62,694 nt of DNA from Myxococcota bacterium (GCA_046734815.1 JBKPRZ010000272.1:1-62694), one strand, 5' to 3'. Positions 1 to 62,694 are shown, counted from the stretch's first letter. Notes: generated by a model not told the origin, from the sequence alone. A program made the numbers and translations.

Positions 1-78
1 CCGCAGCCCTGCGCCGCTGCGGCTCCGCTCAGACCCCGCCTCAGCGTTCGCGCTAGCGACCGCGCGCCCCTCACCCCT

Positions 79-106
79 CCCTCTCCCCGCTGTCGCGGGG
101 CGAGGG
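79..106. repeat. GC-rich imperfect inverted repeat (12-nt arms, 4-nt loop)
   Basis: The sequence is ccctctccccgc-tgtc-gcggggcgaggg, with arms complementary except at one position. The CCCCTC/GAGGGG-run composition resembles the right-hand hairpin module of the element at 458-598. Confidence 0.5.
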
Positions 107-132
107 CGAACGATCACGGCAACGCCACGTTC

Positions 133-384
133 AACTCACGCGTGCCCCAACTCACGGGGTGGCCCAACTCACGGGCGCCCCCAACTCACGGGTGCCCCCA
201 ACTCACGGGTGCCCCCAACTCACGGGCGCCCCCAACTCACGGGTAGCCCCAACTCACGGGTACCCCCAACTCATGGGTACGCCAACTCACGGGTACCCCA
301 ACTCACGGGTGCCCCCAACTCACGGGTGCCCCCAACTCACGGGTGCCCCCAACTCACGGGTAGCCCCAACTCACGGGTGCCCCC
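133..384. repeat. Tandem array of 15 head-to-tail copies of a 17-bp unit (consensus AACTCACGGGTGCCCCC)
   Basis: Read directly from the sequence: 12 units of 17 nt and 3 of 16 nt, which sum to 252 nt. Variant units (GGGTAGCCCC, GGGTACCCC, CATGGGTACGCC) cluster in the middle. A degenerate 16th copy (aactcgcgcgctcgccc) lies at 393-409. There are no spacers between units. Confidence 0.95.
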
Positions 385-457
385 ATCGATCCAACTCGCG
401 CGCTCGCCCTCCGCAGCACCGCCGCATGAGCGAATCCCACCCCGCTCGAACATCGTT

Positions 458-598
458 ACTTTCTGCGTTCGTAGCCAGGCTCTGCCTGGCGGAGAGACGG
501 ATCCTTTCCGCGATCAATTCGCCTGGTCTGGATCCGCTCTGCCTCCGGGGAGAGGGCTCGGGGGAGGGGGCGCGGGTCTGCCCGCGCCCTCTTCCCCG
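458..598. repeat. Copy A of a ~140-bp dispersed structured intergenic element (two hairpin modules)
   Basis: The left module actttctgcgttcgtagcc..ggcggagagacg (458-500) and a 55-nt right module ctccggggagagggctcgggggagggggcgcgggtctgcccgcgccctcttcccc (543-597) recur at 56319-56457 in the same orientation. The right module is identical in both copies. The element ends 12 nt before the stop codon of the minus-strand giant gene. Confidence 0.9.
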
Positions 599-610
599 GC
601 GGCGTAGCCG

Positions 611-3600
611 CTATTTCGGCAGGCTGGCGAGGGCCTGGCGGAGGTCCTGGTTCTTGGGGTCGGTCTCCAGGCCTCGCTCGAACAGGTTGCGGGCCTTGGG
701 GATCTCGTTGGCGGCCAGGTGCAGGCGGCCGAGCGCCAGGTAGACCTCCGCCTTGGTGATGCCGGCTGCCTTCTCGTCGAAGCTCTGCAGCAGCAGCGCG
801 CGGAAGTAGCGGCGGGCCTTCTCGGAGTTGCCCTGGCTCAGGGCCAGGCGGCCGAGGGAAGCGACCACCGCGGGCTGGGCGGGATCGAGCTGGTAGGCGG
901 CCTCGAAGCGCTCCAGCGCCTTGGCGCTGTCGCCCCGCCGCTCGGCCAGCCCGCCCAGCGCGCGCTGCACGCGGGCCAGGGCCCGGTTCTGCTTGGCCTT
1001 GCCCAGCTTGTCGGCCAGGCCCAGCAGGATCTTCTCGGCCTCGTCGGTGCGGCCGGCGGACCCCAGGGCGGCCGCCAGCTCTTCCTGTACCTGGGCGTCG
1101 GCCGGATCCTGGGCCGCCAGCTCGGTCAGGGCGGCGACCGCGCGATCGGCGGCGCCCAGAGGACCGCGGTAAAGCGCCGCGATCTCGCTGAGCAGCGCCT
1201 TGCGCTCCGCGGCCGGGGTCTGCTTGAGCCGCTGCTCCAGCAGCTTGACCAGGCGGGCGGAGTCGCCCTGCTGGCGCGCTCGTTCCTCGGCCCCCTTGGC
1301 CGCGTCCGGGTGGTCGGGGTCGGCGTCCAGCGCCGCCCGCAGCGCGGCCTCTATCTCGGTCTCCGCCGCCCCCTGCGCGGCCAGCACGCGGCTGCGGCGG
1401 AAATGCACCTCGGCCTTCTGGCGGGCCGTGCCGGCCGACCTGGCCGCCTTCTCCAGGGCGTCGGCGGCCTCCGCCCAGCGCTCGTCCTGCTCGTGCAGGC
1501 CGGCCAGCGCCAGCAGGGCGGCGCCGTGGTCGGCCTTGCGGGCCAGCACCCGGTCGATGGAGTCGCGGGCGCTCTGTCGGTCACCCAGGCGGCGGCTCCA
1601 GACGTCGGCGATGGCCAGCCGGCTGGCCAGCTCGACCTCCGGGTCCTTGGCCCCCTCGACGGTGGCCCGCCGTTCGTGCAGCTCGATCAGGTCATACCAG
1701 CGCTCGTTCTGCTCCAGCAGCCGGGTCAGGCGCTCGTTGGCGGCGCGGTTGCCCGGGTCGCTCTCCAGGATCTGGTGCAGGTAGCTGATGGCCCGGTCGA
1801 TGTCGGTCAGGCGCTCCTCGGCGTTGCGGGCCAGCGCCAGCAGGGCGTCCACCCGCTCGGCCCCTTCGGCCACCGACAGCCGGCGCAGCAACACCTCTTC
1901 CAGCGCCGAGAAGTCGCCGCGCGACTCCTCCAGCGCGGCCAGCGCCGACAGGGCCGACCGGTCACCCGGCGAGATGTCGAGCACCTCGCGGAAGGCCGCC
2001 GCCGCCCCGTCGGTGTCCTGCAGCGGGCCGCGCCGCAGCTCTCCGATGCGGAAGAACAGGGAGGCGCGCTCCTCGCGCACGTCGCTCACCCGGGCGCGGT
2101 CCTCCAGCACCGCCACCAGCTGGGCGGTGTTGCCCTGCTGCTCCAGCAGCCGGGCCAGCTCGTCGAGCGCCTCGGTGTTGCCCTGGTCGTTCTCGCGGAT
2201 GGCCTGCCAGGCGGTGGTGGCCGCCTCGGTCGAGCCCAGCCGCTCGAACAGCCGGGCCGCCTCGGCGTACAGGGCGCGGCGGCGCTCGGCGTCCATCTCC
2301 ACAGCGCCCCGCTGCTCGAGCACCTTGGCCAGCTTGTCGTTCTGGCTGCGCGCGCGGTAAAGACCCTCCAGCGCCTCCAGCGCGCGGCCGTTCTCGGCCT
2401 CCTCGTCCAGCACCCGCCGGTACAGCCGTTCGGCCTCGGCGTGGTACGCGTTCTTGGCGGTGGCCGCCTTCTCGTACAGGGCGGCGGCGCGCAGGCTCAG
2501 CTCGACCAACCCTCCGCCGCTCTGCTGTTCCAGCGCCGCCTCCATGGCCCGCGCCGCCGCGATCGGCTGCTTGAGGCCCATGGCCACCCGTTCCAGCGCC
2601 TCGGCGGTGTCGGGCACCGAGGGGTCCTCCTTCAGCGAGGCACCCAGCGCCTCCAGCGCCCGCTGGTGGTCGTTCAGCTTGGTCTCGGCCACCTCGGCCA
2701 CCCGGCGCCACCACATCGCCCGCTCGGGCCCGCCGCTCTCCAGCGCCACCCGCACCTGGTACAGCGAGGCCAGCTCGGCGTTGTCGCCGCGGCTCTCGGC
2801 CAGCGGCTCGAGGATGTCGACCACCTCGCTGCGCAGTTGCTGATCGGACAGCAGGTCGCGCAGCGAAGCCAGCGCCTTGGGGTGGGTCGGCAGACGCATC
2901 AGCGCGTCCCGGAACGCCTGCACCGCGCCTTCGCGGTCCTCGAGCCGGGTCAGGCGCAATTCGCCCAGGTTGGCCAGCAGGGTCGCTTGCTGGGTGTTGT
3001 CGTGGGTGACGTCCACCTCCCGCTCGAGGACCTCCTCCAGGTCCTTCCAGCGGCCCAGCTTGGTCAGCAGCACCTCCAGCCGGGCCAGCGCCGAGGCCTC
3101 CTGCCCGGGCACGCTGGCGATCCGGCGCAGGAAGTCCGCCGCCCGGCTGGCGTTGTCCAGCCGCTCCTCGTACAGACCGGCCACCTGCCAGGCCAGCACC
3201 TGCTCCAGCTCGGGATCGATGCCGCCCGACAGCTGCGCCTCGTACACCTCGGCCAGGCGGGCGTAGTCGCCGCTGGCCGCCGCCAGCCGGTTGAGCGCGT
3301 CGCGCGGCCCGATCTCGGATGGGTCCTCGGCGAAGGCGGCGCTCCAGGCCTCGAAGGCCAGGCGGGCATCGCCCTGCTCCTTTTCCCGGATGCGCGCGAT
3401 CTCGGTCAGGATCTCGATGCGCACGCCGGGCGTCTCCTCGACCTCCAGCCTCAGCTCCAGCAGCTCGACCAGCTGGGCCCACTCGTGCAACCCGCGCAGC
3501 ACCGGCTCCAGGGCCGCCACCGCCTGCAGCCGGAAGGCCTCCTGCCGGGCGATCCGCCAGAGGGCCTCGCGCGAGCCCTCGTGGCCCGCGCTGCGGATGA

Positions 3601-6600
3601 GGATGTCGCGGTACCGGGCGATGGCCCCGCTGGTGTCACCCAAGGTCTCCACCAGCTCGGCGGCCCGGAAGGCCAGCGCGTCCTGCTCGGGGCCCCGCGC
3701 CCCGGCCGCCCGCTGGTCCAGCACCTCCAGCAGCTCGATGTGCTGCTGCTCGCGGGTGAAGATCCGGTCGAGCATGGCCAGCGCGTCCGGGTCGCCCGGG
3801 TTGGCGTCCAGCACCGAGCGCAGCTGGCTGGCGGCCTCGTGTGGCTCCTCCAGCTTCTCCTCGTACACGCGGGCGCTGAGGAACCGCAGGTAGCGGAGCG
3901 ACTGCGGGTCGCGCGACAGCTCGATCTTGCGCTGATAGATGTCGACCAGGCTGCGCCACTGGCCGGAGGCGACGTACAGGCGCGCCAGTGCGTCCAGCGC
4001 CTCCTCGTCGGAGTCGTCGATGTCCAGGACCCCGCGCCAGCCGTCGATGGCCTTGGTCGGGTTCTTCAGAGCGTCCTCGAACAGCACCGCCATCCGCTTG
4101 GTCAGCGCCTTGCGCCGATCGGTGTCGCTGACGATCTCGAGGTGCTGCTCCAGCACCTCGGCCAGCTCGTTCTGGCGGCCGGCCTGGGCCAGCAGCCGTT
4201 CCAGGGCCACGAAGGCCTCCTCGTCGTCGGGCCGGGCGGTGATGGCCGAGCGCCAGGCCTCGATCGCCCCCGGGGCGTCGGCCAGGCGCGCCTCCCGCAC
4301 CGATGCGATCATCGACCACAGCGCCGCCGCCAGGGCCGAGTCGTTGGCCCGCTCGGTCCCCCTGGTCAACACCTCGACCAGCGGCTGGTACAGCCGCCCG
4401 CTGGCGGCGAGCGGCTCGAGGGCCGCCAGGTTGCGGGTCGAGGAGACGTCCTCCAGCCAGGCGCGTCCGCGGGCGTCCAGAGCGCGGTCCAGCCGGCCCA
4501 GCCGCTCTTCCAGACCGGCCACCTCGATCAGCACCTCGGCGCGCTTGTCCGAATCGTCTTCGGTCTCGAGCACCACCTCGAGGACGTCGGCCAGCCGGCG
4601 CCACTCCTGGGTGCGGCGGAAGTGCGGCTCGAGGATGCGCGCGGCCCGGGCGCGGTGGTCGCTGCTGGCCAGCAGCCGCTCCAGCGCGCCCAGCGCGGCA
4701 GCGTGACGGGGCATCCGCCCGAGGATCTCGCCGTAGCGCTCGATGGCGGCGTCGACGTCCTCCAGCTTCTGCTCCTCGATCTCGGCCAGGCGGAAGGCGA
4801 TGCCGTTGAGGTCGCCGCCCATCTCGCTGACCTGCTCGAGCATCCACATCAGGTGGTCGCGCAGGTCGGACCAGCGCTCGTCGGCGCGCAGCAGAGCCTC
4901 GAGGTCGGTGGCGGTGCGGGCGTCGCTGGGGTCGATGTCCAGCAGGCTGCGCAGGGTGGCGGCGGCGCGGGCCCGATCGCCCAGGTTCTCCGCCGACAGG
5001 GTGGCGCTCTTGCGCAGGTACGGGATCCGGTCGCCCGGCGAGGCGATGCGGGCGGCATGCTCCTCGTGCAGATCGCGCAGCTCTTGCCAGGCCTCCCAGC
5101 GCTCCAGGGCGGTCTCGTACAGCCGGCAGGCCACCGCGTCGCCGGGCTGGGCCTCGACGTAGCGGCGGTAGTGCTTGCGGGCGGCCTCCCGGTCGCCCAG
5201 GCGCTCGTCGGCCACGATGGCCGCCAGGCGCACCAGGGCCAGCACCTCGTCGCTGTTGGAGGGCTCCTGCTCGAGGTAACGGGCGAACCAGTCGGCGACG
5301 TCGCGCCAGCGGTCGAGCTTGGGGGCCAGGCGCAGCAGCTGCTCCTGGGCGGTGCGGTCGAGCGGCGTCTCCCGGAACAGCCGGCCGTACCAGCGGAAGG
5401 CCGCCTCCAGGTCCTCGATCTGCTCTTCGTAGACCCGGGCGATGCGCTGGGTGAGGGCCAGCCGCCGCGCCGGATCTTCGCTGCGCTCCAGGCGCAGCTC
5501 GTCGATGGCCACCAGCCGCGGCCAGGCGCTGCGGCGGACATAGACCGGTTCCAGGAGGTCGGCGGCGGCCACCTGGGTGTCGGTGTCGGCCACCAGCTGC
5601 TCCAGCCGCTGGATCGACGGCTCGTGGTCCTGGTCCAGCTGCAGAGCCGCGCTGATGTGCACGACGGCCTGGGCGCGGTCGTTCAGCTCGTTGAGGTGGA
5701 TCTCGGCCAGGCGGTGCTGCAGCTCGACGGCATCGCGGCTGGGCAGCCCGCGCGCCAGCTGGCGGTCGAGCAGGCCGCACAGCTCGTGCCACTGCCCCGA
5801 CTCGTTGTACAGGCGATCGAGGGCGGTGTAGGCCTCCTCGTCGCCGGGCTTCAGCCCCAGGACGCGCTCGTAGGCGGAGACCGCCTCCTCGCGCCGGCCC
5901 AGGGTCACGGCCAGCGCGCCGACCTGCAGGCGCAGCGGGGCCTCGGCGGCCGGGGCCTCGCGCAGCAGCTCGGCCCGGCGGTGCAGGATGTCCAGCAGCG
6001 CCGGCTTCTCGTCGGCCTTGCGGTACAGGCGTTCGAGCGCGATCAGCGTGTCGCCGTCCTCGGGGGCGCGCTCGAGCACCTTGCGGTGCCACTCGGTGGC
6101 CAGCGGCTCGTCGCCCAGGTCCTCGGCCCGGCGGGCCAGGGTGCGGGCGATGCGCAGCCGGACGTTGTCGTCGAGGATGTCGTTCTCGATCAGCCGGTAA
6201 AGGTCCACCACCCGGCGGGCGCTGTCGCCGGCCTGGTCGCTCAGCCGTTCGAAGTTGTCCAGCAGATCGGAGAGCTGCGGCTCGCCCAGACCGTCGAGGA
6301 TGGCGGCCGAATACGACTCCAGCGCCGCCGACGGCTTGCCCAGCTGCTGCTCCTGCAGGCGGGCCAGGCGCACGCGGTGGTTCATCCGCTCGCGCGGGTC
6401 CTCGTCGGTGGCGATGTACAGATCGATGAGGCCGGTCAGCTTGGACCACTGCCCCGACTTCTCGTAGATCGGCTCCAGGATCTGGGCAGCGACCAGCGCC
6501 AGCGGGTCGTCGCGGCGCGGGAGATGCGCCTCCACGCGTTCGGTGGCCAGGGGATCGCTGGGGGCCAGGTCCAGCGCCTCGCGCCAGCGGTCGAGCGCGT

Positions 6601-9600
6601 CCTGAGGGCGCCCCAGCGGGCCTTCCAGCAGAGTGGCCATGCCGCGCAGGATGTCCACCCGCGCCTCGGTGGCAGTGGCCAGCTGCAGCCTGCGCTCCAG
6701 CACCTCCAGCCGCTCGGGAACCGCGCCCTTGCGCTCGTACAGCGAGGCCAGCATCTCCAGAGCGGCGACGTTGTCCGCGCTCTCGTCGAGGATGGCCAGG
6801 GCGGTCGAGATGGCCTCGTCCACGTCGCCCAGGTCGCGCTCGAGGATGACCGCCATCCGGAAGCGGATGTCGCGGCGGCTGTCGGAGGTGGTGGCCAGGT
6901 CCAGCTGCCGGCGCATGATGTCGATGCGCTCGCGGTGCTGGCCCAGCCGCTCGTGCAGCCGTTCCAGCTCGGCCAGGGTGGCCGGGTCCTCGTCGTTGGC
7001 GTCGAGCAGCGAGCGGTAGGTGGTGACCGCCGCGGGCAGGTCGCCCAGCGATTTTTCCTCGATCTCGGCCACCCGGCGCAAGATGTCGGCGCGCTCGGTG
7101 TCGTCGGTGGCCCAGTCGGCCTTCATCCGCAGGATGTCCACGAACCCGCGGAACTCGGCGATCTGTGCGTACAGGATCTCCAGCGCGTCGGCGGCCGGCC
7201 GGACGGTGTCGGGGTTGGAGGCGTCCAGGTCCAGGATCCGCCGCCAGGTGCGGATGGCCGCCTCCCGGTCGCCCAGCAGCGACACCTGCAGCTTGGCCGC
7301 CCGGGTGAGCAGCTCGGCCGCCGCCGAGACGTGGCTGGTCGCGTTCTTGGTGGCCAGCTCCTCGTAAAGGGGGATCAGCTCGGCCTGCTTGCGCAGCTTG
7401 GTCGACAGCCGCTCGACCTCGGCCAGCGCCGACATCGCGTCGGGCTCGATGGCCAGCACCCGCCGCCAGGTCTTGAGGGCGGCGGTGTCGTCGCCCAGGC
7501 GCATCTCCTCGAGGCCGGCGATCCGGCCCAGCAAGGTGGCCGCGGCCAGGCCCTCGCGCGACTCCAGCTGCGCCTCCAGCACCGCCACCAGCTTCATCCA
7601 CTCGCCGTTCTGCTCGTACAGCGGCTCGAGGATGGCGGCGGTGCGCTGCCGGTGCGGCGCCAGGGCCAGCATCGTCTCCAGCAGCACCCGGGCGTCGCGG
7701 TTGCCCGGGCGTTCGGTGACCAGCTCCTCCAGCAGATCGAGAGCCCGCGACGTCTCGCCCAGCCGCTTGTGCAGGATCTCGGCCCGCCGGAGCTCGAGGA
7801 CCGACGCCTCCTCCGCCGGCACCAGGGCCTGCTCGCGCGCCAGCAGCTCCTCCAGGTCCTTCCAGCCTTCGCAGGCGGCGTAATGTTTCTCCAGCGCCCG
7901 GTAGGCGCGCAGGTCCTGGCGGTCGACCTCGGTGATCTGCTGCAGGGTCGCGATGGCGTGGTGCCGGTCCTCCAGCAGCGCCTCGTCGATCTCGGCGATC
8001 TGCCACAGCAGGGTCAGCCGCTCCTTGGGCTCGGGCAGGTTCTCCTGCCGGACCTCCAGCATCCGGCGCAGGTCGTTCCAGCGCTCGGCGTCCCGGTACA
8101 GGCGGGTCAGCGAGCGATAGGCCCCGAAGTGCAGCGGGTCGAGGGCCAGGATCTCCAGGTAAACCCGCTCCGCCTCGGCGCCGCCGCCGGGGCGCTTCTC
8201 GTCGATCTCCGCCTGGTAGGCCAGCAGCTCACGGCGGAAGCCGCTCTCGTCCACCCCTTCCAGCACGCGCCGGAGCGCGGCCAGCAGGTCCTCGATCCCC
8301 TGGGCCTCGGGCGCCATCGCCAGCAGGCGCTCGCGGATCGACGGATCGTGTGGCTCCAGCTCGAAGATGCGGAGGGCGGTCAGGAACGCCGCACGGGTGT
8401 CGTTCAGCGGACCCGAGTGCAGATCCACCAGGGTGCGCAGGTGCCCCAGGCGCTCCTCGGCCGACATGCGTTCGACCAGCAGCTCGAGCGCGGAGGCCCA
8501 CTTCTTGTACTCTTCCTTGAGCTCGTAATACGGGATCAGGCGGGTGACGACGTCCGAGACCGCCGAGTCGTCGATCACCTTGGCCTCGAGCAGGCGCTCC
8601 AGGCCGGACACCGCCTCGGGGCTGACCGGATCCAGCTCCAGCGCCTCGATGTAGGCGGCGCGGGCGCGGTCGGGCTCGACCAGCGCGCTCTCGTACAGCT
8701 GGGCCAGCCGCAAGATCGACGCGATCGGGTCGCCGGTCAGCCGGTCGTCGATCTGCTTGCGGACGATCTCGGCCACCGTGCGCATGTCGCCGGTGGTCTC
8801 GGAGACGCGAGCCAGGGCGGTCAGCGCCTTGGCATTGCGCGGATCTTCGACCAGGATCGAGCGCAGGGTCTGGGCGGCCGCGGGCAGGTCCTTGAGCTCT
8901 TCCTCCTCGGCCCGGGCGATGCGGAAGCGCAGCTCGGTCTTCTTGCTGCGGTCGTCGAAGCGTCCCTCCCGCCGGCGCCAGATCTCCACCAGGCCGGGCC
9001 ACTCCTTGCGCTCCTCCAGGATGCGGGCCAGCGCCCGTTCGGCCTCCTCGTCGTCGGGGAGGATCTGGAGGATCTGCTCGGAGCAGCGGCGCGCCTCCTC
9101 GACCCGGCCCAGCCGGGTGACGTACACGCGCAGCATCCGCCGGAGCACGTCCACCCGCTCCTGCACGCCCTCGATACCCGCCGAGAGGCGGCGGGTGAGC
9201 AGCTCGGCGTAGGCTCCCCACTCGTCGGCGTCACGGGCCAGCCGCTCGAGGTCGCTGGCCACCGCCGTATCGGTGGGTGCCAGCGCGTAGGCGCGCGCCG
9301 CCCACTGGAAGGCCACCGTGCGCGAGCCCAGCTTGTCCTCGCAGACCGTGCGGGCGTCGGCCAGCAGGGTCAGCCGCTCGGGCAAGCTGAGCGGCGACAG
9401 GTCGGGATCGGCGCCCGAGTCCTCGTCGGTGTGCTCGAGCACCGACTCGTAGAGCGAGAGCAGGCGGCCCCACTTCTCGGTCTCGCGGTAAAGGCGCATC
9501 AACATCCAGGCGGTGGCCCGGCTGCGCGGCCGCAGGGTCAAGATCTTCTCGTAGGCCTTGATCGCGCGCTCGGGCTGACCGAGGTCGCTCTCGGCCACCT

Positions 9601-11839
9601 CGGCGGCGCGGGTGAGCAGCTTGATCTGGGTGGCCGGATCACCGTTCCGCTCCGCCACCACCGTGAGCGCCTCGTACAGCTCGTCCCAGGCGCCGCGGTT
9701 CGCGTACAGCGTCTCGAGGGCGGCGAAGTTGCCGCTGCCAGCGTGGATCTCGCGCAGGGCGCGCAGCACCCGCGGGTTCTCCGGCTCGGCGACGTGCACC
9801 TTGCGCAGGGTGGCCTCCGCCGCGGCGGTGGCCCCCAGCTTGTCCATCAGCACGATGCCTCGCCGCTCGAGCAGCTCGCAGCCGGGGGGCGTGTCCTCGC
9901 CCGCCACCACCGCCTGCCGGCCCAGGATCTCGGCCAGCGCGGCCCAGCGCCCTTCCTTCTCGTAAAGCTTGGCCAGCGCGCCCAGGGCGGTGCTGTCGCG
10001 CGGGAGGATCTCCAGCACCTCGTTCTGCAGGGCGATGGCCTCTTTGGGGCTGTTCAGGCGCTCGGCGGCGATCTCGGCCATGATGGCCAGCTGGGCGGCG
10101 TGCTGCGCGCGCGGCAGCAGCTTCAGCTCCCGGCGCAAGAGGTCCAGCAGCGGACGCCAGGAGCGGCCGCGGTTGTAGATCTCCTTGAGCCGCCGACGCG
10201 CGCTCTCCTCGGCCGGTTCGAGCTCGAGGATCTTCTCCAGCGCGCCCACCGCGTTCTGCTGCTTGGCCAGCTTGTCGGTCCACAGCGCCGCCACCCGGTG
10301 GTACAGGCGCACCTTCTCGGCCTTGTCGCTGGCCACCGTCGCCTGCCGCTGCAGCACCTCGATCAGGTCGGCCCAGCGGCCGTGCGCCTCGTGGCGCTCG
10401 GCCAGCGCCTTCAGGGCCTCGGGATGGTCGGGCCGCAGCGCCAGAATGGCGGCGAAGGTGTTGGTCACCATCACGTCGAGCCGGAGCTTGTCCCGGTAGA
10501 TCGGGATCATCTCCAGGTAGCGGGCGATCTTGTCGTCGACCGCCTCCTTGGGCAGCGCCTCGAGGTCGTCCTTGAGCATCTCGAGAAGCGCGTTCCACTT
10601 CTCGGTCCTGGTGTAGAGGCGTCGCAGGGCCGCCACCGCCTCGGGCAGTCCCGGCTGCATGCGCAGCAGGCCCTTCCAGACGTCGATGGCTTTCTCCGCC
10701 GACTGCGGCCGCTGCTCGGCCAGCTGGGCCATCTCGATGCCGATGCGGATGCGCTTGTCCGGATCGGTCTCCGCCCGCTGCGACTGCGCCAGCAGCGCCA
10801 GCAGCTGCGGGGTCTCGCCCCGGCGGGTGTGGTAGTCCCGGTAGAACTCCATCAGGACGGGGTGGGTGGGCTCGGCCTTGCGGATGCGCCGGAAATACAG
10901 CTCCGCCTGCTCCAGGTTCTCCAGCTTGCGCCAGGTGACGGTGGCCAGCGGCACCAGCAGAGCCAGCTCGCCCTGCCCGCGCTTGGTCACCCGCAGCGCC
11001 GCCTCGTACACCTTGGCCAGCTCGGCCCAGTTCTCCTGCTGGGCCAGCGACGCCACCACCCGGTTGAGCGCGCGCGGCTCGGCGCCCGAGGCGGCCAGCG
11101 CCTTGCGGAAGTGCTCCAGCGCCTCGGCCTCCTCGCTCCGCTCGAGCGCCACCTCGCCGGCCAGCACCTCGGCCGAGGCCCGCTCGTCGTTGGTCAGGGC
11201 CGCCGCCACCCGCCGCTGGTACAGCTTGGCGAGATCGTCGATGCGGCCGCCCGCGCGGTACAGGCGCTCGAGCAGCAGCTCGGCCCGCTTCTGCCGGGGA
11301 TCGATCTCCAGCGCGCGGGCCAGCAGGATCTCGCCCTCGTTCGATTCGGGGCGGTACTTCAGGTAAAGCTCACCGGCGACGGCGAAGTGGGGCGCGGCGC
11401 CCGGCCGGGTTCCGCCGTCCTTGCCGTGCTTGACCCGGGTGAGCGCGGTCTTCTCCCACTCGGACTCCTCGTCCTGCAGCCGCCGCAGCAGCTCGCCGGC
11501 GGCGGTGTGGCCCTGCGCCAGGTCCAGCGCCTCGCGCAGGCATTCCACCGCCGGCTCGGCGCGGGCGAACTCGTGGAACAGCAGGCGCCCCTTGTCGGCG
11601 AGCAGATCGGCGCGGGCGCGCTTGTCGGTCGTGATCGCCAGCTCGCGGTCGATCAGCTCGAGGCACAGCTCGACGTTGCCTCGTTCGGCGTGGAAGGTGC
11701 GCGCGGCGGCCAGAGCCGCGGCCAGCTTCACCGCATCGACATCACCGGTCTCGGTGTGCCGGGTGATGGCGGCGCGCGCGTCCTTGTTCTGAGGGTCCAG
11801 CTCAAGCGTGGATAGGGCGGAAGAAACCTCGGTGTCCAT
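611..11839 (-). CDS. Giant TPR-like helical-repeat protein (about 3,742 aa; 3,756 aa if the GTG at 11881 is used)
   Basis: The track shows a single uninterrupted ORF at 611..11881. I prefer the in-frame ATG at 11839 (MDTEVSS..., with GAGGGAG about 14 nt upstream). The protein is Leu/Ala/Glu/Arg-rich with a recurring ~72-76-residue unit marked by (R/K/E)W..L..(L/I)L, for example EKWNALLEMLKDD, GRWADLIEVLQRQ, RSWRPLLDLLRRE and GRWAALAEILGRQ. The '..L..DP....AL..L..(L/I)Y' stretches are typical of paired TPR helices. I saw no signal peptide, TM segment or catalytic motif. Confidence 0.9.
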   Translation of the reverse strand: MDTEVSSALSTLELDPQNKDARAAITRHTETGDVDAVKLAAALAAARTFHAERGNVELCLELIDRELAITTDKRARADLLADKGRLLFHEFARAEPAVECLREALDLAQGHTAAGELLRRLQDEESEWEKTALTRVKHGKDGGTRPGAAPHFAVAGELYLKYRPESNEGEILLARALEIDPRQKRAELLLERLYRAGGRIDDLAKLYQRRVAAALTNDERASAEVLAGEVALERSEEAEALEHFRKALAASGAEPRALNRVVASLAQQENWAELAKVYEAALRVTKRGQGELALLVPLATVTWRKLENLEQAELYFRRIRKAEPTHPVLMEFYRDYHTRRGETPQLLALLAQSQRAETDPDKRIRIGIEMAQLAEQRPQSAEKAIDVWKGLLRMQPGLPEAVAALRRLYTRTEKWNALLEMLKDDLEALPKEAVDDKIARYLEMIPIYRDKLRLDVMVTNTFAAILALRPDHPEALKALAERHEAHGRWADLIEVLQRQATVASDKAEKVRLYHRVAALWTDKLAKQQNAVGALEKILELEPAEESARRRLKEIYNRGRSWRPLLDLLRRELKLLPRAQHAAQLAIMAEIAAERLNSPKEAIALQNEVLEILPRDSTALGALAKLYEKEGRWAALAEILGRQAVVAGEDTPPGCELLERRGIVLMDKLGATAAAEATLRKVHVAEPENPRVLRALREIHAGSGNFAALETLYANRGAWDELYEALTVVAERNGDPATQIKLLTRAAEVAESDLGQPERAIKAYEKILTLRPRSRATAWMLMRLYRETEKWGRLLSLYESVLEHTDEDSGADPDLSPLSLPERLTLLADARTVCEDKLGSRTVAFQWAARAYALAPTDTAVASDLERLARDADEWGAYAELLTRRLSAGIEGVQERVDVLRRMLRVYVTRLGRVEEARRCSEQILQILPDDEEAERALARILEERKEWPGLVEIWRRREGRFDDRSKKTELRFRIARAEEEELKDLPAAAQTLRSILVEDPRNAKALTALARVSETTGDMRTVAEIVRKQIDDRLTGDPIASILRLAQLYESALVEPDRARAAYIEALELDPVSPEAVSGLERLLEAKVIDDSAVSDVVTRLIPYYELKEEYKKWASALELLVERMSAEERLGHLRTLVDLHSGPLNDTRAAFLTALRIFELEPHDPSIRERLLAMAPEAQGIEDLLAALRRVLEGVDESGFRRELLAYQAEIDEKRPGGGAEAERVYLEILALDPLHFGAYRSLTRLYRDAERWNDLRRMLEVRQENLPEPKERLTLLWQIAEIDEALLEDRHHAIATLQQITEVDRQDLRAYRALEKHYAACEGWKDLEELLAREQALVPAEEASVLELRRAEILHKRLGETSRALDLLEELVTERPGNRDARVLLETMLALAPHRQRTAAILEPLYEQNGEWMKLVAVLEAQLESREGLAAATLLGRIAGLEEMRLGDDTAALKTWRRVLAIEPDAMSALAEVERLSTKLRKQAELIPLYEELATKNATSHVSAAAELLTRAAKLQVSLLGDREAAIRTWRRILDLDASNPDTVRPAADALEILYAQIAEFRGFVDILRMKADWATDDTERADILRRVAEIEEKSLGDLPAAVTTYRSLLDANDEDPATLAELERLHERLGQHRERIDIMRRQLDLATTSDSRRDIRFRMAVILERDLGDVDEAISTALAILDESADNVAALEMLASLYERKGAVPERLEVLERRLQLATATEARVDILRGMATLLEGPLGRPQDALDRWREALDLAPSDPLATERVEAHLPRRDDPLALVAAQILEPIYEKSGQWSKLTGLIDLYIATDEDPRERMNHRVRLARLQEQQLGKPSAALESYSAAILDGLGEPQLSDLLDNFERLSDQAGDSARRVVDLYRLIENDILDDNVRLRIARTLARRAEDLGDEPLATEWHRKVLERAPEDGDTLIALERLYRKADEKPALLDILHRRAELLREAPAAEAPLRLQVGALAVTLGRREEAVSAYERVLGLKPGDEEAYTALDRLYNESGQWHELCGLLDRQLARGLPSRDAVELQHRLAEIHLNELNDRAQAVVHISAALQLDQDHEPSIQRLEQLVADTDTQVAAADLLEPVYVRRSAWPRLVAIDELRLERSEDPARRLALTQRIARVYEEQIEDLEAAFRWYGRLFRETPLDRTAQEQLLRLAPKLDRWRDVADWFARYLEQEPSNSDEVLALVRLAAIVADERLGDREAARKHYRRYVEAQPGDAVACRLYETALERWEAWQELRDLHEEHAARIASPGDRIPYLRKSATLSAENLGDRARAAATLRSLLDIDPSDARTATDLEALLRADERWSDLRDHLMWMLEQVSEMGGDLNGIAFRLAEIEEQKLEDVDAAIERYGEILGRMPRHAAALGALERLLASSDHRARAARILEPHFRRTQEWRRLADVLEVVLETEDDSDKRAEVLIEVAGLEERLGRLDRALDARGRAWLEDVSSTRNLAALEPLAASGRLYQPLVEVLTRGTERANDSALAAALWSMIASVREARLADAPGAIEAWRSAITARPDDEEAFVALERLLAQAGRQNELAEVLEQHLEIVSDTDRRKALTKRMAVLFEDALKNPTKAIDGWRGVLDIDDSDEEALDALARLYVASGQWRSLVDIYQRKIELSRDPQSLRYLRFLSARVYEEKLEEPHEAASQLRSVLDANPGDPDALAMLDRIFTREQQHIELLEVLDQRAAGARGPEQDALAFRAAELVETLGDTSGAIARYRDILIRSAGHEGSREALWRIARQEAFRLQAVAALEPVLRGLHEWAQLVELLELRLEVEETPGVRIEILTEIARIREKEQGDARLAFEAWSAAFAEDPSEIGPRDALNRLAAASGDYARLAEVYEAQLSGGIDPELEQVLAWQVAGLYEERLDNASRAADFLRRIASVPGQEASALARLEVLLTKLGRWKDLEEVLEREVDVTHDNTQQATLLANLGELRLTRLEDREGAVQAFRDALMRLPTHPKALASLRDLLSDQQLRSEVVDILEPLAESRGDNAELASLYQVRVALESGGPERAMWWRRVAEVAETKLNDHQRALEALGASLKEDPSVPDTAEALERVAMGLKQPIAAARAMEAALEQQSGGGLVELSLRAAALYEKAATAKNAYHAEAERLYRRVLDEEAENGRALEALEGLYRARSQNDKLAKVLEQRGAVEMDAERRRALYAEAARLFERLGSTEAATTAWQAIRENDQGNTEALDELARLLEQQGNTAQLVAVLEDRARVSDVREERASLFFRIGELRRGPLQDTDGAAAAFREVLDISPGDRSALSALAALEESRGDFSALEEVLLRRLSVAEGAERVDALLALARNAEERLTDIDRAISYLHQILESDPGNRAANERLTRLLEQNERWYDLIELHERRATVEGAKDPEVELASRLAIADVWSRRLGDRQSARDSIDRVLARKADHGAALLALAGLHEQDERWAEAADALEKAARSAGTARQKAEVHFRRSRVLAAQGAAETEIEAALRAALDADPDHPDAAKGAEERARQQGDSARLVKLLEQRLKQTPAAERKALLSEIAALYRGPLGAADRAVAALTELAAQDPADAQVQEELAAALGSAGRTDEAEKILLGLADKLGKAKQNRALARVQRALGGLAERRGDSAKALERFEAAYQLDPAQPAVVASLGRLALSQGNSEKARRYFRALLLQSFDEKAAGITKAEVYLALGRLHLAANEIPKARNLFERGLETDPKNQDLRQALASLPK

Positions 11840-12022
11840 AGTCTGGCGATCCACTCCCTCGGGCCGGCCGCAGCGAACCACCCGGCCAGGCGGCGAAAAA
11901 CCCCATCGACTATAGACCTTCCGATAATCGATTCAAATCACGACTTTGAGCGATTGGCACCCGGGTCGTCGCCTGGTATGAGTGGCCGAGGGGTCGCGCC
12001 CCCGCCCCGGGAGGAACGGACA

Positions 12023-13033
12023 ATGGAACGCGTTTGGGAATCCAGCCTGGCCACCTGTTCCCGCCTCACCCTGGGGCTGGTCGCGCTCGCGCTGGCCCTG
12101 GGGGGCTGCGACAGCGACAAGCCGTCCGCTCCCCCACCCTGCTGCCAGCAGGCGGACATCCCCACCGGTGTGACGCCCTTCAAGATCGTGGCCGACGAGG
12201 TCTCCGGGCAGTCCGACGCGCAAAAGGTGCTGATACGCGCGGCCGCCCTGCGGCCCATCAAGCGCGACGAGGTCTACCCGGTGCTCCACACCCTGTACCG
12301 CCACGCCATGAAGCGCGGGCCCTTCGAGCCGATCCAGTTCAGCGCCGAGCTGTACCCGAACGAGGCGGCAGCGACGGCCGGAGGCGACGCGCAAGTCATC
12401 GCCCGGATTTCACGCGAGCAGTCGCAAATCGCGCCTCGCTGTGACAACCGGGTCCTCTACGACTTCAACGAGCAGGTGGACCGCGCCTTCGCCGCCAGCC
12501 TCGGGCGGGCACCGGAAGAGAACGCCGACGACACCTGCCGCCTCGACCCGCCCAAGGTCGCCGCTCGCTTCGACGACACGTTCAGACACAAACCCACCAT
12601 GCGGGTTGACACGAAACGGCAGGCGGTCGACGTCACCTTCCCGTATCTCGAGATGGGCAAGGACGAATATGTCGACTCGCTCCGCCTGACGTCGGCGATG
12701 GGTTACTGGATCGAGTTCGTCACCAGCCTGTTTCGCAAGGTGCCCGACCTGAAGGAAGTAGATTACGCGGGCCTGCACGACGATGCGCCGGTGCTGAAGA
12801 TCGCCGTCACCCGTGAGCAGTTCGAGCGCAACTTCGGTGGGCTGCAGGAGAACATCGCCGCCCACGCCGCGGTCACCTTCCAGACCCTGGGCATGGGGCG
12901 CTCGTCGGACAAGGCGGCCGAGAAGGAACAGGAGACGTTCAAGCTGAAGACGTACAAGGACGCGCTGGCGCTGCTGCCGAAGGCGCAGGTCACCATCTCG
13001 CCGAAGCTGATGAAGGGCGACAAGCGCAAGTGA
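12023..13033 (+). CDS. Lipoprotein of unknown function (336 aa)
   Basis: This is the in-frame ATG within ORF 11954..13033, preceded by GGGAGGAA. The N-terminus MERVWESSLATCSRLTLGLVALALALGGC carries a lipobox (L-G-G-C). The stop overlaps the GTG start of the next gene (GTGA at 13030-13033). Confidence 0.7.
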   Translation: MERVWESSLATCSRLTLGLVALALALGGCDSDKPSAPPPCCQQADIPTGVTPFKIVADEVSGQSDAQKVLIRAAALRPIKRDEVYPVLHTLYRHAMKRGPFEPIQFSAELYPNEAAATAGGDAQVIARISREQSQIAPRCDNRVLYDFNEQVDRAFAASLGRAPEENADDTCRLDPPKVAARFDDTFRHKPTMRVDTKRQAVDVTFPYLEMGKDEYVDSLRLTSAMGYWIEFVTSLFRKVPDLKEVDYAGLHDDAPVLKIAVTREQFERNFGGLQENIAAHAAVTFQTLGMGRSSDKAAEKEQETFKLKTYKDALALLPKAQVTISPKLMKGDKRK

Positions 13034-13929
13034 GCCGCCAGAGCCCCAACTTCCGCGTCGGCCTGGTGCAGATGCGGATGACCGACGACCCCCAGGACAA
13101 CCTGGACCGCGCGGTGAAGAAGGTGCAGGAGGCGGCGGCTGCCGGCGCAGAGGTGGTCTGCCTGCCGGAGCTGTACCGGTCGCCCTACTTCTGCCAGCGC
13201 GAGGACCCCGAGCTGTTCGACCTGGCCGAGCCGGTGCCGGGACCCAGCACCGAGGCGATGGTGGAGGCGGCCCGGCGGGCCAAGGTGGGCGTGCTGGTGC
13301 CCATCTTCGAGCGGCGGGCGCCCGGCCTTTACCACAACAGCGTGGTGGTCATCGACCGCGGCGGCGAGATGCGCGGCACCTACCGCAAGATGCACATCCC
13401 CGACGATCCGGCCTTCTACGAGAAGTATTACTTCGCGCCGGGCGACCTCGGCTTTCGCACCTTCGACCTGCAGGCCGGCCGGGTGGGCACGTTGATCTGC
13501 TGGGACCAGTGGTATCCGGAGGGCGCGCGCCTGACCGCGCTGCAGGGGGCGGGGGTGCTGTTCTATCCGACGGCGATCGGCTGGCACCCGCACGAGAAGC
13601 AGCAGCACGGCCCCGCCCAGCGGGACGCCTGGAAGACCATCCAGCGCAGCCACGCCATCGCCAACGGGGTGTACGTGGCGGCGGTCAACCGGGTGGGACA
13701 CGAGCCGGGGGCCGCCGGCGCGGCCGGGCTGGAGTTCTGGGGGACCAGCTTCCTCTGCGATCCGTTCGGGATCGTGCTGGCGGAGGCTTCGGTCGACCGG
13801 GAGGAGATCCTGGTCGGCGAGATCGATTTTCAGCGGATCGAGGAGGTGCGGCGCAACTGGCCGTTCCTGCGCGACCGGCGCATCGACGCCTACCGGGGGA
13901 TCGAGGAGCGCTTCCTCGACCGCCGCTGA
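13030..13929 (+). CDS. aguB: N-carbamoylputrescine amidase (carbon-nitrogen hydrolase family)
   Basis: The 299-aa protein has nitrilase-superfamily Glu/Lys/Cys contexts: CLPELY, YRKMHIPDDPAFYEKYYFAPGD and LICWDQWYPEGAR..YPTAIGW. These are typical of N-carbamoylputrescine amidases. It lies immediately upstream of an agmatine deiminase. Confidence 0.85.
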   Translation: MSRQSPNFRVGLVQMRMTDDPQDNLDRAVKKVQEAAAAGAEVVCLPELYRSPYFCQREDPELFDLAEPVPGPSTEAMVEAARRAKVGVLVPIFERRAPGLYHNSVVVIDRGGEMRGTYRKMHIPDDPAFYEKYYFAPGDLGFRTFDLQAGRVGTLICWDQWYPEGARLTALQGAGVLFYPTAIGWHPHEKQQHGPAQRDAWKTIQRSHAIANGVYVAAVNRVGHEPGAAGAAGLEFWGTSFLCDPFGIVLAEASVDREEILVGEIDFQRIEEVRRNWPFLRDRRIDAYRGIEERFLDRR

Positions 13930-13940
13930 GCGGGACCGAC

Positions 13941-15020
13941 GTGCGGGCCGGACCAGCGCGCGAACGGGCGGCGGAGCAGCCGGCGGCGAACGCGCGCATG
14001 CCGGCCGAGTGGACGCCGCACGCGGCCACCTGGCTGGCCTTCCCCCACAACACCTCGGACTGGCCGGGCCGCTTCGGGCCCATCCCCTGGGTCTACGGCG
14101 ACATCATCAAGAAGGTGACCGCCGGCGAGCGGCTGGAGCTGCTGGTCGACGATGCCGCCCACGAGCGCAAGGCGCGCCTGGTGCTGCAGAAAATGGGGGT
14201 CGATCCGAAGCGGGTGGCCTTCCGTCGGTTCCCCACCGACCGGGTCTGGACGCGTGACTATGGTCCCATCTTCGTGGTGGACGACGGCGGCGTGTCCATC
14301 GCGCGCTTCCGGTTCAGCGGCTGGGCCAAGTACCCCGACTGGAAGCGGGACGTCCGCGTGCCCGAGCGGGCGGCGGTCGCGCTGAAGCTGCCCCTGCGGC
14401 CGGTGCGCCACCGCGATCGCGACGTGGTCCTGGAGGGCGGCTCCATCGACGTCAACGGGGCCGGGACCTTGCTGACCACCGAGGAGTGCCTGCTGGACCC
14501 CGAGGTACAGGTGCGCAACCCCGGGTTCTCGCGATCGGACTACGAGGCGGTGTTCCGCGACGCTCTCGGGATCACGAACACCATCTGGCTGGGCAAGGGG
14601 ATCGCCGGCGACGACACCCACGGGCACGTGGACGATCTGGCCCGCTTCGTCGATGAACGGACCATCGTCCTGTGCCAGGAGGACGACGGCGGCGACGCCA
14701 ACCACGCCCCGCTGGCGGAGAACCGCGAACGCCTCCAGTCCGTCCGCCTGGCCGACGGCACCCGCCCGGAGGTGGTGGCGCTGCCCATGCCGGCGCCGGT
14801 GGTGTTCGCCGGCCAGCGGCTGCCGGCCAGCTACGCGAACTTCTATTTCACCAACGCGGCCCTCCTGGTACCCACCTTCAACGACCCGAACGATCGTCTG
14901 GCCCTGGGCATTCTGGCCGAGCTGGTCCGCGACCGACCGGTGATCGGCATCCACGCCCTGGACCTGGTCTGGGGCCTGGGCACCCTCCACTGCATGAGCC
15001 AGCAGCAGCCGGCCGCGTAG
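13941..15020 (+). CDS. aguA: Agmatine deiminase (peptidyl-arginine deiminase-like)
   Basis: The in-frame part of ORF 13509..15020 contains MPAEWTPHAATWLAFPHNTSDWPG, WTRDYGP, EGGSIDVNG.GTLLTTEECLL, DDTHGHVDD and the C-terminal GTLHCMSQQQP with the catalytic Cys. The start is ambiguous: GTG 13941 lies 11 nt after the aguB stop, and ATG 13998 is the alternative. Confidence 0.85.
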   Translation: MRAGPARERAAEQPAANARMPAEWTPHAATWLAFPHNTSDWPGRFGPIPWVYGDIIKKVTAGERLELLVDDAAHERKARLVLQKMGVDPKRVAFRRFPTDRVWTRDYGPIFVVDDGGVSIARFRFSGWAKYPDWKRDVRVPERAAVALKLPLRPVRHRDRDVVLEGGSIDVNGAGTLLTTEECLLDPEVQVRNPGFSRSDYEAVFRDALGITNTIWLGKGIAGDDTHGHVDDLARFVDERTIVLCQEDDGGDANHAPLAENRERLQSVRLADGTRPEVVALPMPAPVVFAGQRLPASYANFYFTNAALLVPTFNDPNDRLALGILAELVRDRPVIGIHALDLVWGLGTLHCMSQQQPAA

Positions 15021-15044
15021 CGAGGCGAGTGGCGCGGATCAACG

Positions 15045-16775
15045 TCAGGGGTTGACGGCGGTCTTGCCGGCGGCCGCGCGCGCCTCGGCCAGCAGCCGCT
15101 CGGCGGTGACGAAGCGGGGCTCGATGTCCACGGGGACATTGACGGACCGGTCCAGCACGGCCTGCACGGGCGGGCGCACCACCGCACGGTCGCGCAGCAG
15201 GGCCAGGGCGCGGGTGCGGTCGCCGGTGGCCTGGATGGTCATCAGCTCGGTGGTGAGTTTCTTGACGGCGTCCTTGATCTTCGCCGGGTCGACCGAGAAC
15301 GTGCCGTTCTTCGCGACCTTGAAGGCGCCCGCGTCCAGCAGGCTGTTCAGCTGGATGGCGATGCCCTTGGCGTGCGCCTCGGTCAGGCCGAAGCGGATGG
15401 TGCGGAAACAGCTGGCCAGGAAGGTTGTGTACATGGTGCGCTCGAAGGACTTGTCGATCACGCCCTTGTCCACCAGGTGTTGCAGCGCGAACAGACCGCC
15501 GATGTCGGCCTTGGCCTCCTCGAGCGCGCTGTAGGTCTCCTGCAGGGCGGCCCGCACGGTGGCGTTGTTGCCGCCGGCCACCTCGTGCGGCCCCAGGCCG
15601 TGCACCAGCTCGTGCATCAGGATGTGGGTGAAGAAGGCGTCGAAGGCCACGTTCTTCTGATCGGCGGGGGCCAGGGCCTGCCGGCTCAGCGGCACCAGCA
15701 CCTTGGCGAACTTCGCCTCCTGCATGTTCTTGAGCATGATCCGCTTGGTGCCCATCTCCCGGGCGATCCGCTCGTCGTTGGGCAGGTTGAAGGCGGCCGT
15801 CTGCACGCCCCGGTTGCCGTCGCCCGAGCTGAACAGGCTGTTGACCACCCGGATGGGCGCCAGCGCCCCCAGCTTCGGGTTGCGCCACTTCGGATCGATG
15901 GGCAGGTTGTTCTCGATCTCCTGCAGCTCACCGGCGAACTTCGCCAGCTTGGCGGTCTCGGCGTCGTCCCGTACGGTCACGAACGCCTCGAAGGCGGCCT
16001 TGGCGCTGAACCAGCCGTCCTCGTACACCTCGTACGGGCCGATGGTCGGCTCGATGCTGGCGTCGAGCTTCATCCAGGCCACGTCGCTGTCGTAATAGTC
16101 GTTGCTCAGGAAGGCTGCCGCCCGCTTCTCGAGGAAGGCGCGCAGGGTGGGCTGGGTGGTGGTGGTGGCGGCCTGCCGCAGCAGCGCGGCCGCCTGCTCG
16201 AGCTCGGGCTGATACTCCACGCTGTAGGGCACCGGATGCAGGCGGCCGCTGAGCGTCCGCCGGATGGTGGTGAAGAAGCCGCCGGCCAGCGCCTGCTCGG
16301 CCGCGGGCAGGTTCTTCATCCAGGACTCCACCTCGGCCTTGGTCGCGCCGGCCGGGTAAAAGCCGGCCGCCGGCGGCTTGGGTCCGATGCCGGGAAGGAA
16401 GGGCTGCTCCTCGTCCAGCCGCAACCAGGGGCCCTTGTTCTGCAAAAAGGCGTGCAGGCGGGCGCGCCCCAGGGTGGACGTGTCGTCGGCCAGGTCCAGC
16501 AGCAAGGTCTGGTTGCCGGGCCAGACCTGCCGCAGATACAGGACGTCTACAATCCGGGCCGCCTCGATCAGCCGGGCCAGGACGGCGCGCTCGGAGGCGG
16601 GCAGCCGGGCCACGTCGACCGCCACGTCCACCGGCGCCAGACGGGCCGACAGCCGGTTCAGGGCGGAGGCATCGGGGGCCGCCGGCGGGGTCTTGGCGGC
16701 GACGCTCCTGGCGGCGAGGTTGCCGGCGGCCAGAGCGAGCACCAGGACTGCAAGGTTGATCCGCATGGGACTCAT
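15045..16775 (-). CDS. Secreted zinc metallopeptidase-like protein (dipeptidyl-peptidase 3 / M49-like family)
   Basis: The 576-aa protein has a Sec-type signal MSPMRINLAVLVLALAAGNLAARSVAA. It carries an HExxH-type motif in the context FFTHILMHELVHGLGPH, as in DPP3-like hydrolases. GAAAGG lies upstream of the ATG. Confidence 0.6.
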   Translation of the reverse strand: MSPMRINLAVLVLALAAGNLAARSVAAKTPPAAPDASALNRLSARLAPVDVAVDVARLPASERAVLARLIEAARIVDVLYLRQVWPGNQTLLLDLADDTSTLGRARLHAFLQNKGPWLRLDEEQPFLPGIGPKPPAAGFYPAGATKAEVESWMKNLPAAEQALAGGFFTTIRRTLSGRLHPVPYSVEYQPELEQAAALLRQAATTTTQPTLRAFLEKRAAAFLSNDYYDSDVAWMKLDASIEPTIGPYEVYEDGWFSAKAAFEAFVTVRDDAETAKLAKFAGELQEIENNLPIDPKWRNPKLGALAPIRVVNSLFSSGDGNRGVQTAAFNLPNDERIAREMGTKRIMLKNMQEAKFAKVLVPLSRQALAPADQKNVAFDAFFTHILMHELVHGLGPHEVAGGNNATVRAALQETYSALEEAKADIGGLFALQHLVDKGVIDKSFERTMYTTFLASCFRTIRFGLTEAHAKGIAIQLNSLLDAGAFKVAKNGTFSVDPAKIKDAVKKLTTELMTIQATGDRTRALALLRDRAVVRPPVQAVLDRSVNVPVDIEPRFVTAERLLAEARAAAGKTAVNP

Positions 16776-16843
16776 TGTGCCACGGGCCTTTCGCGTCGGG
16801 TTCGTCTTGCAACCGCCGTCGGAGAACGCAAGATCGGGTCGAC

Positions 16844-17683
16844 ATGGACGGCAAAGGAGACCCGGCCCGACCGCTCGACGGCGTGCGCGTGGCGCTGGCC
16901 GAGACGCGGGAGCTGGATCGGCTGGCCACCATCCTGGAGAGCGACGGAGCGGCCACCGTCCGCTGCCCGCTGGTGGCGATCCTCGACACGCCCGACAGCG
17001 AGCCGGTGGACGCCTGGCTCCGCGAGCTGGCCGGGGGCGGGTTCGACGACCTCATCTTCCTGACCGGCGAGGGGCTGCGGCGGCTGCTGGCCCGGGCCCA
17101 GCGCATCGGCCTTCACGACCAGGCGCTGGCCGCCCTCGGGCGCGCGCGCAAGGTCACCCGCGGCCCCAAGCCCGCGCGGGCGCTGCACGAGGTGGGGCTG
17201 TCCACCGACCTGCCGGCCGCGGTCCCCACCTCCCAGGGGGTGATGGAGGCGCTGGCCAGCGAGACCCTGACCGGCCACCGCATCGGGCTGCAGCTGTACG
17301 GCTCGCAACCCAACGAACCGCTGGTCCGCTTCCTTCAGGGCGCGGGCGCCACCGTCCGGGCCGTCTCGCCCTACATCTATGCGCCGGCGTCGGACACCGA
17401 CCGCGTGGCCGAGCTCATCAGCGCGATGACCGATGGCCGGATCGACGTCATCACCTTCACCAGCGCCTCCCAGGTCGACCGGCTGTGGGACGTCGCCCAG
17501 GAACGCGCGCTGGAACCGCAGCTGCGGGCCGGTCTCAAGCGCGCCCGGGTGGCCGCCATCGGCCCCATCGTGCGCGAGGCTCTGCAGGATCGGGGCGTGC
17601 GCATCGACATCATCCCCGAGGAACCGTTCATCCTGAAGCGCCTCACCGCCGCCATCGTGGCGGCTATGGCTCGGCCGGCCTGA
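16844..17683 (+). CDS. hemD: Uroporphyrinogen-III synthase
   Basis: This is the in-frame ATG ([18 protein letters not shown]...) of ORF 16775..17683. The HemD-like two-lobe pattern is present: [20 protein letters not shown]...[15 protein letters not shown]...RGPKPARAL...[12 protein letters not shown]...[11 protein letters not shown]. The longer ORF start would collide with the divergent gene start at 16775. Confidence 0.7.
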
Positions 17684-19874
17684 GGTCGACCGCGCAGTGC
17701 TTGTAGGCGGGCTGGCGGGAGTGCGGATCGAAGGCGGGGAAGGTCAGGCGGTTCATCGGCTCGTAGTGCATCGGGATGAACAGCTGGCCCGGTTGCACCC
17801 CGTGGGTCACGAAGGCCCGGGCGCGGATCGAGGCCCGCGCCGAGCTGACCTGCACCCAGGCGCCCGGCGCGACGCCGATCCGCCGCGCGTCGGCCGGGCT
17901 GACCTCGACGTAGATGTCCTGCGGGTACAGGCGCCGCAGCACCGCCGACTTGCCGGTACGGGTGTCGGTGTGCCACTGCGCCGAGCTGCCCCGCCCGGTC
18001 AGGAGCACGAACGGGAACGCCCGTGAGGGCAGCTCGGGCGGAGGCCGGGGCGTGTCGACGATCAGCCGGGCGCGACCGTCCGCGTGGAAGAAGCGCCCGT
18101 CCGCGAACAGACGGCGCTCACCTTCGTCGGCGGTGGCGCCCGCGGGCAGCGGCCACTGGATGCCGCCGGCGTCCTCCAGCGCCTGGTAGTCCGGGATGCC
18201 GCTGAAGTCGCAGGGCCGGTCCCGCGACAGCTGCCGGAGGATCTGGAAGACCGCCTCGGGGCTGCTCCAGGCCCGGAACATGTCCCCGCAGCCCCAGGCC
18301 TCTGCCACCAGCCGGAAGATCTGGAAGTCGGCCAGCGCCTCGCCGGGGGCGCGCGCCACCTTCTTGGTCAACCCGATCCGCCGCTCGGAGTTGATGAAGG
18401 TGCCCTCCTTCTCGCCCCACCCGGCCGCCGGCAGCACCAGGTGCGCCAGCTGGGCGGTCTCGGTGGTGGCGTACATGTCCTGGACCACCAGGAACTCCAG
18501 CCGCCCCAGCAGGTCGCGCGCGTACAGCTGGTTGATCCAGGAATGGGCTGGATTGGTGGCCACGATCCACAGGCCGCGAATCTCGCCGGACAGGACCTTC
18601 TCGAAGATCTGATCGTAGGCGGCGCTGTTCTGCCGGGGGATGCGGCCCTCGTCGATCCCCAGCAGCCCCGCCACCTCGGCGCGGTGCTGCGGGTTCTCGA
18701 AGCTGCGCCCGCCCAGCAGGTTGGTGGTGTTGCTGAACAGCCGCGAGCCCATGGCGTTGCACTGGCCGGTGATCGAGTTGGCGCCGGTGCCCGGCCGCCC
18801 GATGTTGCCGGTGATCAGCGCCAGATTGATGATCGCCTGGGCGGTGCGGGTGGACTCGTGCCCCTGGTTCACGCCCATGGTCCACCAGAACGACACCCGC
18901 TTGCCCTGGTGGATCAGCTGGGCCAGGGCGGCGATCCGTTCGGCCGCCAGCCCGGTGGCCGCCGCCGCGCGTTCCAGGGTGAAGTCCGCCACCGCCGCCT
19001 CCAGCGCCGCGAATCCCTCGGTGTGGGCGTCGATGAAGGGACGGTCGATCCAGCCGTGCGCGATCAGCTCGCGGGCCAGGGCGTACAGCAGCACCAGGTC
19101 CGATTTGGGCGCCAGCGCGAGGTGGTGGCTGGCGGCCATGGCGGTCTCGGTCTTGCGCGGATCGATGACCACGATCGCCGGGCGGTGCGGGTTGCGGCAG
19201 ATGCGCTCCCAGAGGATCGGGTGGGCGATGCACAGGTTCGAGCCGACCAGGACGATGACGTCCGACTCCTCGAAGTCCCGGTAGGTGAAGGGGGGCGCGT
19301 CGAAGCCGAAGGCCTCCTTGTACGCGGTGGCGGCGGTGGCCATGCACTGGCGGGTGTTGCCGTCGCCGTGGATCATGCCCATCCCGAACTTGGCCAGCGC
19401 ACCCAGCAGCGCCAGCTCCTCGGTGACTATCTGGCCGGTGCCGAGCCACGCCACCGCACCCGGCCCGTGGCGGTCCTGGATGGCCTTGAAGCGCCGGACC
19501 ATGGTGTCCATCGCCACCATCCAGGAGACTGGCTCGAGCTTGCCGCGGCGGTTGCGCAGCAGCGGGACCGTCGCCCGGTCGGACGCGGCCAGCGGGGTCA
19601 GCGCCTCCCAGCCCTTGGGGCAAGCCATCCCCAGGTTCACCGGATGGGCGGTGGTCGGACTGAGGTTGATGGCTTGCCCGTCGCGCAGGTGCACGTTCAG
19701 CCCGCAGCCGGTCGAGCAGAAACCGCAGACCGAGGTGGTGGTGCGGTCGGGGGCCAGGCGTTGCGGCACCTTGCCCAGACCGTGGCGGCCCGGTTCCAGG
19801 AGCAGATCGCGCGTCAGCGGTCCGTCCGGCGCATGCAGCAGCCGGCGCAGGTCATCGGCCGAGGGCGCCCTCAT
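17664..19874 (-). CDS. nasA: Molybdopterin oxidoreductase, assimilatory nitrate reductase-like catalytic subunit
   Basis: The N-terminal 4Fe-4S motif is [12 protein letters not shown]...GMACPKG, followed by MopB-family blocks ([44 protein letters not shown]). There is no twin-arginine signal. ATG 19874 overlaps the upstream stop (ATGA). The gene lies in an operon with nirBD. Confidence 0.75.
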
Positions 19875-21583
19875 CGCAGCCCGCCCGGCATGCGCGAGGC
19901 GGGAGCCGCCTGGAAGAACAGCCGCCGCTCGAGAAGCTCGCCCGCGAGCAGCGCCAGCAAGGCCAGACTGGCCGCGATCGGGTGATCGCCGGTCCGCTCC
20001 GCGCCCAGCCAGAGCAGCCACCCGGGCACCAGCAAGCCGCCGATCGCGCCCAGCAGGAAGCGGGCCACCGTCACCCGCCGGAGGTCGCCCACCATCAGCA
20101 GGGCCACGCGCTTGCCGGCGGTGTGCTGCCGGTGGCCCAGCTGGGCCAGCACCGAGGCGTCCGCCGCCAGCTTGAGGGCCGCCGCCGCCAGCAGGGCGGT
20201 CAGCAGCGCCCGCGTCGGCGCCGCCGAGTACCCGGGGCGCGCCACCAGGGCGGACGATACCTCCACCACCGCCAGGGTCCCGGCCACCCCGAGCACGGCG
20301 GTGGTGCCGAAGAACCTGATGCCGGTGTGGACCCCGGCCCAGTGGGCGCGCCGGGTGGCCGCGTACACCATCACCGAGCAGAAGACGCTGGCCAGCCCCA
20401 GGCCCACCGCCGCCAGCTCCCAGGTCGCCGGATGGGCCAGGCCAGGCAGGTGGAGGCCGGGCACCAGCGAGACCGCGTAGGCCGTGCCGGCGCCGGCGAA
20501 CAGACCGAAGCCGAGCGCCTCGCGGCTGAGCCAGGAGGTGCGCAGCCCCAGCACCGCCCGGAAGGCGTATTGCGGCCGCCCCAGGTGCAACACGCTGGCC
20601 CCCAGCGCCAGGAATCCCAGGGCCAGCGCCACGCCGGCGTGCGCGAGCGCCCAGGGGCCCTCCGTCGGCAGGCCGAGCAGCCGCCGCGCCACCGCGCCCA
20701 GGGCGAAGGCGCCCACCGCCAGCTGCGTGAGCACCAGCATCACCACCAGCGGCGGGTGGGCGTGTTCGGGACTGACCCGGTAAAAGTCCGCCGGCAGCAG
20801 GTTCGGCGGCACCGCCCGCGCGCTCCGGTAGACGGTGGTCGGCACGGTGTGGTCCGGCGCGGGAGCGCCCGGCAGGAAGGTCCCCGCCTCGCTGGCCTCC
20901 ACCGCCTGCAGCTGATCGACCACCCGGATGCGGATGGCCTGGTTCGGGCAGCCCTGCACGCAGGCGGGGGCCTCACCACCCGCCAGCCGGTCCGAGCAAA
21001 GATCGCACTTGCGGACGATCCCGCGAGCCGCGTTGTACTTGGGAGCGTCGTACGGGCACATCAGCGTGCAGTACTGGCAACCGAAGCACTGGTCATCCAG
21101 GTGGCGCACGATCCCGGTGACCGGATCTTTCTCGTAGGCCCCCACCGGGCAGCCGCGCATGCACGCCGGGTCCACGCAGTGGTGGCAGGAGGTGGTCACG
21201 GTCTGCTGGGCAGGGCTCTCGCTGGACCCGCCGTGCAGCAGCCCCACCGTGCGCCACACCTCGCCCTCGTCGAGGCCGTTCAGGTTGTGGCAGGCGGCCA
21301 CGCAGGCCTTGCACCCGGTGCAGGCGTCCAGATCCACCTCGAAGGCGTATTGCTGGCCGGCGGCCGGGCGCTGCAGCGGGATCAGGTCGCGGTAGTAGCG
21401 CGCCTGCGCCGGGGTGCTGTGGGTCTCGTGCTGGCGGGCGAAACGTTCGACCGCGGTCAGATCGCCCTGCTCGCGCAGCAGCGCCTGCACCAGGTCCAGG
21501 CCAGTGCCGGCCGCCGGCTCGGCCAGCTTCAGGCGGGGGCTGCGGACGACCGAGGATCCGGGGATCGGCGAAGCGTTGGACAA
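19871..21583 (-). CDS. Fusion of a DmsB-like poly-[4Fe-4S] ferredoxin domain and a DmsC-like polytopic membrane anchor
   Basis: The Cys clusters are [38 protein letters not shown] and CDLCSDR...CVQGCP. They are followed by about 8 hydrophobic helices ([20 protein letters not shown] and onward). No in-frame ATG exists downstream of the nirD stop. The proposed start is TTG 21583, 8 nt after that stop, with GAAAGG upstream. Alternatives are CTG 21595 and GTG 21490. Confidence 0.7.
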
Positions 21584-21591
21584 GGAGCGAC

Positions 21592-21963
21592 TCAGCCTTT
21601 CGGATCCGGGATCTGCACCTCCACCCGCCCGTCGCACACGCGCACCAGGTAGGTCCGCAACGACACGGTAACGTCGTCGAGGCACTGACCGGTGCGCAGA
21701 TCGAAGCTCTGCTTGAAGATGGGCGAGGCCACCTTCGGCACGCCCGCCCGATCGCCCACGATCCCCCGCGACAGCACGAACGCCTGGCTGAAGGGATCGA
21801 AGTTCTGCACGGCGTACACCTGGGCGGCCCCCACCCGGAACACCGCCACCTGCTTGCCGGCCAGCAGGGCGCAGACCCCGGTGTCGGGCAGGATGTCGTC
21901 CAGCTGGCACACCGCCACCCAGCCCGGATCGGCGGCGGGGTCGATCGCCCGCGCGGCCAGCAT
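21592..21963 (-). CDS. nirD: Nitrite reductase [NAD(P)H] small subunit (Rieske-like fold)
   Basis: The 123-aa protein contains WVAVCQLDDILPDTGVCALLAGKQVAVFRV...NFDPFSQAFVLSRGIVGD...VASPIFKQSFDLRTGQCLDD, typical of NirD. Its ATG shares one nucleotide with the nirB stop (TGATG at 21963). Confidence 0.85.
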   Translation of the reverse strand: MLAARAIDPAADPGWVAVCQLDDILPDTGVCALLAGKQVAVFRVGAAQVYAVQNFDPFSQAFVLSRGIVGDRAGVPKVASPIFKQSFDLRTGQCLDDVTVSLRTYLVRVCDGRVEVQIPDPKG

Positions 21964-24509
21964 CAGATGCCCTCCTCCACCAGCGCGGCCTTCTCGGTCC
22001 AGCGGGCGGCGCGGTGCTGCTGCCGCAGCGGCACGTGCACGATGCTGGGGTCGGAGGCGTCGCTGTTGACGAAGGGCCGGAACCGCCGCAGCCGGTCCGG
22101 GTCCTCGATGGTGGTCTTCCACTCGCACTGGTAGCTGTCCACCACCCGCTGCATCTCGCGCTCCAGCTCGTCGGCGATGCCCAGCGAGTCGTCGATGATC
22201 ACCTCGCGCAGGTAATCGATGCCGCCCTCCAGCTTGTTGAACCAGGTGGCGGTCCGCTCGAGCCGATCAGCGGTGCGGACGTAGAACATCAGGAAGCGGT
22301 CGACGTACCGGATCACGGTGGCCTCGTCCAGGTCCGAGGCCAGCAGCTGCCCGTGCTGCGGCTTCATGCCGCCGTTGCCGCAGACGTACAGGTTGTAGCC
22401 GCGGTCGGTGGCGATCACCCCGAAGTCCTTGCCCTGGGCCTCGGCGCACTCGCGCGCGCAGCCCGAGGCGGCGCCCTTCAGCTTGTGGGGGCTGCGCAGG
22501 CCCTTGTAGCGGTTCTCCAGGGTGATGGCCATGCTGACCGAGTCCTGCACGCCATAGCGGCACCAGGTGCTGCCCACGCAGGACTTCACCGTGCGCAGGG
22601 CCTTGCCGTAGGCGTGGCCCGACTCGAACCCGGCGGCGATCAGGTCGCGCCAGACGTGCGGCAGCTGGTCCACCCGGGCACCGAACAGGTCCACCCGCTG
22701 GGCGCCGGTGATCTTGCTGTACAGGCCGTAGCGCTTGGCCACCTCGCCCAGCGCGATCAGCTGGTCGGGCGTGATCTCGCCGCCGGGGACCCGCGGCACT
22801 ACCGAATAGGTCCCGTCCCGCTGCATGTTGGCCAGGAAGCGGTCGTTGGTGTCCTGCAGCCCGACGTGTTCGTCCTTGCCGATGTATTCGTTGAAGGTGG
22901 AGGCCAGGATCGAGGCCACCGCCGGCTTGCAGATCTCGCAGCCGCGCCCGGCCCCCTCGCGCTCGATCACCTCGTCGAAGGTGCGCAGCTGGTGCACCCG
23001 GATCAGGTGATAGAGCTCCTGGCGCGAGTGGGCGAAGTGCTCGCACAGGCGGTTGGACACCGCCACCCCGGCGCGCTTCAACTCCGCCTTCAGCAGGTCG
23101 CTGAGCAGGGTCACGCAGGAACCGCAGCCGGTGCCGGCCCGGGTGCAGGACTTGATCCCCGCCACCGCGGTCAGCTTCTGCGCGCCGATCGCCTCGCAGA
23201 TGGCGCCCTTGGCGACGTTGTGGCAGCTGCAGATGAGGGCGCTGTCGGGCAGGCCGTCGATCCCAAGTCCGGCCGGCTTGCGGCCATCGCGGCCGGCCGG
23301 CAGGATCAGGTCCTCCGGGTGGGGGGGCAGCACCAGCTTGTTGCGGCAGATCTGGTGCAGCTGACCGTAGCTGGCCGCGTCTCCCACCAGGATCCCGCCC
23401 AGCAGCAGCTGCTTGTCGGCGCTGACCACCAGCTTCTTGTAAACGCCGGTCGCGGTGTCGGCGATGCTGACGGTGTGCGCCCCCGCCTCCAGGGCGAAGG
23501 CGTCGCCGAAGCTGGCCACGTCCACGCCCAGCAGCTTGAGCTTGGTGCTCATGTCGAAGGCGTGGGGCAAGGGCGCGGCGCCGGCCATGAGATCGGCCGC
23601 CGCCGCCTCGGCCATCAGGTAGCCCGGCGCCACCAGGCCATAGGCGCGCCCGTCGTAGGAGGCGCATTCACCGATGGCGTACACGTCGGGATGCGAGGTG
23701 CGACAGCGCCCGTCGATCACGAACCCGCCCCGCGGCCCGATCTCCAGCCCGGCGCCGCGCCCCAGCTCGTCCCGGGGCCGGATGCCGGCGGAGAAGACCA
23801 CCAGGTCGGTCTGCAGCTCGCCGCCGTCCGAGAACAGCAGCGCCACCACGCGGCCGTTCTCCGCCACCACCTCCTTGGTGGTCATGTTCGTGTGCACCGC
23901 CACGCCCAGACCCTCGATGCGCCGCCGGAGGATGGCGCCGCCCAGGTCGTCCACCTGCAGGGGCATCAGACGCGGGGCGGACTCGACGATGTGGGTCTCG
24001 AGGCCCAGGTTGCGGAGGGCGTTGGCCGCCTCCAGCCCCAGCAGGCCGCCGCCGATCACCGTCCCGACGTTCGCACCGGCCGCGTGGGCGGCGATCGCCG
24101 ACAGGTCTTCGACGGTTCGGTACACGAAACAGCCGGGGGTTTTGTTCCCTTTGATCGGGGGTACGAACGGGTACGACCCGGTGGCCAGCACCAGCTTGTC
24201 GTAGGGCAGCTCGGTCCCGTCTGCGCAGCGCACGCGCTTGTGCGCGAGGTCGAGCGCCGCCGCCGCCTCGCCCAGACGAACGTCGATGCCGGCCGCGGCG
24301 TATCGTTCCAGCGTGGTCAGTGCCAGATCGGCCGGCGACTTGCCGTCGAACAGCGACGACAGGTTGACGCGGTCGTAGGACAGCCGCGGCTCGTCGGCCA
24401 GCACCGTCACATGGAACGCGCAGCCGCCCTCCGCCTCGAGCAAGCGCTCGATCAGGCGGTGACCCACCATTCCGTTACCGACGACGATCAACCGCGGCGC
24501 GTGCGACAT
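21963..24509 (-). CDS. nirB: Nitrite reductase [NAD(P)H] large subunit (FAD/NAD, 2Fe-2S, sirohaem-4Fe-4S)
   Basis: The protein starts at MSHAPRLIVVGNGMVGHRLIE with the dinucleotide motif GNGMVG. It has a BFD-like 2Fe-2S motif (CSCHNV...CTRAGTGCGSC) and a sirohaem/Fe-S region (SCVGSTWCRYG...SGCARECAEA). At 848 aa it matches the expected NirB size. Confidence 0.9.
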   Translation of the reverse strand: MSHAPRLIVVGNGMVGHRLIERLLEAEGGCAFHVTVLADEPRLSYDRVNLSSLFDGKSPADLALTTLERYAAAGIDVRLGEAAAALDLAHKRVRCADGTELPYDKLVLATGSYPFVPPIKGNKTPGCFVYRTVEDLSAIAAHAAGANVGTVIGGGLLGLEAANALRNLGLETHIVESAPRLMPLQVDDLGGAILRRRIEGLGVAVHTNMTTKEVVAENGRVVALLFSDGGELQTDLVVFSAGIRPRDELGRGAGLEIGPRGGFVIDGRCRTSHPDVYAIGECASYDGRAYGLVAPGYLMAEAAAADLMAGAAPLPHAFDMSTKLKLLGVDVASFGDAFALEAGAHTVSIADTATGVYKKLVVSADKQLLLGGILVGDAASYGQLHQICRNKLVLPPHPEDLILPAGRDGRKPAGLGIDGLPDSALICSCHNVAKGAICEAIGAQKLTAVAGIKSCTRAGTGCGSCVTLLSDLLKAELKRAGVAVSNRLCEHFAHSRQELYHLIRVHQLRTFDEVIEREGAGRGCEICKPAVASILASTFNEYIGKDEHVGLQDTNDRFLANMQRDGTYSVVPRVPGGEITPDQLIALGEVAKRYGLYSKITGAQRVDLFGARVDQLPHVWRDLIAAGFESGHAYGKALRTVKSCVGSTWCRYGVQDSVSMAITLENRYKGLRSPHKLKGAASGCARECAEAQGKDFGVIATDRGYNLYVCGNGGMKPQHGQLLASDLDEATVIRYVDRFLMFYVRTADRLERTATWFNKLEGGIDYLREVIIDDSLGIADELEREMQRVVDSYQCEWKTTIEDPDRLRRFRPFVNSDASDPSIVHVPLRQQHRAARWTEKAALVEEGI

Positions 24510-24621
24510 GCTGACCCAGGATCTGTAAGGCACCGACTGTTTCGGGACGGTTGCCCGAGGGTTAAAAGACCGGTCGCGCAGAGCCTTGCTGGCGTTACAA
24601 GGCGGGGCTAAGGTTGCCCGC

Positions 24622-26115
24622 ATGCGACGCGCAGGATCGCGTGTGGTGCGGACCGAAAGTCACATCCGGAAGGTCGCGCTGATCGGTCTCGCTTCTGCCG
24701 CGCTCGCCGCCTCCGGCGGTCAGGCCGGGGCGGTGTCCGGACGGGTGGCCTGTCTGACCCGCTCGCGCTCGGACGTGAACCTCGGCCCCTGCACCACGCC
24801 GGACGCGATCGACTACTTCAGCGCTGGCCCCCAGAAGGCCCCGCTGGTGGTGACCAACTTCGGGCTGCTGTTGCCCGGCGATCGCTCGGCCACCTGGCAG
24901 GTGATCTGCGACGACAACTTCGGGCTGCCCAAGCCGCCGCAGATCCGGATGCACCCCGACGGTCGGATCTTCTCGCCCAGCCTGGCGGGGCTGTTCATCT
25001 CCTCCGACGGCTGTTCCTGGACTCACTCGGCCGACATCGCCGACCGGGCGCTGTTCGACCTGGCCATGGATCGGACGGGCACCGACGTGTACGCGCTGGG
25101 AGACATCCCGCGCAAGCTCTGGCATTCGGCCGACGCCGGCAAGACCTTCACCCTGCTCAAGACCTTCCTCGACACCCAGCCGTTCGGCCGGGTGGTGGTC
25201 AGCCCCGTCGACAGCAAGCGCATCTATCTGATCGGGCGCGGCCGGGCCAACTCCACGCCCTTCGCGCGCTCGCGCGACGGCGGGCAGACCTTCGAGTTCG
25301 TCGATCTCGCCACCACCGCCAACCCGCCGCCCGGCCAGGCCCTGGACTTCGTGGCCGCCTCTCCCGACGACGCGGGGACCCTGTACTTCTCGGTCATCAA
25401 CGCCACCGACGGCGATGAGCTGTGGCGCACCACCGACGGCGGCGTGACCGTGTCGATGGTGTTGCGCATGACCGACGCCCTGGCCTTCAGCGGGTTCGCC
25501 TTCGGCGCCACCTCGCAGACGATGTACGTCGCCGGCAGCGATCCGTTCCCGCTGCCCAACGTCCCGCCGGCCAAGCTGTACGTCAGCAAGGACGGCGGCA
25601 AGACCTGGGCGGCGCCCATCGCGTCCGGCCAGGAGGGCCCGCGCTTCCGCTGCCTCAGCTACACCGGCGGGAAGCTGTACGCCTGCGCGGCCGGCGAGCC
25701 CGGCGGCGACCAGTTCCTGATTGGCGTCTCCAGCGACGAGGGCAAGACCTGGGGCCCTGCCGTCAAGCTGGGCCAGGTGAGCGGCGCCAAGACCTGCGTG
25801 CAGCCGATCTGCGTGAAGACGGAAGAATGGCTGTGCGACAACTACTGTTATTGCGCGCCGGGCACCCAGCCCTCCAGCGGCGCCTGCATCTCCCCCGGGG
25901 TGGGGGGCGCGGTCCCCGACGGCGGCGCGCCGGCACCCGACGCCGGCCCCGACGTGCTGCCGATGGGCAATAGCTGCGTGGGCACCGCCTGCAAGGAGAA
26001 GCAGGGGTGGGCCTGCACGGTGGGCGCGCGCGAAACGCGGCCTGGCGTGGCGGCGCTGCTCTGGCTCTCGCTGCTGGTGCTGGTCCGCCGCCGCCGCCGA
26101 CATGCCCGCCGCTGA
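24622..26115 (+). CDS. Secreted BNR/Asp-box repeat protein with a MYXO-CTERM-like C-terminal sorting tail
   Basis: The in-frame ATG gives MRRAGSRVV..., followed by the signal-like stretch VALIGLASAALAASGG. Repeated Asp-box-like motifs are present: SADAGKTF, SRDGGQTF, TTDGGVTV, SKDGGKTW and SSDEGKTW. The C-terminus is GWACTVGARETRPGVAALLWLSLLVLVRRRRRHARR, that is Cys, spacer, hydrophobic helix and Arg cluster. Confidence 0.7.
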   Translation: MRRAGSRVVRTESHIRKVALIGLASAALAASGGQAGAVSGRVACLTRSRSDVNLGPCTTPDAIDYFSAGPQKAPLVVTNFGLLLPGDRSATWQVICDDNFGLPKPPQIRMHPDGRIFSPSLAGLFISSDGCSWTHSADIADRALFDLAMDRTGTDVYALGDIPRKLWHSADAGKTFTLLKTFLDTQPFGRVVVSPVDSKRIYLIGRGRANSTPFARSRDGGQTFEFVDLATTANPPPGQALDFVAASPDDAGTLYFSVINATDGDELWRTTDGGVTVSMVLRMTDALAFSGFAFGATSQTMYVAGSDPFPLPNVPPAKLYVSKDGGKTWAAPIASGQEGPRFRCLSYTGGKLYACAAGEPGGDQFLIGVSSDEGKTWGPAVKLGQVSGAKTCVQPICVKTEEWLCDNYCYCAPGTQPSSGACISPGVGGAVPDGGAPAPDAGPDVLPMGNSCVGTACKEKQGWACTVGARETRPGVAALLWLSLLVLVRRRRRHARR

Positions 26116-27700
26116 CGGCCACGACGCCGACGTCCTGGACGCTGACTTCCTGATCGTGGGCAGCGGCTTCGGTGGCTCGGTCAGCGCCCTGCGCCTGGCC
26201 GAGAAGGGCTACCGGGTGGTGGTGCTGGAGGCGGGCAAGCGCTGGCGCGCCGACGAGTTTCCGCGCACGAACTGGCGGCTGGACAAGTACCTGTGGGCGC
26301 CGGCGCTGGGCTGGTACGGAATCCAGCGCATCGCCCTGCTGCGCGACGTGATGGTGCTGGCCGGCGCCGGGGTCGGCGGCGGCTCGCTGGTCTACGCCAA
26401 CACCCTGCTGCGCCCGCCGCCCTCGTTCTTCGCCGATCCCCGCTGGGCACAGCTGGACGACTGGGAGGCCCGGCTGGCCCCGCACTACGCCGAGGCGATG
26501 CGCATGCTGGGCGCCACCCCCAGCGCCTTCCTGGGCCCCTCGGATCGCTCCCTGCGCCAGGTGGCCGAGGAGATGGGCCGGGGCGACACCTTCCACCAGC
26601 CCACGGTGGCCGTGTTCTTCGGTGAGCCCGGCAAGACCGTGCCCGATCCCTTCTTCGGCGGCGCCGGCCCGGCGCGCACCGGTTGCACCCTGTGCGGCGG
26701 CTGCATGGTGGGCTGCCGCCACGGCGCCAAGAACACGCTGGACCGCAACTACCTCTATCTGGCCGAAGCGCGCGGCGCCGTCATCCACCCGCTGACCACG
26801 GTGGACAAGATCGAGCCCATCGACGGCGATCCCCGGCGCGGCTACGCGCTGACCACCCGGCGCAGCGGGGCCTGGCGGGCCGGACGCGGCCGGAGGGTCT
26901 GGCGGGCCCGCAACGTGGTGCTGTCCGCCGGCGTGCTGGGCACCGTGCCGCTGCTGCTGCGCGCGCGCGAGCGCGGGTGGCTGCCGGCGCTCTCCCCCCG
27001 CCTGGGCGAGGAGGTGCGCACCAACTCCGAGGCGCTGGTGGGCGCCATCTCCCGGCGCGCGGGAGCCGACCAGAGCCGCGGCATCGCCATCACCTCCGGC
27101 TTCTGGCCCGAGCGGAACACCCACGTCGAGATCGTCCGCTACGGCGCCGGCCAGGACGCCATGGGCCGGCTGGCCACTCTGCTGGCGCCGGGAGGCGGTG
27201 GTCCCTGGCGGCGCCGTCTGCGCTGGCTGGCCCAGGTGCTGGCGCACCCGCTGGACTTCCTGCGCACGCTCTGGCCGTGGGGCTGGGCCCGCGCCACCAC
27301 GATCCTGCTGGTGATGCAGAACCTGGACAGCAAGATGCGCCTGCGCCTGCGCCGCAACCGCCTCACCACCGAGGCCAGCGGCCCGGCGCGACCGCCCGCC
27401 TACATCCCGGCCGCCCACCTGGTGGCGCAGAAGATGGCCGCCAAGAACGACGCGGTGGCGGTCGGATCGATCACCGAGCCGCTGCTGGACATCCCGCTGA
27501 CCGCCCACATCCTGGGCGGCTGTCCCATGGGCGCCGATCGCGACCAGGGTGTCATCGACCGCGACCACCAGGTCTTCGGTTACCCCGGGCTGTACGTCTG
27601 CGACGGCTCGGCGGTCTCGGCGAACCTGGGCGTCAACCCGGCGCTGACGATCTGCGCCCTCACCGAACACGCGATGAGCAAGATCGCCCGCGCCGGCTGA
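26102..27700 (+). CDS. GMC-family FAD-dependent oxidoreductase (cholesterol-oxidase-like)
   Basis: The 532-aa protein begins with the FAD motif DFLIVGSGFGGSVSALRLAEKGYRVVVLEAG, followed by GVGGGSLVYAN and the C-terminal GGCPMG...VCDGSAVSANLGVNP. It overlaps the preceding gene by 14 nt. Confidence 0.8.
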   Translation: MPAADGHDADVLDADFLIVGSGFGGSVSALRLAEKGYRVVVLEAGKRWRADEFPRTNWRLDKYLWAPALGWYGIQRIALLRDVMVLAGAGVGGGSLVYANTLLRPPPSFFADPRWAQLDDWEARLAPHYAEAMRMLGATPSAFLGPSDRSLRQVAEEMGRGDTFHQPTVAVFFGEPGKTVPDPFFGGAGPARTGCTLCGGCMVGCRHGAKNTLDRNYLYLAEARGAVIHPLTTVDKIEPIDGDPRRGYALTTRRSGAWRAGRGRRVWRARNVVLSAGVLGTVPLLLRARERGWLPALSPRLGEEVRTNSEALVGAISRRAGADQSRGIAITSGFWPERNTHVEIVRYGAGQDAMGRLATLLAPGGGGPWRRRLRWLAQVLAHPLDFLRTLWPWGWARATTILLVMQNLDSKMRLRLRRNRLTTEASGPARPPAYIPAAHLVAQKMAAKNDAVAVGSITEPLLDIPLTAHILGGCPMGADRDQGVIDRDHQVFGYPGLYVCDGSAVSANLGVNPALTICALTEHAMSKIARAG

Positions 27701-27783
27701 GATCGACCGCCCGCAAGTTTGCGGCCGGGAATGCCGATGTAGCCCGGGTGCATCTCGGCAGTGCTGCAGTGCGGAGGGTCGAC

Positions 27784-30462
27784 GTGAGCAAGTGTTCGAA
27801 GCGGCGCCGAGGGGCGCGAGTCGGTGTGTGGTTGGCCGTGGCGACGGGTGGTTTTCTCGGGGGCTGCGGCAAGTCCGCCCCGAGCCAGAACCCTGACGGC
27901 GGACCCAACACGCCGCCGGTGGTGGGCCAGGACTGCTCGGGCGACAACTGCCCCGGCCGCGCCCAGCCGCCGGACTGGCACAACCCCGCCCCGACCTTCG
28001 CGGCGCATTTCCTGGTCGTGGACACCAGCGGCGCGCCGGTGGCCGGCGCCACCGTTCGCACCGACAAGATCATGTGGATGACCGACGCCACCGGCTTCGC
28101 CCGGATCGGTCCCATCCCGGCGGGCCGACCGCAGCCGCTCACGGTGGAGAAGACCGGCTTCACGCCGCGCCTGGGACAGACCACCGTCTTCGAATCCGGC
28201 CAGCAGCTGACCCACGTCGTGCTGATGCCGATCGGCGTCCAGGAGAAGATCACCATCGGCGAGCGCGTGCTGCTCGGGCATCAAGGCGCACTGGTGGACC
28301 TGCCGCCCAAGGCGCTGATCGCGCCCGACGGCACCCATCCGCCCAGCGGCAAGGCGCAGATGACCCAGCTGTCGCCGGACAAGGTCCCCGCCGGCTCCCT
28401 GCCTGCCAGCCGCAGCGCCTGGACCGAGGAGGGCACGCGCACGGTGATGGACGAGCTGCTCAGCGCCACCTACGTGCACTTCAGCGACGACGCCGGCCAC
28501 GATCTCTCCCTGGCGCCCGGTCAGACCGCCTGGCTCGAGGCCCCCATGCCCAAGGGTGCGGCGCTGACCGTCGGCGAATCCATTCCGATGTGGACGCTCG
28601 ACGAGAAGGACAACAGCTGGCGCCGGGAGAACACCTGCATCGTCGAGGAGCGGCAGACCGTCGCCGAGACCGAGCTGGTGTGCCGGGGCGCAGTCTCGCA
28701 CTTCTCCCTGTGGGCGATCGCCCGCGAGTACGACATCTACAAGCCCAACTCGCTCGGCTGCCTCAATGCCAACCTCAAGGAGGAGGCGGACGCCTGTTAC
28801 TCCACGGTGGTGGAACGCGAGCTGGTGCTCAGCTGCGACGCCCAGGGCAACAACTGCAAACCTTTCAACAGCCTCAACGAAGGCTTCTACCTGGGTAAAG
28901 AAGCCACCCAGGTCTCCTATTGCGGCGTGGTCACGCCGGGGACCTATCGGGTCGAGCTCACCTATCGCGTCGATTCCTCCAATTGCGGGATGAATCCGGA
29001 TGCGCCGCTGAGCGGCCGCCGGGTGATGGTCTCCCCTCCTCTGCCCCTGACCTCGTTCGCCGACATGCTCGGCCAGAAGCTGATGCTGAACTTCACCCTG
29101 AACGGCACCCGGGATTGTCCCACCCTGTGTGCGCAGATCGACTTCCAGATCGACAAGACCGCGCTGGCGTCGCCCTCCTGGGTCGACCAGGACGGCGATG
29201 GCGCCTGGGTGACCGCGACCAAGGACGCCGTGCTGCCCCGGGGCGCGGTCCGCGACTGCGACGACACCGACCGGCTGGTGAACCCGTGGGCGCCCGAGCC
29301 GTTCTGCGCCACCAAGGACATGAACTGTGACGGCGTCGCGCCCAAGGCGATTTCCAGCCTCAAGGATGTGCCCTCGTACCGCTGGAACTACGAGTGCCAT
29401 TCCTGTCTGGCCCTGGACGCCTTCAAGAAGCTGGCCACCGAGGAGATGGACGGCAACGAATACGACGAGAACTGCGACGGGCGGGTGGGCGACCGCGATC
29501 TGGACGGCGTCTCGGCGCCGATGGACTGCAACGACTGGAACAAGGCCGTCGGCCCCAACAAGGACGAGATCCCCGGCAACTACGTCGACGAGAACTGCGA
29601 CGGCATGGTGCTCGACGCCGACAACGACGGCTTCCCCGCGAAGATACACGGCATCGACGCCGCGGAGATCGGGGCCAAGTTCCCGCAGTTCACCCCCGAC
29701 AAGTTCGTCGACTGCGACGACTACGATCCGAACACCAACCCCAGCCGCCCGGTCAGCGCGGAAGCGGGGCAGATGTGGCGCTTCTATTACAAGGTGGGCG
29801 CGGAGGTGCACCGGGACGTGAGCTACTGCTCGCTGTTCAACCAGGACGGCACGCCGGTGAACAACTTCTTCAGCATCATCAAGGACCGCAACTGCGACGG
29901 CAAGTTGACCGACATCGACGGCGACGGCTTCACCCACCCCTCCGACCTGACCATGGGCAAGGACAAGGCGGTGGACTGCGACGAGCTCGACCCGCGGGTG
30001 GGCCCCGGCACCTGGGATCCGAACCAGGAGCGGACATTGGTGTGCCCGACGGACCAGAGCAAGCTGATCAACGACAGCGTCTGCAAGGTCCAGCTGCAGC
30101 CCTACCAGGTGGGGGTCAGCTGCCCGGTGCTCTCGCTGAGCGGCACCACCATCAAGACCTATTGCGAGGAGATCAAGAACGCCGACGGCAGCTCCACCGG
30201 CGAGGGGGTGTGTGGGTTCCCGGGCTGGTCGGACGCCAACCCGCTGTCCATCCACCCGGGTGAGTTCTTCGGGCCCTGCGACGGCGACCAGGGTCAGCAG
30301 GGAGTGAAGCTACCCTGCGGCGACGGCCTGACCTGCGGCGGCCCCGCCGATGGCGCCTCGCCCTGGACCGCTCAGTTCGAGAAATACATCAGCGACACCT
30401 ACCTCGAGGGTGCGGCGATCCGGTTCAAGGGGATGTGTTTCCCCCTGTGCAAGATCCAGTGA
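27784..30462 (+). CDS. Large Cys-rich lipoprotein with MopE-like putative metal-binding (D-x-D/N-C-D-G) repeats
   Basis: GTG 27784 lies inside ORF 26683..30462 and gives MSKCSKRRRGARVGVWLAVATGGFLGGC with a lipobox. GTG 27748 is the alternative. The repeats are DCDDTDRLVNPWAPE..CDG, DENCDGRVGDRDLDG, DCNDWNKAVGPN, DENCDGMVLDADNDG, DCDDYDPNTNP, DRNCDGKLTDIDGDG and DCDELDPRVGPG. The upstream part of the ORF overlaps the GMC gene in another frame and is not coding. Confidence 0.7.
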   Translation: MSKCSKRRRGARVGVWLAVATGGFLGGCGKSAPSQNPDGGPNTPPVVGQDCSGDNCPGRAQPPDWHNPAPTFAAHFLVVDTSGAPVAGATVRTDKIMWMTDATGFARIGPIPAGRPQPLTVEKTGFTPRLGQTTVFESGQQLTHVVLMPIGVQEKITIGERVLLGHQGALVDLPPKALIAPDGTHPPSGKAQMTQLSPDKVPAGSLPASRSAWTEEGTRTVMDELLSATYVHFSDDAGHDLSLAPGQTAWLEAPMPKGAALTVGESIPMWTLDEKDNSWRRENTCIVEERQTVAETELVCRGAVSHFSLWAIAREYDIYKPNSLGCLNANLKEEADACYSTVVERELVLSCDAQGNNCKPFNSLNEGFYLGKEATQVSYCGVVTPGTYRVELTYRVDSSNCGMNPDAPLSGRRVMVSPPLPLTSFADMLGQKLMLNFTLNGTRDCPTLCAQIDFQIDKTALASPSWVDQDGDGAWVTATKDAVLPRGAVRDCDDTDRLVNPWAPEPFCATKDMNCDGVAPKAISSLKDVPSYRWNYECHSCLALDAFKKLATEEMDGNEYDENCDGRVGDRDLDGVSAPMDCNDWNKAVGPNKDEIPGNYVDENCDGMVLDADNDGFPAKIHGIDAAEIGAKFPQFTPDKFVDCDDYDPNTNPSRPVSAEAGQMWRFYYKVGAEVHRDVSYCSLFNQDGTPVNNFFSIIKDRNCDGKLTDIDGDGFTHPSDLTMGKDKAVDCDELDPRVGPGTWDPNQERTLVCPTDQSKLINDSVCKVQLQPYQVGVSCPVLSLSGTTIKTYCEEIKNADGSSTGEGVCGFPGWSDANPLSIHPGEFFGPCDGDQGQQGVKLPCGDGLTCGGPADGASPWTAQFEKYISDTYLEGAAIRFKGMCFPLCKIQ

Positions 30463-30511
30463 GTCCGGCGCCGCGCGCGCGAGCCTGACCAGAGAAACCC
30501 GCGCGGCCCGG

Positions 30512-32179
30512 CTACTCGCGGCGCTCCGAGAAGTGCGGAGCGCCCGCCACCTGGGCGGCCAGCTCCAGGAATCCGATCTTGCCGTCGACGAAGTCGTTGC
30601 GCGCCTGACCGGCCACGCAATTCTGGTTCTGGCCGGTCAGGTATTTGGTCATGGTCTCGGCCACGCAGGCCGCCACGTCGGGCCGTCCCGCCAGCAGCTC
30701 GGCCAGCTCCTCCTGACCACCGGCCACCGAGAACAACATCTGCCCGTCGGCGTCCAGGGTGAATCCGGAAGCGTCGATGGGCTCGCCGTTCTCCGTCTGC
30801 CGGTAACGCCCGCCCTCGTCGAAGTGCTCGAAGGAAAACCCGAGCGGATCGAAGAACCGGTGGCAGGTGGCGCAGGCGGCCTGGGCGTGCGCGCTCTCGA
30901 ACCGCTGGCGGGTGGTCCGCCAGCCGGCACCAGGCGCGGGCAGGTCGGGCACCACCGCCGGCTGGGCCGGGATGGGCAGGCAGAGCAGCTTCTGCCGCAC
31001 CAGGATCCCGCGCTTGGTCGGCGACGAGTTCAGCGACTGCGAGCGCTCGGCCAGCACCGCCCCCTGGGCCAGAAGGCCGATGCCCTGCCCCTTCGGTCGA
31101 TTGACCGGCGCGAACCCGGGCGCCGGCGGCGCGGGCAGCCCGTAATAGGTGGCCAGCGGCCCATCGACGGTGGTGTAGGGCGCGGTCAGCAGCCCGCGCA
31201 GCCCGCCCCTGTCCACCCGGACCACCCGGTCGATGAAGGTGCGCGTCTCCTCGGCCAGCGCGTCGCGGAGGGCGGCGAAGCCCGGCACCTGGTCGCGCTG
31301 GTTCGCGCTCACCAGGTCGTAGCCCAGCCAGCGGCGGAAGTAGTCGTCCATGGTGCGGCGGCCCGCCGGGGTGTCCAGCAACGCGCGCGCCTCGGCGATC
31401 AGCGCCTCGCGCGTTCCCAGCTGTCCCGCCTCCGCCTTGGCCAGCAGCGCCTCGCCAGGCGCGCTTCCGGTGAAGGTGTAGGCCAGCTCGCTGGCCAGCT
31501 CCCACTGGGTCAGCCGGTGCACGCCCCCACCGGCCGCCTGCCCCACCTGGCGGCGGTACAGGGTGTGCGGCGACTGCATCAGCGCCACCAGCACCCACTT
31601 GCAGCCCTGCGTGAAGTCCGACTTCGCTGCCACCGTGTTGTAAAGCTGCAGGTAGCGTTGCTGCTCCTCGGGGGTCAGCGGCCGCCGGAACAGGCGCCGG
31701 CCGAACCGCTTGATCACCTCGCTCGCGCAGGCCGCGTCCTTGCTGCTGCCGGCGCAGGAGACCTTGCCGGCGAGGTTGGCCGGCGCCACCACCGCCTCGG
31801 CGATGGACCGGGAGGCGGCCAGCAGCTTGTCGGCGCTGTCCTCGCCCACCAGCAGCTTGGCCGGGTTGACGAAGCCATCCTTGGTGTCCAGCGGGTCGGC
31901 GATGTCCAGGCTGAACGCGTCCCGGGCCTCGGGGAACAGGTCGCGGAAAGTATTCGCCAGCTCCTGCGCGGTCAGCCGCACCAGGGTGGGTGGGCCCACG
32001 AACGGTTGATCGCAGCGCACCGGCGGCGGCCCGATCGGCGGAGCCGGCTCTGCCACCGGCGGCGTGGGTGCGGGCGGCGCGGGCCGACCACCGCCGCCCC
32101 CCGACCCGCCGGGCTCGCCGATCTGCCCGGTCGAGGCGGTGCACCCGAGCAGCAGCAGCGCCAGCGCCAGCCGTCTCAT
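30512..32179 (-). CDS. DUF1592/DUF1588/DUF1585-type lipoprotein (planctomycete-cytochrome-c-like family, single CxxCH)
   Basis: The in-frame ATG gives MRRLALALLLLGC with a lipobox. Family blocks are LTAQELANTFRDLF, RFGRRLFRRPLTPEE, LMQSPHTLY, YFRRWLG, TSPTKRG and CATCHRFFDPLGFSFEHFDEGGRYR. The ATG overlaps the upstream stop (ATGA at 32176-32179). Confidence 0.75.
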   Translation of the reverse strand: MRRLALALLLLGCTASTGQIGEPGGSGGGGGRPAPPAPTPPVAEPAPPIGPPPVRCDQPFVGPPTLVRLTAQELANTFRDLFPEARDAFSLDIADPLDTKDGFVNPAKLLVGEDSADKLLAASRSIAEAVVAPANLAGKVSCAGSSKDAACASEVIKRFGRRLFRRPLTPEEQQRYLQLYNTVAAKSDFTQGCKWVLVALMQSPHTLYRRQVGQAAGGGVHRLTQWELASELAYTFTGSAPGEALLAKAEAGQLGTREALIAEARALLDTPAGRRTMDDYFRRWLGYDLVSANQRDQVPGFAALRDALAEETRTFIDRVVRVDRGGLRGLLTAPYTTVDGPLATYYGLPAPPAPGFAPVNRPKGQGIGLLAQGAVLAERSQSLNSSPTKRGILVRQKLLCLPIPAQPAVVPDLPAPGAGWRTTRQRFESAHAQAACATCHRFFDPLGFSFEHFDEGGRYRQTENGEPIDASGFTLDADGQMLFSVAGGQEELAELLAGRPDVAACVAETMTKYLTGQNQNCVAGQARNDFVDGKIGFLELAAQVAGAPHFSERRE

Positions 32180-33549
32180 GTGAGGATCTCCCGGATGGGG
32201 CTGGCCGAGAAGTTCGCCCCGCTCACCCCCATCGCGCTGCAGATCGAGGCCAGCAGGTCCTTGTGGGTGCGGTTCTCGAAGTCGACCACCTGCCCGGTCG
32301 CCACCGCCCCGCCCCCGCCGCCGATCAACATCAGCGGCAGCTGGGTGGTGACGCGCGCGGCGCCCAGCTCGAGGATCTGCTTGCGGCAGTTGTGCTCGTT
32401 GCCGTCGGCGATCTCGCTGCAGACGTAGACCAGCGTGTTGTCCAGGACCTTGCGCCCGGGGTCCAGCGGATCGGCGGTCGCGCGCAGCGGCCGCAGCACC
32501 TGTTCCTCCAGCTGCCCGTAGATCCACTGCTGCACGCGCGCGAACTCCTCGCGCCCGGCGGGATCGCGCGAGTGCGAGACCGGGTCGTGGTGATCCTTGT
32601 TGACCCCCATGAAACCGAAGTTGATCTGCGCGTTGGCCCACATGGCCTGCAGCCCGACCACGCGGCGGCCGCACAGCAGCGCCTGGCGGGCCACCTCCAG
32701 CTGGGCCAGGAAGATCGGCTTGAACTTGCTCTTGTCGAAAAAATAGGCCTCGCTGGCCCCGCCCATCGACTCCTGCCGGACCAGCTCGACGCCGGGCAAG
32801 CTGCCGGGCGCGCAGGCCGCCACCGGCCCACCGCCCGGCATTCCTCCACTGCCGCCGCCCGGCGCCGGGCGATCCTTGATGCTGCGCAGGCTGTCCAGGT
32901 GCACCGACAGACGCGAGCGGGTCGAGGTCAGCGCGGCCAGCTCCTTCTGCAGGGCCTCGATCTCGGCGATGCCCACGCCCAGGGCCGCCCTCTGGAATTC
33001 GGCGTCGTTCATCGCCGTCGGCGTGCCCGGCACGCCGCTGCCGCCCAGCTCGCCCAGCGCCTTGATCGGGTTCAGCTCCGGCGCCACCCACTCGGTGTTG
33101 CGGAACATGTTGTTGTCGGGACCGAACTGGTACTTGAGGTAAGCGACCGCGCCGAGGAGCAGCGGCTTTTCCCCGATGCCCTTGCCCACCGCCTGGTCCA
33201 CCGACAGCGAGGTATCGCCGGTCAACACCGCGGCGATGGACTGGTGCTGGGAGTGACCGGTGTATTCGATCCCGCGCAGCAGGAGGAACTGGTCCTGGTA
33301 CGGCTTGAACGCCTTCAGGACACCGACCTTCGGGTTGGCGGCGAGATCGAACGCCCGTCCCTGCCCGCCGGGATCGTAATGCTCGGCGGGCATCCCGTGC
33401 GGCACGAAGAAGATCAGCAGCCGCCGCGGTCGAGCCGGGGGCTGGGCCAGCGCCCGGCGGGACATCGCCAGCGCCAGCGGCGCGGGGATGCCCAGCCCCA
33501 GGGCCCGCAGGAAGGTCCGGCGCTGCAGCAGGCGGGCTCCCCGGCTCAT
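32176..33549 (-). CDS. DUF1552-type protein with twin-arginine (Tat) signal
   Basis: The N-terminus MSRGARLLQRRTFLRALGLGIPAPLALA carries an RR-x-F-L Tat motif. Family-like blocks are LLIFFVPHGM, HSQHQSI and FMGVNKDHHDPVSH. The track ORF starts at TTG 33558, and ATG 33549 is preferred. Confidence 0.7.
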   Translation of the reverse strand: MSRGARLLQRRTFLRALGLGIPAPLALAMSRRALAQPPARPRRLLIFFVPHGMPAEHYDPGGQGRAFDLAANPKVGVLKAFKPYQDQFLLLRGIEYTGHSQHQSIAAVLTGDTSLSVDQAVGKGIGEKPLLLGAVAYLKYQFGPDNNMFRNTEWVAPELNPIKALGELGGSGVPGTPTAMNDAEFQRAALGVGIAEIEALQKELAALTSTRSRLSVHLDSLRSIKDRPAPGGGSGGMPGGGPVAACAPGSLPGVELVRQESMGGASEAYFFDKSKFKPIFLAQLEVARQALLCGRRVVGLQAMWANAQINFGFMGVNKDHHDPVSHSRDPAGREEFARVQQWIYGQLEEQVLRPLRATADPLDPGRKVLDNTLVYVCSEIADGNEHNCRKQILELGAARVTTQLPLMLIGGGGGAVATGQVVDFENRTHKDLLASICSAMGVSGANFSASPIREILT

Positions 33550-33634
33550 GCCCGCCAAGCTTGCCTCATGCCCCCCGGTGGGGGTAGGCGCTTCCGGTCA
33601 AACCGCTGTCCGCTGGTACGCCACACCCGGCGCG

Positions 33635-34972
<1,338 letters not shown>

Positions 34973-35169
34973 GCCTTGGGCCCTCCAGGTGGTCGGTCGG
35001 CGACCTTAACACGGAGGCCCGGCGGGAACAGCGCGTGAAGCGGGTGGCGCGGCTCGGCTACCGGCGCGGCACGACGCCGCAGCTGCCGATCTACCAGCTG
35101 GATCCGACCAGACCTTGCACGCCCTTTCTCCGAGGTGCGCGCTTACGCGAACGAGTCGACCTGGTGATC

Positions 35170-35223
35170 TCGGGAACACGGCGGACTCGGGAACACGGCG
35201 GACGACGCGGGAATGACGGCGAC
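35170..35223. repeat. Direct repeats in a long intergenic region: 2 perfect 17-bp units plus 1 degenerate unit
   Basis: tcgggaacacggcggac occurs at 35170-35186 and again at 35187-35203, followed by the degenerate gcgggaatgacggcgac at about 35207-35223. The repeats lie about 200 nt upstream of the minus-strand MFS gene and about 440 nt upstream of the plus-strand gene at 35664. Confidence 0.8.
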
Positions 35224-35663
35224 TCGAGGACGCGCACGCGCGCGCTGCCGTGTCTCCGATCGCCACGAGCCTCGACTCGCTCCCGAGCGAGTTGGGGGCC
35301 AGTCCGTTCCGCGTGAATGACGACGTCATAATCCCGCACCACACGCATCCGGCAGAGGGCGTTGTCACCGAACCGTCCGCTCGACATCGTTTCTCCCCTC
35401 GACAAGCCAGTCGACGTCCGCCGGCTACGTCATCGCCCTTACATACGCGAGAGGAAATCATAGGACGAGATAGCGGCACCGTCCCGCGCGCGACCTGCCG
35501 GTCCGCAGAAATCGATTGACGTCGAGCCGCCTTCTTGGGAAACGTGCGGGAACCGGCTGTTTTCAACGGTGCCGGGGCCGTACGCGGCTCGCGACGGTGT
35601 GTTCGGGCTCTTGCAAATGCTACACACCGGACATCCGAGTTGTGTTTTCTTCAGGAACGTCTC

Positions 35664-37244
35664 ATGGCGAAACTCACCGGTCTCGCGAAGGCGATGCTCG
35701 GACTGCTGGTTGGCGGTGCCGTGGTCGCTGCCCTCTTCACCCACGGCGATCGCCTGAAGGCGCTGATCAGCGGCGTGGGAACACGCACGACTACCACCAC
35801 CCCCGGGGTCACCCCGCCGAAGCCGCGCCCTACCGGGCAGGTGGTCATCGGATTGTGTGAATGGCCCGGACACATGCCGTTCGTGATCGCCAACGGCAAC
35901 CTGACCACGCAGCCTGGATCGGCGGTGGCCAACGAGGGCCTCGACCTCAAGATCGTGTTCATCGAAGACCCGGTCAAGAAGAACCAGGCCCTGCTCGACG
36001 GGACGGTCGACGCGGTCTGGTCGACCGTCGACGAGATGCCGATCAACATGGCCACGTACCGCAACGCCAACGTCGTGGCCAAGGCGTTCATGCAGATCGA
36101 CTGGTCCCGCGGCGGCGACGCCTGCGTGGCCAGCGCGGAGGTCAAAGCGGTCGACGACCTGCTGGGCAAGAAGGCGGCCATGTTGATGTTCTCGCCCGAA
36201 CACACGTTGTTCGAGTTCATGATCACCAACTCCCGGCTCACCGCCACTCAGCTCACCCGGATACGCGCCGACGCCGCCTTCTCGCCCGACGATCCGCTGT
36301 TCGCGCGCAAGCAGTTCGTGGACAAGAAAGTGGATGTGGCCTGCGTCTGGGAGCCCGACGTCAGCCTGGCCATCACCAGCCGCCCCGGGGCGCACCGTCT
36401 GTTCTCCACCGAAGATGCCAGCGAGCTGATAGCCGACGTGTTGCTGGTGCGACAGGACCTGCTGGACAGCAAGCCGGCCCTGCTGGAAAAGATCGCCCGG
36501 CTCTGGTTCGCCGGGGTGGAGAAGGCGGAAGCCGACCGTGAGGCTGCCGCGAAGTTCATCTCCTCGGTCGTGCCCCGGTTCCGTGACGAGTTGGGGCGCG
36601 AGCAGACCCTGCGCTCGTTCCAGTGGGTGCGCTGGTCGGGCCTGGCCGACAACGTGAAGTTCTACGGGCTGGACGCCACCCGACCGGCCTTCGACCGCAT
36701 CTACAACCAGGCCGACGCGATCTGGGTCAACTACCCGCAAGCGGAAATCAAGGACCGCTTCGCGCCGGTGACCCTCCGGGACGAGCGCATCATCCGCCGG
36801 ATCTGGGAGACAGCGGGCAAGAAGCTGCCCGTGGCCCGGGCCGAGAAGTACCAGGACGCCACCGCGCTGACCGGGACTGCCATCTTCGCCAAGCCCATCT
36901 CCATCAACTTCCGCGGCGGGAGCTTCGACCTGGACGCCGAGGCGATGGCGGTCGTGAACAGCGAGCTTCTGCCCCAGCTGGAAATCGCCAAGAGCATGTA
37001 CCTACGGGTGGAGGGCAACACCGACTCGCACGGGTCGGCCAGCGTCAATCAGAAGCTGTCCGAGCGCCGGGCCAAGGCGATCCTCGAGTACCTGGTCTCG
37101 CGTGGGATCGATCGCTCGCGCATCGTGGCGCGCGGAAATGGCGCCAGCCGACCGGTGGCCAGCAACCGCACCGCCGAGGGCCGGGCCATGAACCGCCGGA
37201 CCGAGATCATGTTCATCCCGGCCAAGCGCAACCCGCCCTCCTGA
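35664..37244 (+). CDS. Membrane-anchored fusion of an NMT1/TauA-like solute-binding domain and a C-terminal OmpA-like peptidoglycan-binding domain
   Basis: The in-frame ATG gives MAKLTGLAKAMLGLLVGGAVVAALF, a TM anchor. The SBP-like block is VVIGLCEWPGHMPFVIANGN...GLDLKIVFIEDPVKKNQALLDGTVDAVWSTVDE. The C-terminal OmpA signature is VEGNTDSHGSASVNQKLSERRAKAILEYLVSRGI...GNGASRPVASNRTAEGRAMNRRTEI. Confidence 0.75.
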   Translation: MAKLTGLAKAMLGLLVGGAVVAALFTHGDRLKALISGVGTRTTTTTPGVTPPKPRPTGQVVIGLCEWPGHMPFVIANGNLTTQPGSAVANEGLDLKIVFIEDPVKKNQALLDGTVDAVWSTVDEMPINMATYRNANVVAKAFMQIDWSRGGDACVASAEVKAVDDLLGKKAAMLMFSPEHTLFEFMITNSRLTATQLTRIRADAAFSPDDPLFARKQFVDKKVDVACVWEPDVSLAITSRPGAHRLFSTEDASELIADVLLVRQDLLDSKPALLEKIARLWFAGVEKAEADREAAAKFISSVVPRFRDELGREQTLRSFQWVRWSGLADNVKFYGLDATRPAFDRIYNQADAIWVNYPQAEIKDRFAPVTLRDERIIRRIWETAGKKLPVARAEKYQDATALTGTAIFAKPISINFRGGSFDLDAEAMAVVNSELLPQLEIAKSMYLRVEGNTDSHGSASVNQKLSERRAKAILEYLVSRGIDRSRIVARGNGASRPVASNRTAEGRAMNRRTEIMFIPAKRNPPS

Positions 37245-38189
37245 TCAGAAGAGCGACCAGAGCAGGCTGACCACCACCGCCCCGGCCAGGCAGCCCAGGA
37301 CCAGGGGTCGCCAGCCGCCGGTCACCCAGGACATCCCCGCGCGCCGCGCGCTCATCGCTCTGGCCTTCCAGCCCGCCAGCGCGGAGGTGGAGACGCCGTT
37401 GGTGGCCACCACCTCGCGCGGGCTGGTGATGCGCTCGGCGGAGGCCTCGTCGGGCCGCGCGCCGAAGGTGAAAAGGCCCGAGGGGGTCGTGGTCACCAGC
37501 TTGGGATCGATGACCGTCGACGCCGTGGCGGTGGGCATCGATAGGACCTTGGCGGCGGCCACCCTGGGCACGGCGTTGACGATGGTGCCCCGGGCGTTGT
37601 CCAGCACCGAGGTCGAGATGCTGAGGCGCAGATGCGGCACACCCTGCTCGTCGCTGGGCTCGAGCATGATCGAGTCCAGGGTACCCTCGCGCGCCAGCGC
37701 CCCCGGGTGCTGCAGGAAGGTGATCCGCACGCCCGAGTGCAGCCGCATGAACGGCAGTCGTGTGGCCAGGCGCACCTCCTCGCCGACCACGCTGGCCTGG
37801 CAACGGATGGGTGCGGACAACCCCTCGAACCAGACGTCCACCGGCTGTCGTTCGCCGTCCGCCGGATCGACCAGCTGGCGCAGGAACTCGACGTCACGCT
37901 TCTCCAGGTCCAGGAACTCGATCCCCGCGCCGGGGCTGCGCAGCGGGGCGTTCCGCGACACCTCCCGCACCCAGGCCACCCGTCCGCGCACGGTCCGGGT
38001 CTGCCGGGCCAGGCTCAGGCGGCACATGACCTCGGTCCCGGCGGCGGGCACCTCGGCGCCCGAAATGGTGACGAACATGCCCAGCGGACTCAGATTCTGG
38101 ATCCGGACAACGATGTCGTTGAGGCGCCCGGCCGCCTTCAGGAAGGCCTTGCTCTGGTAGACGATGCGGTGCTGGCGACGCAGCTCCAT
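37245..38189 (-). CDS. PilZ-domain (c-di-GMP receptor-like) protein with a C-terminal transmembrane tail anchor
   Basis: ATG 38189 gives MELRRQHRIV and has GGGAGA 9 nt upstream. The PilZ motifs RRQHR and NLSPLG are about 25 residues apart. The C-terminus is WRPLVLGCLAGAVVVSLLWSLF. Confidence 0.7.
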   Translation of the reverse strand: MELRRQHRIVYQSKAFLKAAGRLNDIVVRIQNLSPLGMFVTISGAEVPAAGTEVMCRLSLARQTRTVRGRVAWVREVSRNAPLRSPGAGIEFLDLEKRDVEFLRQLVDPADGERQPVDVWFEGLSAPIRCQASVVGEEVRLATRLPFMRLHSGVRITFLQHPGALAREGTLDSIMLEPSDEQGVPHLRLSISTSVLDNARGTIVNAVPRVAAAKVLSMPTATASTVIDPKLVTTTPSGLFTFGARPDEASAERITSPREVVATNGVSTSALAGWKARAMSARRAGMSWVTGGWRPLVLGCLAGAVVVSLLWSLF

Positions 38190-38582
38190 CCGGTGATCTC
38201 CCAACCATGCACGGTGGAAAAAGGTCACCATGATGCCCGAAGCGCCCCCGGACGCAAGCCACGCCGCCGGCGCCGCCACCAGACTGCCCCGGATGATCCG
38301 TAAGGCACGATATCCAGCCAACGTTTGCTGAAGTTGCGCCTTGCCTTCGCCCGGTAGAACGCGCTAGGGCTCTTGAAGATCAGGCCTCGCTTTTCAGGGG
38401 CGTCACCCAAACCCAATCTCGGTCGACTCGGCGCTGTCGTTCAAGCGCATGAGGCGTCCAAATCGGGCGTCGAGAGGTCGGCCCGAGATCACCCCCGTAA
38501 CCGACCTGTTCCCGGCAAGAAACCTGGGTGCAACGGCAGGTATGTTCTGCTGGCCCTCGCGGAGGAGAGGCGGAGGAGCCCG

Positions 38583-39407
38583 ATGCGCAACCAAACAGCC
38601 CAACGATCGATCTGGAAGGTCATCTTCTTCAACCAGTACAACCTTCTGTTCATGGCGGGGGCGGTGGCCTTCTCGCTGGCCCTGGCCTCCCGGTGGCCGC
38701 TGGTGCTGGGAGCCGCTGTCGAGATGGCGTGGTTGCTGGCCGCCCTGGTCAGCCGCCGCCCGCGCCGCTGGGCCGCCCGCCACATCCTCGAGCAGGACCG
38801 GGCCGTTCGCGAGTCGGACATCGCCCCGGTGTTCCAGTCGCTGGGACCCGATTACGCGGCCCGGGTCGAAAAGCTCGAGGGCATAGGGGCCGACATCCGG
38901 CGGCTGGTCTGGGAGCGAGGGCTGGACGGCGCCCTGTACTCCGGCGACGAGAACCGCCTGGAGTCGTTGTTGATGGGCTTCTGCCGCATGTCCGCGCTGC
39001 ACGAGCGGCTGTCCCGCTTCGTCGGCACCACCAACCCGGCCCAGCTGGAACAGGAGCTGGTGGGCCTGGGCCAGTCGCTGTCCGCCGAGAAAGATCCGTC
39101 GCTGCGCTACCTGCTGCAGCAGGCGCTGGCCATCGCCCAGGCCCGCTTCGAACAGCAGGAGCAGATGGGCAGCCAGCTGCGGCTGCTCGGCGTGCGGATG
39201 GGCACGCTGGAGATGTCGCTCGACTACCTGCGTTCCCAGATCTTCGCCGGCCGGTCGCGGCAGGAGCTGTCGGCCGAGATCGCCCAGATGGTCGGCAACC
39301 TCAGCTTCCTGCTGGACATCGAGGCCGAGGTCAACACCTCGGTCGAACGCATCCAGCCCACCGTGGTCCCGGCCAACGCCAGCCAGGCCATCCGCGGCGG
39401 CTCCTAG
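38583..39407 (+). CDS. Hypothetical membrane protein (two N-terminal TM helices plus a helical or coiled-coil-like C-terminal region)
   Basis: The in-frame ATG is preceded by GGAGGAG. The sequence MRNQTAQRSIWKVIFFNQYNLLFMAGAVAFSLALASRWPLVLGAAVEMAWLLAALV is followed by Leu/Gln/Glu-rich helices. I recognised no family. Confidence 0.55.
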   Translation: MRNQTAQRSIWKVIFFNQYNLLFMAGAVAFSLALASRWPLVLGAAVEMAWLLAALVSRRPRRWAARHILEQDRAVRESDIAPVFQSLGPDYAARVEKLEGIGADIRRLVWERGLDGALYSGDENRLESLLMGFCRMSALHERLSRFVGTTNPAQLEQELVGLGQSLSAEKDPSLRYLLQQALAIAQARFEQQEQMGSQLRLLGVRMGTLEMSLDYLRSQIFAGRSRQELSAEIAQMVGNLSFLLDIEAEVNTSVERIQPTVVPANASQAIRGGS

Positions 39408-39417
39408 CTCGCCGGCC

Positions 39418-40197
39418 TCACACCAGACGCTCCGTCTCGATCACGCCGCGGCGCCTGAGCTCGCGCTTCAGGCCCGCGTACCAGCGATCGCCGAGCAGGT
39501 CATGGGCTGCGCAGTGACGGTCGATCGCCTGCTGGCGCTCTGCCGTCGGCTCCTCGAACATCGCCCGGCACAGGCCCGCCTCCAGGTTCGACAGCGGCAG
39601 GATGTAGCCCTGCACGCCGGGCGTGCTGGTCAGGCAGAGGTGTTCCCAGCCCTGGAACACCGGCACGCCGGTGCCCGCCCCCACCAGCGCGCGGGTCAGC
39701 TCGACTGACCCGCCCGAGTCCTTGACCCCCACCACGGTCCCGCCGCGACACAGATCGATCAGGGTATCCAGGGCCAGCGGCGTGCCGGTGAGCTTCGGTT
39801 CGTTGTAGAGGAACAGGGGCAGCCCGCTCTCGCCGGCGACCGCCCGGTAATGCGCCAGCACCTGCTGCTGCGGGAGCTCGCGGCCGAATGGCCCGGGCAC
39901 CACGATCGCGTCCACCTGCAGCTCACGGGCGAGCCGGGCGCGTTCGATGACCTCGGTCGTGGTGGGCAGCTCTATTCCCGCGAGGACCGGCAGCCCCCGC
40001 GCGCACCGGCGGGTGGTCTGCACCACCTCCCGCCATTGGCCGAGCGACAGCGCCCAGCCCTCACCCGAGCTGAGCGCCGGGATGAGCCCGGTGACATCGC
40101 CGCGGACCGATTCGATCAACCTCTCCAGGCTGCGGGCGCAGACCTGGCCCTCCTCGGTCAGCGGCGTGATCAGCGGAACCAGGATCCCTCCGTACAT
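39418..40197 (-). CDS. DapA/N-acetylneuraminate-lyase-family class I aldolase-like protein
   Basis: The protein starts MYGGILVPLITPLTEEGQVCARSLERLIE. It conserves a Tyr context (LFLYNEPKLTG) and a Schiff-base Lys context (VVGVKDSGG), but the usual GTTGE motif is replaced by SSGEG. At 259 aa it is shorter than canonical DapA. Its ATG shares one nucleotide with the upstream stop (TGATG at 40197). Confidence 0.65.
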   Translation of the reverse strand: MYGGILVPLITPLTEEGQVCARSLERLIESVRGDVTGLIPALSSGEGWALSLGQWREVVQTTRRCARGLPVLAGIELPTTTEVIERARLARELQVDAIVVPGPFGRELPQQQVLAHYRAVAGESGLPLFLYNEPKLTGTPLALDTLIDLCRGGTVVGVKDSGGSVELTRALVGAGTGVPVFQGWEHLCLTSTPGVQGYILPLSNLEAGLCRAMFEEPTAERQQAIDRHCAAHDLLGDRWYAGLKRELRRRGVIETERLV

Positions 40198-40703
40198 CAG
40201 GCACCTCCTGCCTCGAACAGCGGAACGCGCAGCTGGAGCGAGCTGCGATACAGAGCCTCCAGCCACTCCGGGAACTCCGCCTCCACCGCTCCGTCGGCGG
40301 GGCTGCGGACCGGCAGGTCCGCCTCCCCGAGCAACGCCGGATCCACGCTGTAGACCAGACCGTTGCGTTCCAGCGCCCGCGCCACCAGCAGGCGCTGGAA
40401 GATGGGCAGCCCCTGGAGCCGCGCTTCGGTGAGCGCGAGCCGCAGGGTGCTCTCCTCGTAGCCCTCCCGCTGGATGCAGCGGTGGCTGTGCAGGCCGTCC
40501 ATGAAGGGATAATAGAGGTCCTGCAATTTGCGGCTGTACCGCCAGATGACGTCGTCGCAGCGTCCGATGTGTTCCCAGCTCATCCACATCGTGGTCTTCA
40601 GCCGTTCGACCACGAACGCCTTGCAACGCAGGCGCAGCGGGTCGGAAGCGGCGTTCATGCCCAGAAAGACGCTGTAGTCGACGTACTCCCGTTCATTGTC
40701 CAT
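40197..40703 (-). CDS. Hypothetical protein (168 aa), family not recognised
   Basis: The composition is protein-like and not Arg/Gly/Pro-skewed: MDNEREYVDYSVFLGMNAASDPLRLRCKAFVVERLKTTMWMSWEHIGRCDDVIWRYSRKLQDLYYPF.... The gene overlaps the upstream aminotransferase by 11 nt and touches the downstream aldolase-like gene. Confidence 0.6.
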   Translation of the reverse strand: MDNEREYVDYSVFLGMNAASDPLRLRCKAFVVERLKTTMWMSWEHIGRCDDVIWRYSRKLQDLYYPFMDGLHSHRCIQREGYEESTLRLALTEARLQGLPIFQRLLVARALERNGLVYSVDPALLGEADLPVRSPADGAVEAEFPEWLEALYRSSLQLRVPLFEAGGA

Positions 40704-41910
40704 ACCGCTGGATCTCCAGGGCCAGCTGCCGGGCCGCCCCCCGGAACATCCGCGGCTCGCGCGCCAGGGCCACCCGCACGAACCGATTGCCCAGGTTGCG
40801 CTGGTTCCAGAAAAAGTAGGTGCCTGGCAACACGTACACGTCGCGGGCCAGCAGCTTGCGGTGGAAGTCCATCGAGTCGACCCCCAGCGCCGAGATGTCC
40901 AGCCAGGCGACGCTCACGTTGATGCGCGGCTCGCAGTCGCGCACCGGCGTGTCGGCCAGGGCCAGCGCCAGCTCGCGGCGGTTGGTGCTGAGCACGTTGC
41001 GCACCGATTCGAAGTCGTCGGCCTCCGAGTCACGCAGGTAGCGGGTGAGCATGTTCAGGGTGAAGGGCGAGACGTTCAGCAGGACGCTGGTCTGGATGTC
41101 GTAGATGGCCGGGTAGATGTCGCGGCTGCTCATCAGGATGGCGCACTTGGCGTCCTGCAGGGGCCAGACCTTCCCGGTATCCTCGATGACGATGTAAGAG
41201 ACGCCCGACGACTCGAGCAGGTCGTAGATGTCGAACCACTTGGCCCGCCCGTCCATCAGCGCGAACGAGGCGAAGCAGCGGTCGATGATCAGCAGCTTGC
41301 CGTGATCGACGCAGAACCGGACCACCTCCTCGAAGGCCGGGCGCCCATCGGTCAGCAAGGTGAAGCCGGTGGGGTTGTTGGGATCCACCAGGAAGAGCGC
41401 ATCGGTGGTCACGCGCCGGCAGAGGTTGTCGTAGATCTGGTCGAGGTCGGCCAGGTCCTCCTCGGGGATCGCGTTGAGGGGGATTTGCTGGTTGCGCAAC
41501 AGATCGTGGAGGTTGTCGAAGCACGGCTCGATCAGCGAGACCGACATCTTCCGCTGCATCAGGAAGGTGGCGGCGACCATGGTCGAGATGGAGGACGCGT
41601 AGGCCAGCAGCGCCCGGCCGGTCTGCAGCGCGGTCGGCTGCCGCTGCAGCTCGAAGAAGGCGGTGATGAAGTCCTGCTCGAGGTCGCGCTGCAGACGCTC
41701 CTCCGATTCGTACCAGAGCTGCGGCAGGCTCTCGACGATCTGACGCTGCGTGGGCGACTGACGCTGGTGGGTGTGCGCGTCGGCGAGGTTGAAGCGCCGG
41801 GTGAGCGCGTGGATCTCGTGCTGGGTGATGTCCGTCAGCCGGTCGGCGAGAGGGTTGCGGGCGACGGGAGCGGGGCGGCGGCGGGCGACGGCCGGGGATG
41901 TCGAGATCAT
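40693..41910 (-). CDS. PLP-dependent aminotransferase (fold type I, class I/II-like)
   Basis: ATG 41910 gives MISTSPAVARRRP and is preceded by GGAGG. Fold-type-I blocks are LFLVDPNNPTGF, LLIIDRCFASF and a putative PLP-Lys context IVIEDTGKVWPLQDAK. The C-terminus is RFVRVALARE. Confidence 0.7.
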   Translation of the reverse strand: MISTSPAVARRRPAPVARNPLADRLTDITQHEIHALTRRFNLADAHTHQRQSPTQRQIVESLPQLWYESEERLQRDLEQDFITAFFELQRQPTALQTGRALLAYASSISTMVAATFLMQRKMSVSLIEPCFDNLHDLLRNQQIPLNAIPEEDLADLDQIYDNLCRRVTTDALFLVDPNNPTGFTLLTDGRPAFEEVVRFCVDHGKLLIIDRCFASFALMDGRAKWFDIYDLLESSGVSYIVIEDTGKVWPLQDAKCAILMSSRDIYPAIYDIQTSVLLNVSPFTLNMLTRYLRDSEADDFESVRNVLSTNRRELALALADTPVRDCEPRINVSVAWLDISALGVDSMDFHRKLLARDVYVLPGTYFFWNQRNLGNRFVRVALAREPRMFRGAARQLALEIQRYGQ

Positions 41911-42374
41911 GATGGCCTCCTGGTCTGGTCTGGCTGGTTTGGATGGCTGTGCGGCATACAGCCCAACGGCAAAGACCGCTGAATATTGCTGCCGTAAGAT
42001 TTGGAATCGAAACACAGAACGTTATCGCGGCAATTACCGGTCCTGTACGATTCGCTTCCCGGTTCCTTTCGCGCGTGAGCGCTGTGTAACCTGCAGAGCA
42101 CGTCGGACAGGCACACTTAAGCTGGATTCGCTGCGAGCCAGCCCGGGACGGAGAAACACCGGATTTCGAATTACCGTCGGTGACCATCCCAGGTGGCGAA
42201 TAGGGTTGCGCTTGACGATCGTCTATCAGAGCAGGCCCTGTCTGCAAACCTCATCCGACCCCACACCCGAACATAGGTGTGCGTCGGACGTCAGGCCGCC
42301 GGCGGTCTGCCGAGCCGGTTCCTAGCCACATCGTGCGTGGCCAGATCCTAACGAGCTGAGCTACCAGCGACGGC

Positions 42375-44108
42375 GTGAAGCACTTTAAGTCGATGGCTCC
42401 GTGCACATCGGCTTCTTCCCCGAGCGAGGGCCGTTCCAGCCGGGGTTTCCACTGGCTGGTCGTCACTCTGGCGCTGGCAGGGTGTGTGGGGAGCGTGGGC
42501 AGCTCAGGGGGCCCGGACCCAGGGGCGCCGGCGCCGGGTGGAAACGCCCCGCCGGGAATGGCCGACCCGCAGAGGCAGGCGCCTGCCCCGGGGTCGGTCA
42601 CCGCGGGCGTGGCGCCGATGAGACGCCTCAGCGTCGAGCAATACCGGAATACCGTGCGGGACCTGCTGGGCGTCGAGGTGCCGGTGCTGTCGCTGCCCGG
42701 AGACGAGGTCATCGACGACCGGTACTTCAGCAACGTCGGGAACCCACTCAAGAGCGTCGATCTCGACCGCTACGTGGATGCTGCCGAGCTTCTGGCCAAG
42801 GCGGCGGTAGCAAGGCTGGCCGGACTGGTGAGCTGCGACCCGAACGCGGTCGGCGCGGCCGTCTGCGCGCATACCTTCATCGAACGGTTCGGTCGCCGCG
42901 CCTACCGGCGGCCGCTCTCGCCCGAGGAGGTGGCCAGGCTAGAGATGGTGTTCGCGGCGGCGGGGGGCGCATTCAGCGACGGGATCGAAGCGGTGGTGGC
43001 GGCGCTGCTGCAGTCGCCGAAGTTCCTGTACCTGGTGGAGCCGGTGCCGGCCCAGGCGGCCGGGAAGGTGGTGCCGGTGGATCCGTGGGCCCTGGCCTCC
43101 CGGCTGTCCTATTTCCTGCTCGGCACCATGCCCGACGACGCCCTGCTGGATGCCGCCGGCCGCGGGGACCTGGCCACCCCGGCGGCGGTCGCCCAGCAGG
43201 CGATGCGGCTGTCGAAGGATCCCCGATTCCGGGCCAACGTGGCCAGCTTCCACGACCAGTGGCTGCTGCTGCGCGAGCTGGGCGGCGCCGACAAGGACCC
43301 GATGTTGTTCCCGGACTGGGGCCCCGAGCTCAAATCCGCCCTGGCCGAGGAGAGCCGGCGGTTCGTCGAGCAGGTCATGAGCGAGGAGGATGGACGGGTC
43401 GAGACCCTGCTGTCGGCGTCGTTCTCCATGCTCAACGGGCCGCTGTACGACTTCTACGGTGTCCCGAAACCGGCCGGCGCCTCGGCCGCCACCTGGCAGA
43501 AGGCGGCCCTGGATCCGCAACAGCGGGCGGGCATCGCCACCCAGGCCAGCCTGCTCGCCGCGCAGGCGCACGCCAACCAGACCTCGTACATCCTGCGCGG
43601 CAAGCTGGTGCGCGAGTCGCTGTTCTGCACGCCCATCCCCCCGCCCCCTCCCGAAGCGGCGAACGTGGAAAGCTCCCTGCCCCCCACCGCCAGCGCACGC
43701 GACCGGGCCGCCGCCCACCGGATCAGGCCCGAATGCGCCACCTGCCACGAGCTGTTCGATCCCATCGGCTTCGCCTTCGAGAACTACGACGCCACCGGGC
43801 GCTACCGGGTTAGGGAGGCGGGCGGTCAGCCGATCGATGCCGCCATCCAGGTGACCGGCACGCGCGACCTGGACGGTCCAGTGGCCAATGCGGTCGAGCT
43901 GCTGCACAAGATCTCCACCGCCGCCGAGGTGCGCGACTGCATCGCCCGGCAATGGATGCGGTTCGCGCTGGGGCGGGTCGAGAGCGACGACGACGCCCCC
44001 TCGCTGGCGGAGGCGCGCCGGGCCCTGCGGGAGGGCGGGCGCATCCAGGACCTCGTGGCGGCGCTGACCCGCTCGGATTCCTTCCGCTACCAGCGGGTCA
44101 GCCCCTGA
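42375..44108 (+). CDS. DUF1592/DUF1588/DUF1585-type lipoprotein, paralogue of 30512-32179, without an adjacent DUF1552 partner
   Basis: The lipobox lies in HWLVVTLALAGC. Family blocks are LSVEQYRNTVRDLLG, RFGRRAYRRPLSPEE, LLQSPKFLYLVE, DQWLLL, TSYILRGK and CATCHELFDPIGFAFENYDATGRYR. The start is GTG 42375 or ATG 42393. Confidence 0.75.
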   Translation: MKHFKSMAPCTSASSPSEGRSSRGFHWLVVTLALAGCVGSVGSSGGPDPGAPAPGGNAPPGMADPQRQAPAPGSVTAGVAPMRRLSVEQYRNTVRDLLGVEVPVLSLPGDEVIDDRYFSNVGNPLKSVDLDRYVDAAELLAKAAVARLAGLVSCDPNAVGAAVCAHTFIERFGRRAYRRPLSPEEVARLEMVFAAAGGAFSDGIEAVVAALLQSPKFLYLVEPVPAQAAGKVVPVDPWALASRLSYFLLGTMPDDALLDAAGRGDLATPAAVAQQAMRLSKDPRFRANVASFHDQWLLLRELGGADKDPMLFPDWGPELKSALAEESRRFVEQVMSEEDGRVETLLSASFSMLNGPLYDFYGVPKPAGASAATWQKAALDPQQRAGIATQASLLAAQAHANQTSYILRGKLVRESLFCTPIPPPPPEAANVESSLPPTASARDRAAAHRIRPECATCHELFDPIGFAFENYDATGRYRVREAGGQPIDAAIQVTGTRDLDGPVANAVELLHKISTAAEVRDCIARQWMRFALGRVESDDDAPSLAEARRALREGGRIQDLVAALTRSDSFRYQRVSP

Positions 44109-44123
44109 CCAGCGCCCACCGCC

Positions 44124-45020
44124 TCAGGCGGTGACCAGGGTGCCGGCGCCCTTCTCGGTGAACAGCTCGACCACCACGCTGTGGGGGGCGCGGCCATCCA
44201 CCACGTGCACCGCCTCGACCCCACCGGCCAGCGCGCGCAGGATGGCGTTGGCCTTGACCTGCATGCCGCCCTTGACCGCGCGGCCCTCCTGCAGCCTGCC
44301 ACTCAGGTCGGCGGCGCGCAGCTCGCTGAGGAGCTTGCCGTCCTCGTCCAGGATCCCGGGCACGTCGGTCAGGAAGATCAGCTTGCGCGCCCGGATCGCC
44401 ACCGCGATCTCGGCGGCGGCCACGTCCGCGTTGATGTTGTAGGTGGTGCCGTCCAGCCCCGCGCCGATGGGTGACACCACCGGGATGTAGGCCTTGTCCA
44501 GGCACATGTCGAGCACCTCCGGGTGGACGCTCTCGACGTCGCCCACCAGCCCCAGGTCCGGTTTGCCCGGCCGGGGCGCCTGCTTGCGGGCCTGCAGCAG
44601 ACGTCCGTCCTTGCCCGACAGCCCCATGGCCGAGCCGCCCAGGGTCTGGATCAGCCCGACGATCTCGCTGTTGACCCGGCCGGTGAGGACCATCTCCACC
44701 ACCTGCATCTCGTCGGGCCCGGTCACGCGCTGCCCGTCGACGAACTGGCTCTTCTGGCCCAGCCGTTCCAGGGTGCGGTTGATCTCGGGGCCACCGCCGT
44801 GGACCACCACCGGCAGCAACCCGGCCGCCCGCAGCAGCACCACGTCCTGGGCGAAGGCGCGCTTCAAGGCCGGATCGACCATGGCCGCGCCGCCGTACTT
44901 GATCACCGCGCGCGTGCCGGAGAATCGCTGGATGTACTTGAGCGCGGCCACGACCAGCTCGCGCTGGTTGGCCAGGCTCTCGCCCGATGGATGGGGGCTG
45001 GCGGCGTTCGGATCGCTCAT
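44124..45020 (-). CDS. argB: Acetylglutamate kinase
   Basis: The 298-aa protein has RAVIKYGGAAM, VVVHGGGPEI, FVDGQRVT and NINADVAAAEIA, which are classical ArgB blocks. Its ATG overlaps the argC stop (ATGA at 45017-45020). Confidence 0.9.
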   Translation of the reverse strand: MSDPNAASPHPSGESLANQRELVVAALKYIQRFSGTRAVIKYGGAAMVDPALKRAFAQDVVLLRAAGLLPVVVHGGGPEINRTLERLGQKSQFVDGQRVTGPDEMQVVEMVLTGRVNSEIVGLIQTLGGSAMGLSGKDGRLLQARKQAPRPGKPDLGLVGDVESVHPEVLDMCLDKAYIPVVSPIGAGLDGTTYNINADVAAAEIAVAIRARKLIFLTDVPGILDEDGKLLSELRAADLSGRLQEGRAVKGGMQVKANAILRALAGGVEAVHVVDGRAPHSVVVELFTEKGAGTLVTA

Positions 45021-46090
45021 GGCAGGTGGCCCACCAGGTCGGCCAGGCCGTCGGTTTCGGGAAAGCCGAACATCAAGTTGGCGTTCTGCACCGCCTGGCC
45101 GGCGGCCCCCTTGACCAGGTTGTCCAGGGAGGCGCAGACGATGGCCACGTTCCGCTCGGCGTCCGCGCGCGCGCCCAGCACCACCCGGTTGGTGCCCACG
45201 GTGGAGGCCAGGGTCACCGCCTCGGCGTCGGCCACGCGCAGGAACGGCCGCCCCTCGGCAAAGGTGGCCAGCGCCCGGGTCACCGCCGCGCCGGGGTCGC
45301 CGGCCGCCGTGGCGGCCGGGGTCAGGCGCCCGTACACGGTGGCCAGGATCCCGCGGCGAGCCGGCAGCAGGTGGGGCGTGAACACCAGCCGGACGCCCGG
45401 GACACCGCCCAGGGCGAGGATGCGCTCGATCTCGGGCGTGTGCTGGTGGCGCAAGATCCGGTACGCGCGGATGTCGCCGTCCACCTCGGAGAAGGAGTAT
45501 TCATCAGTCGCCCGGCGGCCGGCGCCCGTGGTGCCGCTCTTGGCGTCGATGATGATGGAGGTGGGGTCCACCAGCCCGGCCCGCAGCAGGGGCAGGACCG
45601 CCAGCGCGCTGACGGTGGCGTAGCAGCCGGGGTTCGAGACCAGCCGCGCCGCCGGCAGGCGCTCGGCGGTTCCCGTCGCCTCGGGCAACGAATAGACCGC
45701 CTGGGCCAGCAGGCCAGGATCGGGATGGGCAAAGCCGTACCAGCGCGGATAATCAGCCGCGGGCAGCCGGAAGGCGCCCGATATATCGACCACCCGGGCG
45801 CCGGCGGCCAGCGCCAGCGGCGCCAGCTCGCAGGACGCCTCGGCGGGTGTGGCGAGAAAGACCAGCGACAGCTCGCCGAACGCCTTCTTGCCGTCCGCCT
45901 GCGACAGGCAGGCCACGTCGGCGGCGGGTCCGGGCAGCGCCAGGCGGGCGCCCAGCTTGCTGCCGGCCCATTTGTCCGACGTCGCCTGGACCAGGCGGAA
46001 ATGCGGGTGACGGGCGAGGATGCGCGCTAGCTCGATCCCGGAGTACCCGGACACGCCGACGATCCCCACCCGGGGGGAACCGGAACTCAT
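45017..46090 (-). CDS. argC: N-acetyl-gamma-glutamyl-phosphate reductase
   Basis: The 357-aa protein has RVGIVGVSGYSGIELARIL, an active-site context SNPGCYAT, and LDNLVKGAAGQAVQNANLMFG. It starts 9 nt after the P450 stop. Confidence 0.9.
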   Translation of the reverse strand: MSSGSPRVGIVGVSGYSGIELARILARHPHFRLVQATSDKWAGSKLGARLALPGPAADVACLSQADGKKAFGELSLVFLATPAEASCELAPLALAAGARVVDISGAFRLPAADYPRWYGFAHPDPGLLAQAVYSLPEATGTAERLPAARLVSNPGCYATVSALAVLPLLRAGLVDPTSIIIDAKSGTTGAGRRATDEYSFSEVDGDIRAYRILRHQHTPEIERILALGGVPGVRLVFTPHLLPARRGILATVYGRLTPAATAAGDPGAAVTRALATFAEGRPFLRVADAEAVTLASTVGTNRVVLGARADAERNVAIVCASLDNLVKGAAGQAVQNANLMFGFPETDGLADLVGHLP

Positions 46091-46099
46091 GGGCGGGAA

Positions 46100-47515
46100 C
46101 TATGGCGACGATCCCGCCGCTGCACAAGGCCGAGCCGCCGCCGCATCCCGACGCCGCACACGCATGGGCAGGTCGTCGCGCGGGCGCAGGGTGATGGCGG
46201 GCTGCAGGCGCAGCTGGTAGCCGGGGCGCGGCGCGAGCTCCACCTGCTGCAGCAGCACGGCGAGGATGATCACCGCCTCCATCATGGCAAAGTGCGCTCC
46301 GGCGCAGACGCGCGAACCGCCGCCGAACGGCAGGTAGACGTGCCGGGGCAGGCGGTCCTCCAGGCCGTCCAGCCAGCGCTCGGGGTTGAACGCCTCGGGA
46401 TCGTCGAAGTAGCGCGGGTTGCGGTGGCTCGCCCAGGGGGTGATCAGCACCTGCTGGCCGCGCCGGATGTTCCAGCGCGAAACCACCAGGTCCGTCAGCG
46501 CCTCGCGCCCGAAGGCCCAGACCGGCGGACGCAGGCGGAGGGTCTCCTTGACCACCGCGGTCAGGAAGGGCAGCCGGCGGACGTCCTCGGCGCCGGGGCG
46601 TCGGCCCTGCAGAGCAGTCTGCAGCTCCTGGCGAGCGCGGTCCGCCGCGGCCGGATGCTGGCTGAGAAACCAGAGCGCGAAACAGAGCGCCATGGCCGTG
46701 GTCTCGTGGCCGGCGAGCATGATGGTCACCACCTCGTCGCGCAGGTGCGCATCGCTCATCGGCTGCCCGTCCTCGTCGCGCGCACTCAGGAGCCGCCCCA
46801 GCAGGTCATCCCGATCGGCGCCGGCATCGGCACCGTCCTGCCGGCGGCGCTGCTCGATGATGGTGGTGACCACCCGGTCCAGCCGCGCCGCCGCCTGGCG
46901 CAGGCGCCGCCGCACCGGCAGCGGCCAGGACCGGGGCACCAGCCGCCGCCAGGTGAACACCAGCTGCGCAAAGGCGGCCAGCGCCTGGTCCAGCGCGTGC
47001 GCCACCTCGCGGGCAGCCGACTCGACGTCGGTGCCGAACAGGGTCTCGGCCACCACCCCCAGGGTCAGCTTCATCATCGCCGGCCGCACCGCCACCTCGC
47101 TGCCGTCGGCCAGCGAGCCCGCCAGCCGCTCGGTGGCGCGGGCCATGGCAACGGCATAGGCGGCGATCTGCTTGCGTTGCAGCGGCGGCGCCACCAGCTG
47201 CCGCTGACGCCGCCAGTGCTCGCCGTGGCTCGTCAGCAGCCCCTCGCCCAGCACCACGTCCAGCGCGCGGGTGGTCCAGTCCTTGGAAAATCGGTGTTCC
47301 CGGTCCAGCAACACCTCGCCCACGCCCTCGGGATCGCTGAGGTAGACGAACGACGCGCCGATGCCCGGCAACTCGCCGGCCCCCGGGTAGCGGGCGGTGA
47401 ACCGCTCGATGAAGCCCAGCGGGTCGCGCGCGAAGGTGATGAAGGCCAGCAGGCCCTGCAGGCCGGGCGCGCGCGGCGGCGGCCCCGGCTGGCTCGCTTG
47501 CACCGCTTCGCTCAT
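46100..47515 (-). CDS. Cytochrome P450
   Basis: ATG 47515 gives MSEAVQAS and overlaps the upstream stop (ATGA). The I-helix is IMLAGHETTA, the K-helix is ETLRLRPP, and the haem-thiolate loop is FGGGSRVCAGAHFA. The product is 471 aa. Confidence 0.9.
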   Translation of the reverse strand: MSEAVQASQPGPPPRAPGLQGLLAFITFARDPLGFIERFTARYPGAGELPGIGASFVYLSDPEGVGEVLLDREHRFSKDWTTRALDVVLGEGLLTSHGEHWRRQRQLVAPPLQRKQIAAYAVAMARATERLAGSLADGSEVAVRPAMMKLTLGVVAETLFGTDVESAAREVAHALDQALAAFAQLVFTWRRLVPRSWPLPVRRRLRQAAARLDRVVTTIIEQRRRQDGADAGADRDDLLGRLLSARDEDGQPMSDAHLRDEVVTIMLAGHETTAMALCFALWFLSQHPAAADRARQELQTALQGRRPGAEDVRRLPFLTAVVKETLRLRPPVWAFGREALTDLVVSRWNIRRGQQVLITPWASHRNPRYFDDPEAFNPERWLDGLEDRLPRHVYLPFGGGSRVCAGAHFAMMEAVIILAVLLQQVELAPRPGYQLRLQPAITLRPRDDLPMRVRRRDAAAARPCAAAGSSP

Positions 47516-49158
47516 AGCCGTTTCAGGAACTCCATCACCGCCTCCCGCTCGCTTTCCAGCATATGCGCGAACGGCTCGACGTGCCCGCCGTTGTGCTGCC
47601 CGGGGCGGCCGGTGTCGTACACGTCGGGCAACATCCAGGGGCGGTATCCCTCCGGGTAGCGGTACACCCCATCGGCTCCGACCTCGCCCGCCACGCCCAG
47701 CCGCCGCCAGTCCAGGCGGTGCCCGCCCACCTGGAACCGTGTGGGCCGCGCCTCGGGATGCATGAGGTGCCACAGCGTCGGAACCGAGCCGTTGTGCAGG
47801 TAAGGCGCCGTGGCCCACACCGCGCTCAGCGGGGTGGCGACGTAGCCGTGGCTGGCCCGCGCCTCCAGCAGCGGCCCCAGCGCGGTCTCCTGGAAGGCGC
47901 CGTTGACCCCCTCGCCCACCGCCTGGGCGCGCGCGGGGTCGGTCCCGATCACCTCGACCGGAACCACCCGGTTGGGGAACTCGACCAGCCGGAACCGCCC
48001 GTCGACGTCGCGGGCATACCGCCCGTGGCAGCCCTCGCAGTGGCAGGCGTACACCTCCTCGCCCTGCCGGGCGCGGGCCTCGTCCAGCGGACCGGGAAAC
48101 GGCGGCGGCCGGTAACGATCGACCAGATGTTGCAGCACCTCGCGCACGGGACCGACGTTCTTCGTGGCCGCCACCTGGAAAGGCACGCCCAGCGTTCCCA
48201 CGGTCACCACCGCGGCCACGCCGGCCATGGAGGACAGCGCTCGTCCCTGCAGCGGGCGCTGCAGCGGCCCGTCGTGCGCCCAGCCGGGCGGCGCGTAGAC
48301 GGCATCGGTCAGCAGCGCGGTCTTGAAACGGAGGGCCCCGAAATCCGGCACGCCCACGAACGCCACCTCGCCCTCGGCCCGGCGATCCAGCGGCAGCACG
48401 CCCAGGTACATCTTCATCGTGGCCACGCCGTTGGTCAGACCCGGCGAGCCATTGGAATACGGGGTGAAGCCGCCGATCCGTTCCAGGGTCGGCAGGCGGC
48501 GGGCGAGCTCGGGCAGGTAGCGCCGGCGGATGGTGTCCAGCTCCGCGGCGCTCACCTGCGGGAACACCGCCGGGATGGCCGCCAGCAACTGCTCGGGCGC
48601 GCGCGCGGCTGCCCGGAACGCGGTGAACACCTCGTCGGCGTAGCGGCCCAGATCGATGGAAGTGGAGGGCAGTCCGATCCAGGCCTCGAGGGTGGGAAAA
48701 CCGTCCGCGTCGTAGGTGGTCCCGGCGTGGCAGGTGGCGCAGCCGGTGTTCACCACCTCCATCTGCAGGCGCGGCCAGCGGTTCTCGATCGTGCCCCCCA
48801 CCAGCCCCAGCGGACGGCGCAGGGCCGGCGGCGGGTCGGCCGCCGGCCAGTTGGCGATCCGCCGCGGCACCAGGAACCCGTAACGTGTGGACAGCAGCTG
48901 TCCCCCCGCGCGCTCGCTCAGCTCGGTCGCGGGGTCGCGCTCGCGCTGCTGCAGCAGCAGGGCGGTGATCAGCACCTTCCAGGGCACGGCGCTACGGCTC
49001 AGGGTCTCGGTGGTCAGTCCGTGGAAGTCGTCGAACATCAGGCGGACCAGCCCCCGGTCCGCCGCCTCGCCCGCCTCCGGCAGCGCCGGCGCGCGCGCCT
49101 CCAGCACCGGCGCGCAACCGGCGACCGCGGCCAGCAGCAGCCACACCAGCCGGCTCAT
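47512..49158 (-). CDS. Di-haem cytochrome c lipoprotein (cytochrome-c-peroxidase/MauG-like superfamily)
   Basis: ATG 49158 gives MSRLVWLLLAAVAGC with a lipobox and overlaps the upstream stop (ATGA). There are two CxxCH motifs (CATCH and CEGCH). The distal block APYLHNGSVPTLWHL resembles the APY(F/L)H(D/N)GS block of di-haem peroxidase-like enzymes. Confidence 0.75.
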   Translation of the reverse strand: MSRLVWLLLAAVAGCAPVLEARAPALPEAGEAADRGLVRLMFDDFHGLTTETLSRSAVPWKVLITALLLQQRERDPATELSERAGGQLLSTRYGFLVPRRIANWPAADPPPALRRPLGLVGGTIENRWPRLQMEVVNTGCATCHAGTTYDADGFPTLEAWIGLPSTSIDLGRYADEVFTAFRAAARAPEQLLAAIPAVFPQVSAAELDTIRRRYLPELARRLPTLERIGGFTPYSNGSPGLTNGVATMKMYLGVLPLDRRAEGEVAFVGVPDFGALRFKTALLTDAVYAPPGWAHDGPLQRPLQGRALSSMAGVAAVVTVGTLGVPFQVAATKNVGPVREVLQHLVDRYRPPPFPGPLDEARARQGEEVYACHCEGCHGRYARDVDGRFRLVEFPNRVVPVEVIGTDPARAQAVGEGVNGAFQETALGPLLEARASHGYVATPLSAVWATAPYLHNGSVPTLWHLMHPEARPTRFQVGGHRLDWRRLGVAGEVGADGVYRYPEGYRPWMLPDVYDTGRPGQHNGGHVEPFAHMLESEREAVMEFLKRL

Positions 49159-50048
49159 CGCCGTCCTCCGCCGCCCACCAGCCGCCGCAGGAACCGGCGC
49201 ACCAGGAACCCGCGCGCCGCCGCGACCAGCGTCCCGCGGGTCCGCTCGGCGCGGCCGGTCCAGGGATTCCAGAACAGCCCCTCGGGCCCGGGGCCGCCGG
49301 GCCGCCCCAGCAGCTCGCGGATGGCCTCGTACGCCATCAGGCAGCCGGTGATCCAGACCATCGGCGCGAAGGAGATGCGCGGCCGCGCGCCGCTGACCAT
49401 CTCCCCGGCGACGGCCAGGTCCACGTGCGCGGCGGTGCTCGAATGGGTCAGCACCCACTCGAGCTCCCTCTGCTTGCACCCCGCCAGCACCTCCTCGCTC
49501 AGCTGATCGATCTCGCGCCCCACGCTGGGGTAGCCCAGCCGTTCCTCGGGGCGGGGGTCGCCTGGCCGCACCACGCAGACGTTGGGCAGGGTGGAGGCGA
49601 AGGCGTCGACCACCGTGCGCCCGACCCGCCGCCCCTCGCGCATCAGCCGCAGGGTGGCGCGCACGTCGTCGCAGCCGTTGATGGCCACGTCGGCGGCGCT
49701 CAGCAAGATGGGCAGCTGCTCGGTCCATTCGCCGCCCAGCACGTCCACCCGGCAGTCCGGGTTGACGCGCTGGAGCTGCTCGCGCGTGACCGCCGTCTTC
49801 TCCTGCCCGAGAACGTCCAGGTTGGCGAAGATCTGGCGGTTGAGGTTCGACAGCTCGAACCGGTCGATGTCGGCGATGGTCAGCCGGCCCACCCCGGCCC
49901 GGGCCAGGCAGGCCACCGCCACGCCGCCCATCCCGCCCACGCCGGCCACGAACACGTGGCCCGCGCGCAGGCGCCGCTGCTCCTGTGCCGAAACGAATCC
50001 CAGGTTCCGCTGGGTGAAGCCCTCGTAAGAAAATGCGTCCGCGGTCAC
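49155..50048 (-). CDS. ThiF/MoeB/HesA-family E1-like adenylyltransferase
   Basis: GTG 50048 overlaps the upstream stop (GTGA). The sequence runs GFVSAQEQRRLRAGHVFVAGVGGMGGVAVACLARAGVGRLTIADIDRFELSNLNRQ, giving the nucleotide-binding G-x-G-x-x-G followed by D..D...SNLNRQ. At 297 aa it shows no ThiS/MoaD-like fusion, no CxxC pairs and no obvious peptide-clamp domain. Confidence 0.75.
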   Translation of the reverse strand: MTADAFSYEGFTQRNLGFVSAQEQRRLRAGHVFVAGVGGMGGVAVACLARAGVGRLTIADIDRFELSNLNRQIFANLDVLGQEKTAVTREQLQRVNPDCRVDVLGGEWTEQLPILLSAADVAINGCDDVRATLRLMREGRRVGRTVVDAFASTLPNVCVVRPGDPRPEERLGYPSVGREIDQLSEEVLAGCKQRELEWVLTHSSTAAHVDLAVAGEMVSGARPRISFAPMVWITGCLMAYEAIRELLGRPGGPGPEGLFWNPWTGRAERTRGTLVAAARGFLVRRFLRRLVGGGGRR

Positions 50049-51016
50049 GGTGTGCCCTCGTTGGTCCTCTCTGCCCCGCTCTCTCGCAAACCCGGTGCCG
50101 GAATCAGCCAGCGCACCACCGGCACCACCAGACTGAAGAGCAGCAGCAGCAGCGCCTGGAACAGCAGGCGGCCGGCCAGCCCGGGTGGGCCCTTGCGCCG
50201 CAAGAACCTCCACGACGAGGCCAGGGTCCAGGTGCCCAGCTGCAGGAAGTCGTCGCCCCGCGCGTAGTCCAGCGCGCGCTGGCAGCAGCCGTTCACCGCC
50301 GGATCGCGGTGCTTGGGCGCCTGCTCGAAGCTCTTCTTCAGCTCGTCCGAGCCGCCGGTGTAGGCGTCGGTGATGATCTGCCGGGCCTCGTCGAACCCCG
50401 CTTCCTCGGCCACCCCGAAGGCGGTGCGGTGGACCTTCATGATCGCCCGGGCGCGCAGCAGGTGACCGAACGTCTGACGCGCGCCCGGCCGGTGGCTGGG
50501 GTACACGTCGTCGTAGCCCTCGGCCACCAGCCCGAACACCGCCGGCACCTGGGTCACGTTCGAGATCCAGACCGGCCGCATGCCGCTGCGGAAGAACAGC
50601 AGGAAGTTGGCCAGCCCGTACAGCAGCTGCGACAGCCCCCGGCTGCGGTGATCGCGGTGCACGTAGGCCAGCCCCAGGTGGGCCACCCGCTCGAACCGGG
50701 GCAGCTCCAGGTAGCGCAGGGCCGAAAACGCGATCGGTTCGCCGGTCGAGCGTCGGTAAACCAGGGTGACCACCCGGTGGGCCAGCTCCTCGCGATCGCC
50801 GGTCAGCGCGCCGTACAGGGGGACCGGCTTGCCGTCCTGGCCGGCCGCCGCCACCGCGCGCAGCTCGGCGGTCAGCTGCGCGAGCGCGGCGTCGTGCAGC
50901 CAGCGGCCGGGCCGCTCGAGCACCGCCACGTCCAGATCGCCGCCCAGGGGCAGCCGCAGCGCCAGCCGCTCGGCTCCCAGCAGCGACGACCCCAGCGAGC
51001 GCAGCCCCCTCAGCAT
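50045..51016 (-). CDS. Hypothetical protein, possible GNAT-fold acyltransferase with a C-terminal TM helix
   Basis: ATG 51016 gives MLRGLRSLGS and overlaps the upstream gene by 7 nt. A GNAT motif-A-like segment is HLGLAYVHRDHRSRGLSQLLYGLANF. The C-terminal hydrophobic helix is LLFQALLLLLFSLVVPVVRWLI. The fold assignment is tentative. Confidence 0.5.
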   Translation of the reverse strand: MLRGLRSLGSSLLGAERLALRLPLGGDLDVAVLERPGRWLHDAALAQLTAELRAVAAAGQDGKPVPLYGALTGDREELAHRVVTLVYRRSTGEPIAFSALRYLELPRFERVAHLGLAYVHRDHRSRGLSQLLYGLANFLLFFRSGMRPVWISNVTQVPAVFGLVAEGYDDVYPSHRPGARQTFGHLLRARAIMKVHRTAFGVAEEAGFDEARQIITDAYTGGSDELKKSFEQAPKHRDPAVNGCCQRALDYARGDDFLQLGTWTLASSWRFLRRKGPPGLAGRLLFQALLLLLFSLVVPVVRWLIPAPGLRESGAERTNEGTP

Positions 51017-52239
51017 GCCACCGCCTCGGGCGCGCTCCGGCGCGCGTGCAGCACCCGGGACAGCTCGGCGATCGGGTACAGCGCCTGACGGAGGGCGCCG
51101 CGGTCGAGGAAGCCGTCCACCGCCACCGTCATCACGGCACCCGCCGAGAGCGGCACCAGGAAATCGCAGCGCTGCTGCTCCAGGAGGTCCAGCACCTGCT
51201 CGGCGGCCAGGCTGGGCGCGGTCGACCCGCGGGCCAGACGCGCCAGCAGGGCGGCGCGATCCGCGGGGCCGGGGTGGGCCAGGAAGTGGCGGTCCATCTG
51301 GTCGTATCCGCCGGCGGCCAGCTCCGCCGCGGTCAGCACCTTCACCTCGCGCAGCTCCGGCCAGCCGCGAAGGTTCTCGACGTAGCGTTCGAAGTCGTCG
51401 GTGCGCAGGCGGGCCAGGCGGCCCAGCAGCGCATCGGCCCGCCGCAGCTCGTTCTGGGTGACCGCCACCCGGATGGGGTCCAGCACCAGGAACGCGATCA
51501 CCGGCAGGACGCTGGCCCACACGGCCAGATCCGCGGGCGCCCCCTCGACCAGCGCCGCCAGCGCGCGGGCCAGCAGCAGCGATGCCGCGGCGAACAGGGC
51601 CAGCCGTCCGAGCATGCCGCGTACGCGCCACAGCCCGCCCGCGTGGAACGAGCAGGCCGCCACGTAGGTGACCAGCAGCAGCCCCGCCGCCCCCAGCCGG
51701 GGCCACCGCCCGCCCAGCGCGTCCCGGTTCTCGCTGACCACCGCCACCAGCGCCGCCGCTCCCAGTGCGCTCATCGCCACCAGGGTGCTGCGACCGGGGC
51801 CCTGCCGGCGGGCCGCCGCCGTGGCCACCAGCGCCGCGAACACCCAGACCAGCGCCGCCAGCTGATAGCCCATCATGGCAAGCATCCACCCGCGGGCCTG
51901 CGACCAGGCCCCCGCCCAGGTGATCCCGAAAAAACCGGTGGCCAGCAGCGCGAGCACCTTCAGAACCAGCGGCACGCGCCGCCCGGTGACCGCTTCGGCG
52001 TACAGCAGGGCGCCCAGCGGGAACAGCCCGAAACCCAGATATTGCAGATGCCGCGACCAGGCCGCGGCGGTCAGCGCCTGGTGCCCGCGACAGCCGAACC
52101 CGACCGCCAGGAACAGCAGCAGCGCGGCCAGCCGCCGCTGGACCCGCCCCGGCTCGCAGCGGACCACCACCGCGGCGACATACAGCAACGCCCCGGCCGC
52201 CGCGGCCAGGTCCAGCAGGGTCTCGAGCCGGGCGCTCAT
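51010..52239 (-). CDS. Polytopic membrane protein (about 8 TM) with a soluble C-terminal domain, unknown function
   Basis: ATG 52239 gives MSARLETLLDLAAAAGALLYVAAVVV and overlaps the upstream stop (ATGA). Successive hydrophobic segments are followed by a region of about 130 residues beginning QNELRRADALLGRLARLRTDDFERYVENL. Confidence 0.6.
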   Translation of the reverse strand: MSARLETLLDLAAAAGALLYVAAVVVRCEPGRVQRRLAALLLFLAVGFGCRGHQALTAAAWSRHLQYLGFGLFPLGALLYAEAVTGRRVPLVLKVLALLATGFFGITWAGAWSQARGWMLAMMGYQLAALVWVFAALVATAAARRQGPGRSTLVAMSALGAAALVAVVSENRDALGGRWPRLGAAGLLLVTYVAACSFHAGGLWRVRGMLGRLALFAAASLLLARALAALVEGAPADLAVWASVLPVIAFLVLDPIRVAVTQNELRRADALLGRLARLRTDDFERYVENLRGWPELREVKVLTAAELAAGGYDQMDRHFLAHPGPADRAALLARLARGSTAPSLAAEQVLDLLEQQRCDFLVPLSAGAVMTVAVDGFLDRGALRQALYPIAELSRVLHARRSAPEAVAC

Positions 52240-53393
52240 GACCGGGCGCTGTCCTCCAGCGAGCGTCGAAAAAGGTGCAGCCGCTGATACGGCCGGGCGC
52301 CCATCTTCTCCGCCTGCCGCAGGCTGGCCCGGTTGGCGTCGGCGATCCAGGTGCCGCCCACGTGGGTGTAGCCGCCGCGGGCCAGCCCGGAAACCAGCTG
52401 GGCCATCATCAGACCGTTGACCCCGCGGTTCTGGTATTCGGGATCGACCGCGTAATAGATGAGCGAGGCGCGGCGGCAGGCGCGCCGGTAGCGCAGGTAC
52501 TTCCACAGCGCGCCCAGACCCAGCCGCGATCCGGTCTCGCGCAGGAATGGGTTCAGGTCCGGCACGCAGACGATGGCCCCCACCGGGCGCAACCCGTCGT
52601 AGGCCAGCACCGTGATGCGCGGGTCGACGATCCACATGAGGTCCTTGGCGTAAAATAGGAATTCCGTCTCGGTCATCGGCACGAACAGCGGGTTGGGATC
52701 GAAGGCCCGGTTCAGAAGCTCGCGGCACTCGGCCAGCTGCCGCCGCAGGCTGCGCCGGCGCACCGGCTCGACCCGCAGGCCGGTGGCGGCCAGGGTCCGC
52801 TGCTTGTCACCCAGCGCCCGCGTGGCGGCCTGGGGCTGCACCTCGAACTCGAAGGTGGTCATGGGGAAGAACGGCTGGTAGCCCAGCCCCGCCAGCAGCC
52901 GCGGCAGGTGCGGCGGGCTGTAGCTCTGCTCGATGTACGGCGCCAGCGCATGGCCCTCGGTCACCACCCCGACCGCATGGTTGCCGGTGAGGTTGTAGTT
53001 GCCTGCGATCTCGCGCGCGCCGTTCCGCCGTCCGAACGCCTCGGCCGCGCCCAGCAGCAGCGCCGCCGCCCGCGCGTCGTCCGCACAGTCGAAGAATCCG
53101 AACTGGCTGCGCGCGGTCCCGTGGCGCTGGTTCGAGGCGCGGTGTACATGGGCCACGATCCGGCCGATCGGGCGGCCGTGCTTGGAGACCGAGAAGAAGG
53201 TCAGGTCGTCGGGTCGGTTGAAGGTCGGGTGCTGCGCCGGATCCAGGAACCGTTTCAGGTCCGATCGCAGCGGCGATACGTAAGCGCTGTCGCGCCCGTA
53301 CGCCTCGAACGGCGCCTCGAAGAAGCTGTCGAAGTCTCGCTCGCGTAGCTGGTATGCCGGATCTGCGGGGGGGTGGGCGGCGGTGGTTGACAT
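52236..53393 (-). CDS. Large GNAT-superfamily N-acyltransferase-like protein (385 aa)
   Basis: ATG 53393 gives MSTTAAHPPADPAYQLRERDFDSF. The layout matches a widespread uncharacterised two-lobed GNAT-like family: VSPLRSDLKRFLDP..HPTF, GRIVAHVH...FGFFDCADD, NYNLTGNHAVGVVTEG, and the C-terminal YAVDPEYQNRGVNGLMMAQL (motif-A-like). Confidence 0.6.
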   Translation of the reverse strand: MSTTAAHPPADPAYQLRERDFDSFFEAPFEAYGRDSAYVSPLRSDLKRFLDPAQHPTFNRPDDLTFFSVSKHGRPIGRIVAHVHRASNQRHGTARSQFGFFDCADDARAAALLLGAAEAFGRRNGAREIAGNYNLTGNHAVGVVTEGHALAPYIEQSYSPPHLPRLLAGLGYQPFFPMTTFEFEVQPQAATRALGDKQRTLAATGLRVEPVRRRSLRRQLAECRELLNRAFDPNPLFVPMTETEFLFYAKDLMWIVDPRITVLAYDGLRPVGAIVCVPDLNPFLRETGSRLGLGALWKYLRYRRACRRASLIYYAVDPEYQNRGVNGLMMAQLVSGLARGGYTHVGGTWIADANRASLRQAEKMGARPYQRLHLFRRSLEDSARS

Positions 53394-53535
53394 GGAGATG
53401 ACGGCGCTCCGGTGGGTGTGTTCTGTCCCCCATCCAATCGCAACCGACGTGCCAGGGGACACGGCCGCCGTTGCGCGGGTCCGCAGCGCGCTGTCGGGTC
53501 GGCCTTCCGACGCCTGTGACGAACCGCTGACAGCC

Positions 53536-54729
53536 GTGTGGCGTCGTGACCGGGCGGCCGGGTATTCTGCGGCCGCCTTGCCGTCCGCCGTCATCCTCGC
53601 CATCCTGCTGCTGGCGGACGCTCCCGTGACAGCGTTGGCGCCACGCACATCGCCCGCGGACGCCGACGGAAACGCCGACGCCAACGCCAACGCCGTCCCC
53701 GATGCCGGCTCGGCCACCCCGCCGGTTCTGCGCCGCCGCCCCCTCGCCGTGGCCGCCGCGCTGGTCCCGGGGCTGCTGCTGCACGGAAGCGGCCACTTCG
53801 TCGGCGGCGATCGCCGGACCGCAGGCCGGCTGCTGGCCGCCGAGGGCGTGGGCCTGGCCGCGGTTGTCGCCGGTCTGGGCGGCCTGGCCGTGACCGGCGC
53901 CGCCCGCCGGCTGGTCACGCCGCTGGTGCTGCTGACCAACGTCGGCGCCGGCCTGTTCCTGAGCTCCGCCGCCGCCGACCTCTACGGCACCCTCAGGCCG
54001 CCCGGGCCTCCCGGTCAGCCCGCCCCGTTACCCACCGTGGAGGCCAGCGCCGGCGCTCTGTTCGTCCACAACCCCGTGCTGCAGCCACGCTGGCTCGCCT
54101 CGGCGGGCGCCGACCTGTGGCTGTGGCGGTGGCGGCTGTCCCCCGTCGTGCACAGCGCGGCCGACGCCGACACCGTGCGCGCCGAGCTGCGCGCGGCCTA
54201 TCGGCTGTGGGGACCACGTCCCGACGCCCCTTCCCCCCGCGGAGACTTCCTCGAGCTCGGGGCAGGCGTCGTCCACCACCGCGACTCGCAGGACATCACC
54301 CCCTTCGACATCACGACCGGCGAGCTGACCCTGAGCGGCCGGCACGAGCTGCAAACCTTCGCCCCCACCCTGGCCGGCGCCTTCCTGGACTTCAGCGCCG
54401 GCATGGCCTACGGCACCACCCACTTCGGCGGCCGCGCCGACACCTTCGAACCGACCGATCTCCTGCTCGCCCGATTCGGCTTCGGCTTCTGGCTGGGCCG
54501 CGGGCCAGCGCCGCAGGCGGAGGTGAGCCTGGACTACGACAACCGCCACGACGATTTTGCCGGCGGCCTGAAGCTCACCGGCCTCGGCAGCGGACCCGCC
54601 GGGCACTTCGGCGTGCGGGCGCGCTTTTACCCCCACCCGCGCTGGGGCGTGGGCGCGCTGGCCCAGGCTGGCTCGGCGCATGTCCTGGGTCTGCAGCTCC
54701 TCTATCGCCCCGCCGAGGCGCCGCGGTGA
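53536..54729 (+). CDS. Secreted hypothetical protein (possibly beta-rich, outer-membrane-like C-terminal half)
   Basis: GTG 53536 gives MWRRDRAAGYSAAALPSAVILAILLLADAPVTALA, a Sec-like signal. Starts further upstream would collide with the divergent gene start at 53393. The C-terminal half shows alternating-hydrophobic stretches (FGFGFWLG, EVSLDYDN, GVGALAQAG). I recognised no family. Confidence 0.5.
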   Translation: MWRRDRAAGYSAAALPSAVILAILLLADAPVTALAPRTSPADADGNADANANAVPDAGSATPPVLRRRPLAVAAALVPGLLLHGSGHFVGGDRRTAGRLLAAEGVGLAAVVAGLGGLAVTGAARRLVTPLVLLTNVGAGLFLSSAAADLYGTLRPPGPPGQPAPLPTVEASAGALFVHNPVLQPRWLASAGADLWLWRWRLSPVVHSAADADTVRAELRAAYRLWGPRPDAPSPRGDFLELGAGVVHHRDSQDITPFDITTGELTLSGRHELQTFAPTLAGAFLDFSAGMAYGTTHFGGRADTFEPTDLLLARFGFGFWLGRGPAPQAEVSLDYDNRHDDFAGGLKLTGLGSGPAGHFGVRARFYPHPRWGVGALAQAGSAHVLGLQLLYRPAEAPR

Positions 54730-55832
54730 TGGTCGGGCCTCCGTTGCAGCTGACGGCGTTGATCGGCCTCGGCCTGCTGCCGCTGGCAAGCTGCCTGGAC
54801 GCCGCCGATGACCGCGCCCGCCGCGACGAGCAGGCGGGTCAGGCCAGCGCCGGCGGCGTGACAGTCACCGTGGACGACGGCCTGGCCGCCGTGCGCGCGC
54901 TCGACGGCGCGGCGCTGCTCCTCTGGGCCCAGGCGCCCGAGCTGTCAATCGCGCTCGACCGCGCTGGCGCCTCCGCCCCCTTCGACATCACCGTCGAGAA
55001 CGCCCTGGCCGACGCCGAGCTGCGCCTGGAGGACGGCACCGCCGTGCCGCCACGAGCCGCCGAGGCCAGCGACCCGCCGACCTCGAAGCGCTGGCGTCTG
55101 GACGTGCTCACCCGCGCCCGCCTGCAGCTGCGCGCCCCCGATCGGGACAGCCGCGAGGCGTTTCGCTTCGCCGCGTACGCCGACGTGCAGGAGGCCCTGC
55201 CCCGCGTCCAGGACATCTACCGGCGGATGGCCACCGACCCACGCATCCGCTTCGCGGTCATGAACGGCGATCTGACCGACATGGGGAGCATCGCAAGTCT
55301 GCAGCAGTTCCAGCGCGAGATGCGCACCCTGCCCTTCCCGGTCTACGCCACCCTGGGCAACCACGAGCTCGGCGCCTCGGATGTACCGTTCCACCGGCTG
55401 TTCGGCCGGGGCAGCTCCAGCTTCACCTTCCGCTCCGCCCGCTTCACCCGGCTCGACTCGGCCAGCGCCACCCTGGCGCCGGCGGTGCACGGCTGGCTCG
55501 ACGACTGGCTGCGCGCCGGCGCCTCCTCCTTCCACGTGGTGACGATGCACATCCCCCCGGTCGACCCCATCGGCACGCGCAACGGTAGCTTCGCCAGCCG
55601 CCTGGAGGCGGACCAGCTGCTCGGTCGGCTGGCAGCCTTCGGGGTCGACCTGACCCTGTACGGCCACATCCACTCCTTCTACAGCTTCGCCAACGCCGGC
55701 ATTCCCGCCTACATCAGCGGCGGCGGGGGCGCCATCCCGGAACGCCTCGACGGCATCGGCCGCCACTTTCTCACCATCGACGTCGACCCCGTCAGCCAGC
55801 GCTACCAGGTCGCGATCGTCCGCGTGGACTGA
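54729..55832 (+). CDS. Calcineurin-like metallophosphoesterase lipoprotein
   Basis: The ATG shares one nucleotide with the upstream stop (TGATG). The N-terminus MVGPPLQLTALIGLGLLPLASC carries a lipobox. The metallophosphoesterase motifs are YADVQ, NGDLTD, GNHE, MHIPP and GHIHSF. Confidence 0.75.
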   Translation: MVGPPLQLTALIGLGLLPLASCLDAADDRARRDEQAGQASAGGVTVTVDDGLAAVRALDGAALLLWAQAPELSIALDRAGASAPFDITVENALADAELRLEDGTAVPPRAAEASDPPTSKRWRLDVLTRARLQLRAPDRDSREAFRFAAYADVQEALPRVQDIYRRMATDPRIRFAVMNGDLTDMGSIASLQQFQREMRTLPFPVYATLGNHELGASDVPFHRLFGRGSSSFTFRSARFTRLDSASATLAPAVHGWLDDWLRAGASSFHVVTMHIPPVDPIGTRNGSFASRLEADQLLGRLAAFGVDLTLYGHIHSFYSFANAGIPAYISGGGGAIPERLDGIGRHFLTIDVDPVSQRYQVAIVRVD

Positions 55833-55839
55833 TGTCCGG

Positions 55840-56289
55840 CTACCCGGTGTGGCCGAACCCGCCGCCGCCCCGCTCGGTGCCCGACAGCTCCTCCGCCTCC
55901 ACCAGCTCGGCCCGCGTGACCGGCGCAATAACCAGCTGGGCCACCCGATCGCCGGGCGCAATGGTGTGCGCCTGCTGCCCCAGGTTCACCAGCAGCACCA
56001 CCACCTCGCCCCGATAATCCGCATCGATGGTCCCCGGCGCGTTCACCACCGTCACCCCGGTCTTCGAGGCCAGCCCCGACCGCGGCCGCACCTGCCCCTC
56101 GTACCCCGCAGGCAGCTCGATGGCCAGCCCGGTAGGCACCCCCACCCGCTCCCCCGGCCTCAAAGTCATTGCCCCATCCGCCGCCGAAGCCAGATCCAGC
56201 CCCGCCGCCCCCGCGGTCATGTACCGAGGAATCACCGCCCCCGCCCGCAAGCGCTTGAACCGGACCGTGACCGCCGCAGTCATCGCCAA
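55840..56289 (-). CDS. dut: dUTP diphosphatase
   Basis: The 149-aa protein has [23 protein letters not shown] and the C-terminal [10 protein letters not shown]. All five dUTPase motifs are recognisable. Confidence 0.9.
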
Positions 56290-56318
56290 AAGCTCTGAAC
56301 CTTCAAAGGAAGCGCTCC

Positions 56319-56457
56319 ACTTTCTGCGTTCGTAGCCGGGCTTGCCCGGCGGAGAGACGCGCCCTTTTCCACCGCCATGTCCCCTGGCCCTGTCCCTTCT
56401 GCTCCGGGGAGAGGGCTCGGGGGAGGGGGCGCGGGTCTGCCCGCGCCCTCTTCCCCG
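56319..56457. repeat. Copy B of the ~140-bp dispersed structured intergenic element
   Basis: It has the same left and right modules as 458-598, and the 55-nt right module at 56402-56456 is identical. The element occupies the pnp-dut spacer and abuts the pnp stop at 56458. Confidence 0.9.
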
Positions 56458-58584
56458 CTAAACAGCGCTGGCGGTGCGGAAGTTGTGGACCACGTCGGGG
56501 GTCTTGCCCAGGGCCTCGCGGCGGGACAGGCGGATCTTGCCCGAGGCCCGGTCGATGCCGATCACCTTGACCAGCATCTCATCGCCCTCCTTGCAGATGT
56601 CGTTCACCTGGCGCACGCGCTTCTCGTCGAGCTCGCTGATGTGCACCAGCCCGTCGGTGCCGGGCAAGATCTCGACGAAGGCGCCGAACTCGGCGATGCG
56701 CCGGACCACCCCCATGTAGAACTCGCCCACCTCCGGCTCCGTCGTCAGACCCTTGATGATGTCGATCGCCTTCTGGGCCATCATCCCGTCGGGCGAGGCG
56801 ATGTGCACGGTGCCGTCGTCCTCGACGTCGATCGCCACCCCGGTCTGGGCGGTGATCCCGCGGATGGTCTTGCCGCCCGGGCCGATGATCTCGCGAATCT
56901 GGTCGGGCTTGACCCGGATGGTGAAGATCCGGGGCGCGTACCGGTTCAGCTCCTCGCGCGGAGCAGCCAGCGCCTCGGCCATCTTGCCCAGGATGAAGAT
57001 CCGGCCCTCGCGCGCCTGGTTCAGCGCCTGCTCGAGGATCTGCCTGGTGAGCCCCTGGATCTTGATGTCCATCTGGACGGCGCTGATCCCCTTCTTGGTG
57101 CCGCACACCTTGAAGTCCATGTCGCCCAGGTGGTCCTCGTCGCCGAGGATGTCGGAGAGTACCGCGATGCGCTCGCCTTCCTTGATCAGGCCCATGGCGA
57201 TGCCCGCCACCGGGGTGGTGATCGGCACGCCCGCGTCCATGAGCGACAGCGCCCCGCCGCAGACCGAGGCCATCGACGAGCTGCCGTTCGATTCCAGGAT
57301 CTCCGACACCACCCGGATGGTGTAGGGGAAGTCCGCCTCCGAGGGCAACACCCGCGACAGGGCCCGTTCGGCCAGGTGGCCGTGGCCGGTCTCGCGGCGG
57401 CTGGCCCCGCGCAGGGGCTTGACCTCGCCGGTCGAGAAGGGCGGAAAGTTGTAGTGGAGCATGAACCGCTTCTCGATCTCGGCGGTCAGCCCCTCGATGT
57501 GCTGCGCGTCCTGCTTGGTGCCCAGGGTGCTGGTTACCAGGGCCTGGGTCTCACCGCGCGTGAACAGCGACGAGCCGTGGGTCCGTGGCAGCACGCCCAC
57601 CTCGCAGGTGATGGCGCGGATGTCGGTGGTGCCGCGGCCATCGATGCGGCGGCTGGTGTTCAGCACCAGCTCGCGCAGGTGCTTCTTCTTGGCCGAGTCG
57701 AAGGCCTCCTTGACCTCGGGGTCGCGCTCGGGAAACTCGACCTTCAAGCTCTCGAGAATCTCGGTCCCGGCGGCGTCCAGCGCGGCGTAGCGCTGCTGCT
57801 TGTCCCGGATGGCCATGGCCGCCTCGATCTTGGCGCCGGCGGCGGCCGCCACCCGTTCGACGATGGCCGGGTCCTTGGCCGGCGGCACGAACTCGCGCTT
57901 GGGCTTGCCCACCGCCGCCCGCAGCTTCTCCTGCAGGTCGATCAGCGGCTGGGCCGCCTTGTGGGCGAACATCAGCGCATCGATCAGCACCTCCTCGGGC
58001 ACCTCGCTGGCGCTGCCCTCGACCATCACGATGGCGTCGCGGCTGGCCGCCACCATCACGTCCAGCTCGGATTCCTCGCGCTGGACGAAGGTGGGGTTGA
58101 CCACGAACTGCCCGCCGATACGCCCCACCCGCACCCCCGCGAAGGGGCCGGCCCAGGGGATGTCAGACAGGTGCAGCGCCATCGAGGCGCCGGTCATGGC
58201 CAGGACGTCGGTCGGGTTCTCCTTGTCCGCCGACAGCACCGTGGCGATCACCTGGCTGTCGAAGCGCCAGCCCTTGGGGAACAGGGGCCGGCAGGGCCGG
58301 TCGATCAGGCGCGAGGTCAGCACCTCGGTCTCGGTCAGGCGGCCTTCCCGCTTGAAGTAGCCGCCCGGTATCTTGCCGGCGGCCGAGGTCTTCTCCAGGT
58401 AGTCGACGGTCAGGGGCAGAAAATCGATGCCCGGGCGGATGCTGGCCGAAGCCACCGCCGTCACCAGGACCATCGAATCGCCGTACCGGACCACCACCGA
58501 GCCGTCGGCCTGCTTGGCCATGCGCCCGGTCTCGATGGTCAGCTCGCGATCCCCGAACCCCACTCCTTCGCGTACAAACATCAA
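56458..58584 (-). CDS. pnp: Polyribonucleotide nucleotidyltransferase (PNPase)
   Basis: The 708-aa protein has two RNase PH-like cores ([13 protein letters not shown] and GETQALVT...RRE.GHG), followed by KH (IGPGGKTIR) and S1 ([25 protein letters not shown]) domains. Confidence 0.95.
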
Positions 58585-58708
58585 ACGTCTCCTTGTGCGA
58601 AGGCCCCGATACCCCTTCGTCCCTCATCTCGAGGGTCCGCGCGACGAACGCAGCGGCCGAACCGTCGGGAAAAAGGATGAACGCGGCACCAGGACCGTTG
58701 TTGGTGTG

Positions 58709-58740
58709 CAACAAGCGTGGCGGCAACCGAGCCGCCACGC
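58709..58740 (-). terminator. Stem-loop followed by a T-rich tract downstream of rpsO (terminator or attenuator, possibly a processing hairpin)
   Basis: The minus-strand RNA would read GCGUGGCGGC-UCGGUU-GCCGCCACGC, a 10-bp GC stem, followed by UUGUUG. It lies 27 nt after the rpsO stop and upstream of pnp. Confidence 0.5.
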
Positions 58741-58766
58741 ACGAAAAACGGTACGGTGAGCCGGCG

Positions 58767-59036
58767 CTACTTCCTGATCCCCAGCTCCTGGATGAGCGCG
58801 CGATAGCGCTCGACGTTCGTTCCCTTGAGGTAGTCGAGCAGCCGGCGGCGCTGACCAACCAACATCAGCAGCCCCCGACGGGAGTGATGGTCCTTGGCGT
58901 GCACCCGGAAATGTTCGGTCAGATAATTGATCCGTTCCGAGAGCAGCGCGATCTGTACCTCCGGCGACCCCGTGTCGCGGGGCCCCCGCGCGAACTTCTT
59001 TACGACTTCCGATTTTCGTACTGCGGCGAGAGCCAT
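58767..59036 (-). CDS. rpsO: 30S ribosomal protein S15
   Basis: Counted from MALAAVRK, the protein is 89 aa. It contains [45 protein letters not shown]. The track ORF starts two codons further upstream. Confidence 0.9.
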
Positions 59037-59150
59037 GAACACACTCTTTTCTGTCGTGCTTTCAACTCTTTAGGTTGAGCACACTTTCCTACAAACACGG
59101 CGTCGAAGTCAACCGGCCCGTCCCAAGTGGTCAGGATTTCAGGGCTGACA

Positions 59151-60089
59151 TCAGAGCTGGACACCCGCCAACCCCCGCCCGAACACGCGCAAAGGCCGTG
59201 CGCCTTCGGCAGTCACCTCCGCGACCGCCAGCAGGCTGTCGTCCTCGCGCACGATTCGCACCCGGCCGCGCGTGGCCGCCGGCAGCCCGAAGGCCTCCGC
59301 GGGCACCCGCTGCCCCTGCCCGAGCGCCCGCGCCGCCGCCTCCCCCGCTCGCACCTCGGGCAGATGCGCGAGCGCCGTCGTCGGTGAGATCAGGGGCAAG
59401 GGCTCGCCCCGATCCACCCGCTCCTCCAGCTGGGCAAGCGTGATCGCCTGCTCCAGGTGGAAGGGGCCAGATGCAATGCGTCTAAGCGCTGCCAGATGGG
59501 CGCCGCTGCCGGTGGCGCGGCCGAGGTCGGCGGCCAGCACCCGCACGTAGGTTCCCTTGCTGCACCGGACGCGCAGCCGCGCCGAATCCGGCGGCAGGAA
59601 CGCCAGCAGTTCCAGGGCGTGGATGTGTACCCGGCGCGCCGCCCGCTCGACCTCCTGACCCTCCCGCGCATAGGCGTACAGGGGCCGACCCCGGTGCTTG
59701 AGCGCCGAATACATCGGCGGCACCTGCTCGATCTCACCCACCATCGCCGGCAGCCGCTCCCGGATGGCCGCCTCCGACAGGCCGTCGAGCGACCCGCGGT
59801 CGACCACGGTGCCGGTGGCGTCCTGGGTGTCGGTGGTGACCCCGAACCGGACGGTCAGCTCGTAGATCTTGTCTGCCTCCAGCAGGAAGGCCGCCAGCTT
59901 GGTCGCTTCCCCGAAGCAGATCGGCAGCACCCCGCTGGCCGCCGGGTCCAGAGTCCCGCCGTGGCCGCACTTGAGCTTGCGGGCCGCCCGTTCGCTGCCG
60001 CCGATTGCGCGCCCGACCAGGGCACGCACGCGGCGGAGCACGGCGAACGAGGAAGGTCCCTCGGGCTTGTCGACCACGAGGATCCCCAT
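59151..60089 (-). CDS. truB: tRNA pseudouridine(55) synthase
   Basis: The protein begins MGILVVDKPEGPSSFAVL and contains GHGGTLDPAASGVLPICFGEATK with the catalytic Asp. ATG 60089 shares one nucleotide with the rbfA stop (TGATG). The track start at 60092 is a TTG. Confidence 0.9.
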   Translation of the reverse strand: MGILVVDKPEGPSSFAVLRRVRALVGRAIGGSERAARKLKCGHGGTLDPAASGVLPICFGEATKLAAFLLEADKIYELTVRFGVTTDTQDATGTVVDRGSLDGLSEAAIRERLPAMVGEIEQVPPMYSALKHRGRPLYAYAREGQEVERAARRVHIHALELLAFLPPDSARLRVRCSKGTYVRVLAADLGRATGSGAHLAALRRIASGPFHLEQAITLAQLEERVDRGEPLPLISPTTALAHLPEVRAGEAAARALGQGQRVPAEAFGLPAATRGRVRIVREDDSLLAVAEVTAEGARPLRVFGRGLAGVQL

Positions 60090-60496
60090 CAACCGTCGTC
60101 CCCCTCGGAGTCGTCGTCGCCAGCCGGCGCAGCCGCTGGTGCCTCCGACGAGACCTCACGCAGCAGGGCGTCCACCCTGGCCTCCTTCTCGAACACGTCA
60201 TCCACCTCGAAGCTGACCGTGGGGATGGTCCGCACCGACAGCTCCTGTCCCAGCCGGTGGCGCAGATAGCCGCCCGCGTGGTCCAGGCCCTGGCGCACGC
60301 GCTCGAGCGCCTTGCCGTCGGCCCCGTGCACGGTGAACAGAGCGGTGGCCTGGCGCAGGTCCCCGGTGATGCGAACGTGGGTGATGGTGATCAGGCCCGC
60401 GTCCTGGACCCGCGGGTCCTTGATCTCCTGCCGTGCGACGATGTCGCCGAGGATCTGCCGGATCTCCGTCGCCAGACGGGCGGGCCGCTCCTTCAT
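60089..60496 (-). CDS. rbfA: Ribosome-binding factor A
   Basis: The 135-aa protein has RLATEIRQILGDIVARQEIKDPRV..ITITHVRITGDLRQATALF and an acidic C-terminal tail. Its ATG overlaps the upstream stop (ATGA). Confidence 0.85.
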   Translation of the reverse strand: MKERPARLATEIRQILGDIVARQEIKDPRVQDAGLITITHVRITGDLRQATALFTVHGADGKALERVRQGLDHAGGYLRHRLGQELSVRTIPTVSFEVDDVFEKEARVDALLREVSSEAPAAAPAGDDDSEGDDG

Positions 60497-60819
60497 TCGC
60501 CTATCTTGAATCCCAGATCGGTGTCTGCCAAGGCGTCGTTGAAGCTCTGGATCTCACGTTCCGCCTGGGTGACCTCGGCCTGACTGCGCACGAAGCGGAT
60601 CACCTCATCCAGCGCCGATTCCACGAAGCGGCGCTCGTTGCCCACCACCGCCAGCCCCAGCACCGCCCGCTGCCAGAGGTCGTTGTCCTCGACCTCGGCG
60701 GCCGCCACGTTGAACTTTTGCCGCAGTCGATCCTTGATCCGCCGCAACACCATGCGCTTGTCCTTGAGCGACCGGCTGTCGCCCAGGAACAACGTCACCC
60801 GCCCGATGCCGACTGTCAC
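60493..60819 (-). CDS. DUF503 (YlxP-like) protein
   Basis: GTG 60819 gives (M)[58 protein letters not shown], the typical DUF503 pattern. The gene sits in the usual position between infB and rbfA. Its start overlaps the infB stop (GTGA). Confidence 0.75.
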
Positions 60820-62694
60820 GCCCTGCTGTTTGGCGACCGCGGCGAATCGGATCGCGAACGGTTCTCGCTGCGCCCGCCGCTGGAGATGGGAGCGTCCAGG
60901 GTAGCAGCCACCGTCTCGATCTCGAACGCCTCGACGATGTCGCCCACCTTCAGGTCCTGGTAACCCTCGATCGCGAGGCCACATTCGTACCCCTGGGCGA
61001 CCTCGCTGACGTCGTCCTTGAACCGCTTGAGCGAGCCGAACCGGCCGGTGAACACCACCACCGAGTCGCGCACCAGCCGCGCCGAGGAACGACGGGTCAG
61101 CTTGCCGTCGGTGACGAAGCAACCGGCGATGGTGCCCACCTTGGTGATGTTGAAGACCTGGCGGACCTCCGCCCGACCCAGCACCTTCTCCTTGCTCACC
61201 GGCGCCAGCATGCCGACCATGGCCTTCTTCACGTCGTCGATGGCGTCGTAGATGACCTGGTAGAGCTTGATGTCCACGCCCTCCTGCTCGGCCATGCCCT
61301 GCGACTTGCCGGCGGGACGGACGTTGAACCCGATGACGATGGCCGAGGAGGCCTTGGCCAGCTGCACGTCGGATTCGGTGATGCCGCCGACGCCGGACTG
61401 GATGACGTTGACGCCCACCGTGGGGGTCGACAGCGCCCGCAGGGCGGCGGCGATCGCCTCCACCGAGCCCTGCACGTCGGCCTTGAGGACGATCTTGACC
61501 TCCTTGACCTCGCCTTCCTTGATCTTGTCGAGGATGTTCTCCAGCGAGACCCGGCCGGTGGTCGAGGCGGTCGCCTCCTTGCGGCGGCGCTGCTCGCGCC
61601 GGTGCTCGACCAGCGACTTGGCCGCGCGCTCGTCAGTGACCATGTGGAAGGTCTCGCCCGCGTCGGGCACGCCGTCCAGGCCCAGCACCTCGACCGGGGT
61701 GGCGGGGCCCGCCTCGGTGATCTGCTGGCCCTTGTCGCCCAGCATGGCGCGGATCTTTCCCGACACCTCGCCGGCGACGACCAGGTCGCCCACCCGCAGG
61801 GTGCCCTCTTCCACCAGCACGGTGGAGATGGCGCCGCGGGCGCGATCCAGGCGAGCCTCGACCACGTGGCCCCGGGCCGCCTTCTTGGGGTTCGCCCGCA
61901 GCTCCAGCACCTCGGCCTGCAGGGCCAGCATCTCCAGCAGCTTGTCGATGCCCTGCTTGGTCTTGGCCGAGACGTCCACGTAGATGATGTCGCCGCCGAA
62001 CTCCTCGGGCACCAGGTTCTGCTCCATCAGCTTGGTGCGGATGGCCTGGGGGTTGGCGCCGGGCTTGTCGACCTTGTTGACCGCCACCACGATGGGCACC
62101 TCGGCGGCGCGGGCGTGGTTGATGGCCTCGATGGTCTGAGGCATGGGACCGTCGTCGGCGGCCACCACCAGCACCACGATGTCGGTCATCTTGGCTCCAC
62201 GCGCGCGCATGGCGGTGAAGGCCTCGTGGCCGGGGGTGTCCAGGAAGACGACGTCGCCGCCGGAAGCGTGCACCTTGTAAGCACCGATGTGCTGGGTGAT
62301 GCCGCCGGCCTCGCCCCCCGCCACGTTGGCCTTGCGGATGGCGTCCAGCAGCGAGGTCTTGCCGTGGTCGACGTGGCCCATGATCGTGACCACGGGGGCG
62401 CGCGGCAGCAGGTCCTCGGGGTTGTCGGCCACCTCCTGGGAGATGACCTCCTCCTCGCGGAAGGCGGTGGACTCGATCTGGTAGCCGAAGTCCTGGGCGA
62501 TCAGGGTAGCGGTGTCGAAGTCGACGTTCTGGTTGATGGTCACGCCCATCATTCCCAGACCCCACAGCTTCTTGATCACCTCGTTGCCCTTGACGCCCAT
62601 GCGCTGGGCCAGCTCGGACACCGCGATGGCCTCGCCCATCTTGATGACCCGCTTGTGCTCGGCGGGCGTGGTGATCTGGGTCTGCTTGACCTTC
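60816..62694 (-). CDS. infB: Translation initiation factor IF-2 (5' end lies outside the window)
   Basis: The reading frame stays open to the window edge (..[35 protein letters not shown]). G-domain motifs are [17 protein letters not shown] and NKVD. The protein ends with [17 protein letters not shown] plus a tail of about 25 residues. Confidence 0.9.

Follow-up and report, generated by a model that had tools for sequence, protein, structure and literature searches.

We analyzed a chain of eight minus-strand genes in a 62,694-nt stretch of DNA from a Myxococcota bacterium (the window) and found that six of them, g1 to g6, are the Myxococcota version of a widespread, unstudied gene cluster. 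We lean towards the view that these six genes build and tailor a membrane-associated N-acyl amino acid, oxidised and related to the acyl-oxazolones, and that the other two, argC and argB, are ordinary arginine genes. The analysis directly established the gene identities, the folds, the pattern of conservation and the kinship of g4 to proteins in which ThiF is fused to an Acg-type flavin oxidase (FDO).

The layout of eight minus-strand genes given in the preliminary description of this DNA was confirmed, since all ORFs are open at the coordinates in Table 1 and all seven junctions match. The product types suggested there (GNATs, a protein with 8 TM segments and a soluble tail, a ThiF protein, a di-haem lipoprotein, a P450, ArgC and ArgB) agree with profile matches and hydropathy. 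Its gene order was corrected to tandem GNAT (g1), membrane protein (g2), tail-anchored GNAT (g3) and ThiF (g4), followed 5' to 3' by the di-haem gene (g5), the P450 gene (g6), argC and argB. All eight ORFs carry a coding signature (GC3 0.90-0.95, GC1 > GC2; genome G+C 72%), and the start codons of g1 to g4 are consistent with homolog alignments. Start and stop codons overlap at six of the seven junctions; because the same core genes overlap likewise in orthologous clusters, the tight packing is a conserved operon feature and not chance. The chain is flanked upstream by a divergent gene with a likely start at 53536 and downstream by a convergent gene whose stop lies 15 nt from that of argB. Judged by its position, the divergent intergenic region would act as the promoter of the chain. 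Scans for a sigma-70 consensus in 53394-53535 and for sigma-70-like promoters on the minus strand within the chain gave no match; for Myxococcota the latter scan is weak evidence. A short-ORF search of the same region found no convincing ORF, in line with the earlier remark that a ThiS/MoaD or peptide gene is missing, and, with their overlapping junctions, the genes of the chain have no space between them for a small gene.

Table 1. Genes, junctions and intergenic region of the chain, with positions counted from the first nucleotide of the window.
Feature	Coordinates	Strand	Description	Basis
Divergent intergenic region	53394..53535	.	Putative promoter, sole non-coding stretch 5' of chain	
g1	52236..53393	-	Tandem-GNAT acyltransferase, 385 aa, cytoplasmic	Pfam Acetyltransf_1, residues 250-365
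g1/g2 junction	52236-52239	-	ATGA overlap	
g2	51010..52239	-	Polytopic membrane protein (~8 TM), 409 aa, ~150-aa soluble C-terminal domain	Hydropathy
g2/g3 junction	51010-51016	-	ATGCTGA, 7-nt overlap	
g3	50045..51016	-	Single-GNAT-fold protein, 323 aa, conserved extension, C-terminal TM helix (tail anchor)	
g3/g4 junction	50045-50048	-	GTGA overlap	
g4	49155..50048	-	ThiF/E1-like adenylating enzyme, 297 aa	Pfam ThiF, E 2.7e-32
g4/g5 junction	49155-49158	-	ATGA overlap	
g5	47512..49158	-	Periplasmic di-haem RoxA/MauG-like lipoprotein, 548 aa	PF21419 RoxA-like_Cyt-c
g5/g6 junction	47512-47515	-	ATGA overlap	
g6	46100..47515	-	Cytochrome P450, 471 aa	PF00067, E 1.9e-79, 268 bits
g6/argC junction	46091-46099	-	9-nt gap TTCCCGCCC	
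argC	45017..46090	-	N-acetyl-gamma-glutamyl-phosphate reductase	TIGR01850, 323.8 bits vs cutoff 233.6
argC/argB junction	45017-45020	-	ATGA overlap	
argB	44124..45020	-	N-acetylglutamate kinase	TIGR00761, 240 bits vs cutoff 151.3

Each of the 55 genome loci with sufficient flanking sequence, in which partners were counted within 10 kb, contained the g3 and g2 families together. In 33 of these loci g3 and g2 were the only cluster genes within that distance, so the pair has to be capable of functioning without ThiF. The AF2 model of g3 (pLDDT 88) has a helix at residues 280-304, coinciding with a TM segment at 283-301 in the hydropathy profile. Foldseek matched g3 to GNATs of the NatD/RimL type and Pfam (E up to 0.1) gave a weak Acetyltransf_1 match. 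Both g3 and g1 combine the GNAT superfamily fold with an R/Q-x-x-G-x-G/A/S CoA-binding loop (RSRGLS and RGVNG, respectively). Conservation of g3 is very high, at ~50% identity across phyla; it has more than 1070 homologs, with relatives in at least 585 species genomes, and its invariant motifs include WISNVTQVPAV, YTGGSDxLKK and DYxRGDD. Searches of Pfam, NCBIfam and PDB with g2 gave no match, and hhalign placed it in the same family as the g3-adjacent membrane protein of other phyla (probability 99.9%, E 2.7e-35).

In many phyla this pair is joined by g4, g1 and g5, usually with an Acg-type FDO. Within 10 kb, ThiF was present in 21 of the 55 loci, g1 in 19 (clustered with ThiF), FDO in 18 and the di-haem gene in 11, and 21 of 25 metagenome loci with an orthologous di-haem gene carried other cluster genes too. 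The cluster ranges over Myxococcota, Alpha-, Beta- and Gammaproteobacteria, Gemmatimonadota and Acidobacteriota, with hosts that include rhizobia, Cupriavidus and marine Rhodobacterales. Lipid-related genes lie near it in other taxa (aas, pspA-yiaAB and a fatty-acyl AMP ligase); in Hyphomicrobiales the g3 and g2 pair travels with pspA-yiaAB and aas. The partner taken as FDO matched the Acg-family FMN oxidoreductase model at 8e-40, below the cutoff, and this protein matches one half, and g4 the other, of the ThiF-FDO fusion models PRK07877 (the family of Rv1355c, or TrzS) and PRK14851. Beyond the 18 genome loci, FDO was present in two further orthologous clusters of other phyla (L165 and L167). 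Neither the window nor seven same-type loci from Myxococcota gave a hit to the FDO HMM.

The full-length kin of g4 point to small-molecule chemistry. It aligned over ~275 aa with the ThiF-FDO fusions P0502 and P0445 at 30-32% identity, and over only ~110 residues with ThiF, MoeB and TcdA. The best NCBIfam match, PRK08223 (109.6 bits against a cutoff of 266 bits, limited to the N-terminal half of g4), is the ThiF type present in ThiF-FDO fusions. P0502 adjoins an FeeM-family N-acyl amino acid synthase, with a methyltransferase in the same cluster, and another relative, P0402, carries a fused PlsC-type lipid acyltransferase. In the fused relatives the added domains are FDO, lipid acyltransferase, methyltransferase or glycosyltransferase, and not E2, JAB or rhodanese. 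Among 50 orthologs the adenylation residues are invariant, while a search for an invariant cysteine or zinc CxxC motif found none. These sequence comparisons suggest that g4 is a putative cyclase for the carboxylate of a small molecule. Where ThiF is present it adjoins g3, or g1 alone intervenes, across many phyla and gene orders and often with a 4-nt overlap. Of 50 loci with a ThiF of full-length score, 47 also show g3; in the remaining three (L058, L086 and L097) the contigs end near the ThiF gene. For g1, Pfam (E up to 0.1) returned only Acetyltransf_1 and Acetyltransf_7, and the AF2 model (pLDDT 87) best matched tandem GNATs in Foldseek (glucosamine N-acetyltransferase, MAB_4324, MshD and NMT; TM ~0.6). 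We found 574 homologs of g1 at ~50% identity.

The two c-type CxxCH motifs and the RoxA-like cytochrome-c domain (73.2 bits to PF21419, cutoff 26.7) place g5 in the RoxA/MauG superfamily. The haem sites, C140xxC143H144 and C374xxC377H378, are invariant in an alignment of 10 sequences (A3) and reach at least 95% conservation across 44, and a lipobox (VAGC) occupies residues 12-15. RoxA (4b2n) was the closest PDB entry by profile search, and g5 scored below the NF040606 subfamily cutoff (130 vs 150 bits). The product of g6 has the haem-thiolate loop of a P450 (FGGGSRVCAG for FxxGxRxCxG). All four of its nearest homologs with context (54-57% identity) lie directly downstream of an orthologous di-haem gene; the clusters around them also contain ThiF, GNAT and FDO. 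This supports the earlier placing of the P450 and the di-haem gene in the same system. The P450 is thus predicted to be a recurrent accessory oxidase coupled to that gene. Clusters of this P450 type have a different, 282-aa membrane protein, and g3 there is without the TM tail.

For the pathway of g1 to g6 we infer every substrate, the order of the steps and the product, as follows. With its tail helix in the inner membrane, g3 would act with g2 to N-acylate, with acyl-CoA or acyl-ACP as donor, an amino acid or the head group of an amino lipid. The free carboxylate of this product would be adenylated by g4 with ATP, after which the amide oxygen may close a 5(4H)-oxazolone ring, by analogy with TyzB, TrzS and OxzB, or another nucleophile may capture the activated acyl group. 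In most phyla the Acg-type flavin oxidase would next desaturate the C-alpha-C-beta bond. Since there is no FDO in the window, oxidation here would fall to the cytoplasmic P450 and then, after export, to the periplasmic g5. A second acyl group may be added or transferred by g1, and argC and argB, the last genes of the shared transcription unit, would serve ordinary arginine biosynthesis. The roles of g1, g2, g5 and the P450 are guesses from location and fold. More tentatively, g3 and g2, ThiF, g1, FDO, g5 and in some cases the P450 could form an envelope-spanning machine that makes a novel class of membrane lipid. Here ThiF would ring-close or activate an N-acyl amino acid or aminolipid in the cytoplasm, and after export the periplasmic haem enzyme would cross-link or cleave the product oxidatively. 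Such a machine would span hundreds of species in at least four phyla and be tied to membrane-stress genes.

The preliminary description had treated the chain as one eight-gene system. On that reading, N-acyl-glutamate from a GNAT is converted by ArgB and ArgC to a semialdehyde or ornithine derivative, and the remaining enzymes tailor an ornithine- or glutamate-derived lipid. The tight junctions continue through argC and argB, the natural substrates of both enzymes are N-acyl amino acids, and one relative of g4 carries a fused acyltransferase domain with a weak resemblance to the ornithine-lipid synthase OlsF. However, argC and argB lay beside the cluster in none of ~85 informative related loci (0/55 genome loci, 0/25 metagenome di-haem loci and 0/4 contexts of the nearest P450 homologs), an outcome set beforehand as grounds for giving up the single system. 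Both products also score well above the equivalog cutoffs for standard arginine enzymes and keep the catalytic motifs (NPGCY in argC, KYGG and GGGP in argB), and the locus sits in a core housekeeping region beside dut-pnp-rpsO-truB-rbfA-infB. We therefore regard the eight-gene pathway as very improbable; argC and argB are probably ordinary housekeeping passengers sharing the transcript. As they never accompany the cluster in the related loci, the ornithine/glutamate link is without comparative support. As an amino-acid lipid, the N-acylated, oxidatively tailored product of the earlier speculation agrees with the nearest characterised chemistry.

That g3 and g2 are a self-contained membrane module, for example one that N-acylates head groups or proteins in connection with membrane stress, beside a separate small-molecule pathway of ThiF, g1, di-haem protein and P450, is a more serious competitor but still unlikely. 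It would account for the 33 loci with the pair alone, for the company of pspA-yiaAB and aas, and for the other membrane protein and tailless g3 of the P450-type clusters, but not for the constant placing of ThiF next to g3 or one g1 away across phyla, nor for g3 in 47 of 50 ThiF loci. Quite improbable is a true E1- or RiPP-type g4 that activates the C-terminus of a protein or ribosomal peptide, with the GNATs and oxidases modifying the polymer. Although g4 belongs to the ThiF/E1 superfamily, with PDB sequence matches that include ThiF, MoeB, TcdA, MccB and PaaA, and a GNAT is part of MccB-type clusters as well, the upstream region contains neither a short ORF nor a beta-grasp gene and the junctions leave no space for one. 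Moreover, the ThiF domain begins at residue 13, so g4 is without an N-terminal peptide-clamp domain. PADLOC found generic E1/E1-E2 similarity only, and the lack of an invariant cysteine or CxxC zinc motif and the domains of the fused relatives argue the same way. We give least credence to a redox or detoxification unit, in which the di-haem protein is a periplasmic peroxidase and the P450 and GNATs inactivate xenobiotics. The membership of g5 in the bacterial di-haem peroxidase/MauG/RoxA superfamily and the frequent modification of xenobiotics by GNATs and P450s suit it, but it leaves unexplained the strict linkage with an ATP-dependent ThiF and an Acg-type FDO and the very high conservation of g3.

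If the N-acyl amino acid model holds, the cluster is a distinct branch of the same chemistry, set apart by membrane-tethered acyltransferases, by a dedicated polytopic partner, by a di-haem enzyme in the periplasm and, in some cases, by a P450. Gram-negative envelopes would then be added to the range of the pathway, with membrane stress (pspA, aas) as a possible role, and five protein families now labelled hypothetical or generic (GNAT family, ThiF family) gain a suggested role. The locus is also a caution for operon-based inference, as its arginine genes are not to be counted in the pathway. They share cutoffs and motifs with canonical arginine genes and differ from them in position alone, being joined in this genome to the 3' end of an operon unrelated to them.

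It was only in 2021-2025 that acyl-oxazolones and N-acyl-dehydro-amino acids came to be recognised. An acyltransferase, a ThiF cyclase and an FDO yield acyl-oxazolones (PMC10404671, PMC12856293, bioRxiv 10.1101/2020.06.11.147165), and the same logic yields N-acyl-dehydrotyrosines (PMC12479983). The gene mix had been said to match no nameable pathway; it can be matched to acyl-oxazolone synthesis (PMC10404671, PMC12856293), as a divergent variant only. Among other known systems, microcin C (ThiF-like MccB with the GNAT MccE) and further RiPP ThiF systems likewise encode a ThiF-family adenylating enzyme with a GNAT; unlike microcin C, the chain has no precursor-peptide gene, its GNATs are unrelated and g4 is without the peptide clamp. 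With no invariant cysteine and no short ORF in 53394-53535 as a substrate gene, g4 also lacks the marks of activation of the E1/ubiquitin-like or sulfur-carrier type (ThiF, MoeB, Cap2). The haem sites and cytochrome-c domain of g5 are those of RoxA, MauG and MbnH, and it is periplasmic like the latter two. However, only ~40 of its residues align confidently with RoxA and, unlike MauG and MbnH, it is a lipoprotein without an MbnP-like or MauA-like partner.

The closest comparison is with OxzAB of Pseudoalteromonas rubra and with TyzACB (Rv2336-Rv2338c) and TrzAS (Rv1356c/Rv1355c) of Mycobacterium tuberculosis. Unlike their FeeM/OxzA/TyzA-type synthases, the acyltransferases here are one single GNAT with a tail anchor and one tandem GNAT: at E up to 0.1, Pfam found no FeeM/Acetyltransf_5 in g1 or g3, and neither FeeM nor AHL-synthase structures were among the 50 best Foldseek matches listed for each. 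The polytopic membrane protein and the periplasmic di-haem lipoprotein are conserved extras here, and a P450 was added in one sub-lineage. The defining triad is incomplete in the window, because neither it nor any of the seven same-type loci from Myxococcota has an FDO. The NasY/ThiF/nitroreductase clusters, which make N-acyl-dehydrotyrosines (stieleriacines, thalassotalic and kyonggic acids; PMC12479983), share the three-enzyme logic and the tightly overlapping genes, and P0502 lies in exactly such a cluster; NasY/FeeM, however, is no homolog of g1 or g3, and that system has no membrane protein, di-haem protein or P450. As in Oxz, Tyz and Trz, an N-acyltransferase and a ThiF-like ATP-dependent enzyme that acts without a protein partner share one operon, most orthologous clusters include an Acg-like flavin oxidase of the nitroreductase superfamily, and the likeness of g4 to those enzymes is drawn through the Rv1355c-family fusion model and the fusions P0502 and P0445. 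We take the cluster to be a new variant, linked to membrane and periplasm, of a pathway type already known.

All eight minus-strand ORFs of the chain were open, and each had a GC3 of 0.90-0.95 with GC1 higher than GC2, as is typical of coding sequence at this base composition. The G+C content of the window was ~70% overall and 0.65-0.74 per 2-kb window, reaching 72-74% over the chain. The seven tight junctions claimed in the preliminary description were borne out when we read them directly off the sequence (see the table), and a Shine-Dalgarno-like GGAG or GAGG precedes each of g2 to g6. The order in which the genes had been listed needed correction; the actual order is a tandem GNAT protein (g1), a membrane protein (g2), a tail-anchored GNAT protein (g3), a ThiF/E1-like enzyme (g4), a di-haem lipoprotein (g5), a P450 (g6), argC and argB. 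The upstream side is indeed flanked by a divergent gene, while the downstream neighbour is convergent and ends 15 nt from the argB stop. A scan for sigma-70-like promoters and for terminators, of little weight in Myxococcota, detected no minus-strand promoter in the chain and only weak in-gene hairpins. A short-ORF search of 53394-53535 gave nothing convincing, which agrees with the earlier remark that a precursor-peptide gene was missing. The divergent neighbours (53536-55832, plus strand) are a 397-aa protein that matches no family and a metallophosphoesterase whose N-terminus carries a hydrophobic, signal-like segment. The related cluster on a Shinella plasmid likewise has a metallophosphoesterase upstream (L166:4102-5727); the two enzymes had no detectable homology.

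Junctions of the eight-gene chain
Junction	Position	Strand	Sequence or spacing
g1/g2	52236-52239	-	ATGA
g2/g3	51010-51016	-	ATGCTGA
g3/g4	50045-50048	-	GTGA
g4/g5	49155-49158	-	ATGA
g5/g6	47512-47515	-	ATGA
g6/argC	46091-46099	-	9-nt gap
argC/argB	45017-45020	-	ATGA

g1 (385 aa) has a Pfam Acetyltransf_1 domain at its C-terminal side, and its AF2 model (pLDDT 87) aligned with the tandem GNATs glucosamine N-acetyltransferase, MAB_4324, MshD and N-myristoyltransferase at a TM of ~0.6. In the model of g3 (323 aa; pLDDT 88), one GNAT core carries a conserved insertion and is followed by a strongly hydrophobic C-terminal helix at 280-304. g2 (409 aa) combines ~8 hydrophobic helices with a ~150-aa soluble C-terminal domain; it had no match in Pfam, NCBIfam or the PDB, and an exact-sequence look-up was also without a match, probably because its gene start was called differently. 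PDB searches with the single sequences of g1 and g3 and with profiles of g1, g2 and g3 returned nothing significant, and NCBIfam has no model for any of the three. g5 (548 aa) begins with a signal peptide followed by the lipobox VAGC and contains a RoxA-like cytochrome-c domain and two CxxCH motifs, both invariant; g6 is a P450 that carries the haem-thiolate loop.

The g3 family is widespread, with more than 1070 homologs that share ~50% identity even across phyla. In a collection with one genome per species, at least 585 genomes encoded relatives; the hosts include Myxococcota, Bradyrhizobium, Mesorhizobium, Rhizobium, Yoonia, Cupriavidus, Halomonas, Gemmatimonadota and Thermoanaerobaculia. 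By hhalign, the membrane protein adjoining g3 in these other genomes is a member of the g2 family (probability 99.9%, E 2.7e-35, over the full length). For a census, 55 genome loci with flanks of 6-7 kb or more on each side were scanned by family HMMs, which took the place of single-linkage clustering of stop-to-stop ORFs because frames merge in high-GC loci. g3 and g2 occurred together within 10 kb in 55/55 loci and were alone there in 33. Within the same distance the pair was accompanied by a ThiF gene in 21 of the 55 loci, by g1 in 19, by a gene for FDO (an Acg-type flavin oxidase of the nitroreductase superfamily) in 18 and by the di-haem gene in 11. Outside Myxococcota the usual order was g3-ThiF-g2-g1-FDO with a convergent di-haem gene and frequent 4-nt overlaps; the genes of the Shinella plasmid example are labelled in RefSeq as hypothetical, ThiF family, hypothetical, GNAT and hypothetical. 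A second, independent scan seeded with the di-haem protein gave 25 orthologous metagenome loci, and other cluster genes were found in 21 of them. In Hyphomicrobiales, pspA-yiaAB accompany g3 and g2 (L001, many of L012-L084, and L166; e.g. L001:8743-9781 and L033:5965-10618), upstream on the same strand in Bradyrhizobium and downstream on the opposite strand in Mesorhizobium and Rhizobium. The acyl-[ACP]--phospholipid O-acyltransferase gene aas was near the pair in 10 loci. Such neighbours suggest a possible connection with membrane stress and lipid repair. A fatty-acyl AMP ligase is a further lipid-related neighbour in other taxa.

The preliminary description had also counted argC and argB as members of the cluster, but they were in none of the 55 genome loci and none of the metagenome di-haem loci. 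Both products exceeded their NCBIfam equivalog cutoffs (ArgC 323.8 against 233.6; ArgB 240 against 151.3) with catalytic motifs intact, and their surroundings are a core chromosomal region near dut-pnp-rpsO-truB-rbfA-infB. The simplest reading is that argCB are a housekeeping pair that either closes the transcription unit at its 3' end or is driven by a promoter within the P450 gene that escaped recognition; a supply role is conceivable. The block dut, pnp, rpsO, truB, rbfA and infB occupies 55840-62693 (minus strand; rpsO and rbfA named by size and position only), which places the cluster within the conserved chromosome backbone and not on an island. Just past the convergent neighbour is a tandem of two genes, one for a DHDPS-family protein and one for a class I/II aminotransferase (39418-41910, minus strand). 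Elsewhere in the window, a molybdopterin oxidoreductase (nitrate-reductase-like) and a NirB-type nitrite reductase (Pyr_redox_2, BFD, NIR_SIR) in series at 17664-24659 (minus strand) probably form an assimilatory nitrate/nitrite reduction locus, and one 3773-aa ORF at 611-11932 (minus strand; GC3 0.95) full of TPR-type repeats encodes a giant repeat protein. A DUF1592/1588/1595/1585/1587 protein (42393-44108, plus strand) and a DUF1552 protein (32176-33597, minus strand), usually an adjacent pair, are ~9 kb apart on opposite strands.

g4 (297 aa) belongs to the ThiF family (Pfam, E 2.7e-32). According to the reports on OxzAB (bioRxiv 10.1101/2020.06.11.147165), TyzACB (PMC10404671) and TrzAS (PMC12856293), an N-acyl aromatic amino acid is first made by an N-acyltransferase and then cyclised to an oxazolone by a ThiF homolog with ATP, after which a nitroreductase-superfamily FDO desaturates the oxazolone with O2. 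The report on TrzAS also gives ThiF adjoining FDO and an acyltransferase as the pathway signature, and indicates from TrzS variants that the saturated oxazolone arises without the oxidase (PMC12856293). The same three genes mark N-acyl-dehydrotyrosine clusters of Planctomycetota and Gammaproteobacteria (PMC12479983). In most phyla, this signature is present in the cluster studied here. Its FDO partner matched the Acg-family model at 8e-40, under the model cutoff, and in the fusion models PRK07877 (Rv1355c, the TrzS family) and PRK14851, g4 matched one half and FDO the other. An exhaustive search with g4 gave matches below 1e-30 for 43 representatives only. ThiF-FDO fusions (P0445, P0502, P0468 and P0477) were among its best 150 matches, and their ThiF halves scored above the PRK08223 cutoff, which g4 itself does not reach. 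The alignments of g4 to P0502 and P0445 span ~275 residues at 30-32% identity, those to E. coli ThiF, MoeB and TcdA ~110 N-terminal residues only. Since P0502 has as neighbours a methyltransferase and an N-acyl amino acid synthase of the FeeM family, it sits in a canonical cluster of known type. Another homolog, P0402 (528 aa; L169:2239-3825 and L170:1615-3201), joins a g4-like ThiF domain (33% identity, 267 aa) to a PlsC-type acyltransferase domain, and a second PlsC-type gene adjoins it in L170. To our knowledge, such a fusion of ThiF with a lipid acyltransferase has not been described. The GxGGxGG loop, D60, D62, the SNxNRQ motif, K84 and D127 of g4 are conserved in 50 orthologs, but no cysteine is; this residue pattern is in keeping with a predicted enzyme that adenylates and cyclises, not with an E1 that forms thioesters or transfers sulfur. 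Searches of the literature for PRK08223 and for BRADO6155 were without result, and one for Rv1355c/moeY gave no functional information. A role in anti-phage defence was discarded, as PADLOC showed generic E1 similarity only.

The FDO HMM had no match in the 62.7-kb window, nor, for seven Myxococcota loci that share its architecture, in the 10 kb around the cluster. FDO is present in other high-GC clusters (L165, L113). The nearest homologs of the window P450 with known context (P0243, P0244, P0250 and P0259; 54-57% identity) each lie directly downstream of an orthologous di-haem gene, which they either overlap by 4 nt or follow after 7 nt. These clusters consist of a GNAT, a 273-283-aa protein that matches nothing in Pfam (in L165 it is a polytopic membrane protein), ThiF and a g3-like gene, divergent from FDO, di-haem and P450; beyond the P450 are unrelated genes (DinB, SLT). 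Because the homologs always directly follow the di-haem gene, we regard the P450 as a recurrent accessory that coexists with FDO. Substitution of the P450 for the missing FDO was ruled out since relatives have both. In the P450-type clusters the membrane protein is outside the g2 family and g3 is without the tail helix. The window cluster looks mosaic. Its g5 and P450 are nearest to the FDO-containing L165 type (54-56% identity) and its g3 and g4 to an Archangiaceae MAG (58-59%), while g1 is nearest, among genome loci, to Alphaproteobacteria/Gemmatimonadota versions (up to 52%, versus 38-43% in Myxococcota). In one predicted 833-aa protein (P0361), a g4 ortholog (59% identity) is fused to the C-terminal portion of a g5-like di-haem protein; this odd union of a cytoplasmic ThiF with a periplasmic haem protein may stem from a frameshift or a gene-calling error where two genes overlap.

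Beside the observed conservation pattern, folds and relatedness to ThiF-FDO fusions, we propose a model for the cluster that we consider slightly more probable than not as a whole. g3 and g2 would N-acylate an amino acid or amino-lipid on the cytoplasmic face of the membrane; the acylation step is assigned to g3 since it is most constantly adjacent to ThiF. g4 would adenylate the free carboxylate, whereupon the amide oxygen would close the oxazolone, and g1 may add or transfer a second acyl group. The P450 would oxidise the product in the cytoplasm and g5 would do so after export. The lipid-related neighbours elsewhere (aas, pspA-yiaAB and the fatty-acyl AMP ligase) agree with a membrane-lipid role.

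That g3 and g2 form one module and the rest an independent second is unlikely: the pair stands alone in many loci, but ThiF is almost always beside g3. We give less credence to a protein or peptide E1 or RiPP system: 53394-53535 holds no convincing substrate gene, g4 has neither a clamp domain nor a conserved cysteine, and the fusion partners are small-molecule enzymes. A single eight-gene pathway for an ornithine/glutamate lipid appears highly improbable given zero co-occurrence of the cluster with arg genes, and a detoxification unit, which would leave the ThiF-FDO linkage unexplained, is the most improbable of these. Compared with the oxazolone pathway as now defined, the studied cluster has no FeeM-type synthase and the window no FDO, so we do not file it as a member of that pathway. 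The conserved membrane, periplasmic haem and P450 components, missing from known oxazolone systems, are features of the cluster studied here.
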